Shown one piece after another: positions 1 to 64,000 of a DNA stretch of 64,000 nucleotides. The number at the start of each line of letters is the position of its first letter. The stretch's first letter is position 1. The notes beneath the pieces were generated by a model. It was not told where the DNA came from. It did not search any database and saw nothing but the letters and a program-made list of their open reading frames with translations. The stretch is from Candidatus Moraniibacteriota bacterium (GTDB lineage Bacteria > Patescibacteriota > Minisyncoccia > Moranbacterales > UBA1568): NCBI GenBank assembly GCA_963778555.1, contig CAVZUR010000005.1, positions 97,756-161,755 on the forward strand. The letters run 5' to 3'. The position numbers and the translations under genes are program-made.

Positions 1-1620
1 GTCACCAATGGTGCAGGGAGTATTACCATCGCTTCGACTCTGGGTGTGGCTGTCGACAGCGCTGAAATCACCGACAATGACCTGGACTTCATCGATTTCC
101 AGAATACGATGGATCTCGATGCCAACCTCACCCTGAATCAGACCACATTTACTTGGGACCCAGTCCTTCACCGGCACCACAACCAATGGCTACACCTACA
201 CCGCCGCCTCCCTCACCACGGGCTACGCTATGGACCTGAACGTCAACGGTGCCGTCCTCACCTCGGTGGCGCCATCAACATCGACGGCCGACTGGCGCGG
301 CAACTACCGGCTCCTTCAAGATTACGACCACGGGGCGGTGATGGCGGGGAGCTTCAAATCTCTGCCACCGCCACGATGCCTCTATATCAATCTCGGATGC
401 CGCGGCAATGACGACCGACTGGTGATCACCCCGCCGCCCTCGCACGGCTACCAGGACTGGTCAACGGCGACGCCACCTCACCCGGGTGCGCCATCGACAT
501 GACGGAACGACCGGAGTACTGCACTGCCGGATCCTCAAGATACGACGACTGGCGCCGCGAACCGGCACTGATCTCGGGACTGCCTCCGATATGCTCGCCC
601 CTCCAGAACGTCGCCTCTACCGTAGCTAGGCACGATGACGACGACGGGCGACTTGCTCACCCTTACTGCAAACTCGGCCACTAGTGCGACGGGACTTCTC
701 ACAATTGATGGCGGTAATGCGATGACAAGTGGTGGGGCCCTCAACATCACCGGCACTACCTATAATCATGGTGCTGATTTTGAAGAAGCCACTCTCGTGG
801 CTGTTGCTTATTCCGATACGACCTCTGGCGCTTTCAACACTACCACCTACGGCCTTGCGTCAACCCGACCATCAACATCACCACCGGTGCCGGCTCCAAA
901 GACAACAGTGCTATCTTCGTTCAACCATACCTCTGTACCGGTGCCACCCATTAATGTCTGTCCGGGACTCACGGATGCTCGGACATGGAACGACCAGGCC
1001 ATAAATGTTGGTTCTGGCTGGGATACGTATTCAACTCCTTTTCGCTCGATATCTCTGGTACTGGCGCCATCACCGGAGCGACGGGGATCACCTCGAGTGG
1101 CTCTATCACCTTTAGTGCCTTTACCAGTAATGGTGGTCCGCTCTACACCAACGGTTCGGGTGTCATCGCTCAAACCACTGCCGGGACAGCGACCCAAGTC
1201 CTCCATGGCGGTACTGCTCCAAGCTTCTCGGCCATTGTTGCTGCGGATATTACCGCTGACTCCCTCGACTTCACCGAATTCCAAGACACCCTCGATCTCG
1301 ATGCGGCCCTCACCCTGAACCAGACCACCAATACCTGGACCCAGTCCTTCACCGGCACCACCACCACCGGCTTCGCCTACACCGCCACTTCCCTCACCAC
1401 TGGCTCCGCCCTCAATGTCACTACCACCAATACCGCCACCGCCAACACCGCCCTCTCACCGGTTCAGTTCAATCTGACCAATGCTCAATCCACCCTCGCG
1501 AATACAGCTGGCATCAATGGAGTGCAAGTCAACTTCACCAACAACCCATCCATTGCGGGAAACACCGAAAATGCGGTTCGGATTCAGAACCAGGTCACGC
1601 GAACGTCACAGACAATGCGG
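1..1620 (+). pseudogene. Degenerate, multiply frameshifted 5' portion (or decayed paralogous copy) of the giant repetitive surface-protein gene; at least five frame switches between frames +1 and +2
   Basis: ORFs 46-411, 230-502, 635-1318 and 985-1818 alternate between two frames but all encode the same repeat modules seen in 1481-5629 (e.g. 'SLDF.EFQDTLDLDA.LTLNQTT.TW', 'MDLNVNGA.LTS', 'GAINIDG'). Alt-frame ORF 3082-3387 inside the clean gene gives the same junk peptide as 46-411, showing region 1-500 is a copy of ~3000-3500. Confidence 0.45.
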
Positions 1621-4600
1621 TCGCTCTCTCCTCCTCCTCGACAACGCCGATACTACCGCCACTGGCACCACCATCGTCACCGATGCCATCGCCATCACGA
1701 ACTCAGGCGGATCCAACTTCACCAACTTCCTCAATACCCCGACCCTCGACATCAGTGCGGCGGGGGCCATCACCGGAGCGACGGGGATCACAAGCTCGGG
1801 GAACATCACGTTCTCTAGCCTCACCGCTGGCTCTGTCCTTTTTGCGGGGACGTCGGGTATTCTCCAGCAAGACAATGCCAACTTCTTCTGGGATGATACG
1901 AACAATAGATTGGGGATCGGCGACACCACGCCCGATGGGCGGTTCGACTTCGACCTAGCCTCCACCTCGACGACGGCCGCGAATGAATACGGCGGTAACT
2001 ATACGTTCACGGATACTGGCGTCGTCACAACCGGTACGGACAATACTATCGGAGAGTCGGTCACAGTCACTCGGACCGGCGCGACCGGCGGGACGATCAG
2101 CACGTATGGAAGCCTCATCACGGCCACCGCCGATACGGCGGGCGCGGGCACGTCTGCCATTATCGGCCAGTATGTGACGGCCTCTGGCGCCGACACCACG
2201 TATGGGTTTTACGCCAATGTGACAGGTACGACCAGCGCGACTTCCTATGGCTATCTGTCGAACGTGACTGATGCCACGACAGGTGCCAATACCAATTATG
2301 CCGAGGCGCTTCAGATAACAGACACTGGTGTCGTGACGGCAGGTACGGATATCACGGTGGGCGACTATATCACCGTCACTCGAACCGGCGCGACCGGCGG
2401 GACGATCAATACCTACGGGGACGAAATCATCATAACGACGGACAATGCTGGTGCGGGCACGAGTACTGCCACTGGTGAGCTTATCGATACCGGTACGGCT
2501 GGAACGACGAATGCCGATACGACCTACGGCCTCTATGTCGCTACTGAAGCCAATGCCGGAACGACAGCGTTTGGCATCTATGTCGATGCGGGTATCCAGG
2601 CTGGAACCGAATACGCAGGCATCTTTATGAATGGCAATGTCGGTGTCGGGGATGCGACACCTCTCTCACTCTTCACTGTCGGCAATGGTGACCTCTTCCA
2701 GGTCAATTCGAGCGGTGCGATCGCCGCTGCCGCTGGTGTCACCTCTTCCGGTACCATCACCTTCTCTGGTCTTTCCACGGCCGGTATCGTCACCAACACT
2801 GCTGGTGGCGTCCTGGGGACGACCACGGCCGTCGCCGCGACCCTCGGCGGCACGGGCTTCTCCTCCTATGCGGTGGGTGATCTCCTCTACGCCAATACCA
2901 CGACAAGTCTCGCCAAACTCGCTGATGTGGCGGCGGGCAGCTGTCTCATCTCGGGGGGTGTCGGTGTAGCACCGACATGGGGAGTGTGTGGCGCGATCTC
3001 GGCTGACTCACTGGATTTTGTCGACTTCCAAGACACCCTCGACCTCGATGCCAATCTCGTCCTCAATCAAACCACCTTTACTTGGGATCAGTCCTTCACG
3101 GGGACGACGACCAATGGTTTCACGTATACGGCGGCGTCTCTGACCTCGGGCTACGCTATGGACCTGAACGTCAACGGTGCCGCCGTCCTCACCTCGGGCG
3201 GGGCTCTGAATATCGACGGCCCGACCGGTGCCGCGGCTCAGGCGGCGGGCTCACTTTTCAAGATCACGACCACGGGAGCAGTGACCGGGACGGACGGGAG
3301 CGGCAATTCATCGCAGATCTCGAGTGCGACGGTGACCGGTACTGTGTCGTCTATCTCGGATGCCGCGGTCATGACGACGACCGGTGACCTCCTCACCCTG
3401 ACCGCCAACGCAGCGACGACCACGACCGGCCTCCAGACGATCAATGCCACTGGTCTCACCACGGGCTATGCCATGGACCTGAACGTCAACGGTGCGGCGG
3501 TGCTCACTAGCGGTGGAGCCATCAATATCGACGGTCCGACGGGCGCGGCGGCTCAGGCCTCTGGTGCGCTCCTCAACATCACGACCACGGGAGCGGTCAC
3601 CGGTACGGCCGGTATCGGCAACTCACTCCAGGTGACGAGCGCTACCGTGACAGGCACGGTCGCCTCTATCACCGATGCGGCCACGATGACCACGACCGGC
3701 AATCTCCTCACTCTCACGGGCAATGCGGCGACGACGGCAACGGGCCTCCTCACGGTGAATGCCAACGGCCTCACGACGGGGAGTGCAGTGAACATCGCAT
3801 CGACCGCGACGGGACTCACGACCGGTGGCGCACTGCAGACCATCACACATTCGGGCTCGAATGCGGCCAACATCGGTTCGCTTCTCTCGCTCCAAAACAC
3901 CGGGACAGCCAGTGGCAACATCAGCCTCCTCATCCAGCACAATGCGACGGGAACAGGTAATCTGGCGTTCCGAGTCAACGATATCGCCGGCGATACGACA
4001 CCCGTGGTCATCGATGGCACGGGCCAGTTCGGTATCGGGACAGCTGCGCCGACGACATTGTTCGAGCTGTACGGCACCGGGTCGGCGGACGCGATCGCGA
4101 CGTTGACCGCGCCGGATGCAACCTTTGATCCGATCCTGAAGTATCGCACTGGCGCCACTCCGGCCGTCCAGTTCTCGCTCGGCATCGACAACACTGACTC
4201 GGACAAGTTCAAGATCTTCTCGGGTGATGGCGTCGGCTCGGGCGATGAATTCGTCATCGATAGTAACGGTGTCACGACAATCGCCAACCTGAACCTGGGT
4301 GCGACGACCTTCGACTCGGACGCCGGCGCGATCGTCTGGACGGATATGCCGGTGACGGCGACGACCGCCGCTGCGACCGTGATGAGCTATAGCGCGCAGA
4401 TTGATGCGACGAATCTCATGACGATGTATTCCGAGAGCAACGGTACGGGCGGCATTCAGAATACGCGTGTCGGTATCCTGACGACTGCCCCGCTTGATGT
4501 GCTGCATGTAGCTGGTGATGTGCGCGTCGGTACGGGCACCACGGGCTGTGTAAAAGACGCAGACGCGACGGTATTGACGGGAACCTGCTCTTCGGACGAA

Positions 4601-5629
4601 CGATTGAAGAAGAATATCATCCCGTTTGATAGTGTCCTGGATAATCTCGCCTCATTGACGCCCGTTACCTACAACTGGAGAAGTGATGAATTTCCGGATA
4701 AGCATTTCGGAGAAGCTGTGCAGCGCGGTCTGATTGCTCAGGATGTACAACGGGTATTTCCAGAGCTTGTGAAACAGGATGACGATGGCTATCTGCAGAT
4801 TGATTTTTCGAGCATTCAGTTCTATCTCTTGCAAGGTATCAAGGAAGAATACGCGTTGATTCAAGACCAATCAAACAGTATCGCCGCATTGTCTCTGGAG
4901 ACGACAGCTAGTATCACGACCTTGTCTGAACTCGAAGCAGCCGTTGAGGGACAGTTGATACTCGCGAGCGCGAACTTCACGACGCTGGCGGAAAAAGATG
5001 CCTTGATTGATACCAAACTGACAGAACATGATACGTACTTCGCCCGCGACCTGGCGCGGCTCGACGCAATTGATGCGCTGACGGCTCAGATGGCGCTCGA
5101 TCAGAACGCAGCCGCGGCCAACCTGGTGACGCTTCAGACTGAAATGACGGTTTTGACCGAGCAAGTCGGCACGCTCATGGAATTCTTCAACACGCTGGAC
5201 CTCGGCAATATGGTCGCGAAAGACGAGCTCGGCAATGTCGACCTGCTCGGCGGCACGCTCCGGGCCACTGCGCTCGCCACTGGCGGTATCACTATCGAAG
5301 TTGCCGATGAAGAGGCTCCGACCATTGGAACAGCGATGATCCTTCCAGTCGAGACGGACGCGGACGGCGATGGCAAAGATGATGAGACTGGTTCGGACGG
5401 CAAGAGTACGAGCGTCCTGACAAAAGCAATGATCCCGATGATCAACGGCTCACGCATCTTCACGAGCTTCAAGGGCAATCCGAACGCGTTTAGCTGGATC
5501 GAAAAGATCGTCACTGATGACGGGGAGTATGTCGGATTCAAGATCCGCGTCTCGGCGCCGGTCACGGAAAAGATCAAGGTCGACTGGTGGCTGATCGAGC
5601 AGAAGGATACGTTCTCGTCGAATCCATAA
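1481..5629 (+). CDS. Giant (>1380 aa) Thr/Gly/Ala-rich repetitive cell-surface protein (β-helix/fibre-like repeats) with peptidase S74-type intramolecular chaperone (auto-processing) domain and a coiled-coil-rich C-terminal region
   Basis: Uninterrupted 1382-aa ORF. Low-complexity T/G/A/S repeats. Tandem ~106-aa repeat (318 bp) at ~3153-3470 and 3471-3788. Motif block 'SSDERLKKNI...YNWRSDEF...GLIAQDVQRVFPELV...YLQIDFSSIQFYLLQGIKEEY' (~4590-4870) matches the tail-fibre/endosialidase C-terminal chaperone (Peptidase_S74) signature. Confidence 0.75.
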   Translation: MLNPPSRIQLASMECKSTSPTTHPLRETPKMRFGFRTRSRERHRQCGRSLLLLDNADTTATGTTIVTDAIAITNSGGSNFTNFLNTPTLDISAAGAITGATGITSSGNITFSSLTAGSVLFAGTSGILQQDNANFFWDDTNNRLGIGDTTPDGRFDFDLASTSTTAANEYGGNYTFTDTGVVTTGTDNTIGESVTVTRTGATGGTISTYGSLITATADTAGAGTSAIIGQYVTASGADTTYGFYANVTGTTSATSYGYLSNVTDATTGANTNYAEALQITDTGVVTAGTDITVGDYITVTRTGATGGTINTYGDEIIITTDNAGAGTSTATGELIDTGTAGTTNADTTYGLYVATEANAGTTAFGIYVDAGIQAGTEYAGIFMNGNVGVGDATPLSLFTVGNGDLFQVNSSGAIAAAAGVTSSGTITFSGLSTAGIVTNTAGGVLGTTTAVAATLGGTGFSSYAVGDLLYANTTTSLAKLADVAAGSCLISGGVGVAPTWGVCGAISADSLDFVDFQDTLDLDANLVLNQTTFTWDQSFTGTTTNGFTYTAASLTSGYAMDLNVNGAAVLTSGGALNIDGPTGAAAQAAGSLFKITTTGAVTGTDGSGNSSQISSATVTGTVSSISDAAVMTTTGDLLTLTANAATTTTGLQTINATGLTTGYAMDLNVNGAAVLTSGGAINIDGPTGAAAQASGALLNITTTGAVTGTAGIGNSLQVTSATVTGTVASITDAATMTTTGNLLTLTGNAATTATGLLTVNANGLTTGSAVNIASTATGLTTGGALQTITHSGSNAANIGSLLSLQNTGTASGNISLLIQHNATGTGNLAFRVNDIAGDTTPVVIDGTGQFGIGTAAPTTLFELYGTGSADAIATLTAPDATFDPILKYRTGATPAVQFSLGIDNTDSDKFKIFSGDGVGSGDEFVIDSNGVTTIANLNLGATTFDSDAGAIVWTDMPVTATTAAATVMSYSAQIDATNLMTMYSESNGTGGIQNTRVGILTTAPLDVLHVAGDVRVGTGTTGCVKDADATVLTGTCSSDERLKKNIIPFDSVLDNLASLTPVTYNWRSDEFPDKHFGEAVQRGLIAQDVQRVFPELVKQDDDGYLQIDFSSIQFYLLQGIKEEYALIQDQSNSIAALSLETTASITTLSELEAAVEGQLILASANFTTLAEKDALIDTKLTEHDTYFARDLARLDAIDALTAQMALDQNAAAANLVTLQTEMTVLTEQVGTLMEFFNTLDLGNMVAKDELGNVDLLGGTLRATALATGGITIEVADEEAPTIGTAMILPVETDADGDGKDDETGSDGKSTSVLTKAMIPMINGSRIFTSFKGNPNAFSWIEKIVTDDGEYVGFKIRVSAPVTEKIKVDWWLIEQKDTFSSNP
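4590..4870 (+). other. Peptidase S74 / intramolecular chaperone auto-processing domain within giant surface protein
   Basis: Conserved S74 chaperone-domain motifs (SDERLK, YNW, GLIAQDVQ, IDFSSIQFYLLQGIKE) read directly from the translation. Confidence 0.6.
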
Positions 5630-5967
5630 CCACTCTGCGTATGTATCAAGCACTGTCGCCATGAATAAAAAAAAGCCGGATGAGCAGTGGAGCGATCCGG
5701 CAGAGCCACGAGGCTGGCAGAAGGAATAGTCATGTCCTGGGAAGGGGCGGAAGCGCGGACACTTCTCCTCTCCCAGGACAGGATCATACCACCTGTCTAA
5801 AACTCAGGAAAAAAACTTTAACCAGTTTCCTGAGGCAGTGACATTCCGCGAAAGGCGCTTTTTCGAGAAGCGCTTTTTGCGTTACTTCTTATCTTAGAGG
5901 AGTTTGTCTCATTCTGGCAAATGAAATCATGCTATTTTCTAACCCGACTACCAACCTTACGACTAAA

Positions 5968-6003
5968 TGTAACATAATTCCACGGCCGTGGAATTATGGT
6001 ACA
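5968..6003. promoter_or_regulatory. 36-bp near-perfect palindrome (core 26-bp perfect: CATAATTCCACGG|CCGTGGAATTATG); candidate operator/hairpin just downstream of the PaaX-like gene stop
   Basis: tgtaacataattccacggccgtggaattatggtaca is its own reverse complement with one outer mismatch. A second copy lies at 6640-6675. Confidence 0.5.
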
Positions 6004-6015
6004 GTGAGAAAAAGG

Positions 6016-6576
6016 CTATTTCTGTTTAAAAAAATGACGCTTCAGGTGTTCTACATCATTGAGAGTGATCACTGTGGCCACTCGGACGTATGGTTCGGCG
6101 CCGTATAAGTGGACTAATTTCAAGATAGCCGACTCATACGGGTATGGGGAAACAAAGACGCTTTGTTGAAGTTTATAAAACTCCAATGTCTGGAGATGTT
6201 CACGCAGGACGTCTCGAAATGCTCGATTGGCTTCCGGAATATCGAAGAGAACCAGGCGCCACTTCTTATCCCACGCTTTCGGCTTTCTCAAATGGATAGA
6301 ATCACCGAAAAGGCTGAGTACTTGAGCTTCACGTTGACCCTCTTTGGTCAGCACTAAGCGGTACGAACCATCCGAAAGCTTCAATTCCCTAAAGAGTTTT
6401 TGGTGCGACAGCCGACGAAGAGAACGATTGAAACTTCGCTGGTCGATCTCCTTCCATCCGGCATGGGCGAGTCTGAGCGCTCTGAAATACTGAGCGGGGG
6501 ATTGAACTGCGCCGAGCGCCACCCCAGTCAAGAGCACAAGAAGAATTTTCTGCTGTACTGGACCGAATTTATACAT
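6016..6576 (-). CDS. PaaX-like winged-helix transcriptional regulator (Cas2-fold C-terminal domain)
   Basis: 186 aa. N-terminal wHTH-like region. C-terminal 'WDKKWRLVLFDIPEANRAFRDVLREHLQTLEFYKLQQSVFVSP' matches the PaaX-family core motif (W..V.FDIPE...R...R..L...GF..LQ.SV). Confidence 0.5.
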   Translation of the reverse strand: MYKFGPVQQKILLVLLTGVALGAVQSPAQYFRALRLAHAGWKEIDQRSFNRSLRRLSHQKLFRELKLSDGSYRLVLTKEGQREAQVLSLFGDSIHLRKPKAWDKKWRLVLFDIPEANRAFRDVLREHLQTLEFYKLQQSVFVSPYPYESAILKLVHLYGAEPYVRVATVITLNDVEHLKRHFFKQK

Positions 6577-6639
6577 CGCTTTCCATGGAATTGAGTATCC
6601 GTACGACCCTTAATTCGCTACCTGTCTTTTGTATCGTAT

Positions 6640-6675
6640 TGTAACATAATTCTACGGCCGTGGAATTATGTTACA
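6640..6675. promoter_or_regulatory. Second copy of the 36-bp palindrome, 64-99 bp upstream of the PaaX-like start; candidate autoregulatory operator
   Basis: tgtaacataattctacggccgtggaattatgttaca has perfect outer arms and one central mismatch. Immediately followed by a C8-N12-G8 hairpin (6681-6707). Confidence 0.5.
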
Positions 6676-6780
6676 TCGAACCCCCCCCACCCTTCCAGAG
6701 GGGGGGGCTATGAACTCACGCACCGATAGAGTAACAGTATCGTCAACACCCCCATCAAAGGCTTTTCAAAGCACCAGCGT

Positions 6781-7879
6781 TTACTGGCCGACTTCTTTCC
6801 AGTTGAAGTCGCACGCCCGAGTACCGGGACAGGTGACAATGGTTCCGCAGCCATCATCGATGGTGAAACTTGCCACTGGGTCATTCGAGCATTTATTGAC
6901 AGAAATCGCGGTGGAACTGGCACTCGCACAGGAATTGGTCGGGACGCAGACCACGTTGGCTATCGCGAAGGCAGAAGCGTGAAGTCCGAGGTACGGCGTG
7001 ACGCTAATAGTGCTTGACCCAGTGGATACGCCTCGAGCCGTCCGTCCTCTAGGACTGCCATCGTTATTTCCCACCCTTGCGACATTTTGATTTGAGCTGA
7101 GCCAGGCGACAGCATCGGTCACATCAGTCGTACCAGTGAGGTTGCTGCAATCAATAGTTCCGCCACCGGCACGGTAATAGGCATTGAACTGGAAGGGCGT
7201 GATGCCTATAATCGCTGAGGCGGGACAAATCTTGAAATCCGCACCACCGAGAACCGTCACGGTGGCCTGTGCCGTGGTGACGCCGCTAGAATTGGTGGCA
7301 ACGAGTGTAAATATCGTGGTACTCGTCAGCAAGGGTGTTGAAATCGAGCCGATCGGTCCCAAAAACGGTCCACCAACCCCATTATCGATGAACACGGAAG
7401 TCGCACCAGGAATATTCCAGTTGAGGGTAGTAGCGGTATTGTTGGGAATGGTAGCTGGAAACGCCCAAAAGGCTCCGGGGGCGATGACGGGGGGGACAAC
7501 AGGCGCGGCGACGCTGCAGACTCCGCCGCATTGGTATGCGCCGGGACAACATTGGCCCAAGACATTGCAACTGGAACAAGGCAGGCCGTAGAGCGGCTCG
7601 ATCATGGAGGTTCAATATCGCACAGGAGGCGGGGACGACGAGTCCGCCGGCTTCGCCCGATGGAGATGTCGCCGCAATCTGGATTTCGGAAGAATACGCT
7701 GCTATGGGGGCCGAGCGGGGAGTTTGATACGAAAAGAAAAACCCACCCGCCAGGAAGGTTACGAGAGCAATTGAAAGGAAGAGAACCTTATTTTGTTTTG
7801 ATGCAATCCGGATTATTTTCCGGATTTTTTTACGCAAAGACATACCTTTTGTTTCGAGGGAATCAACACCAATCCACAA
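6781..7879 (-). CDS. Secreted Cys-rich protein with bacterial Ig-like (Big_2-like) domain(s); N-terminal signal/TM segment encoded in a different frame (apparent frameshift near 7605-7630)
   Basis: ORF 6781-7605 has Ig-like 'SGVTTAQATVTV', 'ARVGNNDGS...TISVTPYLG' and many Cys. Upstream ORF 7382-7879 (other frame) supplies 'MSLRKKIRKIIRIASKQNKVLFLSIALVTFLAGGFFF' signal anchor. Confidence 0.45.
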
Positions 7880-7921
7880 CCATAGTATACATGTTTTTCC
7901 GGCTTTTCTAAACCATGGAGG

Positions 7922-8698
7922 CTATTTGTCAAGTAGCCCGAGATTATGTCGGATGACACTTCGAGTTTCCTCGAGACCGGCCGCGTAGAGGGCTGGATCA
8001 TTTCCCGGATACGCCCGGCCCCAATCAGTTGGGCTCATGTGTTCGCTTGCGAGGAGTGCGGTCTCTAGAGCCTTTCGAGCAGCTTCTTTTTCTCCAAGAT
8101 TGAGGAGCGCGGTACCATAAATGTTGTTCAGCCAGGGATTGCCGTGAGCCTGTCTGAGGCCGGCTGCTGCTGTGTCGCGAGTCTTTTCATACTCACCTAG
8201 CTTGAAGTAAATCCACGCCAAGTCGTTGTAGCCGGCCCAATTGAAGGAATCGCGTTTGATGAATTCGCTGAATCCCCAGATTGCGCTTTCATAGTCGCCT
8301 CTATATCCACTAATGAGCCCCTGCATATAGTAGGCCCGCTTGAATTCAGGATCTATACGGAGTACGGTGTCCATCTCAATCCGCGCCGATTCGAATCTTC
8401 CACTGATGAAATGGATGCGTCCGAGCTGGAAATGCGCTTCCAAAAAATCAGGATGTAATTCAATCGCTCTTGTGTAAGCAGACTCCGCTTTCTTAATGTC
8501 ATATGCTTCTCCATCCCCGAAATAGCTATCGCCGATTTTTAGAAACAGATCTGGATTGCTACGATTAACGAAAGTGGCAACCGTTTCCAACCCAAGACCG
8601 GGCCAGAAGGAATAGAGTTGCGGGATATGGAAACATGCGTAGGTACTGGAGAAAAGGGCAATAACAGTCCCAACCAACAGCACAGTGGAGGGCCTCAT
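7922..8698 (-). CDS. TPR-repeat protein with N-terminal membrane anchor
   Basis: Multiple TPR-like repeats (AYTRAIELHPDFLEAHFQLGRIHF..., RAYYMQGLISGYRGDYESAI..., YNDLAWIYFKLGEYEKT...). N-terminal hydrophobic helix. Confidence 0.7.
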   Translation of the reverse strand: MRPSTVLLVGTVIALFSSTYACFHIPQLYSFWPGLGLETVATFVNRSNPDLFLKIGDSYFGDGEAYDIKKAESAYTRAIELHPDFLEAHFQLGRIHFISGRFESARIEMDTVLRIDPEFKRAYYMQGLISGYRGDYESAIWGFSEFIKRDSFNWAGYNDLAWIYFKLGEYEKTRDTAAAGLRQAHGNPWLNNIYGTALLNLGEKEAARKALETALLASEHMSPTDWGRAYPGNDPALYAAGLEETRSVIRHNLGLLDK

Positions 8699-8807
8699 TT
8701 TGAGAGTCAGAGAAGTGATGGAATCCGTGATTTTATTCATGCATGATTCCAGTATAATATATCATGTTGAGATAGTATTTTTGCAGAAAAAACAGTTGTC
8801 GTTGTGT

Positions 8808-10229
8808 TCATGGGAACATATGCGGCAACGGATTCAGCTTCCACTCGGTGACACCTTTGGAAGCAGCGAATTCCTCCAAACGGTCGCTGTCGAAGGTGCC
8901 CTGGCACTCGAGGAGATAGAGGGGGAAAGCCTTCGGTACATAGACTTGGGCGATGTAGAACCCGAGCTTGGCTTGGATGGGATGCTTGGGGAAATAGGCA
9001 ATCGGGTAGTAGTCAGGGCCTCTTTTTCTCAGAACGGAGAGGCAGGCTTTCAGTTGGGTAGCATCATCGGTCGCTGAGGTGAGATCCTTTTGGCAGAGTT
9101 CCGCGTAGGAAACCTGCTTGCCGGAGAGGAACCACTGGAATTGCTGGATCTTTTCGGGACCGCGCCAGTAGAGTTGCCGTCCGATTTGACCGAGAACAGA
9201 AACGAATGGTTCGGATTGAGCATCCTTTTCCAGCTGCCGCTTATCACCCTCGTAATAAAACATTTCTGAGCTTATCACTATTTCTCTTAGAGAATGCCGT
9301 ATCGCTTGTTCGAATGTTGTCGCACTGGCGCCGCTCAGAACAATCTGAGGAGTCGCGCTCTTTGAGTTTAGGGCAGCAATAACGATAGACGGAATAGAGA
9401 GCGTTGTCACATCTACGATATGTAAAGACAGGCCGCATGATTCCAACGGGCGTATGATTTCCTGCATCTCCTCGGGGAGTGTTTCTACATCAATGATCCG
9501 CGGAGGAATCTGAGTGAGCCAGTGGACCAAGAATGCATCGCGCTCGATTGTTTCGAGGAGCCCACGCAGGAGAGCGCCATTTTTTGTGAAGTACCCGGCT
9601 GATCCGCTGGTCGTGGCGTTGACGAGAGGGGCTTCAGTGGAATAATTTTTGACGCACCATGAGGTCACTTGCCGCGGGATATACGTTTGTTCTTGCGTAA
9701 TGAGATTAATTCCACTCAGCCAATCCATCGGACGGGACGGGTCATGCTGGAGTTCCCGGTAATGCTCTCTTTGGATGTCCAAGAAGCGATGGTATTTCGG
9801 CGGGTAGAGTACTGGAAACTTTTTGAGCAGTTCGTTCGATGAAGCGATTAGTATGTCGGTATCCTTATTATACAAACCAGAAATGATGCGCTCAAGCATT
9901 TCGCCGATCGCTTTGGAAATAGCAGTCGCCCTATCTTTCGCAATCCCATGGCCGCTCACGCTCCGAAGATGTCCACGCACGACTACTTCTTTTTCCAGGG
10001 AATAAAAAAAGTATCCGGGAAAATGGAGACTTCTTTCTGCCATCGCATCGACGAGCCCTTTTTTTTTCAGATAAGTGTAAAGGGTTTCAGAGGCAGAGGT
10101 GACATCATCCGTGTGAGCAATATGCAGACTGTCCGCAAGCCAGGAATATCGGACGAATTGTTTTAATAAGCAAATCCGTATCCGATCGCCGATTCCCAGC
10201 GGTATTCGCCAGGGTCCGAACTTGTCCAT
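8808..10229 (-). CDS. YcaO-domain cyclodehydratase (TOMM/azoline-forming 'D' protein), paralogue 1
   Basis: 'TSGSAGYFTKNGALLRGLLETIERDAFLVHW' YcaO core. C-terminal Pro-rich 'NPLPHMFP' (PxPxP-type) motif typical of YcaO C-termini. ~474 aa from MDKFGPW. Confidence 0.8.
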   Translation of the reverse strand: MDKFGPWRIPLGIGDRIRICLLKQFVRYSWLADSLHIAHTDDVTSASETLYTYLKKKGLVDAMAERSLHFPGYFFYSLEKEVVVRGHLRSVSGHGIAKDRATAISKAIGEMLERIISGLYNKDTDILIASSNELLKKFPVLYPPKYHRFLDIQREHYRELQHDPSRPMDWLSGINLITQEQTYIPRQVTSWCVKNYSTEAPLVNATTSGSAGYFTKNGALLRGLLETIERDAFLVHWLTQIPPRIIDVETLPEEMQEIIRPLESCGLSLHIVDVTTLSIPSIVIAALNSKSATPQIVLSGASATTFEQAIRHSLREIVISSEMFYYEGDKRQLEKDAQSEPFVSVLGQIGRQLYWRGPEKIQQFQWFLSGKQVSYAELCQKDLTSATDDATQLKACLSVLRKRGPDYYPIAYFPKHPIQAKLGFYIAQVYVPKAFPLYLLECQGTFDSDRLEEFAASKGVTEWKLNPLPHMFP

Positions 10230-10349
10230 AATTGGTTTCTTTCGTTTGATTTCGTCTGGTCTAACCGAATGTACCAATATACAGAGTGATGTGGATAGTT
10301 TTACATGGAGATGTCATACAAGTACACCTACGTTTCTCCTGGTGTATTT

Positions 10350-10384
10350 TATCATGCATAAAAAAACAGGAGCCATGTGACAAC
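10350..10384 (-). terminator. Putative rho-independent terminator after secreted-protein gene
   Basis: Minus-strand reading ggagtcgtgttgtcacatggctcc followed by tgttttttt. Confidence 0.35.
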
Positions 10385-10425
10385 ACGACTCCTGGAATTT
10401 GCACCCTCAGCGTTTGAGGGCAGTC

Positions 10426-11241
10426 TCAATTACTTGCAGCGGCAGATTCCTTTTGGAAGACCGTGCTGTTTTGCCCATCACTCCCGCCATAACCGGCCCA
10501 CAGCTCATCGCCATGATTGGTGAAATAACATGTTCCACCCGCTCCCCCGCAGGGGAAAGCGAATTTCCCGTCCTTGATCTCTGCGGACTGGATCTTGCCG
10601 CTTGGTTTTTGCTGTGTGCCGTATATGAATTTGACCACACACTTCGCGTCGATTTCGCCGATCCAGAGCCACCGCTTGCCATAGCCCCAGTTTCCTGTCC
10701 AGCCACCGATGAAGGCGGCACAGGCTACTGGCACGTCGGCAGCCACCGGCTTGACCGAAAAGCCAGCTTCACGCTGAGGTTGCAAAGCCGCCAATTCTGT
10801 TTCGGCAAGTTTTCGGATGCTGACCGCCCGGGACTGTCCATTTGCGTCCGTGATAGTCCCGTTAAACGTGCCGTCTGGGTTTTGGGATGCTACGACCTTG
10901 CCCCCCAATCGGGTAATAAGCGATAACGTACGACCTTGAGCGGTCTCAATCATCTCTGCGCTAATCGGGAGCGGTTGCAGTCTCGGAAGACCGAGAGCAG
11001 CGTTGAGCGCGACTTTTCCAGTGTCGCCTTGTTTCGTTCCGCCAGAAAGCTGCAACGTCAGTGTTCGGTCGCTGCCGACGACCGTAATGAGCCATGAAGA
11101 GTTCAGATCGAATGGCAGCTGACTTGTCAGTGCCGCCAGAGTGATACTGTCGCTAGAGGCCTTCATCTGGGCGAAGCCAATGCTTGGCAGGCTGGAAAAA
11201 ACAGAGAAAAAAACCGAAAAGAGAATCGAAAGTGCCCGCAT
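10426..11241 (-). CDS. Secreted hypothetical protein (signal peptide) with Gly/Cys-rich C-terminal tail, embedded in the TOMM-like locus
   Basis: N-terminal 'MRALSILFSVFFSVFSSLPSIGFAQ' signal peptide. C-terminal '...FPCGGAGGTCYFTNHGDELWAGYGGSDGQ'. Confidence 0.55.
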   Translation of the reverse strand: MRALSILFSVFFSVFSSLPSIGFAQMKASSDSITLAALTSQLPFDLNSSWLITVVGSDRTLTLQLSGGTKQGDTGKVALNAALGLPRLQPLPISAEMIETAQGRTLSLITRLGGKVVASQNPDGTFNGTITDANGQSRAVSIRKLAETELAALQPQREAGFSVKPVAADVPVACAAFIGGWTGNWGYGKRWLWIGEIDAKCVVKFIYGTQQKPSGKIQSAEIKDGKFAFPCGGAGGTCYFTNHGDELWAGYGGSDGQNSTVFQKESAAASN

Positions 11242-11397
11242 GATAAACTACTCCTTGGTTGATTGGTAAGGGACAGCACCGCCACTATACCATATTTGCT
11301 ATATAAGTCAAATAGTAGTATTCCGTTTACGCATTGCTTTAAGTGCCGCTTTTTTTCTGCATTCTTCATTTACGACATATAATGGAAAGACCTCCGT

Positions 11398-12141
11398 ATG
11401 CATACATTTCTCTACAATTTTTTTCATCACGAGACCAATGATCGGACGGAAAAGGGCCTGGTGAGTATTCCGGCAGACAAGGGGCGCTGGCCGGAGTCAT
11501 GGAAAACGATAACGTGCAAACGGTATTCTCTGTTTCCGGAGGTTGAGCTTCCTGAAACGAGCGGGTCTTTGTTTGAGCAGCTCTTGCGAGAACGCAGATC
11601 GAGCGAAGGGCATATCGTGGGGAATATCCTCACTCTGCCCGTACTTGCCTATATCCTGCAGTGTGGGTATGGCCTGCAGGGCGGGAGCGAAGGAGATCAG
11701 AGGAAAGCGAACCGAACCGTTCCTTCCGGCGGGGGACGATATCCGCTCGAAGTGTATGTTTTTCTCTTCAAGCCGATTGGCACTTGCGTTTCGGGAATCT
11801 ATCATTACAGTGTGAAGCATCATTCCTTGGAACCAGTTGCGCTCATGCCATTCACGCTTGAAGATATTGGTTCTTTCGCACCGGAGCAGGCGTGGCTCCA
11901 GGATACGAACGGGATGATTTGCATCACGAGTGTGTTTCAGAGAACGGTTGAAAAATACGGCAGCCGCGGGTATCGCTACATCTTGCTGGAGGCTGGGCAT
12001 GCTGCTCAGAATATGCTGCTCGCCGGAACCGAAAAGGGCGTGAACATCATCCCGATTGGCGGCGTAGAGGCTGATAAAATAGAAAAAAAACTTGGCCTGA
12101 GCGGGGAAGAAGAAGGGGTCGTGTATACGCTCTTTTTATAA
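11398..12141 (+). CDS. SagB-type (McbC-like) FMN-dependent dehydrogenase of the nitroreductase superfamily (TOMM 'B' protein)
   Basis: 'GGRYPLEVYVFLFKP...SGIYHYSVKHHSLEPV...RGYRYILLEAGHAAQNMLLAGTEKGVNIIPIGG' are canonical SagB/nitroreductase motifs. Confidence 0.8.
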   Translation: MHTFLYNFFHHETNDRTEKGLVSIPADKGRWPESWKTITCKRYSLFPEVELPETSGSLFEQLLRERRSSEGHIVGNILTLPVLAYILQCGYGLQGGSEGDQRKANRTVPSGGGRYPLEVYVFLFKPIGTCVSGIYHYSVKHHSLEPVALMPFTLEDIGSFAPEQAWLQDTNGMICITSVFQRTVEKYGSRGYRYILLEAGHAAQNMLLAGTEKGVNIIPIGGVEADKIEKKLGLSGEEEGVVYTLFL

Positions 12142-12233
12142 TAAACCCTAGTATGCGGAGCGACTCCTCTTCAAAATTTTTCCATTGCTCGGGATACCTC
12201 TCCCTTAGGGAGTATGTGGAGGATATCGAGTCG

Positions 12234-13680
12234 ATGAGGCAGCATGGCCCGTGGCGGCTCCCGCTCGGCATCGGCGACCGGGTGCAGATTTTCTTTTTCT
12301 CCCTGATTCTGAAATACTCCTGGTTTTCTGATGCGTTGAGCATACGGTATCCCTATACGTGGAGCCCAGCGTATTCGGTGCTCATCGCCTATCTGAAAAG
12401 GTGTGGCGTAGTCGATGTGGTCCGGGAGCAGAATGCGAATCGCAGCGGATATTCCTTCTTCTCCCTTCAAAGGGGCATTTCCATAAATGAAAATATTCGG
12501 ACCATCGGCGGTCTGGGAGTCGACCAAGAGGTCTCGACGGCGTTTTCCAAAGCGATCGGCGAAATGCTTGAGCGCATCATTTCTGGTTTGTATAATAAGG
12601 ATACCGACATACTAATCGCTTCATCGAACGAACTGCTCAAAAAGTTTCCAGTACTCTACCCGCCGAAATACCATCGCTTCTTGGACATCCAAAGAGAGCA
12701 TTACCGGGAACTCCAGCATGACCCGTCCCGTCCGATGGATTGGCTGAGTGGAATTAATCTCATTACGCAAGAACAAACGTATATCCCGCGGCATATTGTT
12801 TCGTGGTTTGGGTTTGCCGAAGCGCGCGTGTTCAAAGACATTCTCCTGCATCCGACATCCAATGGCTGTGCCGGGTACTTTACGAAGACGGGTGCTGTTT
12901 TGCGAGGGCTGATCGAAGCAGTGCAACGGGACGCTTTTCTCGTCCATTGGCTCACGCAGATCGCCCCTGATCGCATCATCGAGGACACTCTGTCGCTAGA
13001 AATTCAGAAACAAGTCGGGGAATTCAAGGCGCGTGGAATCACCCTGCATATTCTCGATGTCACAGCTCTTTCTATCCCGTCCGTATCCATTGTGGCAATC
13101 AATGCTGAATCGGAAACTCCGCAGATTATTTTGAGCGGCGCAGAGCGGCGACATTTGAGCGGGCGGTGCAGGACGCACTCCGTGAAATGGTGCTGATGTC
13201 AGCGACTATGTTCTACCAAGGAGAAGCTAATAATAGAAAGAAAGAGCCTATGTTAGCAGAGCCGCAGCCATTCGTTTCTGATCTCAATGAGAAAACCAGG
13301 CAACTCTACTGGCGCGGTCCCGAAAAGATCCAGCAATTCCAGTGGTTCCTCTCCGGCAAGCAGGTTTCCTACGCGGAACTCTGCCAAAAGGATCTCACCT
13401 CAGCGACCGATGATGCTACCCAACTGAAAGCCTGCCTCTCCGTTCTGAGAAAAAGAGGCCCTGACTACTACCCGATTGCCTATTTCCCCAAGCATCCCAT
13501 CCAAGCCAAGCTCGGGTTCTACATCGCCCAAGTCTATGTACCGAAGGCTTTCCCCTCTATCTCCTCGAGTGCCAGGGCACCTTCGACAGCGACCGTTTGG
13601 AGGAATTCGCTGCTTCCAAAGGTGTCACCGAGTGGAAGCTGAATCCGTTGCCGCATATGTTTTCTTGATGAGCGATACAG
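12234..13680 (+). CDS. YcaO-domain cyclodehydratase paralogue 2, mosaic relative to paralogue 1, interrupted by two frameshifts (~13145 and C-homopolymer at ~13555-13560)
   Basis: ORFs 12153-13196 and 13166-13642 together align over full length to YcaO 1. Blocks 'KAIGEM...QTYIPR' and 'RQLYWRGPEKIQQ...VPKAFP' are identical in amino acid sequence (near-identical DNA, inverted), while the middle and N-terminal blocks are diverged. Copy 2 has CCCC where copy 1 has CCCCC at the shift site. Confidence 0.7.
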
Positions 13681-13777
13681 GTTGTGGAAAGAGGAGACAT
13701 CGTGTATCGTTTATAGTGTACGCGGTACCGGAGAGTCACGAGACAAATATAAATCATTTCAGGCCGTGTTAGCGAGT

Positions 13778-14470
13778 ATGTTTCAGAAAGTCAGGCGAGT
13801 TGCGAGCAGAAAACTCCTGTTTCTTGTTGGCGTATCTTTGGCCGGTATCCTTGGCATCCTGGGCAGTTATACGCGGACGAACTATTCGAAAAGCGGTTCG
13901 CTGGTTGTCCCAAAGGCGCAGGCGGATACCCCTCCCACTTGTGCTTCGTGCGGTTGCGCCTATACTGAGGACCAATGCGTTACATACTGGTCCTGTTTTC
14001 CGGCCGACACGCCTATCAGCACACCAGCCGGTAAGCGAGTCATACAGGAGCTGGCGGTCGGAGACAGCGTGCTTGGTTTCGACATTGAAACCGGCCGGAC
14101 CGGAGAATACCCGGTGACCAGAACCTTCAAACACGGCCGAAACGATGCGAATACCGTGTATTCTCCGCTGATTCAGATTACGCATGCAAAAGGATCGTTC
14201 CTCGCGACGGATAATCATTGGATCTATCGGCGCAATGGCCGGGTCGGGGAATACGCCAATTTTGACCGTGTCGGAACGCTTCAAGTCGGTGACATGCTGA
14301 CGACAGAAAGCGGCGAAGAGGTGGCGGTGACAGCGATCGAACCGGGGCCCGAGTATGATTTTGTGTACAATCTCGAGGTGGCGGAGGCCCATACGTATTT
14401 CGCTAGCGGTATCCGGGTACACAATAGCGGCAGTGGACCTGGTGGCTGTTGTGGCTCTTCAGGAAAATAA
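13778..14470 (+). CDS. Small secreted Cys/Gly/Ser-rich protein whose Cys-rich core is interrupted by a complete mini-intein-like Hint domain (13994-14425); candidate RiPP/TOMM precursor
   Basis: Signal/TM 'MFQKVRRVASRKLLFLVGVSLAGILGILG'. N-extein '...PPTCASCGCAYTEDQCVTYWS'. Hint blocks: A 'CFPADTPI', B 'GSFLATDNHWIY' (TxxH), F 'VYNLEVAEAHTYFA', G 'SGIRVHN' then +1 Ser. C-extein 'SGSGPGGCCGSSGK' then stop. Confidence 0.7.
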   Translation: MFQKVRRVASRKLLFLVGVSLAGILGILGSYTRTNYSKSGSLVVPKAQADTPPTCASCGCAYTEDQCVTYWSCFPADTPISTPAGKRVIQELAVGDSVLGFDIETGRTGEYPVTRTFKHGRNDANTVYSPLIQITHAKGSFLATDNHWIYRRNGRVGEYANFDRVGTLQVGDMLTTESGEEVAVTAIEPGPEYDFVYNLEVAEAHTYFASGIRVHNSGSGPGGCCGSSGK

Positions 14471-14534
14471 AGCTGCTTTTTCGGATGGGAGTAATTTGCA
14501 GCCAAAATACTTTTAATCACCACGAGTTGTTATT

Positions 14535-15761
14535 ATGGAAACTGAAGCCGATATCCGAACTCCCGCTGGAGACTCGAGGGAGAAAAATAAAAAGATTCGG
14601 TTGACCGGAAAAGTCGTTCTTGTTGTCATGCTAATAGTCGCCCTTGCATATGGGGCGTTGTATTTGTTCGAGAAGAATACCTGGTATAAATTGAGATCCG
14701 ATCGGACAATTTATACACCGGCCAATGATAACGCGTATACCGAAAGTCTCCTAAATAATAATCCGAAGCTATTGCAGGATTCGTTTGTGGCCGATGTCGA
14801 AAGCGGAGTGAATGATAAGTTTACCAAGTCAGATGCCTATTTCCTGACCCACCGGTACTTTGATAACGGCGGAAATGTCTACGAAATCTATGATTATGTA
14901 AACAGCCATCCGAGTCTGGAATTTCTCAAGGAAGCCGAAGAAATTTACCCGGCTATTTTTGATCAGCTACGGACCAAAACGCTTTCCCCGGTGCCATATT
15001 CCAGGCAATCTCTGTATGCAGTTCTGGCATATCTGGAAGTACTTGATAAGCACGGGTATGCGGATATCGCCGCTCTGGGCACGCTCGCTAATCAATATGC
15101 GAAGACGGCCTATTTCATAAAAAAGAGATCAGAAAACGATCCTGCTGGTGGCTTGGATCCGGCTCCAATGATACGGCAAGCGACGGAAAAAGCGATTGTG
15201 TTCGAATTGAAAACCAGAGATGTGATGCTGGGAATGTCTAAGGGTAATCAGTCTCTCGTGAAAAGTATAGCGAGTCGACCGAAATCGCTTGATTCGAGAT
15301 CGCCTCTGCGGAAGAATTTTTCGAAGGAAATAACAGCCCAATCATTGATTACCGGACTTAATCAGTATGCCGCCTGTCTTCGATATTTGGAGGTCACGGG
15401 AATTGCCATCTCGATCATCGATTCACCCGTGCAAGCGAATGATGTTTTTTCCTTCAGCATGTTATTTGCAGAAACCTATGTTCCAGAAATGGAGGTATTT
15501 ACGTCGCTCCTCAATGCCTCGACGCTCGCTTTGGTGAGTCCGGAGAGTGCTGATGCTATCAAGACTGCTCTCCAACCGATTCTGGAGTACGATCTTACTC
15601 AAGAATTGGGGATAATTCGCCTTCTCTTTGAGGCGAAGGACGACAAATTCGGCGGCTGGGATATATATGGAAAAAGGAATGCCATAATGCTGGCCAATAT
15701 CGTTCCTGAGTTCAAGGCATGGCTTATTGCGGGAGGGTGGGAAGAACCTGATTTTCAGTAG
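14535..15761 (+). CDS. Hypothetical membrane-anchored protein (single N-terminal TM)
   Basis: 408-aa ORF. 'VVLVVMLIVALAYGALYLF' TM helix. No recognisable catalytic motifs. Confidence 0.5.
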   Translation: METEADIRTPAGDSREKNKKIRLTGKVVLVVMLIVALAYGALYLFEKNTWYKLRSDRTIYTPANDNAYTESLLNNNPKLLQDSFVADVESGVNDKFTKSDAYFLTHRYFDNGGNVYEIYDYVNSHPSLEFLKEAEEIYPAIFDQLRTKTLSPVPYSRQSLYAVLAYLEVLDKHGYADIAALGTLANQYAKTAYFIKKRSENDPAGGLDPAPMIRQATEKAIVFELKTRDVMLGMSKGNQSLVKSIASRPKSLDSRSPLRKNFSKEITAQSLITGLNQYAACLRYLEVTGIAISIIDSPVQANDVFSFSMLFAETYVPEMEVFTSLLNASTLALVSPESADAIKTALQPILEYDLTQELGIIRLLFEAKDDKFGGWDIYGKRNAIMLANIVPEFKAWLIAGGWEEPDFQ

Positions 15762-15875
15762 ACATTCACTGAGATTGATTGTTGATTCTCAGTCGTTCGG
15801 CGGAGTGGTTTCGTTGTGTTTTTAATGCAGAAAAGTGTAGAATGGGAACACTCTTAATCGATATTTTTCTTTTCT

Positions 15876-16571
15876 ATGAAGACGGTTTTGATTATCGGAG
15901 GGTCTTCGGGGATTGGAAGCGCCTGCGTACGTACTTTCGAACAATCAGGGTGGAATGTTTTTTCCACCTTCTATTCAAATAAAAAAACAACCAGCAAAGG
16001 ATCTTCCGTCACCTGGAGCTTCCTAGACATAAAGAATATTCCAGCTGGTTTTTTTGATACCCTGCCAAAAATCGATGCGGTGCTAATTTGTGCTGCCAAA
16101 AATGTAAGCCAGGACCTGAATAATTTACAGAAGAGTGACACAGAGGAAATTGTAAACACGAATCTCATCGGACAGATTGAGTTCATCAAACTCCTCAAGG
16201 ATAAAAAGGGTGCGGAGCTGTCCTCGATAGTACTTTTCGGCTCGACCGTGCCAATGACAGGTTTTAAAAGAAGAATCGCTTACGGTATAACGAAAGCCGC
16301 GATAGAGGGCCTTACGAAAACGCTGGCAATGGAATTTTCCCCCAATACCCGCGTGAATTGCATTGTACCGGGATATATCAAGACAGGTTTGTATTTCAAA
16401 AATAGCGCTATCAGTGATACGGATAGAGCAAGGAAAATCCTTTTAGGGCGGTTGGGCGACCCGGAAGAGGTTGCAAAACTTGCCTTTTTCCTATCTTCGG
16501 AAAACGCTTCCTATATAAACGGAGAATCGATTGGGATTAATGGCGGTTTTAACTATGAGTATGAAGTCTAG
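15876..16571 (+). CDS. Short-chain dehydrogenase/reductase (SDR family)
   Basis: 'TVLIIGGSSGIGSAC' Rossmann motif and 'NASYINGESIGINGG' SDR C-terminal signature. Confidence 0.75.
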   Translation: MKTVLIIGGSSGIGSACVRTFEQSGWNVFSTFYSNKKTTSKGSSVTWSFLDIKNIPAGFFDTLPKIDAVLICAAKNVSQDLNNLQKSDTEEIVNTNLIGQIEFIKLLKDKKGAELSSIVLFGSTVPMTGFKRRIAYGITKAAIEGLTKTLAMEFSPNTRVNCIVPGYIKTGLYFKNSAISDTDRARKILLGRLGDPEEVAKLAFFLSSENASYINGESIGINGGFNYEYEV

Positions 16572-17247
16572 CAATGGTAAGTTTGCGTGTATAATTCTTG
16601 CTGCAGGCAAGTCCGAAAGGTTTAATGCGAATAAACTCTTTGCGACCCTTACCAAAGGACCCCTTCTTTTTATGGTTGTCGATTCCATTTTATCTTTTAA
16701 GTTGCTTGGTAAGTTAGTGATTGTCGCAGCGAAGGGGGATTTTGATCGAATTCAGAAAAGATATGGACGGAATCAAGAAGTGAACGTCGTTGTCGGTGGA
16801 ATAAACCGAACGGAAAGCACGCTACGGGGCCTGCATGTTGTCGCACAGGGGGGATACGAATATGTCTATGTTCACGACGGATCTCGCCGACTCTTTACGA
16901 GAAATGATTTTATCCGGCTCAAGAGAGAGTTGCTGTCAAAGAATCTGGATGGAGTTGTCCAATATGTCAAGATATACGATTCGCTCATGAGTTTCGATGG
17001 GAGTATTGAAAACAACAATAGTTATCTCGACAAAACGAGGGTAGTGCAATTAAAGACACCCCACGTTTACAAAGTGGGTTCAATCTTAAAATGTCTGACT
17101 CAGTATAAACCTCAAGTCAGGAGAGAATTGGAGAACGTTGAAATCATGTCTTTGTACGGGAAAGAAATAGGATTTATCGATGGTTCTATCGCCAATATAA
17201 AAATTACTTACAAAAGTGATTTACGGGTCATTAAAAAGCTGTTGTGA
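16531..17247 (+). CDS. Nucleotidyltransferase of the IspD/TarI family (CDP-alcohol-forming cytidylyltransferase)
   Basis: 'FACIILAAGKSERF' N-terminal signature of MEP cytidylyltransferase / ribitol-5-P cytidylyltransferase family. Confidence 0.65.
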   Translation: MGLMAVLTMSMKSSNGKFACIILAAGKSERFNANKLFATLTKGPLLFMVVDSILSFKLLGKLVIVAAKGDFDRIQKRYGRNQEVNVVVGGINRTESTLRGLHVVAQGGYEYVYVHDGSRRLFTRNDFIRLKRELLSKNLDGVVQYVKIYDSLMSFDGSIENNNSYLDKTRVVQLKTPHVYKVGSILKCLTQYKPQVRRELENVEIMSLYGKEIGFIDGSIANIKITYKSDLRVIKKLL

Positions 17248-19388
17248 AAAAGATATCTTTCGTCGTCTATTATCCGTATCAGTGGTTTATCTATCGGAAT
17301 ATCTATAGACAGATACCGGCTGACAAGCGGGAAGTCATCGTTGATCTGAGCGATAATCCGGGACTTCAGGATGAGGAAGTAAGGATGAGCATCGCTTCTT
17401 TGCTTCAACGAGAGAGCGTTCCGTTTCGGGTCCTCGAGAAAGTGATTTGTTTCAATCGGAAACTGCTTCAGGATTTTTTCACTGATGTCGAGGTCATCGT
17501 ATCTTGCTGGGAAAACGGTTGCGTGTCGAACAATGCCCTGCGACATATTAAAAAAGTAAACGTGACTTACGGAATAGCCAAAGAATTGACGATGCTCCGG
17601 CCAACGCGTTCGATCTACGATGTCATATTGGCGTATGGCGCGCGTGATCAGCGGTATTTCGAATTGCTCACGAAATCCATAGCCATCGGTAATCCGCGAC
17701 TGGACAATTATTACCGTGGCATAGCTGATGATTCCATTCGGGAAAAACTGTCAAGATATTTCAAAGATAAAAAAAAGAAAACCATACTGTATGTTCCGAC
17801 TCACGGAGATCTCGGGTCATTTCATGAAATGTTACCTACGTTCGCACGGATATCGAGACAATATAATATCATTTTTAAGCCACACTATTATACTTTGAGG
17901 GAGGAGAAAGAGATTATAGAAAAGTACCGGCAGATAGAGTCGCTTTTGGTCATCGATGACACGTGGGACACGATTGAAGTTATGTCCGTAAGCGATATCA
18001 TCGTGAGCGATAACTCGAGCGCTATTTTCGATGCGATGCAGATCGATAAGCCGTTAATCGTATGTGATTTTCTGGATAATCAATTTATAGATACTATTCA
18101 TAAAAAAATCCGTCTTGCAAAAAAAGGAACGGGAATACTTACGGCGCTGACGTATTCAGACAGTTTGGAACAGGAGATAAAAAGAGGAGGTCTAGCAATG
18201 ACCATAAAAAAACCGAATGATATTGATGACCTTCTGGAAAACATAGATGACACAGACGGCCGGTATCGGGACTTTCGGAAAGAAATCGTTGCTGCGAATT
18301 TCAAATATGTTGATGGTCATTCGTCTGAAAGAGCTGTCGAGATCATTCTGCGAATATACGGCACGAAGAGGACGCATGTGCCGGGTATCCTGCACCATGC
18401 ATACCTCGCGTATAATAACCGAGCGTATCAATGGAGTATCGAATCTGAACACAAGGAAACTGTCCTTACGACTGTCCCGAGTACGACCATTGTCTGGATT
18501 TTCTGCGAGTTGCGTCAGAAGAATGATGAGATTATATGCACCATCTACTCAGCATTGAACGAAAAGGAGGTCACCACAGTCTGTGTTTCGGGGAGTGTCG
18601 GAAAAGATGTGCGTGACACTCTTTCACGGAGTGAATTCTCTGACAGGATTATATTTTTTGAAAATCATGCAGACGGGATAAATCTTGTTTATTCGCGGCT
18701 CGGCATCTGCGATAACCTTCTTGTGGTGAAGGCGAATACTATTATCAAAGACTTGAATACGATATGTAACTTCAAAGTATCCTGTAAACGAGACATGATC
18801 TTTTTTTCTGAAAATATTGTTCCTTTTCCAGAAAATTGGGTAAGCCGACTCTTTTATCAGTTGAAATATGAGATGCTTGGCTTTCGGAGTCTGGCAATGA
18901 ATACGCTGCTCTCTATCCCGTATGAGTTGATCTGTGCTTCCGAAAAGTGCGCCGTTCTCATCGATAGTAAGGCCCTGCTTGCTGTTTCACCACGGCCGGT
19001 TGTAGACACTTTTATCTTCGAGTGGGTTCTTTCGTCTTTTATTAACATTGATTCATTGAAAAGTCAGGGTCGCGATTTTTATGGTACGCTCTGCGATGAT
19101 TATATCCTTATGCCGAATTTCTTCATGAATGGTAGCCGGTCGGCCAATGCGGATATTATTAACAAACTTGTGGCAAAAGGACTGATATTGAATGCTTTAG
19201 GTATCCCCATAAAGCGGTGGCCGGATAAAAAAATCGGTAAACTGCTGTGGAAAATCGCGACTGGCGACTTCAGGCGCTATCAACTCTTGAAATTGATACT
19301 GTTGAAGGTGCTCACTGTGAAAAAGCAAGTATTTCTCAGCAAAGCCCGTTCTTTTTTGGAGAAGGTTTACGCAGATGACGCCCCATAG
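17244..19388 (+). CDS. CDP-glycerol/ribitol-phosphate glycerophosphotransferase (TagF/TagB family) with extra C-terminal domain
   Basis: 'IIFKPHYYT...VSDIIVSDNSSAIFDAMQIDKPLIVCDF' are TagF-family catalytic motifs. 714 aa. Confidence 0.65.
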   Translation: MKKISFVVYYPYQWFIYRNIYRQIPADKREVIVDLSDNPGLQDEEVRMSIASLLQRESVPFRVLEKVICFNRKLLQDFFTDVEVIVSCWENGCVSNNALRHIKKVNVTYGIAKELTMLRPTRSIYDVILAYGARDQRYFELLTKSIAIGNPRLDNYYRGIADDSIREKLSRYFKDKKKKTILYVPTHGDLGSFHEMLPTFARISRQYNIIFKPHYYTLREEKEIIEKYRQIESLLVIDDTWDTIEVMSVSDIIVSDNSSAIFDAMQIDKPLIVCDFLDNQFIDTIHKKIRLAKKGTGILTALTYSDSLEQEIKRGGLAMTIKKPNDIDDLLENIDDTDGRYRDFRKEIVAANFKYVDGHSSERAVEIILRIYGTKRTHVPGILHHAYLAYNNRAYQWSIESEHKETVLTTVPSTTIVWIFCELRQKNDEIICTIYSALNEKEVTTVCVSGSVGKDVRDTLSRSEFSDRIIFFENHADGINLVYSRLGICDNLLVVKANTIIKDLNTICNFKVSCKRDMIFFSENIVPFPENWVSRLFYQLKYEMLGFRSLAMNTLLSIPYELICASEKCAVLIDSKALLAVSPRPVVDTFIFEWVLSSFINIDSLKSQGRDFYGTLCDDYILMPNFFMNGSRSANADIINKLVAKGLILNALGIPIKRWPDKKIGKLLWKIATGDFRRYQLLKLILLKVLTVKKQVFLSKARSFLEKVYADDAP

Positions 19389-19454
19389 TTGTTGAAAGGA
19401 TGACCTAAGGCAGGACAACCAGACTTGAGAATTATGTGCTAGAATGGTCGTAAT

Positions 19455-20888
19455 TTGGCTGAAATGCCATCTCAGAATACATCAATTCCCTCAGATACGA
19501 TAACCGCACGCATCCCTATGGAGATGAAAGGAGTGATAAAGGATAATCAAAATCCTCGGGCCTCGATAGGCATTCTTTGCTCCTTCCTTCCGTTTTTTTT
19601 CGTCTTCGAAAAGGTCTATAAGAATTTGGAAAATGTTGAATTTATTCTTGATTTTACGACTCTCCCCATTGGAATTCCCTATCCAGAGTGGTATAAGGAA
19701 CGAATGCGAAAGTATTTTACAAATCAAAATGTTTATTTTCGCGATCTTGAAGCAAGCAATTTTACCCCGGCAGAGTTTTTTTCGAAATACCACACATTGG
19801 TAAGTGGATCTTTTGATGGTCTGATGGCGCATAAGTGCAATCAAACCAAAAAAAAAGTGCGAGTGATGTATGGCCTCGCCAAAGACCTCAATAGTTTTTC
19901 TCTCACAAATACGCATTTCGACCTGGTAGCATGTCCCTCGGAGTATGTCGCTAAGAGAATGCAAGATCTATGCGGTGTTCGTGTCGCGGTGACCGGTGAT
20001 CCCAAATATGATCGCTACATTCTTGATGCCTCGCCAACACCGCCAAGTATAGAGGAAATTCTAAAAGCGAGTCAGGGCAAGAAGATCGTCTTATTTGCTC
20101 CGACATGGGGGAATCTTTCATCTGAGAAAAGAATCCTCCCCGTTCTTGTGGAGCTATCTCAAAAATATACTGTTTTCTACAAGCCGCATCACATGACAAT
20201 GATATCCCAGTCAGAGGTCATTAAAGACTTCGACAGGATTTCGGATATTCACATAATCTGGGACGATGTGAGTTTCATGGATATGTTGAAGAAAGTCGAT
20301 GTGGTAATCACGGACAATAGCAGCGCTATATTTGACACCATCATTGTTAAAAAACCTCTAGTCCTTATTGATATCACGGTTGAGGGAAAATTTCCTTATG
20401 CAAAATCCCCATTCTATTCTTTTCGGGGGGGGAAATTCGGTGGTGTTTCTACATCACTTGAGAGTCTCGAGCAGGTAGTGAAGGTAGAGGGCCGGGAAAT
20501 TGCTCCAGTAGTACGGCTTTCAAAAAAATTGATTGAGGATACGTTGCCACCACTTGCGACTGCTATCGAAGCGGCAATTGAATCAGCCGGGGGGTTAATT
20601 TATTTGGAACGGCAAAAGCAGGTATTGAATGATTATTCGGGAGTGATTGACGGAAAAGCGGGGGAGCGCATTGCAAGTGAAATCCAATATATGGTCGATA
20701 ATTACGTAGAAGATTCCAAAAGCGCGCTTGAACCATATGTGTATGACTTTCAGCATAAAGTACGCGAGGAGGATCGGGACGTATTTGATTGGGAAAACCA
20801 GGATAGGTTGGATGAACAAAAGATATTGAACATACGGCGGTTACCAATGGTTGAAAAGGTTAAAAAAATCATAGAATTATTCTATTAG
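19455..20888 (+). CDS. Second TagF-family CDP-alcohol phosphotransferase
   Basis: 'FYKPHHMT...VDVVITDNSSAIFDTIIVKKPLVLID' TagF signature. Confidence 0.65.
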   Translation: MAEMPSQNTSIPSDTITARIPMEMKGVIKDNQNPRASIGILCSFLPFFFVFEKVYKNLENVEFILDFTTLPIGIPYPEWYKERMRKYFTNQNVYFRDLEASNFTPAEFFSKYHTLVSGSFDGLMAHKCNQTKKKVRVMYGLAKDLNSFSLTNTHFDLVACPSEYVAKRMQDLCGVRVAVTGDPKYDRYILDASPTPPSIEEILKASQGKKIVLFAPTWGNLSSEKRILPVLVELSQKYTVFYKPHHMTMISQSEVIKDFDRISDIHIIWDDVSFMDMLKKVDVVITDNSSAIFDTIIVKKPLVLIDITVEGKFPYAKSPFYSFRGGKFGGVSTSLESLEQVVKVEGREIAPVVRLSKKLIEDTLPPLATAIEAAIESAGGLIYLERQKQVLNDYSGVIDGKAGERIASEIQYMVDNYVEDSKSALEPYVYDFQHKVREEDRDVFDWENQDRLDEQKILNIRRLPMVEKVKKIIELFY

Positions 20889-20891
20889 CAT

Positions 20892-21851
20892 ATGTCGAAG
20901 GGCCTGTCTGTTTCTGTCGTTATCCCTACTCTGAACGGCCTTCTTAAATCAGATATTGTTTTGTACAGTCTGGAAAGACAATCCTATCTCGTGAATATCG
21001 TCGAGGTGATCATCGTTGATGACGCATCGAACGATCCTGAAAAAAAAGTACGGTATGAACTGATACAGGATCGGTTCTCTCGTTTGAATGTCGTGGTGTT
21101 GTTTCATGAAAGGAATACCGGCCCCGCTGGTGCTCGCAATACCGGGGTAAAAAAAGCGAAGGGGGATGTGATTTTTTTTACCGACGATGATTGCGAATTG
21201 CCGTCGAACTGCATCGAAGAACATCTCAAGATATATGCTGCCCACCCCTCCGTCAGTAGTGTCGGCGGATGGTACAAACCGTATGATAACGATATTCGGG
21301 ACAGTCTCTATCAAACATACATGATGATTCATGTTCTGAATTATTCTTCCCTGTTCCATCAGTCGATCTCTTGTTCTCCCGAAGGTTTCGCATTTCCCGC
21401 GGTGAATACCGCCAATCTCTCAGTCCGACGGCACGTATTCAGTCAGGTTCAATTTGATGAAGATTTTACAACCCCCAGTTATGAGGACAGATTTTTCTCC
21501 GAAAGCATCCGGAGGGCTGGATATACCATGTACTACTTCCCCCTCTTCATTTTTCACCGAAAAAAATTGAATCTGAGAGGATTTATTCGACTTGCTATGA
21601 ATAAAGGGATGGGCCGGTATGTTTACTATGGGAAGCACGGAGTACTAGATTCTCAAGCGTTCGATGCCGTTCTGAGAAAGCGCGATTTGATCAGGCGATT
21701 ATCCTTGACTAACTCGCAGATCCGGAAAAGAAAATGGAGACTTTTTGTGTTAGTTTACGCATGGTATTTCCTGGAAAGTTCCCACATTATGAAAGGATAT
21801 TACGAGCGTGCATATGTCAGAAGAATGGGATATTATCCAGGTTCTCTGTAG
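20892..21851 (+). CDS. Family 2 glycosyltransferase (GT2), tandem copy 1
   Basis: 'VSVVIPTLNG...VEVIIVDDASNDP...VIFFTDDDCELP' GT-A fold DxD motifs. Confidence 0.8.
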   Translation: MSKGLSVSVVIPTLNGLLKSDIVLYSLERQSYLVNIVEVIIVDDASNDPEKKVRYELIQDRFSRLNVVVLFHERNTGPAGARNTGVKKAKGDVIFFTDDDCELPSNCIEEHLKIYAAHPSVSSVGGWYKPYDNDIRDSLYQTYMMIHVLNYSSLFHQSISCSPEGFAFPAVNTANLSVRRHVFSQVQFDEDFTTPSYEDRFFSESIRRAGYTMYYFPLFIFHRKKLNLRGFIRLAMNKGMGRYVYYGKHGVLDSQAFDAVLRKRDLIRRLSLTNSQIRKRKWRLFVLVYAWYFLESSHIMKGYYERAYVRRMGYYPGSL

Positions 21852-21906
21852 GTATTGCGATGAGAGCAGCGGAGATAAAAAAATCATAGAATTATTCTAT
21901 TAGCAT

Positions 21907-22875
21907 ATGTCGAAGGGCCTGTCTGTTTCTGTCGTTATCCCTACTCTGAACGGCCTTCTTAAATCAGATATTGTTTTGTACAGTCTGGAAAGACAATCCT
22001 ATCTCGTGAATATCGTCGAGGTGATCATCGTTGATGACGCATCGAACGATCCTGAAAAAAAAGTACGGTATGAACTGATACAGGATCGGTTCTCTCGTTT
22101 GAATGTCGTGGTGTTGTTTCATGAAAGGAATACCGGCCCCGCTGGTGCTCGCAATACCGGGGTAAAAAAAGCGAAGGGGGATGTGATTTTTTTTACCGAC
22201 GATGATTGCGAATTGCCGTCGAACTGCATCGAAGAACATCTCAAGATATATGCTGCCCACCCCTCCGTCAGTAGTGTCGGCGGATGGTACAAACCGTATG
22301 ATAACGATATTCGGGACAGTCTCTATCAAACATACATGATGATTCATGATAGGAGCGCTTACGGAAATCTTCTTTACTACCCGTCCGCCTCTCGTCTCCC
22401 CGAGGAGTCTAAGTTCCCGGCGATAAATACCGCCAATCTCTCAGTCCGACGGCACGTATTCAGTCAGGTTCAATTTGATGAAGGCTTCATAGCACCGGGG
22501 TATGAAGATCTATTTTTCTCCGAAAGCATCCGGAGGGCTGGATATACCATGTACTACTTCCCCCTCTTCATTTTTCACCGAAAAAAATTGAATCTGAGAG
22601 GATTTATTCGACTTGCTATGAATAGAGGGATGGGCCGGTATGTTTACTATGGGAAGCACGGAGTACTAGATTCTCAAGCGTTCGATGCCGTTCTGAGAAA
22701 GCGCGATTTGATCAGGCGATTATCCTTGACTAACTCGCAGATCCGGAAAAGAAAATGGAGACTTTTTGTGTTAGTTTACGCATGGTATTTCCTGGGTAGC
22801 TCCAGCGTTATGAAAGGATATTACGAGCGTGCATATGTCAGAAGAATGGGATATTATCCAAAATTTATTTCGTAA
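21907..22875 (+). CDS. Family 2 glycosyltransferase (GT2), tandem copy 2 (mosaic: identical blocks separated by short copy-specific segments)
   Basis: First ~148 aa identical to copy 1, including 30 bp of upstream sequence. Divergent segment ('DRSAYGNLLYYPSASRLPEESKFPAINT' vs 'VLNYSSLFHQSISCSPEGFAFPAVNT'), then near-identical again. Confidence 0.8.
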   Translation: MSKGLSVSVVIPTLNGLLKSDIVLYSLERQSYLVNIVEVIIVDDASNDPEKKVRYELIQDRFSRLNVVVLFHERNTGPAGARNTGVKKAKGDVIFFTDDDCELPSNCIEEHLKIYAAHPSVSSVGGWYKPYDNDIRDSLYQTYMMIHDRSAYGNLLYYPSASRLPEESKFPAINTANLSVRRHVFSQVQFDEGFIAPGYEDLFFSESIRRAGYTMYYFPLFIFHRKKLNLRGFIRLAMNRGMGRYVYYGKHGVLDSQAFDAVLRKRDLIRRLSLTNSQIRKRKWRLFVLVYAWYFLGSSSVMKGYYERAYVRRMGYYPKFIS

Positions 22876-23065
22876 CAGTAGACTGACAGAAATTACCAGG
22901 AAACAAAGAAATGTACCCTGGGTGCGTCTTTCCCGTCTTAATGATTTGATGTGATATCTTGCCACGGCGCATCATATCTGATAGCTTGGAAACGTCCAAT
23001 TTGAACCATTGGAGACGTTCTTTGAACAATGCCTATTCTCAACCAACGTGCTGGAGGATAACATC

Positions 23066-24034
23066 ATGCACTCGTCTGTCTTTTGCACCTTCTTGGCTTT
23101 CTGCTTGGCGGTTACCCTGGTGTCGCAAGCTCTCGCTCAATCGAATCCGCCTATTCAGGTAGTGGTCCCTGCTCCGGCTGGGGGTCAACCGGACGTATTG
23201 GGACGACAAATAGTTCAGAGAATCAACGAGAAAACTAGCGAGACGTTTTTGGTTCTGAACAAACCGGGGGCAACTGGCATCATTGGAAACAGTTTCGTTG
23301 CGAAATCGCTGCCAGATGGACGCACTCTGCTCATCACACCCAAGAGCTATGTCGTCACTACGCCACATGTACATCTCAAGATGCCTTATGACTCCCTCGA
23401 CGATCTCGTGCCGGTTATCCAGACTGGGACCTATGTGTTTGTACTCGTGAGTCATCCGGGTATTCCGGCAAAAACGGTCAAGGAGTTGATTGCGTTCGCA
23501 AAATCAAAACCTGATGCACTTACCTTCGGTTCGCCGGGGGTGGGGAATTCGCTTCACATTTCTGGCGAGTTGTTCCAGCAGATGGCAAAGGTCAAGATGC
23601 TGCATGTGCCATTTGTCGGGGCTCCCGCCGCCCTCAACGCTCTCGTGGGCGGGCATATTGATCTGGCGTTTTCTAGCGTCTTGGCGGCGAAGCCATTAGC
23701 AGAAGCGGGGAAGATCCGGATTATTGCGGTCACGGGTCTGACGCGTGATTCATTGCTTCCGAATGTTCCGACCATTGATGAATCAGGATTGACGGGCTAT
23801 GAAATGGTCGACTGGAACGGTGTGTTTGTGCCAAAGGGGACGCCATCGAGCATGGTCGATTATTACAACGAGATGATCCACTCCATTCTCGTCACCCAGG
23901 AGATGAGGGACTTGTGGGGAAGTCAAGGAATACGGTTTACCCCAAACACGCCGGCACAGTTCAAAACCATCGTCAAAAATGACTATGACTATGTGGGTCA
24001 ACTGATACGAATAATCGGAATCAAGCCCGAGTAA
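23066..24034 (+). CDS. Bug/TctC-family periplasmic solute-binding protein (tripartite tricarboxylate transporter receptor family)
   Basis: Signal peptide, then 'PIQVVVPAPAGGQPDVLGRQIVQRINEKTSETFLVLNKPGATGIIGN...LPDGRTLLI' typical Bug-family N-terminus. Confidence 0.7.
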   Translation: MHSSVFCTFLAFCLAVTLVSQALAQSNPPIQVVVPAPAGGQPDVLGRQIVQRINEKTSETFLVLNKPGATGIIGNSFVAKSLPDGRTLLITPKSYVVTTPHVHLKMPYDSLDDLVPVIQTGTYVFVLVSHPGIPAKTVKELIAFAKSKPDALTFGSPGVGNSLHISGELFQQMAKVKMLHVPFVGAPAALNALVGGHIDLAFSSVLAAKPLAEAGKIRIIAVTGLTRDSLLPNVPTIDESGLTGYEMVDWNGVFVPKGTPSSMVDYYNEMIHSILVTQEMRDLWGSQGIRFTPNTPAQFKTIVKNDYDYVGQLIRIIGIKPE

Positions 24035-24116
24035 ATTGCCAGTTGGGAAGCGGTAGCGGGTCACTGCAGAAGATGCGGTGACCCATTTTATTTTAAGGCG
24101 GGAGTATTATATTCCG

Positions 24117-25430
24117 CTAATCTTCGATGAGTGACTCAAAAACAACATGCTTTCCATTCCTGATGCTATCTAGTGTTGGCACCTGGCGGACTTCAATTGA
24201 AAATTCTGGGAAGGTCTGAAAATGATATTTTACCCGGTCAAGAATTTCTTTGTCATGGAAGGGGCGGTAACTTGGACCAGGGATAAACTTCAGCAGAATT
24301 TTATTTACTGACTCCTGAATGATTTGTTGTTTAGCTACAATATTTGCAAATTTAAGATTGATACTATGTATAAGGGCAATGGCGGGGAATTTGCTTCCAT
24401 CAGGGAGCTTAATATTCTGTATTTCTCGTCCTTCGAAAAAGAGTCGGCGCGTGTCTAGGCCGCATGTACATATCTCAGTTGTCCATTTGCCGATATCTCC
24501 GATATCAAATCTGATGAGGGGCATGATTCGATTATTCAGAGTGGTGATGATAATTCTTCCTGTGACATTATTTTTGACGGGACGACCTTCGTCGTCGACT
24601 ATTTCTACATAGCAGCCCGCTGGATCGATATGAAAGCCACCACGTTCCGGGCACTCCAGTCCCAAGATTCCGACCTCAGCACAGACATACTTATTATAAA
24701 TCGCACACTGAAAAACCCTCTCTAAATGTCCTCTATCCACTGTGGTCAAATACTCTGACCCACTGAGTAGGAACTTTGGTTTGAATCGTAATTTCCCAGA
24801 CTCTATTTTTTCCGCCAGAGAAAGTAAGCGGTACAGAGTTCCACCTATTGAAGAGACGCGATCTAATAATTTTTGTAGCGTTGCGATGTCCGCATCTGCG
24901 GGAAAATATGTCACAAGATCTTCGAGATGAGGTTTTCCAGTGGCATAACCATACCGTCTGAAATCCCTGACGCCGCAAAAATTCACGTAAAATTCTTCAG
25001 CGGCCATCATTTTTTGAAAGTAGACTTTTTTAGCAAAGAATTTTTTCGGGATGCCTGTGGAGCCTGATGTCACAAAAGCTCTCAGTTTATACCTCCCGGC
25101 ATTTCGTGTGACCAATTCAGGTCCGTGTTTTAACAAAATTTCGCGCGTCAAGATGGGAAAACGCTCGAATTTATTTATGTCAAAGGTATCCTTTCGGGTG
25201 AGATGTTTTTCAACGCGTTTCCAATATGGAATGTCATGGCGTGCAGAACGAAGAAGGTGTTGTAATCTGTAGCGTTGGTATTCAGATATGTCCTCGGGAG
25301 TGAGCCGATGGAGCATAAAGAACGCCTTCATATACAAAGGATGAATGAAGAACTCAGAAGCCAGTATCCTAAAGATGACGCCCTTTTGAATTTGACGAAG
25401 TAGTTTGACCTTATTCAGGATTTTTTCCAT
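24117..25430 (-). CDS. Adenylate-forming enzyme of the PaaK/CapK (phenylacetate-CoA ligase-like) family
   Basis: 'FVTSGSTGIPKKF' AMP-binding motif. Overall PaaK/CapK/F390-synthetase-like architecture, 437 aa. Confidence 0.65.
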   Translation of the reverse strand: MEKILNKVKLLRQIQKGVIFRILASEFFIHPLYMKAFFMLHRLTPEDISEYQRYRLQHLLRSARHDIPYWKRVEKHLTRKDTFDINKFERFPILTREILLKHGPELVTRNAGRYKLRAFVTSGSTGIPKKFFAKKVYFQKMMAAEEFYVNFCGVRDFRRYGYATGKPHLEDLVTYFPADADIATLQKLLDRVSSIGGTLYRLLSLAEKIESGKLRFKPKFLLSGSEYLTTVDRGHLERVFQCAIYNKYVCAEVGILGLECPERGGFHIDPAGCYVEIVDDEGRPVKNNVTGRIIITTLNNRIMPLIRFDIGDIGKWTTEICTCGLDTRRLFFEGREIQNIKLPDGSKFPAIALIHSINLKFANIVAKQQIIQESVNKILLKFIPGPSYRPFHDKEILDRVKYHFQTFPEFSIEVRQVPTLDSIRNGKHVVFESLIED

Positions 25431-25472
25431 TCGATATTTTTCAAAAAAAACCAGATTCTATAGCACCGACCG

Positions 25473-26210
25473 TTATTTAGGTGTGTCTGGTTTTTGGTCG
25501 TATCCACGAGATATAGAACTGCCGCCGTCTACCGAATAGGCGGCTCCGGTGACATAAGAGCATTTATCCGAGGCCAAAAAAAATACTACATTGGCCACTT
25601 CTTCGGGCGTACCGAGTCGCTTCATCGGTAATCTGCCTACCGGAAAATTTTTTCGCAAAAAAGGAGTATCTGTCGGACCCGGACAAACGCAGTTTATCCT
25701 GACACCGTCAGCTGCATAGCGTGCCGCCATAGACTTGGTGAACATGACAACAGCTGCCTTTGACGCGCAGTACACTGGGAATTTTAAGTCTGGAACGAGT
25801 CCGAGTTGCGAAGCGATATTGATGATTGATCCCTTAGTTTTTTTGAGATGGGACAGCGTATGCTTCGTCACAAGGAAAGTGCCCGTCATGTTGATGTCAA
25901 AGATATCACGGTATTCTTCGAGAGAAAAATCAGGGATGTCGATTTGACCTTTATAGTTTACGCCAGCGCTGTTGATAACAATATCTATTTTCCCAAATTT
26001 TCTGTGCGTCGCGTCAACCATTTTTTTTACTGAGCCCTCATCTCGTATATCAGTCTCTATAAAAGTAATGATATTACTTTCTGGTTGTTCTCTGTTACGT
26101 TTGGACGCGATAACGACATTGGCTCCTGCATTCGTGAAAAGCTGAGTAATCGCCTCACCGATACCAGTGCCTCCGCCCACTATGATGACTGTTTTTTCAA
26201 ACATGTCCAT
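25473..26210 (-). CDS. Short-chain dehydrogenase/reductase (SDR family)
   Basis: 'TVIIVGGGTGIGEAI', 'NSAG', 'YCASKAAV' catalytic YxxxK motif. Confidence 0.8.
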   Translation of the reverse strand: MDMFEKTVIIVGGGTGIGEAITQLFTNAGANVVIASKRNREQPESNIITFIETDIRDEGSVKKMVDATHRKFGKIDIVINSAGVNYKGQIDIPDFSLEEYRDIFDINMTGTFLVTKHTLSHLKKTKGSIINIASQLGLVPDLKFPVYCASKAAVVMFTKSMAARYAADGVRINCVCPGPTDTPFLRKNFPVGRLPMKRLGTPEEVANVVFFLASDKCSYVTGAAYSVDGGSSISRGYDQKPDTPK

Positions 26211-26400
26211 AGTCCGTGTGCAAAATCTTTTAGCTTAATAAAGCCATTCTTGATTCAGTATATATCAATTCGATTTTGAAAATCAATCGTTCGGGTAAAC
26301 ACCTAGATTAAGTGCTCCGTATCTCCAGCATCGTGTGCAAATCCCGAGTATAGAATCATGGGAGGTTCATCTGCGCATGTATATCTTTGGGTGTAAGTTC

Positions 26401-26414
26401 GGGGGGGGGGGGGG
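26401..26414. repeat. G14 homopolymeric tract in divergent promoter region (~75-90 bp upstream of 26490/26505 start)
   Basis: Read directly: ttc gggggggggggggg tagcc. Confidence 0.9.
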
Positions 26415-26504
26415 TAGCCTCGCATGATTTGAATCCTACTTGGTGTGGTCAACCGCCAATCATAGCCCATTTCAGTCTGATTTGGTAGGGTGAGGATAGT
26501 TAAT

Positions 26505-27869
26505 ATGGATCGTCGACTAGCCATTTTCATCGCTATCCTCGTCCTCACGAGCGCTCTCGTGGGCAGTTTTTTGTGGCATGGGGTAAAAGAGAGATCAATG
26601 GTTGTCGTGTCGAATGAAATGCCCCAGTCTGATTACCAGATAGTTTATACTGCCGAAGGCTACCAACCTGATCAGCTTGACATCCCGATCGGTTCACGCG
26701 TCGAGTTCAAAAATACCACTGAGATTCCGATGTGGACGGCTTCGGATCCACATCCAGTACACTCAGACTTCGCTTCTTTTGATGCCCAGAAGGCCTATTA
26801 TTTAGGCGAGACATTCGTTTTTCAATTCAAGGATGCTGGAACGTTCGGTTTCCACAATCATGAGAAGTCGATTCACCGTGGAATCATTCACGTGATAGAT
26901 CCCGATCACCCTTTGCAGACAATTGATAAAACGAAAGAGAGTCAGCGGTCGATGCGTGACAAGTACTTAGCCATGCTCGATCCGAATGATCCGAATTCAA
27001 TTTTTATTCTTTTAGATACCATTAAGTCCGATAGTATTCTTTCTCAGGATTATTGTCACGATATGGCACACGATCTTGGGCATCGGGCGTATGAAATGTT
27101 TGGATTTTCTGGCGCAATGACATTCAGCAACCCAGAGCATCTCCGCCATGCACCAGTAGATGATGTGTGCGGGGGTGGTTATATGCACGGGATCTTAGAG
27201 GAGATCTTTCTTCGTCGGCCAGCGTTGAAAAAGGATCCAGGCACGGTTTGTTCATCAGTACCTGATGATAGTAAACATCGCTGCTTCCATGGCGTGGGAC
27301 ACGGACTTATGTTTGTGAACAAGAGAGACTATCCCGCCTCCCTGTTGGGATGTCGACAGCTTGAACAGATCAAAAATAAAAAGCAATGTTTTGAAGGTGC
27401 TAGCATGGAACTTTTCTGGGGGAATACCGAACACACTGGAGCAGACTCACTTGGTTGGACGAAAGAGTCGATACTCCTTCCCTGTATGAACGCGAAAATG
27501 GACGAGAAGCCGTTTTGCTTTCTCTATGCGCATCTCGGATATCTGCGGACAAATCCGAAAGATTTCAATGGAGTGGTAAAGCTCTGTACACAAAACGGAC
27601 TCGAAAATAGAGATATAGACTTCTGTCTTAAGGGGGTTGGTGTCACAATGATTAAGCATTTTACTGAGCAGCATTTAGAGCAAACCGAGAAACTCGTTGA
27701 AGAACTAGACGCTGAAAAAAAATACTCCTACTATAGTGGCGTGATTGCTCATGCGAATCTCATGAAAGTGAGTGGGGTCAGGCTGAGTACTTTTTGCGAT
27801 GCCCTCAGGCACGATGCAGTGCTTTGTAGAAATGCTCTACGCGATGCCCCGAGTGTTCAAGATAATTAA
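26505..27869 (+). CDS. Secreted/membrane-anchored protein with N-terminal cupredoxin-like domain and Cys-rich C-terminal domain
   Basis: Signal anchor 'RLAIFIAILVLTSALVG'. 'IPIGSRVEFKNTTEIPMWTASDPHPVH...TFGFHNHEKSIHRGIIHV' β-sandwich/cupredoxin-like. Many conserved Cys in C-terminal half. Confidence 0.45.
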   Translation: MDRRLAIFIAILVLTSALVGSFLWHGVKERSMVVVSNEMPQSDYQIVYTAEGYQPDQLDIPIGSRVEFKNTTEIPMWTASDPHPVHSDFASFDAQKAYYLGETFVFQFKDAGTFGFHNHEKSIHRGIIHVIDPDHPLQTIDKTKESQRSMRDKYLAMLDPNDPNSIFILLDTIKSDSILSQDYCHDMAHDLGHRAYEMFGFSGAMTFSNPEHLRHAPVDDVCGGGYMHGILEEIFLRRPALKKDPGTVCSSVPDDSKHRCFHGVGHGLMFVNKRDYPASLLGCRQLEQIKNKKQCFEGASMELFWGNTEHTGADSLGWTKESILLPCMNAKMDEKPFCFLYAHLGYLRTNPKDFNGVVKLCTQNGLENRDIDFCLKGVGVTMIKHFTEQHLEQTEKLVEELDAEKKYSYYSGVIAHANLMKVSGVRLSTFCDALRHDAVLCRNALRDAPSVQDN

Positions 27870-27903
27870 TATTTGATATTTTATGCTAAATTTTGAACTA
27901 TCA

Positions 27904-29163
27904 ATGAAGCAACGCAAAGTGTTGGTGCTTTTTGCCACCTCGATTACTATTGCTTTTGGAGTATATTATTACTTTAATTTCAATTATTGTCGGACGCATG
28001 TTCCGGCGCGGAGCGAATTTGGTAAATTGCCAGTCTTGGATCCAGAAAAAGTAGATGGGAGTTATACGTTGCTTTCCCCCTTTACAGCTGGTAACAACCT
28101 TACGGATGAGGGAAACGTATATCTCGTCGATCTCTTCGGATTTCCGGTACATATCTGGAATACGAAATATCAGACCCTGTATGCTCAATTGCAAAAGAAC
28201 GGAAGCATCATTGTTTCGATGATTACTCCGTCTGATCTCAATAGCGCTCCGGGCGGAGGGAAAACGGGCTTGATACAGGAGCTGAATTGGAATGGCGAAG
28301 TACTCTGGGAGTACAGGAATGATTTTATCCACCATGATTTCGAGATTCTTCCTAACGGAAATGTCGCCTTATTGGTATGGGAAAGGGCGCCCGGCTCCTT
28401 TGCTGAGAAAGTACAAGGTGGTCGTCTAGAAGAAGGGAAAAACTTGGATGAGGTCTGGGTTGACGGCATCATCGAGGTCGATAGGGATGGCCAGGTGGTG
28501 TGGGGCTGGCATGCCTATGATCATCTACGTCCCGAGGCCTATGTGCTTAGTCCATACACCCCGAGAAGCGAGTGGACGCACGCAAATTCTGTGCGCTATT
28601 TTGAACGTAACGCATTGAATGGTCAGGCTGGATACCTACTGAGTCTGCGGCATTTGAATGAAGTTATCATGATTAGCCGGGAATCAGGAGATGTTTTTTG
28701 GGAAAGTCCGAAAGGTGCCTTTACGTATCAGCATGACGCGACGATTTTGCCCAATGGAAACATACTGGGATTTGACAATGGACTGTTCCGTTCCCAGGAC
28801 CGGCCTCTGTTGTGGAGTCGCGTCATTGAGATTGACCCGCTTTCGAATAAAATCATCTGGGAATTTAACGGTGGGAAAACTGGTCCGGAGAAAGCTCGGT
28901 TTGCCGCAAGTATCATGAGCGGCGCGCAGAGATTATCGAATGGCAATACACTCATAGTTGATGGGCCAAAAGGGCATCTCATTGAGGTGCGTCCAGATGG
29001 CCGTCGGGTATGGGATTTCATAAACCCTCACACGTCGATCAATACGGGATCCTTTGAAAATAACAGTATTTTCAAAGCCCGGCGTTACTTGCCTGAAGAG
29101 ATAGAGTGGCCGGAAAACATTTCAGCTCCGTTACCACAAGGCGCTCTTTTTTGCAGAGTATAG
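27904..29163 (+). CDS. Arylsulfotransferase (ASST)-like β-propeller protein with N-terminal membrane anchor
   Basis: Repeated 'NGN' propeller blades ('ILPNGNVALLVWE', 'ILPNGNILGFDNG', 'LSNGNTLIVDG') resembling the ASST family. Confidence 0.45.
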   Translation: MKQRKVLVLFATSITIAFGVYYYFNFNYCRTHVPARSEFGKLPVLDPEKVDGSYTLLSPFTAGNNLTDEGNVYLVDLFGFPVHIWNTKYQTLYAQLQKNGSIIVSMITPSDLNSAPGGGKTGLIQELNWNGEVLWEYRNDFIHHDFEILPNGNVALLVWERAPGSFAEKVQGGRLEEGKNLDEVWVDGIIEVDRDGQVVWGWHAYDHLRPEAYVLSPYTPRSEWTHANSVRYFERNALNGQAGYLLSLRHLNEVIMISRESGDVFWESPKGAFTYQHDATILPNGNILGFDNGLFRSQDRPLLWSRVIEIDPLSNKIIWEFNGGKTGPEKARFAASIMSGAQRLSNGNTLIVDGPKGHLIEVRPDGRRVWDFINPHTSINTGSFENNSIFKARRYLPEEIEWPENISAPLPQGALFCRV

Positions 29164-29279
29164 TCGGAATTCCATAAGTATAGTGTCAATATTTCCATTG
29201 TAATCTCATGGAGGATAATCTTCCGTCATTGCACCTGTGTGGTATCTTACTGGTAGAGTAAAGCACTTGATTCGTTAGT

Positions 29280-30245
29280 GTGCCTATGGGAAATACAGGA
29301 AAAAAGAAGATTCTGGTAACGGGTGGAGCAGGATTTCTGGGATCGCATCTCTGCCGGAGACTTCTCAGTGAGGGGCATGAAGTCCTGTGCGTGGACAACT
29401 TCTTCACGGGGAATAAGGACAATGTCTTGGATCTGCTCTCCCATCCGCGCTTTGAGCTCTTGCGGCATGACGTGACATTTCCTTTGTATGTGGAAGTGGA
29501 CCAGATTTATAATCTCGCCTGCCCCGCTTCGCCGATCCATTATCAGTTTGATCCGGTCCAGACGACAAAAACCTCGGTTCACGGTGCGATCAATATGCTG
29601 GGCCTCGCCAAACGGACCAAGGCGCGTATCCTCCAGGCCTCCACATCAGAAGTCTATGGCGACCCTGAGGTACATCCGCAGACCGAAAGCTATTGGGGGC
29701 ATGTGAATCCGATTGGCTTTCGCTCCTGCTATGACGAGGGCAAGCGCTGTGCTGAAACGCTCTTTTTCGATTACTATCGCCAGCATCAGCTCGACATTCG
29801 GGTTGTCCGTATTTTCAATACCTATGGACCAGGCATGCTCCCGAATGACGGCCGGGTTGTCTCGAACTTTATCGTCCAAGCCCTCCAGAACAAAGACATC
29901 ACCATCCATGGCGACGGGTCGCAGACGCGCAGCTTCCAGTATGTCGACGACTTGATCGAGGGCATGATTCGGATGATGAATCAGGATGGCTTTGTCGGTC
30001 CAGTGAATATAGGGAATCCGGGCGAGTTCACGATCAAGCAGCTTGCTCAAATGGTGCTCCGATTCATCCCGGAAAGCACCAGCCAGATCACTTACAAACT
30101 ATTGCCGGCCGATGACCCGCTCCAGCGCCAGCCGGACATTTCGCTCGCCAAGGAAAAACTGGGAGGCTGGGAACCACAGGTGAGACTTGAAGTAGGACTG
30201 AAGAGCACAATCGATTACTTTCGGCAGAAACTGCCTCTTTTGTAA
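29280..30245 (+). CDS. uxs: UDP-glucuronate decarboxylase (UDP-xylose synthase), NAD-dependent epimerase/dehydratase family
   Basis: '[20 protein letters not shown]...[12 protein letters not shown]...[45 protein letters not shown]' near-textbook UXS. Confidence 0.85.
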
Positions 30246-30310
30246 TCTCGCCGGCTCATTTTATACACATTTTGGCTTTCTTGCGTCCCGATTTGGCCTA
30301 GCGTATAATA

Positions 30311-32911
30311 GTGGCATTACCGAATAACATAATTTATTGCGCTATGGAGTCGTCCGAAAAGCCATCGTTTGCACGTTTTGGGAGTCAGGCTAATTTTGCA
30401 TCGAGTGACCGGGTGAATGGGGGAGTGGTCCGAACCGAGACGCCGCTTCGAACCGGTACCGGGACAGCCGCACCGTCCCGCGTGCAGACCGCCAAGGTAT
30501 TTGATCTCATCATCACCAGCGTGCTCGTCGTGCTCTTCGCAGGTATCCCAGTCTTTTTTACGGGACTCACATTTCAAGGTATTGCATTTGAAAAACAGAT
30601 CTTCTTCTACTGCTGTCTTCTGATCGGGTTCGTCGCGTGGGTCTCGAAGGGGGTCATGACGGGTGAGATGCGTATCCGCCGGACGCCACTGGATATCCCC
30701 ATCGTTCTCTTTTGGCTGTTCTCGATCGCAGCGACGGTTTTCTCAGTTGACCGATGGCACAGTTTCTGGGGATTCTTCGGCGACCCATCGCGCGGTTTCA
30801 TCAGTCTGACGGCTTTGGTCCTGGCCTACTTCTTCATCATGAGCCATTTCACCGAACGGCGGAGGAATCTCATGCTCGGATCATTCCTCGTGTCGGGAGT
30901 ACTTGTTATCCTGTGGAGTTTCTTGGTAGTGATGAAACTTCGCTTTCTCCCCGCGAGCTGGGAATCGATGGCACCCTTGTCCTTGGTCGGTTCGATGTCG
31001 ACGCTGAGCCTCTTCTTGGCCCTCCTCATCCCGCTCATGGTGACTGCCTTGTTCCTCTTGTTTCGTGAAGGATCAGGGGCCTCATTGATGTTGCGTCGGA
31101 GCGGGGCAGCTGTCCTCGGTGTCGCTTTGCTGCTCGATTTATTCTTGCTCCTCGCGCTCTATCCGTTCGTGTCGTGGCCGGTCGTTCTGGGTGGATTGGG
31201 ATTTTTCCTCATCTACATCCTCGCGCAGATTGTCCGTCCAGCCAGCGAATTGACCTGGATGCCGATGGTGATTTTCGTCGTCGTCCTCGCCTTTCTCATG
31301 ATCGGCCAAAACCAGCTCGTCCGGGCGACGCTGCCAATCGAGGTGACCCCGAACATGAAATTGTCCTGGCAGATTGCCAAGGAAGCACTGAGCGCCAATT
31401 TCCTCTCTGGCACTGGCTTGGGGACATACGGCTATGATTTCTCACTCTTCCGTCCGCAGGAGTTCAATGGCAATGCGCTTTACACGCTGCGCTTCTATCA
31501 GGGGACGGGTCTCGTCTTTGAAGCGCTGTCGACCGTTGGCATTGTCGGAACTATTCTGATGCTCGTTATCTGGTTCTCCTTCTTGTCGGTCGGACTCTAT
31601 CTCCTCACCATGGATAAGGCCAAGAACAAAGTCGCTTCGCTCGGCTTGTGGTCGGTCGCGGTTATGCTGTTCATCTCCGGCTTCGTGTCGCCCATCAATT
31701 CCACGATTCTCATTCTGAGCGTCCTGCTCTCGGCACTTGCACTCGCGACCCTCTTGCAGGAAAGCGGATCCGAAGAGCGGCATTGGGAACTTTCGTTCCG
31801 GGCGACACCAAAGTTCGCACTGGCCCTAGCGTTCGTATTCATGGTGGTCTCCGCAGGCGTGGCATTCCTCTTCGTCTTCATGGGTAAGGTGTTTCTGGCC
31901 GATATTTCGGCGGGCCGGGCGTCAAGGCTTCCGGCATCAGTCGAGGAGACCGTTCCCAAGTACTTGAAAGCCATTCAGCTCTATCCGCAGGAGGGTCGGT
32001 ATTTCACCCGTGTTGCCCAAGAATACATGGCGATCGCCAATGCCGAGGGTGGCAAGAGCGCTGAAGAAAGAGATGTGAACAAGATCGCCTTCGCGGTCCG
32101 TGAAGGCGTGGCCGCTGGTGTCCGCGCCCGTGACCTGATGCCGAACGATGTGCTCGCGACGGAGGCCCTCGGATTGGTCTATGAGAACGCGAGTATTTAC
32201 GCGACAGACGCGTTGCCCAAGGCGGAAGAGATGTATGCGCGTGCCCTGGAACTCGAGCCGCAGAATCCGCTGTTCTCCATCAAGCTCGGTCAGATCAGCC
32301 GGCTCAACGCGGATGGGAAGCAGGATCCAACTGAGAAGGCAGCACTCTTTGCAGCGGCCAAAGCCTCTTTCGAGAAGGCCATTGAGCAGAAAGCTGATCT
32401 CGCGGTCGCGCATTACAATCTCGCAGTCGTCAATTCCCGATTGAAGGACTATGACGCGGCCATCCGCTCCACCTCTCAAGCGATCCGTCTCGCGCCGTCG
32501 AACCTCTCCTTCCGCTATAATCTCGGGCTGCTCTATCAGGAGCGCAATGGCGAGGGTGATCGCAACCAAGCCGAAGCACTGTTCAAGAACGTGCTTGAAG
32601 CTAATGACCGGCTCATCGATGTTCGGCTCTCGCTCGGTCTTCTGTACGAGTCCGAAAGCAAGCGCGACCTGGCGATGGAGCAGTACGAAAAGATCCTCGT
32701 TCTCATCCCAGAGGATGAAAAAGTTTCGGCCAATGTGAAGCAGACCAGGACTCAGATTACACAGATCATCGAGAATCTTCGCTCTGGCAAAGGTAATATC
32801 CCGGCGGGGAGCAGCCTCGCTGAACCGGGTCCGACCACGCCAACGACCGTCGCACCGTCCGTTCCGACGACGAGTCAAAGCGAGTCACTCCTGAATGGGC
32901 CGACGCGGTAG
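30311..32911 (+). CDS. Polytopic membrane protein (O-antigen ligase/Wzy-like) with C-terminal TPR-repeat domain
   Basis: About 12 predicted TM helices in first ~520 aa. C-terminal TPR repeats ('AIQLYPQEGRYFTRVAQEYM', 'AVAHYNLAVVNSRLKDYDAAI', 'LSFRYNLGLLYQERNGEGD'). Confidence 0.6.
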   Translation: MALPNNIIYCAMESSEKPSFARFGSQANFASSDRVNGGVVRTETPLRTGTGTAAPSRVQTAKVFDLIITSVLVVLFAGIPVFFTGLTFQGIAFEKQIFFYCCLLIGFVAWVSKGVMTGEMRIRRTPLDIPIVLFWLFSIAATVFSVDRWHSFWGFFGDPSRGFISLTALVLAYFFIMSHFTERRRNLMLGSFLVSGVLVILWSFLVVMKLRFLPASWESMAPLSLVGSMSTLSLFLALLIPLMVTALFLLFREGSGASLMLRRSGAAVLGVALLLDLFLLLALYPFVSWPVVLGGLGFFLIYILAQIVRPASELTWMPMVIFVVVLAFLMIGQNQLVRATLPIEVTPNMKLSWQIAKEALSANFLSGTGLGTYGYDFSLFRPQEFNGNALYTLRFYQGTGLVFEALSTVGIVGTILMLVIWFSFLSVGLYLLTMDKAKNKVASLGLWSVAVMLFISGFVSPINSTILILSVLLSALALATLLQESGSEERHWELSFRATPKFALALAFVFMVVSAGVAFLFVFMGKVFLADISAGRASRLPASVEETVPKYLKAIQLYPQEGRYFTRVAQEYMAIANAEGGKSAEERDVNKIAFAVREGVAAGVRARDLMPNDVLATEALGLVYENASIYATDALPKAEEMYARALELEPQNPLFSIKLGQISRLNADGKQDPTEKAALFAAAKASFEKAIEQKADLAVAHYNLAVVNSRLKDYDAAIRSTSQAIRLAPSNLSFRYNLGLLYQERNGEGDRNQAEALFKNVLEANDRLIDVRLSLGLLYESESKRDLAMEQYEKILVLIPEDEKVSANVKQTRTQITQIIENLRSGKGNIPAGSSLAEPGPTTPTTVAPSVPTTSQSESLLNGPTR

Positions 32912-33007
32912 AGTCAGGGAAATTACCGGTTGCAGTCTCTCGTCTGTTCGCTGCGAAGTGCAAAAATTTCCAGTTGTAGCAGCAGGTCAGCTCCGAAAAC
33001 AAATACC

Positions 33008-33352
33008 ATGCGCAATATGCATCGCTTCGGTTCAGCCGTTCTGAAACGTCTTACCTTTGTCTTTGTTGTGGTGGTGATGCTCGTACCATTCGCAGCCTTC
33101 GCGGGTGTGATAGATGAAGCACAGCCGCTCACTGTCGGTCTGACGAATATCCTTGACTTTTTATTGTCGATTGTGGGCGTGGTTGGTATAATTGGGCTAG
33201 TGATTGCGGGTATCCTGTATTTCTCCGCTGCCGGCGACATGCGACAACTCGCTCTCGCCAAAAAAGCAACGCTCGGATCAATCACTGGCATTATCATCGC
33301 ACTCGGCGGATATGCCCTCATTCGGACCATTGGCGTGCTCTTCGCTACTTGA
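33008..33352 (+). CDS. VirB2/TrbC-pilin-like small secreted double-TM protein, array member A
   Basis: Signal peptide, hydrophobic helix, 'GILYFSAAGDMRQLALAKKA' loop, second helix. Confidence 0.55.
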   Translation: MRNMHRFGSAVLKRLTFVFVVVVMLVPFAAFAGVIDEAQPLTVGLTNILDFLLSIVGVVGIIGLVIAGILYFSAAGDMRQLALAKKATLGSITGIIIALGGYALIRTIGVLFAT

Positions 33353-33416
33353 AACACACATAAACATTCGCCTCAGCTACTGAATGTGGCTGAGCACTGA
33401 AAGGAGGTGAGAGGTT

Positions 33417-33788
33417 ATGCAAAAATTCAAAAAAGTTGCCTTCGGTGCTCTGAACGGGCTGCTCTTGCTCGCGCCGGCTGTGGCTCATGGTCAGTCTTGG
33501 GATGCTTCTATCGGCGCCGCACAGGCCAATTCGGGTCTGCCGACGGGATCGATATCGGGTATCATCATAGCGACCCTGACCTGGCTCCTGGGAATTCTCG
33601 GCTTTCTCGCGATGATTGGGTTTATCATCTCGGGTATTCTCTATCTCACCGCCGCTGGCAATGAGACGCAGATCGAAAAGGCCAAGAACGCTATGACATA
33701 CTCCATCATTGGTGTCATCGTAGCGCTCATGGGCTTTGTGATCATTCAAGCGGTTGATCTGTGGTTGGGGACGTCAACGACTTTCTAG
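33417..33788 (+). CDS. VirB2/TrbC-pilin-like protein, array member B
   Basis: 'MQKFKKVAFGALNGLLLLAPAVAHGQ' signal peptide; '...FIISGILYLTAAGNETQIEKAKNAMTYSIIGVIVALMGFVIIQAV'. Strong SD 'aaaggaggtgagaggtt' before ATG. Confidence 0.6.
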   Translation: MQKFKKVAFGALNGLLLLAPAVAHGQSWDASIGAAQANSGLPTGSISGIIIATLTWLLGILGFLAMIGFIISGILYLTAAGNETQIEKAKNAMTYSIIGVIVALMGFVIIQAVDLWLGTSTTF

Positions 33789-33794
33789 TTCGTC

Positions 33795-33850
33795 CTTTCC
33801 GATCGAAAAGGGAACACGACTCGCATCAGCGGGTCGTTTTCTTCGGACAG
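33795..33850 (+). terminator. Hairpin plus T-run after array member B (repeated after member C at ~34435-34490)
   Basis: 'gaacacgactcgcatcagcgggtcgttttcttc'; identical element downstream of member C. Confidence 0.4.
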
Positions 33851-34056
33851 AAACTGATTAGTCTCATGTCTTGAGTGTCTCAGACTGGGTAATGAAAAAG
33901 AATGTTGACAGTTGTGTTCAGATGTTTTAGACAGGCTTTTTAAGAAGGGATATACTAGAAGCATGTAAAAGTGCGTTGATTGTCTGGTAACGAAATATCT
34001 ATTCACATTCGCCTCAGTCACGTCGGTGACTGAGCACTGAAAGGAGGTGAGAGGTT

Positions 34057-34428
34057 ATGCAAAAATTCAAAAAAGTTGCCTTCGGTGCTCTGAACGGGCT
34101 GCTCTTGCTCGCGCCGGCTGTGGCTCATGGCCAAGCGTGGGACGCTTCTATCGGCGCCGCGCAGGCCAACTCGGGTCTTCCGACGGGATCGATATCGGGT
34201 ATCATTATATCGACCCTAACGTGGCTCCTGGGAATTCTCGGCTTTCTCGCGATGATTGCATTCATCATCGCGGGTATTCTCTATCTCACCGCGGCTGGTG
34301 ACGAGTCCCAGATCGAAAAGGCCAAGACGGCCATGACATACTCCATCATTGGTGTCATCGTGGCGCTCATGGGCTTTATCATCATTCAAGCGGTTGATCT
34401 GTGGTTGGGGACGTCAACGACTTTCTAG
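34057..34428 (+). CDS. VirB2/TrbC-pilin-like protein, array member C (recent tandem duplicate of B)
   Basis: About 90% identical to B including 5' UTR/SD and 3' terminator. Confidence 0.6.
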   Translation: MQKFKKVAFGALNGLLLLAPAVAHGQAWDASIGAAQANSGLPTGSISGIIISTLTWLLGILGFLAMIAFIIAGILYLTAAGDESQIEKAKTAMTYSIIGVIVALMGFIIIQAVDLWLGTSTTF

Positions 34429-34672
34429 TTCGTCCTTTCCGATTCGATTAGGGAACACGACTCGCATCAGCGGGTCGTTTTCTTTTGGGATGGGGCCAGT
34501 TTGCCCTTCGAGCACGAACGAGATTGACGGTGAAAAAAACCATTGACAGGATCGCTAACATGCTTTGGACAGGCGCAGTAGGAGGGGGTATACCACTACA
34601 CCAATATATTGGTGTAGTGGTATACTGAAACCATACAAAACTGGGTAAATTGTCTAACTCGCTGCGTGGAGT

Positions 34673-35053
34673 ATGTTTATAGAGAAAAATACAGGAACCG
34701 TGTTTATGACAGCCACGTTCGTGGCGCTAGTTGTGTTCGCTGCTTTCGGATTGACCTCGGAAGTCTGGGCTCAGTGGAATATGGCCGACCCGAACCTTGC
34801 CGACTCGGGCCTTTCGGATTCGACGGCCTATGACATCCTCGTGACGCTCATGAATTGGCTTCTCGCCATATTGGGCTTCATCGCCATTATCGCCTTTGTG
34901 ATCTCCGGCATGCAGTACTTGACGGCGGCGGGAGACGAGGGGTTGGCGGAGCGGGCCAAGAGCAATTTGAAATACTCCATCATCGGCATCATCGTCGCGC
35001 TCTCGGGCTATATTATCATCGTGACGATCAGTGACGTGTTCCTGTCGGCCTAA
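34673..35053 (+). CDS. VirB2/TrbC-pilin-like protein, array member D
   Basis: '...FVISGMQYLTAAGDEGLAERAKSNLKYSIIGIIVALSGYIII'. Confidence 0.55.
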   Translation: MFIEKNTGTVFMTATFVALVVFAAFGLTSEVWAQWNMADPNLADSGLSDSTAYDILVTLMNWLLAILGFIAIIAFVISGMQYLTAAGDEGLAERAKSNLKYSIIGIIVALSGYIIIVTISDVFLSA

Positions 35054-35093
35054 ACCTAACAGTGGGAGGCCAGTATCAAAGGCAGGATCAGTT

Positions 35094-35528
35094 ATGAGCG
35101 GCCGGAACAGTATGCACACAAAAACGAACACCCCCCAGCGAATACAGGTTTTTCCGAAGATTTTTTATTTCGGGGTTTTTCTTTTGTTTGGGGTATTGTT
35201 TCTCGGACCAACAGAGCTCTTTGCACAAACGTGTCCGGCTGGATTTAGTGCGGAGAATGGCACGTGTTGGCCTACCAATACAGGTCTCTCAGAGGCGTCG
35301 CTCTATGATATTATCGTGGCGGTCATGAACTGGATTCTCGCGATTGTCGGTTTCATCGCTATCATTGCCTTCACCATCTCAGGTGTCCAATATATGACCG
35401 CGGCCGGGGATGATTCGCAGATTGAAACCGCCAAGCGCAACATGAAGTATTCCGTCGTCGGTGTTATCGTCGCGCTTTCGGGCTATATCGTCATCGCGAC
35501 AATCGATAATTTGTTCCTGTCAGCCTAA
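35094..35528 (+). CDS. VirB2/TrbC-pilin-like protein, array member E, with short Cys-containing ectodomain
   Basis: 'QTCPAGFSAENGTCWP' then '...FTISGVQYMTAAGDDSQIETAKRNMKYSVVGVIVALSGYIVI'. Confidence 0.55.
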   Translation: MSGRNSMHTKTNTPQRIQVFPKIFYFGVFLLFGVLFLGPTELFAQTCPAGFSAENGTCWPTNTGLSEASLYDIIVAVMNWILAIVGFIAIIAFTISGVQYMTAAGDDSQIETAKRNMKYSVVGVIVALSGYIVIATIDNLFLSA

Positions 35529-35590
35529 GTGGCTCAGGTGTCAGTGCACCCAGAGAAAGTCTCAAAAAAACAGCCAGTCACTCGGATAGC

Positions 35591-36400
35591 ATGAACACAA
35601 AAAGAAACCGGCGACCCCATACTGAAATCTTCCCAAAAATGATTGTTTTTGGTGTTGTTCTGTTGTTCGGAGCATTGTTTCTCACGCCTTCTCCGGCGTC
35701 GGCCCAGAGCTGCGTCGGGACCTGTGTGCCGAACTCTATCGGCTGCCAGGGTACGCTGATTCCGGGTCCCGGTACTTGCCCAGATCCGGCGAATGAAGAA
35801 TGTTGTTGGGGCGGTGCGATCCCTGATCCAGTACCGACTGGGGGTGGTCCAGCAGCTTCAGCTGGTGGCGGACCGGTCTCTATGACGTCTACAGACGTCT
35901 CCAATCCGCTCAGCTTCACCACAGTGGATACGCTTTTGACGAACGTTCTCGGTTTCGTCCAGAGCTTCATGGTCATCCTCTCCCTCATCTTCATCGTCAT
36001 CGGCGCAATCATGTATATCACCTCGGGTGGGGACTCGGGCCGTATCGAGACGGCCAAGAAGGCCATCGCCGCGGCTCTCATCGGCCTGGCCATCGGTATT
36101 GCGGCCCCGGCCTTCCTGAAAGAGATCGCCCAGATCCTCGGCTGGACCGATGTCCCGAGCAATGTGAGCGGTGCCAAGTCCCTCCTCGAAATCGCCGGCG
36201 GCGTTCTGAACTTCCTCCTCTCTGTCGTCGGCATCATCGCCCTCATCATGCTCGTCGTCGGTGCCCTCATGTATCTGACCGCGGCCGGGGATGAAGATCG
36301 GATCGATACCGGCAAGAAGATCGTGAAGTACTCCATTATCGGCATTACGATTGCTTTGGCCGCCATGGTCTTGGTGCGGCAAGTCGCGGGGTTTTTCTAA
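35591..36400 (+). CDS. Pilin-like array member F: Cys-rich ectodomain plus two tandem pilin-like double-TM modules
   Basis: 'CVGTCVPNSIGCQGTLIPGPGTCPDPANEECCWGG'. Module 1 'GAIMYITSGGDSGRIETAKKAIAAALIGLAIG'; module 2 'GALMYLTAAGDEDRIDTGKKIVKYSIIGITIALAAM'. Confidence 0.55.
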   Translation: MNTKRNRRPHTEIFPKMIVFGVVLLFGALFLTPSPASAQSCVGTCVPNSIGCQGTLIPGPGTCPDPANEECCWGGAIPDPVPTGGGPAASAGGGPVSMTSTDVSNPLSFTTVDTLLTNVLGFVQSFMVILSLIFIVIGAIMYITSGGDSGRIETAKKAIAAALIGLAIGIAAPAFLKEIAQILGWTDVPSNVSGAKSLLEIAGGVLNFLLSVVGIIALIMLVVGALMYLTAAGDEDRIDTGKKIVKYSIIGITIALAAMVLVRQVAGFF

Positions 36401-36414
36401 ACTGATACGAGGCT

Positions 36415-38241
36415 ATGCCATTTCGAAATCTTTTGGTCATCATCTTCCTCTCCGCTGTCTTCGGACTGTTCATTCCGGGCTTGACCCAGGCGCAGACCTG
36501 CCAGGAAAATGGCGGTGCCTGCCGTCCGGGCTGGGTATCGGGTTGCGCTAACCCAGAGACGCCTGTGTCTGGAACTTGTCCGGCTGCCCCTTCAAATGCT
36601 CCTCCGGGTGGTGTGCTCATCTGTTGCCGCGCGAGCCAGTCAGGAGTGATGAATGCACGGATAGCGGAGGAGTCTGTCGAAGCGCTTACTATTCGACGGA
36701 GTTTCCGAACGCTGAATGGCCCGCTCAACCTGCCTGTGGATATAGCACTGCAGAAGTCACATCATCGGCACGCTGCAGCAACTTTTTTGCGCTCTGTTGC
36801 GTCCCGCCGCCGAATCTCGGCGCCAGCTGCAATGGTGGATCCGGCACTTGTCTGTCGGCTGGGAGCTGTGCGAGTCCGGTCGCGTCGGCTGACTGCGTTG
36901 GGGGGGCTGTGTGCTGTCCACCGCTCTCGCCGAATGTTGGAACTTCGTGCGGTGGTACCGCCACGTGCCAGTTGACCTGTAGCGGCACACCGTCATCCTC
37001 GCCAACATGCGTCGGTGGAACCATGTGTTGTACACCGACTCCGCCCCCTCCTCCCCCCCGCCGCCGCCGGTGGACAATGTTGGAACTGCCTGTGGTGGGA
37101 CGGCCACCTGCCAATTTGCTTCGAGTTGCGCTGGGACGCAAGCTCCCTCCGCCATTTGCACGGGATCGACCGTGTGCTGCACGCCGACTCCCCACCGCCA
37201 GGCGCGAATGTCGGGACCGCCGTGCGTGGGGGATACTGACCGGCGGTGCGGGTGTCTGCGAATTTACGTCGCTCTGCAGCAATACGGAAACCTCGGGGAC
37301 CTGCACAGGGGGGACGGAATGCTGTATCTTTTCTGCTCCGCCTCCGCCGCCGCCTGTCTCGACCTGCGCTTCAGTCGGTGGTACCTGCGCGCGGGCCGTC
37401 GATGGCTGTCCGGATGGCGAGGTGCCTGGCGGCACGTGCAGCGCCAATCAGCTCTGCTGTGCAGCGGCTTCCTGTGCTGCCATCGGCGGTACGTGTACCC
37501 GGATCGATGCGGGTTGTAGTGCTGGTGAGCGGACGGGGATCTGCAGCGCGGGCCAGATGTGCTGCGCGCCGACGAGTACGGCTGTCTGTGAACCGCTCGG
37601 TACCTGTGTGCCTGCCGGGGGCTGCCTCACTGGGGAAGTGCCAGGCGGCATCCTGTGCCGATCCCGGCCGGATGTGTTGCGCTGTGTCCGCACCGGCTGG
37701 TGGTGGGCCGCTCAATGTTCCCGGGAGCGCGCTCAATCTCCCCAATCCACTCCTCTTCAATGACTTCAATGGGCTTTTCATCGCAGCTTTGAGTTCGCTC
37801 CAGAATCTCCTCGTCATCCTCTCCCTCATCTTCATCGTCATCGGCGCAATCATGTATATCACCTCGGGTGGGGACTCGGGCCGTATCGAGACGGCCAAGA
37901 AGGCCATCGCCGCAGCTTTGATCGGCCTGGCCATCGGTATCGCGGCTCCGGCCTTCCTGAAAGAGATCGCTCAGATCCTCGGCTGGAGCGATGTCCCGAG
38001 CAATGTGAGCGGTGCCAAGTCCCTCCTCGAGATCGCCGGCGGCGTTCTGAACTTCCTCCTCTCTGTCGTCGGCATCATCGCCCTCATCATGCTCGTCGTC
38101 GGTGCCCTCATGTATCTGACCGCGGCCGGGGATGAAGATCGGATCGATACCGGCAAGAAGATCGTGAAGTACTCTATTATCGGCATTACGATTGCTTTGG
38201 CCGCCATGGTCTTGGTGCGGCAGGTTGCGGGGTTTTTCTAG
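36415..38241 (+). CDS. Pilin-like array member G: long Cys/Pro-rich repetitive ectodomain (CxxGGxC...GEVPGGxC...CCA repeats, poly-Pro linkers) fused to the same double pilin-like C-terminal module as F; reading frame switches ≥4 times (36640, 37060, 37200, 37650)
   Basis: ORFs 36415-36975, 36576-37763, 37007-37519 and 37246-38241 each carry the same Cys-repeat pattern in different frames. Last ~426 bp (37815-38241) nearly identical to 35975-36400. Confidence 0.5.
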
Positions 38242-38299
38242 CGCAAGTGCATATTTGAGAAATTGAGAAAACCACCACACCAATCATTCTTCACCGTGT

Positions 38300-38557
38300 A
38301 TGTTTTATGTTTATGTGTTGAAGAGTCAGAAAGATGGTAAAGGATACATCGGTTCCACGAATGATCTCAAAAGAAGACTTTCCGAACATCAAGGAGGACA
38401 AGTGACTTCGACAAAGTCTCGCCGTCCTTTCAAACTAGTCTATTACGAGGCTTATTCAGCCGAGACTGATGCCAGGAAACGGGAGGAAAATCTCAAGTTA
38501 AAGAGTCGCGCCTATGCCCAACTACTGAAAAGGATTTCAGAAAGTCTCAAAGTATGA
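38300..38557 (+). CDS. GIY-YIG nuclease-family small protein
   Basis: 'MFYVYVLKSQKDGKGYIGSTNDLKRRLSEHQ' is a canonical GIY-YIG motif. Confidence 0.8.
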   Translation: MFYVYVLKSQKDGKGYIGSTNDLKRRLSEHQGGQVTSTKSRRPFKLVYYEAYSAETDARKREENLKLKSRAYAQLLKRISESLKV

Positions 38558-38640
38558 TTGGTGTGGTGGAAAAGAAAAAACGGGCTTCACATTGCTGTGT
38601 TGCCCGTTTTGATCGCGTTCCGCGCGCTGGCGAAAGTGAC

Positions 38641-40107
38641 CTAAGTGCACTGCTCGATCATGACCTGGAGACTGCCGGGTCCTTGGCGGTGGAGATCCGG
38701 CGCCGCGTAGATGTTTCGGCCCAGGGTGATGGTCAACGGCTGCGACGTCTCGATGCGGCCCTGTTCGCCGATGAAGAGGGGCTTGTATCCCCACTCCTTG
38801 GCGAGGACGAAGAAGCGTCCATAGGGCTGCGTCTCCCGGGCGATTACCTCGCTCGGGAGCGGGGCTCCCGGTACTGGTTGCGGTCTCCAGTATCCGCCGC
38901 CATAGCCGGTAAAGGCTTGCCCTTTGTTGTAGCAGGTATTGATCCTGCCCAGGGCATCCATGTCGCAGGAGTAGTCCAGTGACATGTCGGTTTTTTTCAG
39001 GAAGTGCTGCTGCACTGTCCCACTCACCTGGAATTTGTATTTCCCAGGCGGCAATGGCGCATCGAGTGTCAACCGGCCATTGGTCGACTCACTTGGCACA
39101 TAGTCCACTTCCAGATAGGGGGAGCAGACCGAGGCCATGGCGACGGGTGTCGCCGGAGCCGGTGCAGTTGCCTGCCCCATGCTCGTTGACGCCGTACTCG
39201 GTGCCGTCGTGACCGTGGTCGCGTCAGCACCGATCTTGGCGCATTCTTCGAACTCGGCCGCGGTCGGGATGACCGGGGCGATCTTCTTGGCTGGGTCGCC
39301 CTTAGCTTTTGCCTCGAGCTTCGCGTAGCAAGCATTGCGCTCGCCTTGCTTGGCGGTTTCGGCTGCCATTTCGGCTTGGACTCGGGCGGCTGCGGTGGCC
39401 GCTTCGGCACGCCGCTTGGCATCCGTCGACCGATCATCGATCGACTTCAGGCCCAGCTTGTGCTGAGTCCAGGCGACCAGATCCTTCTGATATTCGCGAA
39501 TACCAGGAGTCCAGCTGCCCAGGGTCCAGACGATCACAGCGATCAGGATAGTCGCCGAAAAGTTCAGGACGAACTTGCCGCTCCGATTGGTGTACATGCA
39601 CCAGACGGTGAGGAACACCGATGCCGCGAGCATGACGATGGCACCGACGGGATTGCTCCCGATGGGCCAGAGCGCCAGGACGAAGAAGGGGAGTGAACCA
39701 TAGAGCGCCACCATTGCGGCGAATCGGCCGAGCGCGTAGATCCACGTTTCTGCCCACTTCTTGCCGTCCGTTACGCTCAGTCCAACTTCGCCCCCCGGTT
39801 GCGCAGCGACGAAAGCCACACCCGCTGGTCCGAAGATGTTCAGCGGCGTCAGAATGAACGCCACGGCGGTGAGCAGGAACGCCATTGCGGCGATCCAGTT
39901 GAGGTGGCGGAGAGAGTCGGGGAACCAGACGTTCACCACGGCGCCCACGATGAGGGCGGCGAAGTACGCGAGGACGAAGAGTCGGGTGACCCTGAACCAG
40001 CCACGGTGGAAAGAGAACCACCGACCAGTCCAGTCCGCATTCACGAGAGGACCGAAGTACTCCAAGGGTGAAACATTGGGAACAGGGGGAACAGGTTGCG
40101 TTGCCAT
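38641..40107 (-). CDS. Hypothetical polytopic membrane protein with Ala/Pro-rich linker and C-terminal extracytoplasmic domain
   Basis: 488-aa ORF. About 6 TM helices in N-terminal 230 aa. Low-complexity 'KRRAEAATAAARVQAEMAAETAK'. Confidence 0.5.
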   Translation of the reverse strand: MATQPVPPVPNVSPLEYFGPLVNADWTGRWFSFHRGWFRVTRLFVLAYFAALIVGAVVNVWFPDSLRHLNWIAAMAFLLTAVAFILTPLNIFGPAGVAFVAAQPGGEVGLSVTDGKKWAETWIYALGRFAAMVALYGSLPFFVLALWPIGSNPVGAIVMLAASVFLTVWCMYTNRSGKFVLNFSATILIAVIVWTLGSWTPGIREYQKDLVAWTQHKLGLKSIDDRSTDAKRRAEAATAAARVQAEMAAETAKQGERNACYAKLEAKAKGDPAKKIAPVIPTAAEFEECAKIGADATTVTTAPSTASTSMGQATAPAPATPVAMASVCSPYLEVDYVPSESTNGRLTLDAPLPPGKYKFQVSGTVQQHFLKKTDMSLDYSCDMDALGRINTCYNKGQAFTGYGGGYWRPQPVPGAPLPSEVIARETQPYGRFFVLAKEWGYKPLFIGEQGRIETSQPLTITLGRNIYAAPDLHRQGPGSLQVMIEQCT

Positions 40108-40120
40108 TTCTGACTACTCC

Positions 40121-41155
40121 TTAGTTGAACTTGGCGGCGACACCGAGGATGATGACGCCGACCACGATTGTGATGACGAAAATCCTCGTTAACCGCTTGT
40201 CTTTCTCTTCGGCGGTCATCCGGCCGGCTTCGCGCGCCTCATGACGTTTGATGGCCGGGTCTTGATGCTGCTTCACGAGTGCGAGGAGAAAGGCTTGGAA
40301 CGCATTGCGGCGTCCTTGCTTTTCTGTCTCAGGTGCGGCGTCGATCGCTGCCAGGAGCTCTTGAGCCGGACGGCCCGCGAGTATTCTGGCGACGTTTTCC
40401 TTACCGATGGCGACTTCCGCCAGTCCGATATGGATTCCCGTTTCGTGATCGTTGCACCACCCTACCACCTTGGTCCCGAATGCACTGGCCTTGTCCGCGG
40501 CCGCTTTAGCAGCCACCGCAGCCTTGTCCTCGAGGTTGTCGAGGATATGGAGGCTTTGCAGGGTCTCGGCGACGGCCTTGATCCGCTTCGCTTCCGCGCC
40601 CTTGCCGCTCGTGACGAGCCAGGTGAGGGCGCTGATGACTTGTGCGCCCTTCTGATTCAGCTTTTCGTCCCACTCCGAGACGATCGGCGTTTCGCGCGTC
40701 CTCTGGCCAGTCGGATCTTTGGGATCCTTGTGCTGGGTGAAGCCGGTCGTCTTTTTGCGCTTGATCGTCGTCACTTCGACGGCGACTGTTTGCATGAGGC
40801 GTTTGATGGCCCCAGGCGGCAGCGCAGCGACGACTTTGGGAAAGATGTGCGCTTCAGTAGCTGCGACCTTGTACTCGAGAGCACAAGTGCCATCGGCCAT
40901 ATAGAGTGTCGAGAGCCACGCGAGAAGCGCGTAGAGCTCGCCTTCCTGTTCCCGGTTCTCACTGATGACCTGGGGGCCGGGCGGAGAAGACGGAATCTTT
41001 GCCGATTCGGCTTTTACGTTTTTGCTTCCAGCAATCCATCGGTAGAGCTTCATGGCGTACTCGGCCATATCGCCCCCAGAGAGGAGGCCGCTCTCCATAA
41101 TCGCTTTGACATACTTCGTGGGCATGATTGAGTCCCTTTCTGATCTTTCGATCAA
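40121..41155 (-). CDS. Hypothetical protein with C-terminal tail anchor (TM)
   Basis: 344 aa. C-terminal 'IFVITIVVGVIILGVAAKFN'. Confidence 0.45.
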   Translation of the reverse strand: MIERSERDSIMPTKYVKAIMESGLLSGGDMAEYAMKLYRWIAGSKNVKAESAKIPSSPPGPQVISENREQEGELYALLAWLSTLYMADGTCALEYKVAATEAHIFPKVVAALPPGAIKRLMQTVAVEVTTIKRKKTTGFTQHKDPKDPTGQRTRETPIVSEWDEKLNQKGAQVISALTWLVTSGKGAEAKRIKAVAETLQSLHILDNLEDKAAVAAKAAADKASAFGTKVVGWCNDHETGIHIGLAEVAIGKENVARILAGRPAQELLAAIDAAPETEKQGRRNAFQAFLLALVKQHQDPAIKRHEAREAGRMTAEEKDKRLTRIFVITIVVGVIILGVAAKFN

Positions 41156-41479
41156 GTAGTGTTGATTGTAAAAGTACCCGCGGGTGACGTACTGTCTCCC
41201 GGTTGTGCGCGGGTACCGACCCGAATTTCACAACAGTCTATTTTAGCATAAAATCATGAAAAAGTCAATCCTGAAGTGGGATCGATTCATCCCTTGAATA
41301 CGCCCTAAAATAGGTGGCTTTTGGACCCAGTTCGTCCTGACCATTCCCGCATTGACAAGACGGAGCAAGCTCGGTACACTGGTCTTGTACGGTTCTGGGC
41401 AGTGGAAGTTCGCGGAAGCGGGCTTTTTTTGTCGGAAATCGGCATCCATGAGAAATAATTGGTTTAAACCAGAGACAGT

Positions 41480-42769
41480 ATGCCAAAGCGTAAAGTCGAA
41501 GAAGCGAGCGAGCCTGAGAGTCTTTCCGGTCGCCTCGGGGAGTTCGGGAGCGCCGTGATGCAGATCGCCGAGGAGAAGAATCTGCCGCGCGAAAAAGTGT
41601 TCGAAATCGTCGAAGCCGCACTGGCCGCCGCCTACAAGAAGGACTATGGCAAGAAAGGACAAGTTATCAAGGCACGGTTCGACGAAGTGACGAAGTCGGC
41701 GGACTTCTTCCTCGTGAAGGAAGTCGTCGATGAAACGCTGCGGGACTTTACCGTGGTGGAAGAGAATGAGGATGGCGCTCCGGAGAAAGAGTCTACCCGT
41801 TTTGCACCAGTCGCCGCTTTGGCCGAAACCGACGAGGAACGACTCCCGCGGTTCAATTCCGAGCGTGATCTGACGCTCGACGAGGCAAAACTCATCAAGA
41901 AAGACGCGGCAGTCGGGGAGAGCATCGAGATCGCCTTGGAAAGCCATGAGGATTTCGGCCGGGTTGCCGCCCAGACCGCCAAACAAGTGATCATCCAGCG
42001 CATCCGCGAGGCGGAGCGCGAGACGATGTTTACGGAGTACAAAGAGAAAGAAGGCCAGGCCGTAAACGGTATCGTTCAGCGGATCGAGGGCCGCAATGTC
42101 TTCGTTGACTTGGGCAAGTCCACCGGCATCCTCTTTCCGTCGGAACAGATCCCGGGTGAGAACTACCGCATCGGCCAGCACGTGAAGGTGTTCCTCACAC
42201 GCGTCGAGTCCGATCCAAAAGGTCCGGGACTTATCCTCTCACGCACCCATCCGGAGATGGTGCGCCACTTGTTTACGCTCGAAGTGCCGGAAATTTTCAC
42301 CGGTACCGTCCAGATCAAGGCAATTGCCCGTGAGGCTGGTTCTCGGACCAAGATCGCGGTGACGGCGAGCGAGGAAGGCGTCGATCCCATCGGTTCCTGC
42401 GTTGGTCAGAAAGGGACGCGCGTCCAGACTGTTATCGATGAGTTGGGCGGGGAGAAAGTCGATATCATCGAATGGAACGAGGATGTGCAGAAATTTATTA
42501 GCGCTGCTTTATCGCCGGCGAAAGTGTTGGCGGTCGAGCTCAGGCCTGATGATCAGCAAGCGATCGTGACGGTCCCGAATGATCAGCTGTCGCTCGCGAT
42601 CGGGAAGCGCGGCCAGAACGTCCGTCTCGCAGCCAAGCTCACGGGATGGCGTATCGATGTCAAGAGCCCGGAGGAGGAAGCTGTCGTCGAAGCCGTCGAA
42701 CCAGTATCTGAAGCGACGCCTGAATCGACTGAAGTCGTGCCGGTAACGGCGACCGAGGAAAAAGAGTAG
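41480..42769 (+). CDS. nusA: Transcription termination/antitermination factor NusA
   Basis: S1 and tandem KH domains: '...VNGIVQRIEGRNVFVDLGK...', 'DPIGSCVGQKGTRVQTVIDELGGEKVDII'. Confidence 0.9.
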   Translation: MPKRKVEEASEPESLSGRLGEFGSAVMQIAEEKNLPREKVFEIVEAALAAAYKKDYGKKGQVIKARFDEVTKSADFFLVKEVVDETLRDFTVVEENEDGAPEKESTRFAPVAALAETDEERLPRFNSERDLTLDEAKLIKKDAAVGESIEIALESHEDFGRVAAQTAKQVIIQRIREAERETMFTEYKEKEGQAVNGIVQRIEGRNVFVDLGKSTGILFPSEQIPGENYRIGQHVKVFLTRVESDPKGPGLILSRTHPEMVRHLFTLEVPEIFTGTVQIKAIAREAGSRTKIAVTASEEGVDPIGSCVGQKGTRVQTVIDELGGEKVDIIEWNEDVQKFISAALSPAKVLAVELRPDDQQAIVTVPNDQLSLAIGKRGQNVRLAAKLTGWRIDVKSPEEEAVVEAVEPVSEATPESTEVVPVTATEEKE

Positions 42770-42806
42770 CCGTCTTCTATCGCTCTAATCGCTAAAACCT
42801 ATTCCT

Positions 42807-43349
42807 ATGAACTTGTGGCATGATGTAACGCTCGGTGACCAGGCTCCAGAAGAGATCAATGTCATTATTGAGATCCCCAAGGGTTCGCTGAACAAGTATG
42901 AGATCGATAAAGAGACCGGTCTCATCAAGCTCGACCGCGCGAACTATTCTGCGGCCGCGTACCCGGTGGATTACGGCTTTTCCCCGCAGACGCTCTGGGA
43001 TGACGGTGATGCACTCGATGTCATCGTGCTTTCGACGTTCCCGCTCGCTCCTGGCATCCTCGTGAACGCCCGGCCCGTCGCCCTCATGGAGATGATCGAT
43101 GGTGGAGACTCGGACTTCAAAGTGATCGCCGTGCCGGTGGATGATAAGCGCTGGGATGATGTGAGAGATCTGAAAGACATCAATAAGCACAATTTGAAAG
43201 AATATCAGCATTTTTTCGAGACGTACAAGGTGCTGAAGGGCAAAAAGAACGAAGTCATTGTTCTTGGTTTCAAGGGCCGGAAGGATGCACTGGCAGCCGT
43301 AAAACGTTCCGTAAAGCTCTATGCGAAGGAGTTCGGAAAGAAAGCGTAA
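42807..43349 (+). CDS. ppa: Inorganic pyrophosphatase
   Basis: 'NVIIEIPKGSLNKYEID...DGDALDVIVLS' family I PPase motifs. Confidence 0.9.
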   Translation: MNLWHDVTLGDQAPEEINVIIEIPKGSLNKYEIDKETGLIKLDRANYSAAAYPVDYGFSPQTLWDDGDALDVIVLSTFPLAPGILVNARPVALMEMIDGGDSDFKVIAVPVDDKRWDDVRDLKDINKHNLKEYQHFFETYKVLKGKKNEVIVLGFKGRKDALAAVKRSVKLYAKEFGKKA

Positions 43350-43377
43350 TCAAGATCGAATCGAAAGCCCAACGCAT

Positions 43378-44676
43378 ATGGACGTTCAAGTGAAGAAATT
43401 GCCCGCTTCAAAACGCGAGATTACCGTGACGTTGCCATGGGAGGAATGGCAGAGTCATCGGGAGCACGCCGTTGCGCATATGGCAGAGAATATAAATCTA
43501 GCAGGCTTTCGCCAAGGCAAAGTGCCGGAGGCCGTGCTGGAGCAGCGTTTCGGCCATGAAGCTATCTTGATCGAGACCGCAGAGCATGCGGTCCATCACA
43601 CATATCCGAAGGCGCTCGTGGACGCCAAAGCGGAGGCGATCGGTCGTCCAGAGATCAAATTTGACGCGGTGAAGGAGGGGGAGCCCCTCGTTTATACCGT
43701 CGTGACCGATGTACTTCCGGAGATCGTCCTTCGGGAATGGAAGAAAACCGTGGCGAAGCTGAATGCGGCTGAACAGGCGAAAAGCGTCACGATATCGGAT
43801 GAGGAAATTGATAAGGAAATCGCTGGTGTTGCCAAGATGCGGGCCGCTTTTGTTCCGGTGGAACGGCCCGCGATCAGTGGGGACACCGTCAAAGTAGACT
43901 TTACGGTGATGGTGGATGGCGTCATCATTGAAGGCGGAAAGAGCACGGACCATGCACTGGTGCTCGGCTCAGGCGCCTTCATCCCCGGATTTGAGGAGCA
44001 GATCATCGGTATGGAAAAAGCCGGGGAGAAATCCTTTGAACTGTCCTTTCCGGCCGAATACCATGCCAAGCATCTCGCCGGGAAGCTCGCGACTTTTGCA
44101 GTGAAACTCAAGTCAGTCGAAGAGCAAAACATTCCCATGATCGACGATGCCTTCGCGCAGTCTTTGGGCAAGTTCGAAAGTCTGGTGGCACTCAAAGAAA
44201 ATGTCCGAAAGGGGATGCGGGAGGAGAAAGTGAGGGCAGCCAAAGAAGGGCGGCGGGCAGCGATTCTCGATACCTTGATCGCCGCCGCCGATATGGAATT
44301 TCCGGCGGTGCTCGTCGCGGAAGAAGCCAAGCGCATGCTCTCGCAGTTTCGTTCTCAGGTGGAGTCAATGGGATTCGAATGGGAGAAATACCTCATAGAG
44401 ACCAAAAAAACCGAAGCCGAGTTCGTCACGGAGTGGGAGCCACAGGCGAAGAAGCGCGTCGCCGCTGAGCTGATCTTGCAGAAACTCGCGGCGGACGAAT
44501 CTCTCGAGGCCGATACGGAAGCGGTGGAGGCGGAGATGAACAAAGTGTTCCAATATTATAAGAACGTAAAAGGAGCGGAGAAGAACGTCGATATGGGGAA
44601 GCTCTATACCTCAGTGAGGGGGCAGCTCGTGAACGAGAAGGTGCTCGTTTGGCTTGAAGGACTTTCCGGCGAGTGA
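43378..44676 (+). CDS. tig: Trigger factor (ribosome-associated peptidyl-prolyl isomerase chaperone)
   Basis: '[24 protein letters not shown]' trigger-factor N-terminus. Conserved tig-clpP synteny. Confidence 0.85.
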
Positions 44677-44702
44677 TAGACGAGCTGGACTTCATAATAA
44701 CC

Positions 44703-45302
44703 ATGCCTATGTCATCGATACAGAACAACTATCTCGTGCCGATGGTAATCGAGAAGACCGCCATGGGTGAGCGGGCCTATGATATCTATTCCCGGCTCCT
44801 AAAAGACCGGATTATCTTCATCGGTTCGCCGATCGACGATGGGGTAGCGAATACAGTCATCGCGCAACTGCTTTTTCTCCAGTCCCAAAGCACGAAGGAA
44901 GACATCAAAATCTATATCAACTCGCCGGGCGGGTCGGTAACGTCGGCGATGGCGATCTATGACACCATGCAGCACGTGAAGCCGGATGTCGAAACGATCT
45001 GCATCGGCCTAGCCGCTTCTGCCGCGTCTGTGCTGTTGGCAGCAGGCGCCAAGGGCAAGCGTTTTGCACTCCCAAATGCCGAAGTGATGATTCACCAGGT
45101 GCTGGGCGGCGTGGAGGGACAGGCGACCGATATCGATATCCATGCGCGGCATATCCTGAAAGTGCGCGATCGTCTGAATCGGATCCTCGTCAAGCATACC
45201 GGTCAGAAGCTGGCAAAAATTGAGCAGGATACTGACCGCGACTACTTTATGACCGCGGAGGAGGCCAGGACCTATGGCATTGTGGATAAGATACTCGCGT
45301 AG
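44703..45302 (+). CDS. clpP: ATP-dependent Clp protease proteolytic subunit
   Basis: '[19 protein letters not shown]...[17 protein letters not shown]...MIHQ' with catalytic Ser/His context. Confidence 0.9.
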
Positions 45303-45330
45303 TCAGGCGAGAACCCATGGCATCACGAAC

Positions 45331-45360
45331 GAAAAACTGCCCTCCGAGGGCAGTTTTTCA
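45331..45360. terminator. Bidirectional rho-independent terminator between clpP and convergent DoxX gene
   Basis: gaaaaa-ctgccctc-cg-agggcag-tttttca: GC stem flanked by A-run and T-run. Confidence 0.65.
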
Positions 45361-45397
45361 TAATGTTCAAGCGCTGGGGAAAGAGGTGCCGCTTCTG

Positions 45398-45817
45398 CTA
45401 GTCGAGGCTTTCCTCAAGCGAAGTTTCACGGCAGACCAAACGGGCCATTAAAAGAAGCCCGCCGATAATTGCTAGGTTCTTCAGAATGGCGGTGTATTGC
45501 GCCTGATCTTTCATCGCATCACCCGTAAAGGTGGTATGCGCGAGTATAGTCGCGACGACCGTGAACGCTATGAGCATGTCTACGGCCAGGGCTGTTTTCC
45601 AGTTGAAGAGGAGCATCAGCCCGCCGCCGAACTCGAAGAGAATTGCAAGGACCGTGAGCACAGGTGCTACTGATTCATTCGTGAGTGATCCGATATAACC
45701 AACGGTTGCATCGAACCCGGTGAGTTTGCTGAAACCGGCCATTACGAACACTAATGCCAGGAACACGCGGGCGGCAGTCGGGGTCCAGGGCGCGGTCGCA
45801 CAGGTCTTGGAGAACAT
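45398..45817 (-). CDS. DoxX-family membrane protein
   Basis: 139 aa, four TM helices. 'RVFLALVFVMAGFSKL' DoxX-like start. Confidence 0.6.
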   Translation of the reverse strand: MFSKTCATAPWTPTAARVFLALVFVMAGFSKLTGFDATVGYIGSLTNESVAPVLTVLAILFEFGGGLMLLFNWKTALAVDMLIAFTVVATILAHTTFTGDAMKDQAQYTAILKNLAIIGGLLLMARLVCRETSLEESLD

Positions 45818-46061
45818 AGCCTATTCCTTAGGGATTATGCTTCTCATTATAGCGCTTTTCGCTGGATGCCAGTGTGCACGGCTGTCAACCCCGCGAGAAA
45901 GCTGTAGACTGGACAGCGGCGGAACGAAATGCGAAGATCCTCGGAAAAGAGCTATTCTCAAGGGGTCTAGCTATGAAAGTTGTCCTGAGCGGGGGTGTTC
46001 CGAGAACAAGGGACCGCCTCCGTTTATGAGCGGACGGAAACTTCGGCGAGCCCGATATGCC

Positions 46062-46136
46062 TGGTGCCCCGAGAGAGAATCGAACTCCCATCCAGACCTT
46101 AGAAGAGTCCTGCTTTATCCATTAAGCTATCGGGGC
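46062..46136 (-). tRNA. tRNA-Arg (anticodon TCT), CCA-encoded
   Basis: rc: GCCCCGATAGCTTAATGGATAAAGCAGGACTCTTCTAAGGTCTGGATGGGAGTTCGATTCTCTCTCGGGGCACCA. Cloverleaf folds by eye; anticodon loop CTTCTAA. Confidence 0.8.
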
Positions 46137-46226
46137 GTATTCTTGTGGAAAAGAATCCTGAGAAAATTCTTGCTCCATCCATTGAGCCGGAGGGATATGA
46201 CACGAAAGAGTATCAAATATCCACAG

Positions 46227-46299
46227 GGGTGACTAGAGGGAATCGGACCCTCGTTCACGGTACCACAAACCGTTGTCTTACCATTAGACGATAGCCACC
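46227..46299 (-). tRNA. tRNA-His (anticodon GTG)
   Basis: rc: GGTGGCTATCGTCTAATGGTAAGACAACGGTTTGTGGTACCGTGAACGAGGGTCCGATTCCCTCTAGTCACCC. Anticodon stem ACGGT/ACCGT, loop TTGTGGT. Confidence 0.75.
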
Positions 46300-46341
46300 A
46301 CTCTAGATACTTGATGGTCGTGAAACTTGGAAATTGGGAGG

Positions 46342-46414
46342 TGGGTGCGGGGGGAATCGAACCCTCGACCGTTGGCTTAAGAGGCCACTGCTCTACCAAC
46401 TGAGCTACGCACCC
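46342..46414 (-). tRNA. tRNA-Lys (anticodon CTT)
   Basis: rc: GGGTGCGTAGCTCAGTTGGTAGAGCAGTGGCCTCTTAAGCCAACGGTCGAGGGTTCGATTCCCCCCGCACCCA. Perfect 7-bp acceptor. Confidence 0.8.
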
Positions 46415-46497
46415 AAATAAAAAACACTGTCAAACAGTGGCTCTAGCTTAGCGAAAAACCAAGCAAGCGTCAATGAAACCCCACCAGCTACAAAGGC

Positions 46498-47781
46498 CTA
46501 CGGATGGATCTTCCGATATTCCCGCCACTGCTTTTCAGACCAACCCTTCGGCTTTGAGGTGTAAATTGGGTCGTCTCCAGGATGCGGGAAGAGGCTGGGG
46601 GACTTGTAATTGCTCCAAAAGGTGTCGTTGATGAACGTCTTGCCAGAACTATTGGCGACGGAATGGGTAAACACGGTCCGCATGCTTCCATCCGGGTTAC
46701 TTTCGAGGATATGTGGTCCATCGATTGAGACGGTCCGCCCGTCCCTTGTCCCATACATGGAGAAGGTGAGGAGTGTCCCTGTGATTTCAGGTATGAGCAG
46801 GATGGCACCGGGCGTATTATTCACGAATTGGAGATCAGGCTTGGGGATATAGACGGTCGCATCCATGCCGTACGGTTTATAGTATTGGACTGGATAGGCG
46901 TGGTTGCGCCGCTCGGTAATTTTCAGACCTGACTGGAGTGCGGCGCGGAAGACGGTCGTTGAGACTTGGCAGATACCTCCGCCGAATTCTGGCTCAGTCT
47001 TGTTATTCTTGATGACAAGCTCGGGCAGGTAGCCGTGCTCGCCATCGACTTCGCCGAGATAGTCGACGAAAGAGAATGTCGCGCCCGGCTCAATGACGAC
47101 ACCATTGAAATCCTGAATCGCGCGCTGGATATTGTAGACTCGATTCTTCGGCGATCCTCGAAAATTCGTGGTGGCGGTCCCAATCAGCTCGGTAATCCCG
47201 AACTGGGAAAGCGTCTGGGACGAGAGGGCAGCTGGGACGGTGGTGCTCGAGAGTGCGACTGTCAGGCGGCCACCCGTTGTCTCCCTGAGAGCGCTTTCCA
47301 GAAGCACAGCACTTTTTTCGGTGTCGACTGTAAAACCATCCGTGGCCGGGGTCGCCACGATAATCTTCGCATCCTGAGCTGTCAATCGGGCGTTCACTGG
47401 GTCGCGGTCAGCCTTTTCAGCTAAAGCAATAATACTTTGCTTGAGCGCCGCGGGAACTAGTTCGAGCGTGCGCGAAAGAACGATATGGCTCTGCGTCGCG
47501 CGCGACAAGAAGCTGGTGCAGAACAATGGGAGTGGATCGCAAGCACGCTGCGTGTCCTCAAATTCAGGAAGTGCGTCTGGCAGGAAAACAAAACGTTTAT
47601 TTTCTCGATACCAGGAATCAATATCCTCTACGCTCATGATCTGAAGAAAGGACCCTGCTGAAAGCGTGACATCACTCGGTGGGACGAGAGCCTGGGTAGT
47701 ATTCGGCAACATGAAAACAACGGCGCCAAAAAAAGCCGCACATAAAGGGGCGAAACGCAATCGAACAAATCGGTACAGCAT
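46498..47781 (-). CDS. VanW-family protein
   Basis: 'EFGGGICQVSTTVFRAALQSGLKITERRNHAYPVQYY...GMDATV' VanW core motif. N-terminal signal anchor. Confidence 0.75.
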   Translation of the reverse strand: MLYRFVRLRFAPLCAAFFGAVVFMLPNTTQALVPPSDVTLSAGSFLQIMSVEDIDSWYRENKRFVFLPDALPEFEDTQRACDPLPLFCTSFLSRATQSHIVLSRTLELVPAALKQSIIALAEKADRDPVNARLTAQDAKIIVATPATDGFTVDTEKSAVLLESALRETTGGRLTVALSSTTVPAALSSQTLSQFGITELIGTATTNFRGSPKNRVYNIQRAIQDFNGVVIEPGATFSFVDYLGEVDGEHGYLPELVIKNNKTEPEFGGGICQVSTTVFRAALQSGLKITERRNHAYPVQYYKPYGMDATVYIPKPDLQFVNNTPGAILLIPEITGTLLTFSMYGTRDGRTVSIDGPHILESNPDGSMRTVFTHSVANSSGKTFINDTFWSNYKSPSLFPHPGDDPIYTSKPKGWSEKQWREYRKIHP

Positions 47782-47787
47782 GCGAAC

Positions 47788-48345
47788 TTAAAAACCTCTC
47801 ACCTGGATCTTTTTGGTTTTGGTGGTATCGGCTTTGGGGAGTCGGATAGTCAGAATGCCATTCTTCAGTGCGGCGTCGGCTTTTTCGGGAATAACATCGA
47901 CCGGAAGAAGAACGGAGCGGGAAAAAGAGCCCCAATAACATTCCTGGTAGTAGTAGTTTCCATTCTCGACAATCTCCTCGTTTTTTCGCTCACCCTTGAC
48001 GGTCACCATGTCATTGTTGATGGAAACGTCAAGATCTTCTGGTTTTACGCCAGCGATGGTAGATTTGATGACGATATCGTTTTCGGTCTGGTAGACATCA
48101 ATCGTGAGCTGTCCCTCAGCGTTATCGTCAGCCATGCTACCTTGCCCGCCAGACGCGTAAGAAGGGGTGCTCCATGTCGGTTCGCTTACGGTTTCTCGAG
48201 CATAGCTTGGCTCGGTATTCATCTGAAGGGGAGTCTCCTCCTCCTGGGCATAAACGCTCACGCTCTCCTCTTGATATGTGGGGGATTGATCGAGCTCTCG
48301 GGCGCCGGTTAGCCGCTCAAAGAAGGAACGTTTCTGTTTCATCAT
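47788..48345 (-). CDS. Hsp20/α-crystallin family small heat-shock protein
   Basis: 'QLTIDVYQTENDIVIKSTIAGVKPEDLDVSINNDMVTVKGERK...GSFSRSVLLP...KNGILTIRLPK'. Confidence 0.8.
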   Translation of the reverse strand: MMKQKRSFFERLTGARELDQSPTYQEESVSVYAQEEETPLQMNTEPSYARETVSEPTWSTPSYASGGQGSMADDNAEGQLTIDVYQTENDIVIKSTIAGVKPEDLDVSINNDMVTVKGERKNEEIVENGNYYYQECYWGSFSRSVLLPVDVIPEKADAALKNGILTIRLPKADTTKTKKIQVRGF

Positions 48346-48415
48346 AGTGCAGGTTAGTTGATGCTGATAGTACTCTCAGTATAGAGGAATTTCAGGGATT
48401 GAGGCAAGCGCACAC

Positions 48416-48853
48416 TCAGAGCGAGACATTATAGAGCGTGTGCAGAAGTATCGCACCGAGAAGGGCGACCAATGGGCTGAAACGGAAGCTTTCACGGAGG
48501 CAAAAACCACTGTAGAGAATGAGGGTGCTCGCTATGTGGAGGACGGCTATGGTTCCAAGGGTCAGAATTCCTGGGAGAGCGGTTGCAGAAGCGAAAAGCA
48601 GCGCCATTTCAGCCGAAACAAAACCAGCCCCGAAAAAGAGGGCATGGGGAGTGGAGACCCCTTTCGGTGAGCGTTTTCTCAACTGGACAAAAAAGGAGAA
48701 TTTCGCACCTTCCTCAATTGCCGCGGCGCAAATAAGGACGACCAATGAAGGGGAATCAGTTAGCGAAACGTTGAAGATCAGGGAGATAAAAACCTGTGCG
48801 AGAAGCGCGGCTGACGCGGCGAGGAATCCAAAAATGATCGCGATGCCGGTCAT
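48416..48853 (-). CDS. Small polytopic membrane protein, CPBP (CAAX/Abi)-family intramembrane-protease-like
   Basis: 145 aa. 'EEGAKF' (EExxxR-like), 'HIAS', 'HTLYN' (HxxxN) motifs in TM helices. Confidence 0.35.
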   Translation of the reverse strand: MTGIAIIFGFLAASAALLAQVFISLIFNVSLTDSPSLVVLICAAAIEEGAKFSFFVQLRKRSPKGVSTPHALFFGAGFVSAEMALLFASATALPGILTLGTIAVLHIASTLILYSGFCLRESFRFSPLVALLGAILLHTLYNVSL

Positions 48854-51525
48854 CAGGAAGCAATTTCTTGGATGGATTGGACGATGACGCCCAGTTTCAT
48901 TTCTGCTCCGTCTAGCGTGTGCCGCTGAGCCTCGATGATGTTCGCCGGTGCCTTTTCAGTGAAACGAGCATCCGCGAGACGCGTTTTTAATCCGGTGATG
49001 TATTTCGTAAGTTCGACCATTTCTTTTTCGAGCCGTGCTTTCTCAGCCACGACATCGATTGTCTCGCCGAGATGGACGAAGGCGTGCAGCGTTCCAGCAG
49101 TGATGTTGGCACTGGCTGTTGGACGGGCTGAAGAGGCGTCCGTGATGAGAACTTCGGAAATCCGTCCGAGCCGTTCGATGATGGGCGAGAAAGATGAGAG
49201 CGCTGACTCATCGCCGACGAGCGTGAGTGACAGTGCCTCTTTCGGATCGATATGATAGATAGCGCGGATGTTACGGATTTTCTGAATCAACGCCATAACA
49301 TCCCTGAACGTATTGTTGTGCTTCCCAATTCGTTCATCGGGTTCATCTTTTTTCTCCCATGGCTTAGCCATGAGCAATCCATTTTCGTTCGGATAGAGCG
49401 AAGTGAAAATGGATTCAGTCACAAAAGGCATGAAAGGATGCCAAAGCTTGAGGAGTTCGTTGTAAATCGTGATGAGTACAGCGTCGTGCTTTTCAATCTT
49501 GTGGATTTCAATATACCAATCGGCAAACTCGTTCCAGGTAAAGTCACGCAATGTTTCGGCCGCAATAGAAAGGTTATAATTTTCAAGGTGCTGACTCACC
49601 GCTCGTTGTGTTTTTTGGAGCTGGCCAATTATCCAGCTATCAGCATCGGAAATGTCGTCTTGTTTTGGCCATTGGTCACGCCGGTCCCAAATGATAATAT
49701 CAGGCTGAATGGAAGTAGCAATATAGCGTCCCATGTTCCAGAGTTTGTTCACGAAATTGCGTGAAGCGGTGATTTTCTCGCGGCCGATTTTGACATCGTT
49801 GCCAGGGGTCGATCCGACGATGAGGGCGAGGCGGAGCGCATCGGCGCCGAACTCATCGGCGATGTCGAGCGGATCGATGGTGTTGCCGAGGGATTTCGAC
49901 ATCTTGCGACCCTGCTCGTCGCGGACGAGGCCGTGGAGGTAGACGGTTTTGAAAGGGATCTCGTCTAGGAGGAATCCTGACATGAGTATCATGCGTGCCA
50001 CCCAGGGGAAGAGGATATCATAGCCGGTCTCGAGGAGCGTCGTTGGATGGTAGGCCCTGAAATCAGGGGCAGTTTCGTCTGGCCAACCGAGGGTCGAGAA
50101 GGTCCACAGACCGGAGGAGAACCACGTGTCGAGTGAGTCGGGATCCTGCTGCCAACCTTCGCCGCTGGGCGCGTCGATCCCGCAGTAGGTTTCATTGCCA
50201 CGGTACCAGACAGGAATCTGGTGGCCGAACCAGATCTGGCGGCTGATGCACCAGTCGCGGAGATTGTCGATCCAATGGAAATAGGTCTTCTCAAATCGCT
50301 CAGGGAGGATAGTCACTCGCTTTGATTGTACGGCATCTTGCATGAGGGACTTGAGGGTTACCTTTTTCCCCCTGCGTTCAAATTCATGGGTGACGCTAAC
50401 GAACCACTGGCGCATGACTTGCGGTTCGACCGTGGCACCGGTGCGTTCGGCAGTCGCGATTTGGTGGGTATACGGCTCGTCGATCTTTATCACGAGACCC
50501 TTTCCTTTCAGCTTGGCTATGATCTTCTCCCGAGCTTCGACGATAGATAGTCCGGCGAATTCTCCAGCGACGGGCAGGAGTGCTCCGTGAAGATCGATAA
50601 TCGGCTCCATATCGAGACCGTGGCGTTCAGCCAGTTCGAAGTCGACGGCACTGTGCCAGGGTGTGATGGTCATGACACCAGTACCGAATTCCATATCGAT
50701 CGCCGCGTCTTTCACGATGGTTGCCTCGATCGAGCCATTGATCCATTCGACGGTGAGCTTTTGACCGTCCGTATACTCAGCATAGCGTGCGTCATCGGGA
50801 TGCATGACGACATACTTGTCACCAAATTTCGTTTCAGGGCGGGCGGTCGCGATCTCGAACGGACCGTATTTCAGGTAGTAGAGTTTGGCGGATTCTTCAC
50901 GATAGACGATCTCATCATCAGAAATGGTGGTCTGTCCGATTGGGTCCCAGTTCACAATACGGTTGCCACGGTAGATGATGCCAGCATCGTACATGCGCTT
51001 GAATGCCGTCCGGACAGCGAAACTTCGCTTGTCATCGAGGGTGTAGGCTTCGCGCGACCAGTCGACGGAGGAGCCCATCCGTTTCACTTGGTTTGCGATG
51101 GTATCATGGCTGTCTTGGGCGAATTGGGTGACACGCTTCAAGAATTCTTCTCGGCCGAGATCCGCCCGGCTTTTTCCTTCCGTTTCCTGGAGGATTTTCC
51201 GCATTTTGCTTTCGGTGGCGATGGCGGCGTGGTCAGTACCCGGGAGCCAGAGTGTGCGGTACCCAGACATGCGTTTGTAGCGGACAATTGTGTCCTCGAT
51301 CGCGAGCATCGCCGCATGGCCGATATGGAGCGTCCCAGTGACATTCGGTGGTGGAAGGACGATTGAAAATGGTTCGGCGTCAGGCTTCGTTAGGCCTTTG
51401 GCAATACTTGTGTCGGGATTCGAAAAATCAGCCTCGACCCAGCGGGCAAGAATATCGGATTCCCATTGTTTCGGGTCGTAGGCTTTGGGGAATTCAGTTG
51501 CGACTGGCTCATTAGACATATTCAA
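48853..51525 (-). CDS. valS: Valine--tRNA ligase
   Basis: 'PPNVTGTLHIGHA' HIGH and 'KMSKSLGN' KMSKS motifs. 890 aa, class I aaRS architecture with C-terminal coiled coil. Confidence 0.9.
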   Translation of the reverse strand: MNMSNEPVATEFPKAYDPKQWESDILARWVEADFSNPDTSIAKGLTKPDAEPFSIVLPPPNVTGTLHIGHAAMLAIEDTIVRYKRMSGYRTLWLPGTDHAAIATESKMRKILQETEGKSRADLGREEFLKRVTQFAQDSHDTIANQVKRMGSSVDWSREAYTLDDKRSFAVRTAFKRMYDAGIIYRGNRIVNWDPIGQTTISDDEIVYREESAKLYYLKYGPFEIATARPETKFGDKYVVMHPDDARYAEYTDGQKLTVEWINGSIEATIVKDAAIDMEFGTGVMTITPWHSAVDFELAERHGLDMEPIIDLHGALLPVAGEFAGLSIVEAREKIIAKLKGKGLVIKIDEPYTHQIATAERTGATVEPQVMRQWFVSVTHEFERRGKKVTLKSLMQDAVQSKRVTILPERFEKTYFHWIDNLRDWCISRQIWFGHQIPVWYRGNETYCGIDAPSGEGWQQDPDSLDTWFSSGLWTFSTLGWPDETAPDFRAYHPTTLLETGYDILFPWVARMILMSGFLLDEIPFKTVYLHGLVRDEQGRKMSKSLGNTIDPLDIADEFGADALRLALIVGSTPGNDVKIGREKITASRNFVNKLWNMGRYIATSIQPDIIIWDRRDQWPKQDDISDADSWIIGQLQKTQRAVSQHLENYNLSIAAETLRDFTWNEFADWYIEIHKIEKHDAVLITIYNELLKLWHPFMPFVTESIFTSLYPNENGLLMAKPWEKKDEPDERIGKHNNTFRDVMALIQKIRNIRAIYHIDPKEALSLTLVGDESALSSFSPIIERLGRISEVLITDASSARPTASANITAGTLHAFVHLGETIDVVAEKARLEKEMVELTKYITGLKTRLADARFTEKAPANIIEAQRHTLDGAEMKLGVIVQSIQEIAS

Positions 51526-51564
51526 AAAATACCACAGAAAAGGCTTGGATTCAAGGAAAACAGG

Positions 51565-52308
51565 CTATTTCCGCCGCCCTTTGCACAATTTCTGGTAGTT
51601 CATGAGGGGAGCGAAGAGGTCTTCTTCGAGCGAGGGCTTGAAAAAAGCGAGTTCGTCCGCTGTCGGAGAATCGGGATTGAACGCAACGAATGGAATCTCC
51701 GTGATGGTGGCAAGGGGCGTCTGTTCTGCACCCTCGCCCATTGAGAGAACCGCGGCCGTGGCAAGCGCATCAACGATATTCGTATGGGTCGTAAACCGAT
51801 GTCCAAAAATATCCGGCGTGTCCTGATACGCTTTCATCCCAATAAAACCGCTCCAACCGATCGCGACTCCAGTGACACCGCGTCGGAGCGGGGCTGAGTG
51901 GCTATCGGAAATGATGACGCCGATATTTTTCAAACTGAAACGCTGCACCAGATATGACCGGACAACTTGCGCCGTCGAATAGCTGTCGGTTGGAAGGAGG
52001 GCATACACTCCGTCCGTGTTCGATCCGTCAATGCCAGCCCGGGCAATGAAGGCGTTGTCTCGGATGGCGAGCGGAACACCAAAGAGACTCTCTCGCTTCG
52101 GGAGGTAGTAATCGGCTTCAGCCGCTACAGCATCTTCTCTAAGCCCTGCTTCCTTCGAGATGAAGCGACCTTCGGACAGCGCGACAATCTTCGAAGTGAT
52201 AATGAGTATCGATCGTTCCACTATCGACGGGAGTGAGCGGTCGAGAAAAGCGAGGAGTGGTTCTTTGCCTGGCCGGACTCGGTCAGTTTTGATGGCATTG
52301 ACTAACAT
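51565..52308 (-). CDS. CofE-like protein (F420-0:γ-glutamyl ligase family)
   Basis: 'ILIITSKIVALSEGR', 'GIDGSN' motifs of the CofE family. Confidence 0.55.
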   Translation of the reverse strand: MLVNAIKTDRVRPGKEPLLAFLDRSLPSIVERSILIITSKIVALSEGRFISKEAGLREDAVAAEADYYLPKRESLFGVPLAIRDNAFIARAGIDGSNTDGVYALLPTDSYSTAQVVRSYLVQRFSLKNIGVIISDSHSAPLRRGVTGVAIGWSGFIGMKAYQDTPDIFGHRFTTHTNIVDALATAAVLSMGEGAEQTPLATITEIPFVAFNPDSPTADELAFFKPSLEEDLFAPLMNYQKLCKGRRK

Positions 52309-53369
52309 GTGAGTGGGAAGTGGGCGGCTGGCTCAAGCGAGAGTGCGTTCGTCCTGAGATTGGCTCGTTCGGTTTCGCTCATCTGGGAGTATCGTAGCAT
52401 CCCAGCCGCGCCGATCATGGCGGCATTGTCGAGCGAGAATTGGAATGGCGGCATGAGGAATTGGCACTCCGAATAGCCAGCGACCATCGTCCCCATCCGT
52501 TCGCGGAGCCGGCTATTGGCCGAGACACCACCCGCGATGACGAGCGATTTGGGTTGATATTCCTGAAGTGCACGCTCTGTTTTTCCGACGAGCGTGTCGA
52601 CGACGGCTTCCTGGAATTCATGGGCAACCATTGCGATAAAGTTGGGATCAGCAAGCCTCTCAGCTGGTTCTTTCTTGAGTGAGTACAGGACGGATGTCTT
52701 GAGGCCAGAAAAAGAGAAATGGTAATTGTCGGCATTGAGCATGGGGCGGGGGAATCTTTTCGCCGATGCTCTTTCGGCTGAGGTTCGGTACACATCGGCG
52801 CGTTTTCCAATCTCCGGGCCGCCAGGATAGGGGAGGCTGAGCATTTTCGCAACTTTGTCAAAGGCCTCGCCGGCTGCGTCATCTTCCGTCTCGCCGAGGA
52901 GTTGGTACTGGAAGTGGTCCAGCATGAGGATGAGCTGAGTATGGCCGCCAGAAACGATCAGCGCGAGGAGTGGGAAGCGGAGTTCGGCACCGGGGGCAAG
53001 CAGATTCGCGTAGATGTGCCCTTCCAGATGGTTCACGCCGAGGAGCGGCTTCTGCCAGGCGAGAGCCAGCGTTTTGGCAGCTGACACGCCGACGAGGAGT
53101 GCTGGGATGAGGCCCGGTCCTTGGGTTACCGCCAGGCAATCGATATCATCTGGTATAAGTGATGCTTCTCGAAGCGCGGACTCGACGACGGGAAGGATAT
53201 TCTTCACATGCTCCCTCGCGGCCAAGTTGGGGATGACGCCACCCCACTTCGCATGGAGTTCAGCCTGGGATGAGACAATATTCGACAAGACGGAAAGAGA
53301 AACGCCATCGTAGCCAATGACGGCCGCGGCAGTTTCATCACAGGAAGTTTCGATGGCGAGGAGTTTCAT
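52302..53369 (-). CDS. tsaD: tRNA N6-adenosine threonylcarbamoyltransferase TsaD (Kae1/Gcp family)
   Basis: 'MKLLAIETSCDETAAAVI...HMEGHIYANL...' are TsaD hallmarks. Confidence 0.85.
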   Translation of the reverse strand: MKLLAIETSCDETAAAVIGYDGVSLSVLSNIVSSQAELHAKWGGVIPNLAAREHVKNILPVVESALREASLIPDDIDCLAVTQGPGLIPALLVGVSAAKTLALAWQKPLLGVNHLEGHIYANLLAPGAELRFPLLALIVSGGHTQLILMLDHFQYQLLGETEDDAAGEAFDKVAKMLSLPYPGGPEIGKRADVYRTSAERASAKRFPRPMLNADNYHFSFSGLKTSVLYSLKKEPAERLADPNFIAMVAHEFQEAVVDTLVGKTERALQEYQPKSLVIAGGVSANSRLRERMGTMVAGYSECQFLMPPFQFSLDNAAMIGAAGMLRYSQMSETERANLRTNALSLEPAAHFPLTC

Positions 53370-53431
53370 AGTGGGTCCCTTTGAGGGCCACCCTACTCTA
53401 GCTGTCAGCGCTTGGATAGACAAGCAGAGAA

Positions 53432-54019
53432 TCAGAGATTCGAAGCCGGAAGCAGGGTCGCAAGAGCGCCGATGCCAATGAGCATTAAAAGAAGTTTTAA
53501 GAGAATAGATAGCCGATGCGCATACATGTAGTGGAGTTCCTCTCGGATCCAATTGTCATTGCCTCTTTGGGCGACCAAATCCCGCATTTCCTCTGGTGAC
53601 CAAGACATAACGAGGTGATCGAAATCATAATGAATCGCACCTTCTTGGTTGGAAAAGAATTTGTACCAGCGTTCCGAGAATGGCCAGAAGAGCCGAATGC
53701 CATAGCCCATGCCTGAGAGATCGTGGACGAAGTGACTGAAGGCCCCGAGAGCGAAGAGCAGCATCCATTCCGGACCGAAAAGCGTGCCGATAAATAGCGC
53801 GACGGGGATGTAGGGGAGAGGATTGTGAAACAAGGTCCGATGGGCGCCGATAACTTTGCCGCCGACCGTCCCGCGTTGCATGTATTCGATCCAGAAATCG
53901 GTGTCGGGAAGTAAGGCAAAGAGGACTCCGGCGAGGAGCCACAGCGGCGTGAGAGGTTGTTCGAAGAAGAGCCCAATCAGGAGGGCCCAGAGGAGACCGA
54001 GTTTGATATCGAGAAACAT
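53432..54019 (-). CDS. Membrane-bound metal-dependent hydrolase (DUF457/YdjM-like)
   Basis: 195 aa. TM helices with conserved His/Asp ('LLPDTDF', 'SHFVHDL'). Confidence 0.5.
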   Translation of the reverse strand: MFLDIKLGLLWALLIGLFFEQPLTPLWLLAGVLFALLPDTDFWIEYMQRGTVGGKVIGAHRTLFHNPLPYIPVALFIGTLFGPEWMLLFALGAFSHFVHDLSGMGYGIRLFWPFSERWYKFFSNQEGAIHYDFDHLVMSWSPEEMRDLVAQRGNDNWIREELHYMYAHRLSILLKLLLMLIGIGALATLLPASNL

Positions 54020-54279
54020 AGCGCGACCAGTGTAGCAGGGAAAAAGAAAACTCTCCAGTCAGGAGAGATTCCAGTTCTTGGTAGCCCCAAGGGGAATTTA
54101 TCGCCTCACTTTCTGCTGAAAGCTCGTTGTCCTGGGCAGCGCTGAATGCTGCGTTCGCTCGCATTCATCGACACTCGCCATGCCTTCACGGCAGGGCTCG
54201 CACCTGCCCGTTCGATTCCCCTTGGAGAGCAAAATAATAAAAACCCTCTCACTAAAAAGCGAAAGGATTTTTATTATGC

Positions 54280-54354
54280 TGGTAGCCCCAAGGGGAGTCG
54301 AACCCCTCTTACCAGGATGAAAACCTGGCGTCCTAACCGATAGACGATGGGGCC
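54280..54354 (-). tRNA. tRNA-Glu (anticodon TTC), CCA-encoded
   Basis: rc: GGCCCCATCGTCTATCGGTTAGGACGCCAGGTTTTCATCCTGGTAAGAGGGGTTCGACTCCCCTTGGGGCTACCA. Confidence 0.8.
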
Positions 54355-54622
54355 TTGTAATGAGTGCTTAGGGGATAGGGGCGAGGTTTAGTCGAGACAG
54401 CCAAAACCTAAGTCCTAGTGCCTAAGTGAGAGACGAAAAAAGCCTTGAGCAGGCACCGCTACTGTATCATACGGGATGAATTTAGCAAACAAATTCAGCG
54501 TGAAATGAACCCATACAAAGAATAAAAGTGGCATAATTGACAGAATGGGAAAATTGTGCTATTCTGTGGAGGTGTCAATTTTTTTTGTTCCTGCCCACAA
54601 CTGAAACTTCGAAGGAGAAAAC

Positions 54623-54865
54623 ATGACTGGATATCTCATAGTCCTGCACGCCCTGGCCGTACTTGGCCTCATCCTCGGCGCCCATGCCCTATGGAAACAT
54701 CTGCCGGGAGGGTGCCAGCGCTGGAGGGCGAAACGTCGTACCCTCCTCGAGCAACGGAAAGTGCAACGATCCGTTGCAGAAAATGAGCAGAAGCGCATGT
54801 TGGAGCCGGACTACGGCTACGAATCCGCTGCCATCTGGCCGCTTCCGAACAAGACCAAGACCTGA
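54623..54865 (+). CDS. Small hypothetical membrane protein (80 aa)
   Basis: 'MTGYLIVLHALAVLGLILGAHALW' TM helix, basic stretch following. No homolog recognised. Confidence 0.3.
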   Translation: MTGYLIVLHALAVLGLILGAHALWKHLPGGCQRWRAKRRTLLEQRKVQRSVAENEQKRMLEPDYGYESAAIWPLPNKTKT

Positions 54866-54931
54866 GCGATCAGTTCCGAAAAAAGAGTCCCTATCACGCA
54901 AACGCGCGGTAGGGACTTTCAATTTTCCAGT

Positions 54932-56174
<1,243 letters not shown>

Positions 56175-56253
56175 AATGGACGATTGCCCAGATTGATTAT
56201 TGCTGCTATCATACCACGCTTGTCAGAGTGAAATGTCGTATACTAACAGCATG

Positions 56254-57972
56254 CGAGAGCGAGTCGATCCAGACGTTTTTTCTTTTCCTAATCCGAAGAC
56301 GACCGTTTTTCCCGGACGGTTGGTTCAGCGCGTGTTGGAAATGGTTCCTGGCACACTGACGTGGGGGACGCTCATTGGCATGGTGCTACTTTCGTTCCTA
56401 GAACCGTTGTATGCGGCTGTTTTCATCATCGTATTTGATACCTACTGGATTTACCGCGCGATCTATATCTCGCTCTTCTCGCTCCAGGCCCAGTGGAACA
56501 TTGCCGAGGGCAAGCGGATTGATTGGAAAGAACGTTACGAAGAGTCGGCTCATCCGGCTGAGTACATCGAAAAGCTGAGAGCGCGGATTATCGCACTCAA
56601 GACCGAAGCCAAAGCCTCCCGCGGTTTCGGCGAATGGAGGAAGCGTCGCGGTTTGCGGCAAGCCATCCGCCGCGCCAAACGCATTATTCACGAAACTGAG
56701 CGGCTTGTTCCAATGGAAAACGTTATCATGGATTGGCGTGACATCATTCATGTCGTACTGCTGCCGACCGCGGGCGAACCAGTTGAAGTGATCGAGCCAG
56801 CCATCGAGTCGCTCGTGAAGTCACGTTTCCCGCTCGATCAGATGATCGTCCTCCTCGCGACGGAAGAGCGAGAAGACCCAGCGACACGCTTACCGAAAGT
56901 TGAGGCGCTCCGAGAGAAATTCGGACATCACTTCAGGGATTTTCTCGTCACGACGCATATCGTGGAGACGGGCGAGATGAAATGCAAGGCATCCAACGCG
57001 ACCTTTGCGGCGAAAGAGCTCGTCAGTTATCTCGATGAGAATGGGATCGACTATAAACGCGTCGTCTTCTCCAATTTTGATTGCGACTCGGTCATCCATC
57101 CCGAGTATTTTCCGGCACTGACATACTACTATACGACGAGTCCAAATCGTCTCCGGCGGGCATATCAGCCGTTGCCCATGTACCATAACAATCTCTGGGA
57201 TACGAACGCGCTCGTCCGCGTGGTCGTGACGGGTTCGTCATTCTGGCACCTATACCAGTCGACGCGGCGCGAGATGGTGACGTTTTCCTCACATTCGGAA
57301 CCATTCGACACGCTGGTGAAGGTCGGTTTCTGGCCGAAAAACATGATCAGCGAGGACTCGATCATCTATTGGAAATGCCTCTCGTATTTCCATGGGGACT
57401 ACGAAGTGCAACCGATTCATCTGCCTGTTTCACTCGATGCCGTACTCGCTCCGACCTACTGGCGGACCATTGTCAATCAGTATAAGCAAAAAAGACGCTG
57501 GGCCTACGGCATCGAGAATTTTCCCGTGACGATGCGCGCGATCTGGCCGGACGCTGGCATCCGCCTTCGTACCAAACTCCGCATCATGTTCGAAATGCTC
57601 GAGGGGCACTACTCATGGGCAACGACGTCATTTCTCCTGACGTTTCTCGGCTGGCTGCCGCTCTTTCTCGGCGGCGAGGTGTTCAAGGAAAGTGTCCTCG
57701 CGCACAACCTGCCGTTCTTCACCCGCACGCTCATGACGCTGGGTATGGCGGGACTTCTGGTCACTATTCCGATGTCGCTGCTTACGTTGCCGCCGCGGCC
57801 CAAGCGCTATCACTGGTCGCGGACGCTGCTCATGTTCTTCCAGTGGTTCCTGGTGCCCATCGTCGCTTTTCTCTCAGCGATTCCGGCAATCGACTCGCAG
57901 ACACGCCTCCTCACGAAGCGCTATTTCGGCGAATTCTGGGTGACCGAGAAGATGCGGAAGATTGACGAGTGA
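56254..57972 (+). CDS. Polytopic membrane protein, GT2/cellulose-synthase-like glycosyltransferase (tentative)
   Basis: N-terminal and C-terminal TM bundles flanking a cytoplasmic domain ('VVLLPTAGEPVEVIEPAIESLV...FDCDSVIHPEYF'), reminiscent of processive GT2 synthases. Confidence 0.4.
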   Translation, partial: RERVDPDVFSFPNPKTTVFPGRLVQRVLEMVPGTLTWGTLIGMVLLSFLEPLYAAVFIIVFDTYWIYRAIYISLFSLQAQWNIAEGKRIDWKERYEESAHPAEYIEKLRARIIALKTEAKASRGFGEWRKRRGLRQAIRRAKRIIHETERLVPMENVIMDWRDIIHVVLLPTAGEPVEVIEPAIESLVKSRFPLDQMIVLLATEEREDPATRLPKVEALREKFGHHFRDFLVTTHIVETGEMKCKASNATFAAKELVSYLDENGIDYKRVVFSNFDCDSVIHPEYFPALTYYYTTSPNRLRRAYQPLPMYHNNLWDTNALVRVVVTGSSFWHLYQSTRREMVTFSSHSEPFDTLVKVGFWPKNMISEDSIIYWKCLSYFHGDYEVQPIHLPVSLDAVLAPTYWRTIVNQYKQKRRWAYGIENFPVTMRAIWPDAGIRLRTKLRIMFEMLEGHYSWATTSFLLTFLGWLPLFLGGEVFKESVLAHNLPFFTRTLMTLGMAGLLVTIPMSLLTLPPRPKRYHWSRTLLMFFQWFLVPIVAFLSAIPAIDSQTRLLTKRYFGEFWVTEKMRKIDE

Positions 57973-58028
57973 GTTCAATTCGGAACCATGCCGTTCAATG
58001 ACGAAACAGTTTTAGTAATGGCGTATTT

Positions 58029-59768
58029 ATGAAGAAGAAGCTCGGATACATCTGGCAGCCGATTTGGCAGTATCATCGTGGCATCGCTTTCCTCGCGTTC
58101 GCCTGTTTCACGCTGGAAGCCATCCTCCAATACTCGCAGCCATATCTCATCGCTCGTCTGTTCCATCGCTCTCTGCTTGGAGAGTTTTCCTGGAGTACGC
58201 TCGGGAATGAGAGTTTACTCCTGCTTCTCGTCATTGTTTTAGGGGTCAGTTTGCATACGCTTGCCATCCGCTTCGATATCGATTTCCTGGCGCGTTTCGC
58301 CAAAACACTCATGTTCACGGTGTACCAGAAACTCCTTTATTTCGATATCACGCTCCATGAGAACGAATCGTCCGGGAAGTATCTGGGGAAGACGCGACGG
58401 GCAGTGGACAAGATCACGACGGGCGTGGACCAACTCCTCTATCAGTTCCTACCAGCAACAGTAGAAATCATCTTCGTACATGGAGTTTTCTTGTGGTACT
58501 CGCTCGAGGGTGGCTTATGGTTTTCGCTTAGCCTCGTACTGCTCCTCTCCTTCGCGTTCTTTGTCTGCGTGTATCTGAGCCGTATCTTCACGACGGCTTT
58601 CGAACAAGAAACGAAGATCAGCACATACTTTGTCGAAAGCCTGAGTCTGGTCCGTACCATCCGGTTCTTCTCGAAAGAAGACCACTACCGTGAACGCGGT
58701 GATCAGGAATTTAGCGCCATGGCGGCTATTTGGCAGGAAAAGCTGCCGCGCCTGACGCTTTTGCTCGGCTTGAAAGATATGCTGCTCTGGCTCCAGGGTT
58801 TCGTTTTCGCTGTACTGATTATCTGGCAACATCGGATCGGGGCGTTTCCGGATGAAGCTGGACTCTTCCTCCTCATCCTGGTGCCGCTGTATGTCCGTTC
58901 GCTCGCAAGTTTTTCTCGCCTCGTTGACCGGATGGCAGAGTTCTATGCAGCCTTGTCGCAATATGCCTCGGTACTCGACCAAAAGGAGCAAGTCGTCGAT
59001 CAAACGGTCACGCGGCCATTGCCGGAATCTATTCGAGGAGAGGTTTCTTTCGACCAGGTGACTTTTTCCTATGCGGGGACCGAGAGTAACCAGTATGAGA
59101 ATTTTTCTGTAGCCTTCCTACCGCGGCAAGTGACGGCGTTAGTCGGGGCGTCAGGTTCGGGAAAATCCACACTGGTGAAGCTTTTGTTCCGACTCTACGA
59201 TGTGAATAGCGGCTCCGTGAGACTTGACGGCATCGATATCCGCGAGTTTGCTCAGCGCGAATACCGTAAACTGCTCGCCATCGTTCCCCAGGATGTAGAG
59301 CTTTTCAATGCAAGCATCCGGGACAATATTTTGATGGGGGATTCTTTTACAGATGAGGCAGTCTGGAAGGCACTGCGCTTGGCAGTGCTCGATGATCGTG
59401 TGCACCAAATGCCAGAGGCATTGGATACTGAAGTGGGAGAACGCGGAGTGAAACTTTCGGGCGGCGAAAAACAGCGTCTCGGCATCGCTCGAGCGCTGAT
59501 CCGGAAGCCGAAAATCCTTGTCCTCGATGAGGCCACCTCAAGTCTGGATACGCTTTCGGAACGCCAGGTCAAAGAGGCTATCTACAATCTGGAACATCTT
59601 AATATCACCGTAATTGTCATCGCGCATCGACTTTCGACGATTCGGGATGCAGATGAGATCCTTGTCTTTGAAAACGGAACCATCGTGGAACGAGGGACAC
59701 ATCGGGTGCTCATCGATCAAAAAGGAAAGTACTTCGCGCTCCAAGGAGAGCAGATCATCGACTTGTAG
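58029..59768 (+). CDS. ABC transporter, fused permease/ATP-binding protein (type I exporter, MsbA-like)
   Basis: 6-TM domain plus NBD with Walker A 'GASGSGKST', signature 'LSGGEKQRLGIARAL', Walker B 'ILVLDEATS'. Confidence 0.85.
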   Translation: MKKKLGYIWQPIWQYHRGIAFLAFACFTLEAILQYSQPYLIARLFHRSLLGEFSWSTLGNESLLLLLVIVLGVSLHTLAIRFDIDFLARFAKTLMFTVYQKLLYFDITLHENESSGKYLGKTRRAVDKITTGVDQLLYQFLPATVEIIFVHGVFLWYSLEGGLWFSLSLVLLLSFAFFVCVYLSRIFTTAFEQETKISTYFVESLSLVRTIRFFSKEDHYRERGDQEFSAMAAIWQEKLPRLTLLLGLKDMLLWLQGFVFAVLIIWQHRIGAFPDEAGLFLLILVPLYVRSLASFSRLVDRMAEFYAALSQYASVLDQKEQVVDQTVTRPLPESIRGEVSFDQVTFSYAGTESNQYENFSVAFLPRQVTALVGASGSGKSTLVKLLFRLYDVNSGSVRLDGIDIREFAQREYRKLLAIVPQDVELFNASIRDNILMGDSFTDEAVWKALRLAVLDDRVHQMPEALDTEVGERGVKLSGGEKQRLGIARALIRKPKILVLDEATSSLDTLSERQVKEAIYNLEHLNITVIVIAHRLSTIRDADEILVFENGTIVERGTHRVLIDQKGKYFALQGEQIIDL

Positions 59769-59771
59769 CTT

Positions 59772-61860
59772 TTATTCCAAGTGGATGCGTTCTTCGAACG
59801 TCTGCAGCGCTTGGCGGAGAAGGGGATGGTTCGTGAGCGTTGGATCAGATTGTAAGACAGTGGCGGCTTTCTCGCGTGCAATCTGGATGAGTTTCACATT
59901 GGAGAGGTGCTCCATGGCGATATCCGGCAGACCTGACTGACGGGTGCCGAGAAAGGCGCCCGGACCGCGAAGTTTCAGGTCGATCTCGGCCAATTCGAAG
60001 CCGCTCGTGGTTTTCTCCAGCGCCTGAAGACGTGTACTTTCTGGACTTTTTCCGTCGCTTGGGAAAAGAAAGCAGTAACTCTGATCTACTCCGCGCCCGA
60101 CGCGTCCACGGAATTGATGGAGCTGGGAAAGGCCGAAGCGTTCCGCGCCCTCGATGAGCATGACTGTTGCGTTGGGAATGTCGATGCCAACTTCGACAAC
60201 CGCGGTCGCGACAAGGATGTCGAGTTTCCCAGTTTTGAAAGCCTGCATAACTGCTTCTTTTTCTCTCGTTTTCATCCGTCCATGGAGGAGGCCAATGGAG
60301 CGTTCGGGAAAGACTATTGCCGAGAGGCGCTCATATTCCGCTGTCGCTGCCTTCACATCCTCCAGAGTCTTGCTGACTTCAACGAGCGGAAGGATGACGA
60401 ACGCCTGGTGTCCTTTCCGTACTTCTTGCTCGATGAAGGCGTAGACTTTTCCTCTGGCTGCTTCACTGGCTGCGACGCGGGTGATAATTGCCTTCCGGAA
60501 TTTCGGCATCTCGTCGAGGAGCGACAGATCAAGATTGCCGAAGAGTGTAAGAGCGAGCGTCCGGGGTATCGGCGTGGCCGTCATAGTGAGGAAGTGCGGA
60601 ATAGTCGAATCCGACCCGTCCTCGCTGTCGAATGCTTTCTCTTGGAGTTTGGCACGCTGGGCGACGCCAAAGCGGTGCTGTTCGTCGACGACGATGAGCG
60701 CAAGCGATTGGAAACGGACGGCGTCTTCGAGGATGGCATGCGTGCCGATGATGATATCCGGTATCCCGGCCCCGATTGCCTGGAGAAGCGCCGGCCGGCG
60801 AATCGGTTTTCCGGACAGCGTCGAGAGGCTACCCGTGAGGAGGGCGACATTTTTCCCGAGCGGCGCAAAGAGCCGTTCGAATGTGGCGGCGTGCTGTGTC
60901 GCCAACACTTCTGTCGGTGCGAGCAAAGCCGACTGATAGCCCGTGAGTGCCGTTGCGTACATGGCGGTTGCGGCGACAACGGTTTTGCCGCTTCCGACAT
61001 CGCCGTTCAAGAGCCGGTTCATGGGATGCGTCCCGCGGATGTCGGTGAGGATTTCATCGGTCGCTTTCTGTTGGGCAGTCGTGAGCTCAAAGCCAAGCGC
61101 CCCGAAGAAGTGGTTGCGGTCACTCTCACTGAGAGTAAGCGGATGAGATTGTCCGTTCGTGGCCTTTTGGCGTACCTCGAGACTTTTGAGCTGGAGAAAA
61201 AACATCTCCTCGAACGCAAAACGCTTCTCGGCGAGCAACACTTGTTTCTCGGTCTTGGGGAAATGGAGATAGGCGAGCGCGGTTCGGAGATCGGGGAGAT
61301 GGAGATCGCCGATGATTTCGGCATCAAACGGGTCGGGGATGGCTTTCAATTTTTCAAAAAGCGTCGCAATCTGCCAGCGGAGGAATTTCGAAGTGAGTCC
61401 AGTCGTTTCGGGATAGACGGGGACGAGACGGCCGGTATGCGTCGCGCTGCGTTCGGCGCGCTCGAAAGCGCGGGATCTGCATGACGAGCCCGTCCCGGTC
61501 ACGCGAGACTTTGCCTGAAAGTCGGACGGATTGTCCCTCGCGCAATACAGTCTGAACGAAACGCTGATTGAACCAAATGACGCGCAGCGTCCCAGTCGAA
61601 TCTTCGATGTGCGCCTCAGTCAGGAGCATTTTTCGTTTCCATGTCCGGGTGGCCGAGAGTTTCGTCACCGTCCCCTCGACGGTCACTCGAGCTTCGGGCG
61701 TGAGCGCTGCGATGGGCGTGATGACGGAATAGTCTTCGTAGCGATGCGGAAAGTGATAGAACAAGTCACGAACGGTCTCTACGCCGAGGCGCTTTAGCGC
61801 ATACCAGTGAGTCTTTTTGACGGCGGGGAGGGTATCGAGGCGGGTAGTGAAATCGAGCAT
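59772..61860 (-). CDS. recG: ATP-dependent DNA helicase RecG, frameshifted near ~61450-61500
   Basis: N-terminal wedge domain in ORF 61354-61860. Helicase core 'DVGSGKTVVAATAM', 'TATPIPRTLALT' in ORF 59772-61502. The two ORFs overlap in different frames. Confidence 0.8.
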
Positions 61861-61993
61861 ATTCAGGAGCGTCAGTGGCTCTAGTATAGCGTATGAAAAA
61901 AAGAGACCCCGGAACGCATTGGCGGTCCAGGGTCATGAAGTCTCGGTTGTACAGCCGAGCGGGCAAGAGCGTAAAGAGTGATAGGACTCGGAC

Positions 61994-62434
61994 CTAGGTT
62001 CTGGTCCAGGGGCCGGTGAGCGAAGCAGGCGGCCCGTCAGTCGGCGAGATCGGGAGTTCAGCCAGTCCTTCGGGGGCGAGGTGAATCGCCTTCAGAAGAG
62101 CGAGGAGCTCAGATCGCACCAGCTGATCGTCGCTGCAGTCGCACACAAACCGTAACCGGTAAGGGTCTTCCTGGGCGTTGAAGCGGATGCCGAACTTGAT
62201 TTGTGGTTTTTGCTGCTTATAGTGCAGACCTTGGATGCGGTCATGCGCTCTGAGAATGCCGGCTTCGAATGCCGTGGTGAAGATGACCTCATACCCTTGG
62301 TTATCGGGTAGAGGGGCGATGGATTCAATTTGTCGAACAGTTGTCATGGGTTGCCCTCTCAAGATACGTGGAAGTGTTCTTCTTTCCTCTTGCCTTATTG
62401 TTAAGTAACCCATCCAGCGTACTGAAGAGTTCAC
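61994..62434 (-). CDS. Hypothetical protein
   Basis: 146-aa ORF with protein-like composition. No motif recognised. Confidence 0.3.
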   Translation of the reverse strand: MNSSVRWMGYLTIRQEERRTLPRILRGQPMTTVRQIESIAPLPDNQGYEVIFTTAFEAGILRAHDRIQGLHYKQQKPQIKFGIRFNAQEDPYRLRFVCDCSDDQLVRSELLALLKAIHLAPEGLAELPISPTDGPPASLTGPWTRT

Positions 62435-63033
62435 ACTTTGTCAATAAAAAACCCACCGCAGACACGAGCCGTGTCAGGGTGGGAGTGAATGGGAAGTCAA
62501 TGGGTCATTGGACCCAATGGGAGCCGGCGACGACGAAGGATTCCCCATTGTCTTCGGGGGAGCCAGTCTGTCCCGTCCCAAAAATGGGAAGATCATCGCT
62601 CGGTTCGAAACCGAAGTGCCGGACAACGGCCTTGAAGTCGGTCTGACCGAAGAGGCCTTGTTTGGGGGCGGGCTGGAGCAGGACGATGTCGTCCCGATCT
62701 TGGGGGAATTCAGGTTCGTACACCTGATTGCTGGCGACGATGAATTCGGCCACTCCGCCCATCATGATGCCCTGCTGTCGTCGCGACAGCGGTCCCTTGA
62801 AGTGGATACGGAGCGCCAAGTTTTCTTCGCCCCGACGGTATACGAGCGCCGCTTGGCGCACTGGAGGGAGCAGAGAAGTCATTGGGATCTCCTTTCGCAT
62901 TAAAAGGGGTTTGAGGGAGGTAAAACATCTTCTTTTTTTAACGAGCGACATCACTATAGCCAAAAAAATCCACTCCGTCAAGAGGGATTCTCAAGCTGTG
63001 TACATGGCGGTTGTCTCTAGAGTAGCAAATGTG

Positions 63034-63105
63034 TGCGCTCGGCAGGAATCGAACCTGCATTTCCGCCTTCGGAGGGCGATGTCTTATCCATTATACGACG
63101 AGCGC
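63034..63105 (-). tRNA. tRNA-Arg (anticodon CCG)
   Basis: rc: GCGCTCGTCGTATAATGGATAAGACATCGCCCTCCGAAGGCGGAAATGCAGGTTCGATTCCTGCCGAGCGCA. Anticodon loop CTCCGAA. Confidence 0.65.
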
Positions 63106-63284
63106 TGACGGGATAGAGAGGATCTTCTCCTTATCCCATAGTATTTGTTAAAAGTTGCAACGCGTCCATTATGCAACAATGTTGAAATATGACAGTTATG
63201 AGCCTAGTGCAATTCTGTCTTCTAAACAAATAAAAAATCCAAAACAAAAACTACACCCTACTTCTCGTAATCACAAAGCGAAGT

Positions 63285-63473
63285 TTAGACTGAGGCTGTT
63301 TCGTCAACGAGGAACTTGCGAACTTCCTCCCGCAGCTCCGGAGTGTCCTGATGCCCATGGGAGCCTATAGCGTGCTGGACGGCGGCCTCGAGGACATGCT
63401 CCTCGCTTCCTGACATGTAGACATCGCAGTTCTTCTCACTTGGAAATTTTCGACAATCAGCTACTTTCCGCAT
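63285..63473 (-). CDS. DUF1059-family small metal-binding protein
   Basis: 'MRKVADCRKFPSEKNCDVYMSGSEEHVLEAAVQHAIGSHGH' matches the DUF1059 pattern (M..C...G..C.....G.....E.....HA...HG). Confidence 0.6.
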   Translation of the reverse strand: MRKVADCRKFPSEKNCDVYMSGSEEHVLEAAVQHAIGSHGHQDTPELREEVRKFLVDETASV

Positions 63474-63656
63474 AGTTATAATGCCGGCCTTTTATAAGTG
63501 GATTATATCGACCTATGACTAAATTATACACCTGTTTTAAAAGAAAGACGCAGGGCATGTCCTTCGAAAGGCTCCAGCATGTCTTGTGCGCGATCGACAA
63601 GCACTTTCTAATAGAGGGGGACCTTTTCTTTGCCACCCTGTTGTGACTGTACCAAA

Positions 63657-63729
63657 TGTGCGCTCGGCAGGAATCGAACCTGCGACCCTCTGGACCGCAA
63701 CCAGATGCTCTATCCACTGAGCTACGAGC
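63657..63729 (-). tRNA. tRNA-Arg (anticodon reads GCG; atypical for bacteria, possibly equivalent to ACG/ICG decoder)
   Basis: rc: GCGCTCGTAGCTCAGTGGATAGAGCATCTGGTTGCGGTCCAGAGGGTCGCAGGTTCGATTCCTGCCGAGCGCA. Anticodon stem TCTGG/CCAGA, loop TTGCGGT. Confidence 0.65.
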
Positions 63730-64000
63730 GCGTTTGAGAATTGATGCTTGCAATTCCTAACCTACAGCATTGGCCTGGATATTCCAAATGAAAAACCCTC
63801 GAATGAGAGTCTTCTCCTGTGTATTGGTATTGAAGCGAACTAAATATGTAGCATTTTCTCCAACGTGTCAATCACGGTCGGATGGTGCTTTTCCTCAGGA
63901 ACGTAGGCCAGCAGCACGTCGCGCAGCCTTGCTTCGGGGAGGTCGCCGAGCGGAATGTGAATGAAGGGCGAAAGAATGCCGTTCGAATGGAGACTGAGGA

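Follow-up and report, generated by a model that had tools for sequence, protein, structure and literature searches.

What is a Hint domain doing inside the gene for a small Cys/Gly/Ser-rich peptide that lies beside a YcaO gene? Inteins and BIL domains are known from replication and repair enzymes, polymorphic toxins, and the ciliate polyubiquitin locus. RiPP precursors are usually seen as simple leader-core peptides that are matured by separate enzymes. In the literature, we found no account of a Hint or intein-like domain in a RiPP precursor or beside YcaO, and a review on RiPP leader proteases leaves inteins unmentioned. The gene in question was found in a window of 64,000 nucleotides (the whole stretch of DNA analyzed here) from a Candidatus Moraniibacteriota bacterium. 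We consider it probable that the gene encodes a precursor belonging to a Patescibacteria-wide TOMM/LAP RiPP family, and that the core of this precursor is split by a Hint domain of the BIL/PT-HINT type that excises itself with ligation of its flanks.

The precursor gene and its parts

The precursor is encoded by a single open reading frame with the following parts.

13778..14470, + strand: Hint-bearing precursor ORF, 230 aa, ATG start, stop codon at 14468-14470
13778..13924, + strand: leader M1-A49, basic at its N-terminus and then hydrophobic (helix L13-Y31), with 'YSKxxSLvvP' and 'AxA|D' as conserved motifs
13925..13993, + strand: N-extein D50-S72, the first part of the core, 'DTPPTCASCGCAYTEDQCVTYWS', with the motif C-x2-CGC-x-[YW]T-x2-QC-x2-Y[WY]
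13994..14425, + strand: Hint domain C73-N216 of the BIL/PT-HINT type, 144 aa, with Cys1, T144-x-x-H147, and H215-N216
14426..14470, + strand: C-extein S217-K230, the second part of the core, 'SGSGPGGCCGSSGK', a 14-aa Gly/Cys/Ser tail, with the stop codon

The identical 230-aa protein was recovered independently from another assembly run (L008). The Cys1 codon (TGT) occupies positions 13994-13996, His215-Asn216 positions 14420-14425, and the +1 Ser positions 14426-14428. In the leader, five Arg or Lys residues lie ahead of the hydrophobic stretch L13-Y31, a helix is predicted by AF2 at residues 2-35, and the AxA|D motif is a putative cleavage site. Signal peptidase I was considered for this site, which lies about 18 residues past the hydrophobic segment, farther than usual. 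The 'GGCCGSSGK' segment of the C-extein is almost invariant among close homologues. Rfam and tRNA scans returned nothing relevant to the Hint precursor.

Identity and conservation of the Hint domain

The top Pfam model for the domain is PT-HINT, PF07591 (E 1.1e-14, 55.3 bits vs a cut-off of 27.7). The Hint_2, Hint, and Intein_splicing models match the protein more weakly, with Intein_splicing under its cut-off (16 bits vs 35.8). The NCBIfam model TIGR01443 (intein_Cterm) is matched at 25.3 bits vs a cut-off of 15.6. The sequence-only reading had described a Hint domain without an endonuclease inside a Cys/Gly/Ser-rich peptide, and both models match a Hint domain here; no homing endonuclease or remnant was found in the 144 aa between the leader and N-extein on one side and the 14-aa tail on the other. 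Sequence matches in the PDB are Hint and BIL domains, and PF07591 is the precomputed assignment for all 13 homologues. More distant Hint matches are RHS/YD toxins or phage-tail-like giants, and none of these lies near a YcaO gene.

An AF2 model of the protein, built on a 13-sequence alignment with a mean pLDDT of only 55, served for the fold search alone, and this low value was counted against our explanation. With this poor model as query, Foldseek gave a probability of 1.0 for inteins and BILs; the best match was 2lwy (E 1.5e-9, 26% identity), followed by 6tmm/6y75 and then by mini-inteins. The Hedgehog structure 1at0 was only 30th in this ranking. A Hedgehog-type Hint domain (Hog) was rejected, as an invariant His-Asn ends the domain and a short Gly/Cys tail then follows.

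Across 15 full-length sequences at 45-80% identity, C73, T144, H147, H215, and N216 never vary. Conservation of the Cys1 codon and of the terminal His-Asn, on which the intein-like interpretation had been staked, is found throughout: His-Asn is kept in every homologue and Cys1 in every full-length homologue, the truncated P0012, which lacks the Cys1 region, being outside the latter count. Between the window and L046, dN/dS in the Hint domain is 0.08 at a dS of about 1, and purifying selection acts on the domain. The domain retains all residues required for an N-S acyl shift (Cys1, TxxH) and for Asn cyclization (His-Asn). The earlier description of a Hint domain with splicing blocks A, B, F, and G is supported, with caveats: Cys1, TxxH, His-Asn, and a +1 Ser are all present in the window protein, but its best matches are PT-HINT and BIL domains and the +1 residue varies across the family.

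That the closest relatives by sequence and fold are BIL/PT-HINT domains was counted against splicing, and it bears on a rival explanation. The domain may be an autoprotease of this type that never ligates, with thioester hydrolysis and/or Asn cyclization detaching the pieces; the window protein would then yield two separate short peptides. The best Pfam model is that of the pretoxin Hint domain, to which the release of C-terminal toxins is ascribed. The top fold matches, found with the poor AF2 model, are BIL domains, and these reportedly give mostly cleaved products (PMC7664689).

Uninterrupted precursors in the same slot

At five loci without a Hint domain (L043-45 and L048/49), the cassette includes a 64-90-aa ORF with the same leader and a microcin-B17-like Gly/Cys/Ser core. 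This ORF occupies the exact slot of the Hint gene in 4/5 loci, and in L043 a copy of protein X precedes it. The leader motif YSKxxSLxxPxAxAD is common to the Hint-bearing homologues and to Hint-less precursors of 64-131 aa, and a phmmer search with the N-extein alone as query found 12 short precursors. Neither NCBIfam nor Pfam holds a curated family for the short precursors or their leader.

Four of the Hint-less proteins (P0254, P0255, P0258, and P0259) show the Cys motif of the window protein followed directly by the G..GCC tail. When the window exteins were joined in silico, the product aligned with P0254 over residues 1-84/86 at 48% identity (E 1e-24), gap-free across the junction, and the alignment with P0255 was similar; the C-extein is collinear with the 'G..GCC' segment of the uninterrupted precursors. 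The leader and both exteins are thus homologous and collinear to 64-90-aa precursors in the SagB-YcaO-[precursor]-X slot. Since the joined exteins, the leader, and the slot all match uninterrupted precursors, it is the core of a TOMM/LAP precursor that the Hint domain splits, in agreement with an earlier proposal of a TOMM-like core split by a Hint domain next to YcaO.

The core subtypes CxxCGC and CDLT each occur both with and without the Hint domain. In a neighbor-joining tree, the YcaO of the Hint-less L048 pairs with that of the Hint-bearing L016 at a bootstrap of 64%; the tree is poorly resolved at depth (bootstrap 1-16%), and only this pairing was used, as weak support. The presence of the Hint domain thus appears to be patchy across the precursor family.

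These alignments also bear on the rival of cleavage alone. Both core halves of the window type are conserved and collinear with uninterrupted precursors, which is hard to explain if they are released as separate peptides, and no separate leader accompanies the 12-14-aa tail.

The gene cassette and its neighborhood

The following features surround the precursor gene.

11398..12141, + strand: SagB-type FMN dehydrogenase (TIGR03605, 108 bits vs a cut-off of 78.4; Pfam Nitroreductase match)
12153..13668, + strand: YcaO-2, the cyclodehydratase paralogue that immediately precedes the precursor gene (first ORF, Pfam YcaO, E 4e-27)
8808..10277, - strand: YcaO-1, an intact cyclodehydratase paralogue (Pfam YcaO PF02624, E 4e-38)
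14535..15761, + strand: protein X, 408 aa, membrane-anchored, all-alpha helical-repeat
7922..8740, - strand: TPR protein (Pfam TPR families)
10426..11241, - strand: U271, an ORF for a predicted secreted protein between the two YcaO genes
8808..9178, no strand: left arm of an inverted repeat, at the 3' end of YcaO-1
13299..13668, no strand: right arm of the inverted repeat, at the 3' end of YcaO-2

The inspected loci share the order SagB-YcaO-precursor-X, with exceptions at L046 (SagB) and L043 (X). SagB lies upstream of YcaO in every locus holding enough DNA except L046, and the SagB-type dehydrogenase presumably carries out the step from azoline to azole. Protein X directly follows the precursor wherever downstream DNA is present, except in L043, where copies of X flank the precursor. 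A YcaO gene is immediately 5' of the Hint gene in 12/12 loci with upstream DNA (the window, L001, L005, L007, L010-13, L016, L017, L046, and L047). The YcaO in this position is an orthologue of YcaO-2 in L007, L016, L010-13, and L017 and of YcaO-1 in L046 and L047. The best NCBIfam match of YcaO-1 is TIGR03604 (SagD type), under its cut-off (150 vs 219 bits).

Homologues of the TPR protein flank the cassette in L010, L011, L014, L017, and L043-45. U271 has no Pfam or NCBIfam match; its homologues lie upstream of SagB in L016 and upstream of a YcaO1-like gene in L046. The YcaO clade comprises 127 clusters and the X family 134, each about 10 times the Hint family (13 clusters), and the YcaO clade is widespread among Patescibacteria-type genomes. 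The downstream genes are of a cell-envelope, teichoic-acid-like kind.

The neighboring ORFs and the 130 aa by which the YcaO proteins are extended at the N-terminus showed no E1-like or RRE partner, although an RRE may have gone unrecognized; no ABC exporter or leader protease was recognized either. Two breaks, one near 13145-13165 and one at 13549-13555, interrupt the reading frame of YcaO-2 in this assembly; the position of the gene directly upstream of the precursor is as described earlier, but it is not intact as assembled. The arms of the inverted repeat are identical save for one C5/C4 homopolymer, and the assembly ends just upstream of the Hint gene in eight independent assemblies. The missing E1-like/RRE partner and the broken frame were both counted against our explanation.

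It is conceivable that the protein has nothing to do with RiPPs and is a membrane-anchored, polymorphic-toxin-like or surface protein beside YcaO and SagB, whose real substrate is encoded elsewhere. PT-HINT is typical of polymorphic toxins, the distant Hint matches described above belong to toxins or phage-tail-like giants away from any YcaO, and the cell-envelope character of the downstream genes would suit a surface protein. However, the homology of leader and core to short precursors in the identical locus position already contradicts this reading, and the four-gene block is constant across loci while its surroundings vary. Moreover, no toxin domain follows the Hint domain, just a 2-73-residue stretch enriched in Gly, Cys, Ser, and Asp that matches no domain, and neither the window nor any other Hint locus contains a second precursor-like ORF. 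We therefore consider this reading highly improbable.

Variation within the Hint-bearing family

The +1 residue is Ser or Thr in 13/16 members of subfamily 1; family-wide it is Ser (11), Thr (2), Tyr (2), Asp, Gly, Lys, or Arg (subfamily 2), and Ser217 in the window protein. The position of the Hint domain also varies by lineage: P0011 and subfamily 2 have it ahead of the whole core, types A and B in mid-core, and P0013 behind the core. We know of no report of such lineage-dependent insertion points for classical inteins. Variation at +1 and in the insertion point was counted against splicing, and several members with Tyr, Asp, Gly, Lys, or Arg at +1 speak for cleavage alone. If the domain only cleaves, in subfamily 2 and P0011 it would act as a self-cleaving leader peptidase that separates a Gly/Cys-rich tail from the leader, and in P0013 it would free the leader-core from a follower domain. 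In subfamily 2, the leader-end motif recurs in the C-tail ('FFIPTASAD'), which aligns with residues 32-88 of Hint-less precursors and could thus be processed independently after release.

Given that the family as a whole does not conserve the +1 residue and that BIL domains provide the nearest structures, cleavage alone is a serious, if unlikely, rival. The predominance of Ser/Thr at +1 in subfamily 1 is against it. Furthermore, cleavage requires another role for each insertion point, whereas ligation yields the same kind of product throughout.

A further pattern concerns Lys. The C-extein of 20/20 complete Hint-bearing proteins contains exactly one Lys, which is the last residue in 19/20 and lies at +1 in P0013 ('KY'). 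A terminal Lys occurs in 0/16 Hint-less precursors, and their Gly/Cys/Ser core region contains no Lys. The Hint-bearing sequences behind this pattern represent about five lineages and are not phylogenetically independent. Since a terminal Lys is limited to Hint-bearing precursors, it hints at an isopeptide ligation like that of BUBL.

Splicing and its alternatives

We favor the following course of events. After translation, the Hint domain would form a thioester at Ser72-Cys73, cyclization of Asn216 would excise the domain, and the two core halves would be joined. In the window member, joining would follow the class-1 intein route through the +1 Ser217, and members without a +1 nucleophile would use BIL-type aminolysis. 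The outcome would be a contiguous leader-core peptide, '...CASCGCAYTEDQCVTYWS-SGSGPGGCCGSSGK'. Before or after splicing, cytoplasmic YcaO and SagB would turn core Cys, Ser, and Thr into azol(in)es, and the Sec-signal-like leader would direct export and be removed near AxA|D. Self-excision with ligation is the most likely course because the window protein has a +1 Ser; BIL domains given a +1 nucleophile are efficient splicers, and ligation is possible without one (PMC7664689).

A point against our explanation is that the leader resembles a signal anchor of N-in orientation, which would place the Hint domain and the core outside the cell, at odds with cytoplasmic YcaO and SagB. The same problem applies to the Hint-less precursors.

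Alternatively, the epsilon-amine of Lys230 could attack the Cys1 thioester and Asn cyclization could free the Hint domain, leaving a branched peptide with the N-core on Lys230. The distribution of the C-extein Lys described above would fit this route, as would the variable +1 residue, which is expected of a non-nucleophile. The second-closest solved homologue, BIL2 of Tetrahymena BUBL (6tmm/6y75), reportedly forms an isopeptide bond between the C-terminus of its N-extein and a Lys of its C-extein (PMC8616854). However, the Lys pattern is a correlation only, drawn from about five lineages, and a branched product is not collinear with the uninterrupted precursors. Canonical transesterification should also compete given the Ser at +1, and the terminal Lys may serve charge, protease trimming, or export. 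We thus regard isopeptide ligation as quite unlikely. It seems equally doubtful that the Hint domain is a biosynthetic device of the precursor rather than a passive intein, its Cys1 thioester being resolved by the C-terminal Lys to yield an isopeptide-branched azole peptide with no ligase or ATP, and maybe only after export, once the domain is able to fold.

Implications

A Hint domain that looks catalytically intact and is under selection here resides in a new kind of host, a TOMM/LAP core, and two fields are joined. The interrupted and uninterrupted alleles at one locus provide a natural comparison set between a neutral parasite and a maturation device, for which timed ligation or release, branch formation, and a pro-toxin lock are possible roles. 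The domain could also provide a compact self-excising module for Gly/Cys-rich RiPP contexts. Beyond this gene, a large, so far undescribed TOMM precursor family of Patescibacteria (CPR) emerges from the analysis; its leader is Sec-signal-like, and it spans about 130 YcaO clusters. Were the Lys route true, it would constitute a new precursor-encoded RiPP ligation chemistry and the first natural bacterial use of Hint chemistry for a small-molecule-like natural product.

Comparison with known systems

The window domain shares with the A-type BIL of Clostridium thermocellum (2LWY) a length of about 140 aa without an endonuclease, Cys1, TxxH, and a C-terminal His-Asn; this BIL is its best structural match and also a PDB sequence match. 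Both tolerate a non-nucleophilic +1 residue and sit in secreted or variable host proteins, and A-type BILs cleave, and ligate with or without a +1 nucleophile (PMC7664689). The host here differs in being a RiPP precursor of about 85 aa with uninterrupted homologues at the same locus, which suggests intein-like behavior of the window domain. Close members of the window family also have mostly Ser/Thr at +1, and the family is linked to YcaO and SagB. BIL2 of Tetrahymena thermophila BUBL (6TMM/6Y75) is the second-best match by sequence and fold and likewise has a C-extein Lys, found here in Hint-bearing members only. In contrast, BUBL is eukaryotic with ubiquitin-like flanks, whereas the flanks here are halves of a Cys/Gly-rich core and the use of the Lys is putative.

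Pretoxin Hint domains (PF07591; RHS/YD, CDI, and MafB) provide the best Pfam model and similarly occur in exported proteins with a variable C-terminal 'payload' after the domain. Unlike these, the window family has neither a delivery region of repeats at the N-terminus nor a folded toxin/immunity pair; its N-flank is a 72-aa leader plus Cys motif and its payload a Gly/Cys/Ser/Asp peptide of 12-73 aa. True PT-HINT toxins from the same scan have no YcaO nearby.

Class-1 mini-inteins (gp41-1, DnaB, and RecA) share the Hint fold, and Cys1, TxxH, His-Asn, and +1 Ser are all present in the window. As with these inteins, the host gene of the window domain also exists uninterrupted, and the flanks of the domain are collinear with intein-less homologues. 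The window family differs from them in the Intein_splicing score below threshold, the variable +1 residue, and an insertion point that shifts by lineage. In place of a conserved enzyme of replication or repair, its host is a small exported peptide of hypervariable sequence.

Finally, microcin B17 and other LAP systems (McbBCD and SagBCD) also place a YcaO and a SagB/McbC-type dehydrogenase beside a leader with a Gly/Cys/Ser-rich core. The present cassette departs from them in that no E1-like/RRE partner (McbB/SagC) was found among the neighboring ORFs and YcaO N-termini and no ABC exporter or leader protease was recognized. It also combines a leader that resembles a Sec signal anchor and carries an AxA|D motif with a core that is interrupted by a Hint domain.

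Identity and domain structure of the precursor

Sequence comparisons place the window protein in a large, undescribed Patescibacterial family of putative TOMM/LAP (thiazole/oxazole-modified/linear azole-containing peptide) precursors, with a core interrupted by a BIL (bacterial intein-like)/PT-HINT-type Hint domain that appears catalytically intact. The 230-aa ORF at 13778..14470 (+) is real, and its layout is the one first described in the sequence-only reading:

L13-Y31, plus strand: hydrophobic stretch after a basic N-terminus
Up to A49-D50, plus strand: conserved juxtamembrane segment ending in 'KAQAD'
23 aa, plus strand: Cys-rich segment, 'DTPPTCASCGCAYTEDQCVTYWS'
Cys73 (TGT, 13994-13996) to His215-Asn216 (14420-14425), plus strand: Hint domain, 144 aa
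Ser217 onward, plus strand: C-terminal part, Ser217 and the tail 'SGSGPGGCCGSSGK'
14465-14467, plus strand: codon of Lys230, the C-terminal residue

The proposed Hint domain was borne out by profile searches, in which PF07591 (PT-HINT) matched with an E-value of 1.1e-14 and 55 bits (cut-off, 27.7); Hint_2, Hint, and Intein_splicing gave weaker Pfam matches to the same domain, and TIGR01443 (intein C-terminal splicing region, NCBIfam) scored above its cut-off. A phmmer search of PDB sequences matched the window protein to 8w20, which is the Hint domain from a 1368-aa 'intein C-terminal splicing domain-containing protein', to 6y75/6tmm (BIL2 of Tetrahymena), and to 2lwy, a bacterial intein-like domain from C. 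thermocellum. A Foldseek search of the PDB with a poor AF2 model of the Hint protein (pLDDT 55, 13-sequence input only) ranked 2lwy first, 6tmm/6y75 next, and mini-inteins (gp41-1, DnaB, RecA) after these. The 144-aa domain leaves no space for a homing endonuclease.

Gene neighborhood

8808..10277, minus strand: YcaO-1, the second YcaO, on the strand opposite to the precursor
11398..12141, plus strand: SagB-type dehydrogenase (TIGR03605 above cut-off), upstream of the precursor on the same strand
12153..13668, plus strand: YcaO-2, upstream of the precursor on the same strand
14535..15761, plus strand: X, 408 aa, membrane-anchored, downstream of the precursor, without a family match

A YcaO gene, such as the one that had been noticed beside the Hint gene, lies directly upstream of it in all 12 loci that keep upstream DNA, and an X homologue is immediately 3' of the Hint gene in every Hint locus with downstream DNA. 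Genes beyond YcaO-Hint-X differ from locus to locus. The X protein, which forms 134 clusters without a known family, is confidently modeled (pLDDT 90.6) as all-alpha helical repeats with an N-terminal TM helix. Wherever downstream DNA is present, its gene is the next one after the precursor, save in L043, which has copies on both sides, and it is at times duplicated (L011, L013, L043, and L044).

No E1-like or RRE partner was found in the neighboring ORFs or the YcaO N-termini. The three type-C Hint-less cassettes encode, upstream of SagB, a ~550-aa protein in which a phosphoribosyltransferase-like domain is fused to a PQQ/BamB-like beta-propeller (L043:1565-3223, L044:2688-4349, L045:3516-5171). 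Its gene adjoins SagB in L043 and L045, and a cupin gene intervenes in L044. This fusion may supply the missing scaffold or partner; no counterpart adjoins the window's cassette.

Hint-less precursors at the same position

With 127 and 134 clusters, respectively, the YcaO clade and the X family are about ten times the size of the Hint family. The two share many contigs, and three such loci without a Hint gene (L043, L044, and L045) were examined. The gene order is SagB-YcaO-[small ORF]-X in L044 and L045, and in L043 the small ORF lies between one X copy before it and one after. These ORFs (64-88 aa) have the leader of the window protein, comprising a basic N-terminus, a hydrophobic helix, and 'YSKxxSφφxPTAxAD', and a microcin-B17-like core, e.g., 'GGGGGGDGCGGCSGAGG'.

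A phmmer search that covered all 1.84 billion representatives, with the window N-extein (the core part before the Hint domain) as the sole query, retrieved 17 proteins, 12 of which are short precursors. Several of the 12 carry the window's own Cys motif with the Gly/Cys tail directly after it, as in P0254 ('...RTNYSKSSSLIAPNVRAD VVVCGWCGCPYTNLQCDNYA TFGDGDGCCGDAS...'), whose locus reads SagB-YcaO-P0254-X. When the window exteins were joined in silico, their alignment with P0254 covered residues 1-84 of 86 (48% identity, E 1e-24) without a gap at the junction, and P0255 gave a similar result. The site of the Hint domain is therefore the exact junction of 'QCxxY[YW]x' and 'G..GCC' in a precursor that is otherwise ordinary. 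The window and the other Hint loci contain no further precursor-like ORF. Two Hint-less proteins extend C-terminally beyond the Gly/Cys core, P0266 (225 aa) by ~110 hydrophobic or helical residues and P0259 (131 aa) by extra sequence that may be read-through.

Conservation and variation of the Hint-bearing precursors

The Hint-interrupted precursor is a recurrent arrangement under selection and not an assembly accident. A search of 5.8 billion proteins returned only 13 clusters of full-length relatives (45-80% identity), and further members were gained from genome and metagenome scans. Named source organisms are Patescibacteria/CPR (Moraniibacteriota, Kaiserbacteria, Paceibacterota) or doubtfully labeled MAGs. 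Cys1 and the terminal His-Asn, previously read as splicing residues, proved invariant (Cys1, T144, H147, H215, and N216 in 15 of 15 aligned full-length sequences, a set outside which the N-terminally truncated P0012 falls). Between the window and L046, the locus of its closest relative, dN/dS for the Hint domain was 0.08 at a dS of ~1, indicating strong purifying selection.

Presence of the domain is patchy, as both core subtypes occur with and without it. The CxxCGC type is Hint-bearing in the window protein and P0002-9 and Hint-less in P0254, P0255, P0258, and P0259; the CDLT type is Hint-bearing in P0010 and P0262 and Hint-less in P0256, P0257, and P0265. In the poorly resolved YcaO tree, Hint-less L048 pairs with Hint-bearing L016 at a bootstrap of only 64%. 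The position of the domain also shifts, being mid-core in types A and B, ahead of the whole core in P0011 and subfamily 2 (L010-13, L017), and behind the core in P0013, where the C-extein (the part after the domain) is only 'KY'.

The subfamily 2 C-extein opens by repeating the leader-end motif ('RNGGFFIPTASADD...') and aligns with residues 32-88 of Hint-less precursors. In these genes (L010:3771-4619, L011:9935-10840, L013:2134-2949, and those of L012 and L017), the N-extein is without Cys, Arg occupies +1 (the first C-extein residue), and the Gly/Asp/Cys tail of 66-73 aa starts with 'FFIPTASADD', like a whole mini-precursor after the Hint domain.

Proposed processing and alternatives

We favor a route in which the Hint domain would excise itself and the flanks would become ligated. 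Three points argue for it: the two halves of the core remain conserved and keep their collinearity with uninterrupted precursors; the product of ligation would be of the same kind at any insertion point; and the window member has the full class-1 set (Cys1, TxxH, His-Asn, and +1 Ser). BIL domains are reported to give mainly cleavage and to become efficient splicers once a +1 nucleophile is present, with ligation also reported 'without nucleophilic side chains' (PMC7664689). The main rival to ligation is that the domain only cleaves. At +1, 13 of 16 subfamily-1 members, window included, have Ser or Thr, and Tyr, Asp, Gly, Lys, or Arg occurs elsewhere; this variability agrees with cleavage alone, as does the subfamily 2 tail, which on release would resemble a self-contained mini-precursor.

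A third reading concerns the C-terminus. Exactly one C-extein Lys is present in 20 of 20 complete Hint-bearing proteins (as the last residue in 19); the 16 Hint-less precursors all lack Lys both at the C-terminus and in the Gly/Cys/Ser core region. This Hint-specific residue could be a conserved nucleophile, the acyl acceptor of the Hint thioester. In BUBL BIL2, the closest eukaryotic homologue, an isopeptide bond is reported to join the N-extein C-terminus to a C-extein Lys (PMC8616854).

Along with the favored ligation, family knowledge suggests that YcaO and SagB would heterocyclize the core, that the signal-anchor-like leader would export the precursor, and that the leader would be cleaved near AxA|D. 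The leader predicts an extracytoplasmic core, whereas YcaO and SagB are cytoplasmic, which is a problem for this modification scheme; the lack of an identified E1-like or RRE partner is a second one.

Inverted repeat and other features of the window

8808-9178 and 13299-13668: inverted-repeat arms at the divergent YcaO 3' ends
9179-13298: segment between the arms

At their 3' ends, YcaO-1 and YcaO-2 carry 365 nt as an inverted repeat whose copies differ only in one C5/C4 homopolymer. The YcaO-2 frame is broken twice in this assembly, at ~13145-13165 and at 13549-13555, the latter being a C4 run that is C5 in the otherwise identical YcaO-1 copy; either sequencing/assembly error or a real pseudogene would account for the breaks. 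Eight other contigs stop 30-240 nt 5' of the Hint gene, and a k=141 contig retains exactly 141 nt of YcaO, as expected from the effect of the YcaO inverted repeat on short-read assemblies. The inter-repeat segment may be an invertible cassette, swapping the YcaO 5' part and whether SagB sits in the precursor operon. In two independent contigs of the closest relative (L046, L047), a unit like YcaO-1 with U271 (a predicted secreted protein between the window's YcaO genes) lies directly upstream of Hint-X, the order expected from a flipped segment.

Elsewhere, the window contains:

1481-5629, plus strand: 1382-aa protein with a Peptidase_S74 domain, the intramolecular chaperone of endosialidase, typical of self-cleaving phage tail-spike/fibre proteins
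6016-6576, minus strand: small protein with a PaaX central, Cas2-like domain
15876-20888, plus strand: teichoic-acid-type set (SDR, IspD-like cytidylyltransferase, two CDP-glycerol glycerophosphotransferase-like genes), which several related loci (L001, L003, L004, L005) also have 3' of the cassette
46062-46414, 54280-54354, 63033-63105, 63658-63731, minus strand: six tRNA genes (Arg-tct, His, Lys-ctt, Glu, Arg-ccg, Arg-gcg)

No other Rfam family exceeded its gathering threshold in the window.

Comparison with known systems

A full-text literature search of incomplete coverage turned up no natural RiPP precursor described as carrying a Hint or intein domain, and inteins go unmentioned in a review devoted to RiPP leader removal. 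The window cluster has the YcaO, SagB, and precursor of TOMM/LAP systems but is without a recognizable C-protein. By fold and HMM, the Hint domain is a relative of BIL/PT-HINT domains; unlike polymorphic toxins, the window protein is without a toxin domain. Towards its host gene, the domain behaves as inteins do.

Follow-up and report, generated by a model that had tools for sequence, protein, structure and literature searches.

What does a Candidatus Moranbacteria bacterium do with a tandem set of pilin-like genes that has no secretion machinery beside it? In the 64-kb stretch of DNA analysed here (the window), seven consecutive genes on the same strand, g1 to g7 (33008-38241, +; Table 1), specify VirB2-like proteins of Pfam family PF18895 (T4SS_pilin) that bear a Sec signal and form helical hairpins, and the locus is chromosomal. 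All seven scored above the PF18895 gathering score of 26.6 bits in the Pfam search (26.8-57.7 bits, E 6e-6 to 1e-15), and g1, the lowest at 26.8 bits, also passed PF04956 (31.4 bits, gathering score 27.9 bits). The VirB2/TrbC-like T4SS_pilin assignment made in a preliminary description of this DNA, which had suggested an HMM search against these two families, is thus borne out. With NF045849, a pilin-like conjugal transfer family model with a cut-off of 40 bits, g2-g7 scored 29-42 bits, g3 passing the cut-off (42.0 bits), and g1 scored 9.8 bits (E 0.6). By hydrophobicity, each of the seven proteins has an N-terminal signal-like segment followed by hydrophobic segments on either side of a loop motif, [YF]x[TS][AS][AG]G(D/N)x5-6[AG]K, in agreement with the signal and paired hydrophobic helices described earlier; the loop, then called invariant, is conserved but has variable positions. 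The earlier count of seven genes stands, while its eight modules become nine, g6 and g7 carrying two each, and positions 32930 (a TTG) for g1 and 35031 for g5 are where the open reading frames begin, the likelier true starts being the ATG codons of Table 1.

Table 1. Features of the pilin array and its neighbours (window positions)
Feature	Position	Strand	Description
WaaL-fold gene	30311..32911	+	WaaL (O-antigen ligase)-fold membrane protein with C-terminal TPR; 96 nt 5' of g1
g1	33008..33352	+	class A pilin, 114 aa from ATG 33008; single module, TrbC/VirB2-like
g2	33417..33788	+	class B pilin, 123 aa; candidate major subunit; PF18895 E 1.9e-9
Terminator-like hairpin and T-run after g2	33816..33847	+	9-bp stem, 6 G-C pairs, then TTTCTT
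g3	34057..34428	+	class B pilin, 123 aa; tandem duplicate of g2
Terminator-like hairpin and T-run after g3	34457..34488	+	
g4	34673..35053	+	class C pilin, 126 aa; PF18895 E 4.8e-11
g5	35112..35528	+	class D pilin, 138 aa from ATG 35112; PF18895 E 3.3e-11
g6	35591..36400	+	class E pilin, 269 aa; PF18895 in two stretches, 56.9 bits
g7	36415..38241	+	class F pilin, ~605 aa reconstructed, at least 5 frameshifts; from three-frame reading and tblastn
g7 shift 1	near 36645		frame 1 to 0
g7 shift 2	near 37055		frame 0 to 2
g7 shift 3	near 37190		frame 2 to 1
g7 shift 4	near 37225		frame 1 to 0
g7 shift 5	near 37655		frame 0 to 1
Membrane protein gene	38641..40107	-	multi-pass, 488 aa, no assigned function; between array and nusA; positional neighbour
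344-aa protein gene	40121..41155	-	no assigned function; positional neighbour, by synteny

The array genes fall into six classes, A to F, and the arrangement recurs among Candidatus Moranbacteria, where the locus is syntenic. At least four pilin genes occur in 50 of the 80 related loci compared, typically closed by a double-module gene; the class order is fixed as A-B-(B/C)-D-E-[F], and nusA lies downstream of the array in 33 loci. In most of the species' arrays listed, orthologues of every class occupy matching positions in an unchanged order: class A stands first, or second behind a long-ectodomain pilin, in most of them, and the usual place of class D, which in g5 bears an N-terminal motif with two cysteines (CPxGF...GxCxP), is directly 5' of the double-module gene. 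Class B has the highest orthologue identity of all classes (64-72%, compared to 73-84% for NusA) and the only strong Shine-Dalgarno sequence in the array, a perfect one before g2 (AAGGAGGTGA). It is also duplicated: units 33364-33843 and 34005-34484, the former including the terminator-like hairpin after g2, share 92.5% DNA identity, and the g2 and g3 proteins are 93% identical. Because they are the most conserved, possess the strongest ribosome-binding site and their own terminators, and are duplicated, g2 and g3 look like the major subunit, as far as sequence features can indicate.

One might instead regard the array as a stock of interchangeable pilin variants serving antigenic or host-range variation, with one or a few expressed or incorporated at a time, as proposed for the VirB2 paralogues of Bartonella and Anaplasma, and g7 as a phase-off copy, and similar speculation has been published (PMC12102498). 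The paralogue cores are indeed merely 35-65% identical, ectodomains or N-terminal parts among relatives reach 772 aa, recent duplication or gene conversion is indicated by the g2/g3 units and by the 96.4% DNA identity between the 3' 446 nt of g7 and g6, and runs of C or G coincide with, or lie close to, some of the g7 frameshift sites. Against this, the positional orthologues keep their order in most of the arrays listed, class B is conserved like its housekeeping neighbours, and five frameshifts would be unworkable as a reversible switch. Moreover, some classes have one hairpin and others two, a difference in architecture that speaks for separate roles and not for interchangeability. We therefore consider this scenario unlikely, and the antigenically variable system suggested in the preliminary description is disfavoured.

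The last two genes of the array carry two pilin modules each. In g6, a signal peptide is followed by a six-cysteine module (aa 41-72, cysteine spacing 3-6-10-7-0), a linker and hairpins at aa 112-183 and 198-268. The AF2 model of g6 (pLDDT 80.8) contains a signal helix, a three-strand module and two hairpins built from four long helices, the hairpins with pLDDT >90. Comparison of this model with solved pilin structures returned nothing significant (best, the Aeropyrum conjugation pilus 8dfu, E 4.1), and a significant sequence match to solved pilins was likewise not found. Reconstructed g7 comprises a signal peptide, nine modules of six cysteines each with CC at the end, and two pilin hairpins. 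Classes E and F are accordingly covalent tandem fusions of two hairpins behind disulfide-type six-cysteine modules. Sequence divergence among these modules (a single one in g6, nine in g7) is very high, and in the window's own proteins they had no Pfam match. Relatives of the double-module proteins number 125 in GTDB genomes, labelled Moranbacteria nearly throughout.

The g7 coding path, in three-frame reading, changes frame at least five times, and in tblastn the intact orthologues (P0001-P0003) matched colinearly, moving from frame 1 to 0 and back to 1; intact orthologues elsewhere are 627-723 aa long. Of the ectodomain range of 0-400 aa previously given, the 400 aa of g7 are present only once the frameshifts are corrected, g7 not being one open reading frame. 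In the assembly, g7 is inactivated, either as a genuine pseudogene, with g6 as its backup, or through uncorrected indel error in a repeat. That the shifts are assembly or polishing errors, and that the organism encodes an intact class F pilin of ~605 aa, seems to us to have slightly less than an even chance. The corrected path is free of stop codons, and its nine modules all retain six cysteines and the terminal CC, the junction-spanning ones included. Several shifts coincide with, or lie close to, short homopolymers (C7, C4, G5) in the highest-GC, most repetitive stretch. YcaO (12153-13662), another paralogous gene, is likewise split over three frames, and the splitting of both genes fits errors persisting where read mapping is ambiguous. 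However, the first shift is outside any homopolymer, the long single-copy genes of the window (1382, 890 and 866 aa) are unbroken, g7 and YcaO each have a redundant paralogue nearby, as real pseudogenes would, and the contig's public annotation, too, calls just the last 189 aa of g7 (P0010).

Is the array, then, part of a type IV secretion system (T4SS)? Homologues of VirB4, PrgI, c15 and c21 were not found within the 64-kb window, which thus holds no T4SS core gene, and VirB4- and VirB3-type genes are absent, as noted before for VirB4. The link comes from other Moranbacteria, in which an E-type gene stands directly upstream of PrgI/VirB3-like and VirB4 genes: in 12-13 of the 80 loci the order is [pilin + double pilin]-PrgI (PF12666)-c15-VirB4 (PF03135, PF19044, PF12846), and this contiguity of a pilin and a double-module pilin with the core genes ties the family to T4SS. 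It also weighs against the idea that the hairpin proteins work here independently of any T4SS, as membrane-anchored surface proteins, possibly modified by, or acting with, the WaaL-fold/TPR enzyme and the upstream glycopolymer cluster, as does the fact that the PF18895 pilins of Southlakia are part of an essential T4SS cluster. That idea draws on the separation of the array from VirB4, seen both in the window and in each of the 33 loci linked to nusA, on large ectodomains being commoner in adhesins than in shaft pilins, and on the neighbourhood. The array does sit directly after the O-antigen-ligase-like/TPR gene, as first described, and a PMT_2 glycosyltransferase lies near the array in 6 other loci (immediately upstream in L040, L041, L047 and L059). 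Yet TagF-like and IspD-like polymer genes also precede the WaaL-fold gene, so that its position beside the pilins may be incidental, and its product (855 aa in the public call, P0132) may act in the adjacent teichoic-acid-like polymer pathway instead; it differs from WaaL and PglL-PilO O-oligosaccharyltransferases (Wzy_C superfamily) in an extra 300-aa TPR domain and in giving no Wzy_C HMM match. Nor is the upstream neighbour constant between lineages, an SBP gene being found within the 10-kb flank in 46 of the 80 loci. Taken together, a T4SS-independent function appears improbable. On the other side of the array, the 488-aa and 344-aa proteins had no Pfam match, and homologues of the former share its position in closer relatives only.

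We think it moderately likely that the locus is the pilin operon of a VirB4-type T4SS in this ultra-small patescibacterium. In such a scenario, the pilins would be inserted into the cytoplasmic membrane and cleaved by signal peptidase, and a VirB4/PrgI machine, presumably encoded elsewhere in the same genome, would extract and polymerise them into a surface filament or conduit serving an episymbiotic lifestyle. Class B might form the shaft, classes A, C and D might be minor subunits, and the double-hairpin classes E and F might act as low-copy initiator or tip subunits displaying their cysteine-rich adhesive modules outside, these roles being assigned from conservation and expression signals only. 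Subunits with ectodomains of 100-770 aa would not fit into a tightly packed VirB2-type shaft. To our knowledge, a patescibacterial T4SS pilus has never been observed experimentally.

Among known systems, the closest are the VirB2-like pilin arrays of other Patescibacteria, already published in 2023 and 2025. There are 441 such arrays of 2-11 genes, most abundant in Microgenomatia and Saccharimonadia, and VirB2-like pilins and VirB4 occur together in 1,948 assemblies but near each other in only 1,135 (PMC12102498); in Southlakia epibionticum, SEML1_0014-0019 are essential PF18895 pilins inside the T4SS cluster, listed in the supplement with a single PF18895 domain apiece (PMC10633639). Like these, the window array belongs to PF18895 (with or without PF04956), consists of small, divergent Sec-signal hairpin proteins encoded in tandem on a monoderm episymbiont's chromosome and, like many of them, does not adjoin virB4. 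It differs in coming from Moranbacteria and, compared to Southlakia, in lying by nusA away from VirB4 with a class order fixed lineage-wide, and in ending with two fused double hairpins bearing six-cysteine ectodomain modules. The family had been called poorly characterised; arrays of this kind are already on record (PMC12102498, PMC10633639). In the literature searched, neither the conserved order of subunits nor the fused terminal pilins with their cysteine-rich modules seem to have been described.

More distantly, VirB2/TrbC/TraA pilins (PF04956) of diderm T4SS likewise combine a long signal peptide with a pair of hydrophobic helices and a short polar loop, the TrbC model also recognises g1, and related loci adjoin VirB3-like and VirB4 genes; those systems, however, have one pilin gene each, without large ectodomains or fused dimers, and a pilus that crosses the outer membrane. 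Mbov_0395 and MMCAP2_0565 of Mycoplasma ICEs (NF045849) are likewise small two-helix membrane proteins of a monoderm, MPF-FATA-type T4SS, but they are single-copy genes for conjugative DNA transfer, without arrays or ectodomains. Tandem amplification of VirB2-type genes is shared with Bartonella and Anaplasma, whose copies are thought to be variants for immune evasion, whereas the window copies are differentiated, order-conserved orthologous classes. The six-cysteine modules recall the beta-defensin framework (PF00711, PF13841) in their six cysteines ending in CC, their spacings (e.g. 6-5-8-5-0, 6-6-9-5-0) and the three-strand sheet predicted by AF2; homologue modules P0115 and P0120 pass PF13841, and P0120 also passes PF00711, of which P0115 falls 0.2 bits short. 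The window modules depart from defensins in their bacterial origin, in occurring in as many as nine copies and in being attached to a membrane hairpin; convergence may account for the likeness. Type IV pilus operons, finally, are unrelated in fold, signal (the window pilins lack a class III prepilin signal) and assembly machinery, yet offer an analogous logic, in which an abundant conserved subunit is joined by several specialised ones of low copy number and by a large terminal subunit carrying the adhesin.

All seven consecutive genes g1-g7 encode members of the T4SS_pilin family PF18895, scoring 26.8-57.7 bits against a gathering score of 26.6 bits, with two matched stretches each in g6 and g7. 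Where at least two tandem PF18895 or PF04956 genes make a patescibacterial array, seven stand here. The resemblance to pilins that the preliminary description had proposed thus holds at the level of family models, through PF18895 for every gene and through the TrbC/VirB2 model PF04956 (gathering score 27.9 bits) for g1 alone, at 31.4 bits; the HMM search with the latter returned no match at E<=1 for g2-g7. The closest NCBIfam model, NF045849, describes Mbov_0395, a pilin-like conjugal transfer protein of a Mycoplasma ICE, and its cut-off of 40 bits is exceeded by g3 only (42.0 bits; g5 39.4, g2 36.8, g4, g6 and g7 29-31, g1 9.8). By hydrophobicity, each product has an N-terminal signal-like segment followed by hydrophobic helices on either side of a short polar loop, with the common motif [YF]x[TS][AS][AG]G(D/N)x5-6[AG]K. 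This is the signal sequence and helix-loop-helix membrane hairpin of PF18895, in agreement with the topology first suggested. An AF2 model of g6 (60 homologues as input, mean pLDDT 80.8) shows, in order, a signal helix, a three-strand cysteine module, a disordered linker and four long helices arranged as two hairpins (112-144/149-183 and 198-230/235-268). Because g6 and g7 carry two hairpins each, the seven genes hold nine pilin modules, not the eight originally counted. When the PDB was searched by Foldseek with the g6 model, no solved structure matched at E<=0.001; the hits were generic helical bundles, and the Aeropyrum conjugation pilus 8dfu was non-significant (E 4.1, TMt 0.56). Searching PDB sequences with a profile of the double module likewise yielded nothing relevant (one designed protein at E 0.11).

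Features of the pilin array, its surroundings and the related loci (window positions unless stated otherwise)
Feature	Position	Strand	Remark
Peptidase_S74 protein	1481-5629	+	1382 aa
YcaO paralogue	8808-10277	-	
Third interval listed with the YcaO genes	11398-12141	+	
Second YcaO gene	12153-13662	+	
Pretoxin-HINT protein	13682-14470	+	262 aa
Low-GC stretch	~16000-28000		two TagF-like glycerophosphotransferases, GT2 gene
Arylsulfotransferase-like gene and UXS-like epimerase	27883-30245		
TPR membrane protein	30311-32911	+	
g1-g7	33008-38241	+	seven consecutive genes; classes A (g1), B (g2/g3), C (g4), D (g5), E (g6), F (g7)
g1 likely true start	33008	+	ATG
Class B terminator-like hairpins	33816-33837 and 34457-34478		
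g5 likely true start	35112	+	ATG
g6	35591-36400	+	double-hairpin gene; two PF18895 stretches, AF2
g7	36415-38241	+	double-hairpin gene; start to ~36645 frame 1, to ~37055 frame 0, to ~37190 frame 2, to ~37225 frame 1, to ~37655 frame 0, to stop 38241 frame 1
Stand-alone GIY-YIG gene	38300-38557	+	85 aa
Minus-strand gene	38641-40107	-	no Pfam match
Minus-strand gene	40121-41155	-	no Pfam match
Compact T4SS loci L037, L046, L054, L056, L063, L064, L070, L073-L076, L082, L086	~10-16 kb in each locus		

Relatives were sought with a double-module profile in one genome per GTDB species, and of the 125 found the best 80 loci, nearly all from Candidatus Moranbacteria/Moraniibacteriota MAGs, were analysed by calling ORFs and searching them with the module HMM and the window proteins. 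At least four pilin genes occur in 50 of these 80 loci, typically with a double-module gene closing the array, and 33 have nusA some 3 kb downstream of the array, with genes for pyrophosphatase, trigger factor and ClpP after it, as in the window. The order in the window's own subclade is TPR membrane protein, A-B-B-C-D-E-F, two minus-strand genes, nusA. When each module is assigned to its best window class, the g1-like class A genes (90-118 aa) come first, or second behind a long-ectodomain pilin; B-like genes follow class A, class D stands just ahead of the double-module gene, and in double-module genes each module always matches the one at the same position, first with first and second with second. 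As judged from sequence, this conserved order shows the pilin classes to be positional orthologues across Moranbacteria. Full-length identity to the orthologues is highest in class B (60-72%) and class A (45-65%), compared with 73-84% for NusA, and is 36-49% for g4, 38-45% for g5, 24-61% for class E and 23-42% for class F.

A mobile or conjugative element, as a description of the array itself, is rejected on the grounds of its housekeeping neighbours (nusA, ppa, tig, clpP, valS, tsaD) and the synteny across species. Close relatives on conjugative plasmids appear to be absent as well, since tblastn of g1 and g2 against 72,556 plasmids returned no match. The small GIY-YIG gene between g7 and the next gene is another matter; its homologues take differing positions in six related loci, suggesting a mobile, homing-type element. 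In the closer relatives the two minus-strand genes always separate the array from nusA; in more distant Moranbacteria the gap holds unrelated genes, among them one for an SPFH/Band 7 protein. In some Moranbacteria genomes (L017, L026, L039, L055, L079 and others) further double-module pilin genes, of 320-840 aa, stand alone elsewhere, for instance beside 2-oxoacid:ferredoxin oxidoreductase-like genes. We note that some isolates enter the scan twice or three times, and that the public records of many MAGs with this Moranbacteria-type locus bear the title 'uncultured Bdellovibrionales bacterium' (L008, L011, L013 and others), which looks like a submission labelling problem.

As the preliminary description had held, the window contains no VirB4-type gene: a T4SS ATPase domain is absent from every large ORF, and HMMs built on the VirB4, PrgI, c15 and c21 genes of related loci match no window ORF. 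Co-encoding with VirB3/VirB4, a feature of PF04956-type pilins, is therefore not seen here. Orthologous double-module pilins do show it at 12-13 of the 80 loci; there, directly behind a single pilin gene and a single double-module gene, come a PrgI-family (VirB3-like) gene (PF12666), the conserved 228-aa gene c15, a 606-aa VirB4 (PF03135 CagE_TrbE_VirB, PF19044, PF12846) and c21, a small membrane protein. Since most loci of both configurations have the same methyltransferase and solute-binding-protein genes upstream, they appear to be alternative forms of a single ancestral locus, one compact and attached to the T4SS, the other expanded and detached. Comparative synteny thus allows a pilin array far from virB4 to be linked to a T4SS nonetheless. 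Downstream of the compact clusters lie ComM-like, G5+DPBB (RpfB-like lytic transglycosylase), KsgA and UvrD-like genes, and the lytic transglycosylase could fill the role of VirB1.

The coding path of g7 is broken into several frames. Intact orthologues of 627-723 aa (P0001-P0003) are colinear across these frames by tblastn, the frame-corrected protein of ~605 aa is free of stop codons along the corrected path, and the cysteine modules, six-cysteine ectodomain units, that span frame junctions stay intact after correction. As publicly annotated, this 228.6-kb contig has only the last 189 aa of g7, and its g6 begins at an internal Met. Programmed frameshifting can be rejected because there are five shifts, in both directions; g7 is either a recent pseudogene or the product of uncorrected indel errors. 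We also considered and rejected the notion that g7 is the sole frameshifted gene in the window: the second YcaO gene, which has a paralogue, is likewise split over three frames (breaks against the paralogue at ~13143 and ~13450-13555). The long single-copy genes of the window are unbroken; the homologue-based frameshift screen covered its syntenic part.

Together with a nitroreductase-family gene, the two YcaO genes resemble an azoline/thioamide-type RiPP cluster. An intramolecular chaperone domain of the Peptidase_S74 type, which occurs in phage tailspikes and endosialidases, is present in the 1382-aa protein, which may be a surface fibre or adhesin; the pretoxin-HINT domain of the 262-aa protein is a hallmark of polymorphic toxin cassettes.

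Returning to the array, g6 has one cysteine module and reconstructed g7 nine, all ten with exactly six cysteines and a terminal CC (spacings include 6-5-8-5-0 and 6-6-9-5-0); the g6 module is modelled by AF2 as three short strands at pLDDT ~90. Among the related loci, 67 of 95 double-module genes have an N-terminal part with at least four cysteines. A phmmer search of the g7 ectodomain against 1.84 billion representative proteins gave three weak matches, of which one, the double-module pilin P0253, is real, and the modules do not form a broad sequence family. They share with beta-defensins (PF00711/PF13841), whose cysteines pair as C1-C5, C2-C4 and C3-C6 on a three-strand sheet, a six-cysteine framework ending in CC, although the window modules have no Pfam match and do not reach the cut-off of either defensin model. 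Modules of two homologues do pass PF13841 (P0115, aa 38-68, 26.4 bits; P0120, aa 20-51, 26.5 bits; cut-off 22.2), and against PF00711 (cut-off 21) P0120 passes at 22.0 while P0115, at 20.8, falls 0.2 bits short. We regard this sequence likeness as a resemblance worth testing rather than as membership.

Our consideration of how these pilins might work leans on established VirB2 biology. By that analogy they would be inserted through Sec, relieved of their signal peptides and held as a membrane pool of hairpins, from which a VirB4 machine would extract and polymerise them. We assign the role of major subunit to class B because it is the most conserved class, the only one with a canonical Shine-Dalgarno sequence, AAGGAGGTGA, has its own terminator-like hairpins and is tandemly duplicated; the duplication unit of g2/g3 is 479 nt at 92.5% identity, and in the related locus L005 both copies are identical. 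Classes E and F are covalent hairpin dimers with N-terminal ectodomains. In known conjugative pili, as in the F and T pilus structures, the N-terminus points outward, so that the class E and F modules would be expected on the surface, and we infer from their bulk that these proteins are low-copy and sit outside the shaft, at its tip or base. One may go further and imagine that the double VirB2 hairpins of classes E and F assemble into a dedicated complex that forms the tip of a monoderm T4SS pilus or nucleates it, and that their defensin-like modules, arrayed and locked by disulfides, attach to the host-cell envelope or breach it locally, with a WaaL-fold/TPR enzyme (PMT_2 in other lineages) adding glycopolymer to the pilins, the whole acting jointly as an adhesin/penetration device specific to Moranbacteria episymbiosis; we think this full scenario improbable.

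The enzyme in question is the TPR membrane protein encoded directly upstream of g1. It has the WaaL-type polytopic fold and TPR matches, as initially described, but the likeness to O-antigen ligases does not extend to a Wzy_C HMM match: only TPR families match the protein, the N-terminal domain alone gives no HMM match in 12 orthologues, and none of the 120 best homologues is annotated as Wzy_C. Residues R123, R124, D147, R148, W149, H150 and R309 are invariant in its family. In 10-13 loci this gene immediately precedes the array, and a PMT_2-type glycosyltransferase gene is nearby in six others, directly upstream of the array in several. Glycosylation of the pilins by this enzyme is conceivable as a working hypothesis. 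Because TagF-like, IspD-like and sugar-nucleotide genes precede it, the protein may be no more than the ligase acting in a wall-polymer pathway. We note that GC content in the low-GC stretch is 42-48%, against 51-62% in most of the remaining window, and is back to 49% just downstream, over the arylsulfotransferase-like and UXS-like genes; horizontal acquisition of a surface-polymer island, with its end at the WaaL-fold gene, may explain the stretch.

Lastly, the array needs to be placed among known systems. Of the secretion machines of Patescibacteria, only the T4SS with VirB2-like pilins has been shown to be indispensable for epibiotic growth, and it also gives the first hint that a monoderm T4SS may carry a pilus; in Southlakia epibionticum the PF18895 pilins SEML1_0014-0019 lie within the T4SS cluster and are essential (PMC10633639). 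Among 3,035 Patescibacteria genomes surveyed, VirB2-like pilins occurred in 1,948 assemblies with VirB4, in only 1,135 of them near virB4, and arrays of 2-11 pilin genes numbered 441 (PMC12102498). A 2025 review (PMC12857230) draws attention to such arrays as candidates for a pilus in a monoderm T4SS. The operon found throughout Moranbacteria offers a parts list for what the pilins build, with a fixed class order, a clear major-subunit candidate and covalently fused double pilins bearing repeat ectodomains, and thereby makes subunit order, stoichiometry and tip function testable by proteomics, multimer modelling and cryo-ET. The preliminary description had called the family poorly characterised and its mixed-module and Cys-rich variants apparently undescribed; VirB2-like pilin arrays in Patescibacteria are, as a kind of system, already published (PMC12102498). 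Relative to the searchable papers, what appears to be new is the tandem-fused double pilins as conserved last genes, their repeat six-cysteine ectodomains, and the fixed class order across Moranbacteria in an array that stands by nusA, detached from virB4.

Follow-up and report, generated by a model that had tools for sequence, protein, structure and literature searches.

Tandem arrays of VirB2-like pilin genes belong to the small number of gene sets that have proved essential in an epibiotic CPR bacterium (PMC12857230, PMC12102498). In Patescibacteria such arrays of 2-11 genes are described from 383 assemblies (Quinonero-Coronel et al. 2025, PMC12102498), and one of them is essential in a Saccharibacterium (PMC12102498; Wang et al. 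2023, cited in PMC12857230). Members of one array share 25% identity on average and 54% at most, and a pilin gene lies near virB4 in just 1135 of 1948 assemblies (PMC12102498). The locus described here adds three things to this picture: array members that have two VirB2 modules in tandem and modular Cys-rich heads whose lengths differ greatly, evidence that array paralogues exchange sequence by gene conversion, and a possible bacterial beta-defensin-like fold.

The two genes of most concern to us, F and G, are the final two members of a seven-gene VirB2/TrbC-like "T4SS_pilin" array on a Candidatus Moraniibacteriota (Patescibacteria/CPR) chromosome. The window, that is, the whole stretch of DNA that was analysed, is 64,000 nt long, and all features given below by coordinate lie on its + strand. 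Like the reported arrays, this one lies in a CPR genome and is a tandem series of PF18895/PF04956 genes whose products have Sec signal peptides. A Pfam profile search found PF18895 above its cut-off of 26.6 bits in 7 of 7 array genes, with 26.8-44.5 bits for genes A-E, 56.9 bits for F and 59.9 bits for the C-terminal part of G; F and G each match in two stretches. Genes A-E encode pilins with a single module: A (32930..33352; PF18895 26.8 bits and PF04956 TrbC 31.4 bits), B (33417..33788; PF18895 37.9 bits), C (34057..34428; 38.1 bits), D (34673..35053; 43.0 bits) and E (35112..35528; 44.5 bits). B and C are tandem duplicates of each other within a 640-bp tandem duplication (92% identical DNA; pS 0.20 and pN 0.033 for C against B). 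Pilin E resembles F in its signal-peptide region, where 35109-35204 recurs as 35588-35683 (repeat families D8 and D14, 74-81%).

This arrangement is conserved beyond the window. The array is syntenic in many relatives, and in loci L001, L002 and L003 a TPR gene is followed by small pilins, an F-like gene, a G-like gene, two minus-strand genes and NusA. The TPR-repeat gene (30311..32911, 866 aa, Pfam TPR families) is the conserved upstream neighbour of the array; it occupies the same place in L001, L003 and L005 and is 74-82% identical to its orthologues. A genome scan returned 53 related loci; most have Moraniibacteriota or Moranbacteria in their titles, and many TPA records are labelled 'uncultured Bdellovibrionales'. 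The array differs from those reported in having two near-identical pairs (the F/G cassette at 99% amino-acid identity, and B/C at the DNA level) and in the tandem double VirB2 module with Cys-rich heads of F and G, of which we found no description in the searchable literature. Reported arrays sometimes lie near virB4, whereas here none was seen among the window ORFs scanned: the larger ORFs, and the part of the small ORFs that was scanned, gave no match to the VirB4, VirD4 or VirB6 families, and no other T4SS genes were seen among the ORFs scanned. The minus-strand ORFs beneath F and G had no family matches, Rfam identified nothing but tRNAs in the window, none of them near F or G, and neither a tandem-repeat scan nor a promoter/terminator scan added anything decisive.

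Gene F (35591..36400) is intact and encodes 269 aa. Its signal peptide (35591-35704) is followed by a single 6-Cys module (35711-35806), a neck of the F type and a VirB2-like tandem cassette. In gene G as assembled (36415..38241), the signal peptide is followed by nine 6-Cys modules, which have Pro-rich linkers, then by a neck of the G type and the cassette; six ±1 indels interrupt it. An earlier reading made from the sequence only took the two for paralogues with a common double pilin-like 3' module, which the two PF18895 stretches per copy bear out, but it held their ectodomains to be unrelated. Instead, the heads are one and nine copies of the same 6-Cys module type, and the Cys spacing of the F module is that of the membrane-proximal module in G orthologues. 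Across 128 homologues, head size ranges from 0 to 11 modules. Orthologues of F with a single module (P0013-P0015) are 59-62% identical to it.

The AF2 model of F (pLDDT 80) has a 6-Cys module at pLDDT 91-94 and four long helices, predicted at residues 112-144, 149-183, 198-230 and 235-268, which would form two hairpins (pLDDT 81-93). Foldseek with the whole model returned generic helical bundles only, with no specific match, and a profile search of PDB sequences found no relative. On our reading each protein falls into four parts, namely a signal peptide of the Sec type, an extracellular disulfide-rich 6-Cys head (one module in F, nine with Pro-rich linkers in G), a conserved 'NPLxF' neck and a C-terminal tandem of helical hairpins. 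The hairpins would probably anchor the protein in the membrane, or be incorporated into a VirB2-type filament alongside the five single-module pilins A-E, while the heads would be displayed outward as putative binding modules.

The shared cassette occupies 35972..36399 in F and 37813..38240 in G. The near-identity that the sequence-only reading had noticed here is real: offset by 1841 nt, the copies align without gaps and differ at 11 of 428 positions (97.4% identity). Identity ends at the stop codons on the 3' side (TAA vs TAG) and at the first transmembrane helix upstream. A single one of the 11 differences changes an amino acid (T/S), and the rest are silent. The near-identity is specific to this lineage: in a comparison across relatives, which the earlier reading had proposed as a way of detecting cassette shuffling, the pair is 65-81% identical in ten other genomes. 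The common sequence is F-type, as the relatives' F copy is closer to it than their G copy in 5 of 5 genomes. These observations fit a recent gene conversion, confined to this lineage, that replaced G's own cassette with F-type sequence, the copy in F being the probable donor and that in G the probable recipient.

Near-identity of this kind could also be produced during assembly or polishing, if reads from one paralogue overwrote the other. The contig clearly has indel problems, and the two YcaO genes form a second paralogue pair with a 257-nt, 100%-identical tract that has a frameshift at its edge. However, the two cassettes still differ at 11 sites, nearly all of them silent, and the tract ends sharply on both sides, at the first helix and at the stop codon; a true identity of about 70% would leave many amino-acid changes among the residual differences. 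We therefore regard overwriting as improbable. Nor is the duplication a collapsed repeat, which the sequence-only reading would have taken as a refutation, given that two copies are present with different bases at these sites.

The same reading saw in the cassette a substrate for recombinational head-swapping, analogous to pilin antigenic variation. There is a likeness to pilE/pilS of Neisseria in that F and G are paralogous surface-filament genes with a common conserved segment and differing exposed parts. Moreover, direct repeats of 428 bp with 97% identity are well suited to recombination, and arrays of VirB2 paralogues have been proposed to give surface variation (PMC12102498). However, the homology is confined to the 3' side of the heads, so recombination within the cassette cannot swap them; a crossover between the direct repeats deletes the head of G. 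Upstream, each gene has its own start codon and its own signal peptide, the two signal peptides differ, and a GAGG motif can be read in the sequence just upstream of G's ATG. The conserved part is what has been copied here and the variable part has not, in contrast to pilE/pilS, and F and G are accompanied neither by silent, promoterless partial copies of the pilE/pilS kind nor by silent partial donors with homology on both flanks. The Neisseria protein is also a type IV pilin, whereas F and G belong to a VirB2/TrbC-like family: Pfam gave PF18895 only, the N-termini look Sec-type (ending ASA/QS and TQA/QT), and no class III signal peptide or N-methylation motif was found in them. Finally, the lower identity of the pair in the other ten genomes implies that near-identity is not a maintained feature of the locus. 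A pilE/pilS-like role for the cassette is thus barely credible, and gene conversion from F to G remains the reading that we adopt.

Gene G cannot be read in one frame. From its ATG it runs into a stop at 36975 after 186 aa, and six single-base repairs, with a net shift of zero, are needed to read it through. The sequence-only reading reported at least four frame jumps; these are real but were undercounted, since the jump placed at about 37200 is three separate events. At the first site (36646..36648) one base is missing and the frame passes from 1 to 3 between 'CCRASQSGV' and 'DECTDSGG'; tblastn HSPs change frame here, and orthologues read 'CCQAPQDVNDCTNAGG' across it. The second is a C7 run in a poly-Pro linker (37053..37059; frame 3 to 2) that lacks one base; C8 restores the frame, and the downstream module is intact in frame 2 only. 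A C4 run at 37190..37193 also lacks one base (frame 2 to 1), and C5 restores 'TPTPPPPGANVGTA'. The fourth event is an extra base between GCC and TGC at 37222..37222 (frame 1 to 2) that is absent from the sister repeats, which read AAT GTT GGA ACT xCx TGx; once repaired, the site gives 'NVGTACVGD', matching 'NVGTTCTGD' and 'NTGAPCVGD' in P0001. One extra base in GACCGGC at 37241..37241 shifts frame 2 to 3, and another in GGCATCCTGT at 37650..37653 shifts frame 3 to 1. At this last site tblastn HSPs again change frame, and the repaired reading 'GEVPGGxCADPGRMCC' is parallel to 'GEVPGGTCSANQLCC'. The shift is also directly visible within G, because the two copies of an internal DNA repeat (36933-36973 and 37076-37116, 83% identical) are offset by 143 nt, a number not divisible by 3. 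A codon-usage frame plot missed the head of G, owing to its atypical composition. Programmed frameshifting was considered and rejected: the six sites have no common motif, and the old frames run into stop codons.

When repaired, G contains zero stop codons and has 54 of 54 Cys in place. Its orthologues are single intact ORFs in nine relatives (L001, L002, L003, L006, L007, L013, L018, L019 and L021), and the orthologues P0001 (691 aa), P0002 (723 aa) and P0003 (627 aa) are intact. The same breaks recur in the fragments P0129, P0011 and P0010 called on the public contig, which is the same contig and thus no independent check. A search with the N-terminal part of G returned the window's own 186-aa fragment, and no closer relative or independent assembly; a search with the whole repaired G gave 9 matches, swamped by low-complexity words, and missed even the window's own fragments.

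The sequence-only reading had offered hypermutable contingency, decay or error as the source of the breaks, and the evidence points to the last two. Intact orthologues, a repaired G free of stops with all its Cys, the single amino-acid change in the cassette and the indels in other genes together argue for error or very recent damage rather than contingency. We hypothesize that the six frame changes are private single-base indels that probably arose as errors in the assembly consensus or, if real, reflect very recent inactivation. Similar ±1 indels affect GH1, the second YcaO gene and, in its 5' part, a giant repeat protein, which makes at least three further genes of the window. Consensus error of the simplest kind is not a complete account, as runs of A7-A9, T7-T9 and G8 are in frame within intact genes elsewhere, and a plain homopolymer-error model therefore fails for six errors in 1 kb.

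That observation is among those that speak for a genuine pseudogene. G may have been inactivated recently, be redundant beside F and be on its way to loss, with its 3' end kept F-like by gene conversion. Indels are concentrated in few genes, as expected of real pseudogenes; six fall in G while the 16 kb downstream is clean, and 3 of the 4 affected genes have a nearby paralogue. The second YcaO gene and the giant gene in its 5' part, both with paralogous sequence close by, are likewise broken. Furthermore, L005, whose F-type cassette is the most similar to that of the window, has F without G, so G can be lost. Against this, all six events are single bases, the repaired reading has kept every Cys without acquiring a stop codon, and GH1 has a ±1 indel without a paralogue in the window. 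Drift would predict that more than half of the cassette differences change an amino acid, and we estimate P ~0.002 for 1 of 11 if the cassette of G were drifting neutrally. By our estimate, six indels beside at most one amino-acid change in the cassette would also need an unusually high indel rate. Very recent inactivation is accordingly a possibility that we hold to be unlikely, and consensus error is the probable origin of the breaks.

Switching of G by slippage at G/C runs, as in a phase-variable contingency gene, is plausible for the C7 site taken by itself, which lies in the coding region of a surface protein as it does in contingency loci. However, G has six ±1 breaks that are independent of one another and for the most part not in long runs, and no single tract controls the frame: one falls in a run of at least 7 bases and the other five in runs of 1 to 4. 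These five keep the gene off whatever the C7 run does, and one slippage event cannot restore the frame. The nine intact orthologues and the similar indels in non-surface genes of the window also speak against switching, which we consider very improbable. On balance we favour an account that joins a conserved array, modular heads, gene conversion and private single-base indels, the last most likely consensus errors. In other words, the frame-hopping of G is most probably a sequence-quality problem, common to several genes of the contig and carried into public gene calls, and should not be taken as biology without reads.

The Cys spacing of the 6-Cys module resembles that of beta-defensins, and its predicted fold may do so too. 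Like modules of the beta-defensin fold, which also occur in tandem or embedded, as in tick carboxypeptidase inhibitor and arthropod CLIP domains, it has six Cys spaced near C-x6-C-x4-C-x9-C-x6-CC. In modules 3-9 of G the spacings are 6,5,8,5; 5,3,9,5; 5,5,9,5; 10,5,8,5; 6,6,9,5; 6,6,8,5; and 5,5,9,6, and all seven end in CC, in keeping with the canonical six-Cys spacing. The domain search that the sequence-only reading had recommended gave a beta-defensin-like match for module 7 (37365..37460, frame 3), but one below the Pfam cut-offs: E 0.0036 for Defensin_beta and 0.0038 for Defensin_beta_2, where the best module of the window reached 17.7 bits (cut-off 21) and 18.1 bits (cut-off 22.2), and 9 of 10 modules had no match. 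A module of the homologue P0116 passes both cut-offs, at 31.9 and 26.0 bits. The AF2 model of module 7 (pLDDT 88.9) has a predicted three-stranded sheet that may resemble that of beta-defensins, although the Cys pattern could bias the model. All of the top 13 Foldseek hits of this model in the PDB are defensins (10 beta-defensins and 3 of the alpha-defensin Crp4/cryptdin-4), with E-values of 0.4-2.5 that are not significant; against the best PDB beta-defensins the TM-score is 0.68-0.73 and the rmsd about 1.4-1.5 A, read with the same non-significant E-values. A profile of the module searched against 1.84 billion representatives gave 58 matches, in which pilin fusions were mixed with unrelated Cys-rich proteins, for example one with a CLIP domain, one that is granulin-like and a lysozyme/NlpC fusion; this mixture suggests that the profile is partly driven by the Cys pattern.

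We tentatively propose, as a speculation that we think has a minority chance of being right, that Moranbacteria use strings of 1 to 11 beta-defensin-fold modules as adhesive heads in cell-cell contact, mounted on a membrane or filament subunit that is VirB2-like and duplicated. If true, bacteria would be using a fold that until now has been assigned to animals (trans-defensins), and a new architecture would be added to the pilin arrays on which epibiotic CPR bacteria depend. Unlike beta-defensins, the modules of this family are bacterial and form, in up to 11 copies, the head of a membrane protein, and the modelled G module, judging by its residues, is acidic rather than cationic.

The seven pilin genes (A to G) form an array at 32930-38241 on the forward strand, downstream of an 866-aa TPR gene, in a chromosomal stretch of 52% G+C whose housekeeping genes (ValRS, NusA, trigger factor, RecG and an ABC transporter) are intact. 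All seven match PF18895 (T4SS_pilin, a VirB2/TrbC-like family) above the curated Pfam cut-off, and F and G are VirB2-like proteins, not type IV pilins. The locus is real and represents a type already known, the VirB2-like pilin array of Patescibacteria, in which arrays of 2-11 genes are known (PMC12102498) and one array is described as essential for growth as an epibiont (PMC12102498, PMC12857230). VirB4 was absent from the window ORFs scanned. Genes A-E encode single-module pilins (n = 5, 123-140 aa), F (35591-36400, +) encodes 269 aa, and G (36415-38241, +) is frame-broken as assembled. We found no earlier description of three traits: the tandem VirB2 module, the modular, beta-defensin-like heads, and apparent recent gene conversion between paralogues.

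The near-identical 3' repeat of F and G reported from sequence alone was recovered, with 35972-36399 matching 37813-38240 at an offset of 1841 nt with 11 mismatches over 428 nt and no gaps. This cassette, which holds two PF18895 stretches in each gene, begins at the first hydrophobic helix and ends exactly at both stop codons. Between F and G the cassette DNA is 97.4% identical in the window, but ten other genomes have F and G cassettes of only 65-81% identity. What the two window copies share is F-type sequence: it resembles the F copy more than the G copy in all five genomes compared (73 vs 68, 66 vs 65, 78 vs 66, 75 vs 66 and 76 vs 71% identity), and G retains a G-type neck, the NPLxF stretch (NPLLFNDFNGLF), directly upstream. 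These data are most simply read as a recent F-to-G gene conversion, running from the first helix through the stop codon. Because within-array identity reported for Patescibacteria VirB2 arrays reaches 54% at most (PMC12102498), near-identical pairs in this array are unusual. Pilins B and C lie in a 640-bp tandem duplication (33386-33850 and 34026-34490), 92% identical (pS 0.20, pN 0.033), and each copy includes a terminator-like hairpin 3' of the gene.

The shared cassette had also been proposed as a substrate for head-swapping, analogous to pilin antigenic variation. A pilE/pilS-like system requires homology flanking the variable part on both sides, as well as silent donor copies, whereas the homology between F and G lies 3' of the heads only. 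Against such swapping, too, each of the two genes has a start codon and a signal peptide of its own, and a GAGG motif lies directly upstream of the G ATG. A crossover between the direct repeats would instead delete the G head, leaving an F-only arrangement similar to that of L005, the related locus with the F-type cassette most similar to that of the window, where F is present and G absent.

Orthologues of G are intact. A search with G after six single-base repairs (repaired G) returned intact proteins of 627-723 aa, on contigs that share with the window the order TPR gene, small pilins, F-like gene (205-214 aa), G-like gene, two minus-strand genes, NusA, pyrophosphatase and trigger factor. 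Scanning species-representative genomes gave 53 loci, most of them titled Candidatus Moraniibacteriota or Moranbacteria, with many TPA records labelled 'uncultured Bdellovibrionales'. The G-type gene is a single ORF in L001, L002, L003, L006, L007, L013, L018, L019 and L021. All these relatives are distant, NusA being 83-89% identical in the nearest.

The heads, six-Cys modules between signal peptide and neck, are not unrelated in F and G as first thought: both proteins carry the same module type, nine in repaired G and one in F. The nine follow C-x(5-10)-C-x(3-19)-C-x(8-12)-C-x(5-14)-CC, and repaired G has 54 of 54 Cys present and no in-frame stop. The F module has the same spacing (3, 6, 10, 7) as the membrane-proximal module in G orthologues (F, CVGTCVPNSIGC; orthologues, CTGSCVPAGGSC, CTGSCVPVGFGC and CSGTCIPALIGC). 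Among 128 homologues, 72 have no module, 39 have one, 12 two, one three, two five, one seven and one eleven; the single-module proteins P0013-P0015 are 59-62% identical to F. Some G orthologues (L002 1637-3808, L003 10001-11884, L006 6486-8537) have one or two copies of an extra domain of ~90 aa between Cys modules ('CxIPxGxSxCxxxVSWS...SSWDGSxC'), possibly Ig-like and missing from the window G. A protein from the representative search, P0143 (1179 aa), has ~15 similar six-Cys modules and, after them, Phage_lysozyme2 and NlpC/P60 domains, a hint that modules of this type can occur alongside cell-wall hydrolases.

As modelled, the six-Cys module looks like a beta-defensin. In a Pfam scan of 76 modules, Defensin_beta_2 matched 16 and Defensin_beta 10, the best match being a module of the homologue P0116 (31.9 and 26.0 bits, over both cut-offs); G module 7 scored 17.7 and 18.1 bits, under the cut-offs, and the other nine window modules had no Pfam match. 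The AF2 model of G module 7, from a 74-module alignment, has three strands (pLDDT 88.9). The top 13 Foldseek matches in the PDB are all defensins, ten beta-defensins and three alpha-defensin Crp4/cryptdin-4, with E-values (0.4-2.5) that fall short of significance for a domain this small; human beta-defensin 1 superposes with a TM of 0.68-0.73 and an rmsd of 1.4-1.5 A over 34 columns. However, judged from its sequence, G module 7 is acidic instead of cationic, and a module-profile search of 1.84 billion representatives also drew unrelated Cys-rich proteins. Given these points and the weak E-values, the likeness may reflect homology or convergence. In the literature searched, the only defensins from bacteria were cis-defensins (PMC11561630), and nothing was found on Cys-rich heads of CPR pilins.

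The AF2 model of F (pLDDT 80) comprises a small beta module at residues 41-74 (pLDDT 91-94), a Gly/Pro linker that is disordered, and two hairpins formed by four long helices. We hypothesize that F and G are Sec-exported and that their tandem VirB2-like hairpins would sit in the membrane, or in a VirB2-type filament with A-E, thereby displaying the heads outward.

The sequence-only reading placed at least four frame changes in G. That no single frame reads G holds, and at the codon level there are six single-base events: one base each is missing at ~36646, from the C7 run (37053-37059) and from the C4 run (~37190), and one each is extra at 37222, 37241 and ~37650, with a net shift of zero. This frame path has three independent lines of support. 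First, an internal DNA repeat (36933-36973 vs 37076-37116, 83% identical) has its copies 143 nt apart, and thus in different frames. Second, tblastn of five intact orthologues against the window puts both termini of G in frame 1 and its middle in frame 3. Third, repaired G at 37207-37260, NVGTACVGDTDGGAGVCEF, parallels NVGTTCTGDNVGTPGVCQL of the orthologue P0001. Read from its ATG, assembled G terminates at 36975 after 186 aa. The called proteins P0129 (186 aa), P0011 (189 aa) and P0010 (172 aa) of the public contig are exact fragments of broken G and of F, so these gene calls carry the same breaks.

Frame hopping in G is most likely not biology. We think that the breaks are probably sequence error, to which a poor consensus where strains vary or polishing was weak may contribute. 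The single-base nature of all six events, the absence of stop codons and lost Cys after repair, and the nearly silent cassette differences, only one of 11 changing an amino acid (T/S), speak for error or very recent damage; in a drifting G cassette more than half would be expected to change the protein (P ~0.002 for at most one of 11, by our own binomial estimate). Other window genes have similar defects. A GH1 gene (55068-56174, -) is split by a single-base frameshift near 55215, where the sequence has A3 and A2 would put the gene back in frame; the Pfam model matches each of the two pieces. The second gene of an inverted YcaO pair (12153-13662, +; its intact paralogue at 8808-10277, -) has two frameshifts and needs three frames in alignment; the pair shares tracts of 306 nt (92%), 257 nt (100%) and 120 nt (97%), and one break is a C4 run, C5 in the paralogue, at the end of the otherwise identical 257-nt tract. 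In a giant repeat protein with a Peptidase_S74 (endosialidase chaperone) domain (1-5629, +), the first ~1650 nt need many 1-nt repairs, and the next 4 kb (1650-5629) are one intact ORF. Against a plain error model, runs of A7-A9, T7-T9 and G8 are in frame within intact genes, the indels are strongly clustered, and paralogous sequence lies near three of the four affected genes. The latter two points fit a real, recent inactivation of G, as paralogues are expected where redundant copies decay, but we consider such inactivation rather unlikely. Contingency-type switching, also suggested earlier, is very improbable: in a contingency locus one tract sets the frame, whereas G, with five further breaks, would stay off however the C run changed.

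Several smaller features were noted outside the array. A GIY-YIG ORF (38300-38557, 85 aa) lies within 38272-38569, between the arms of a 20-nt inverted repeat (95% complementary). The ORF has inserted between G and the next gene, a position from which it is missing in L002 and L005, and could be a small mobile element. Downstream, two conserved hypothetical genes (38641-41155, -; 488 and 344 aa) have no Pfam match and are syntenic in relatives, diverging fast (26-57% identity). A G14 homopolymer (26401-26414) is intergenic, preceding the gene at 26490.
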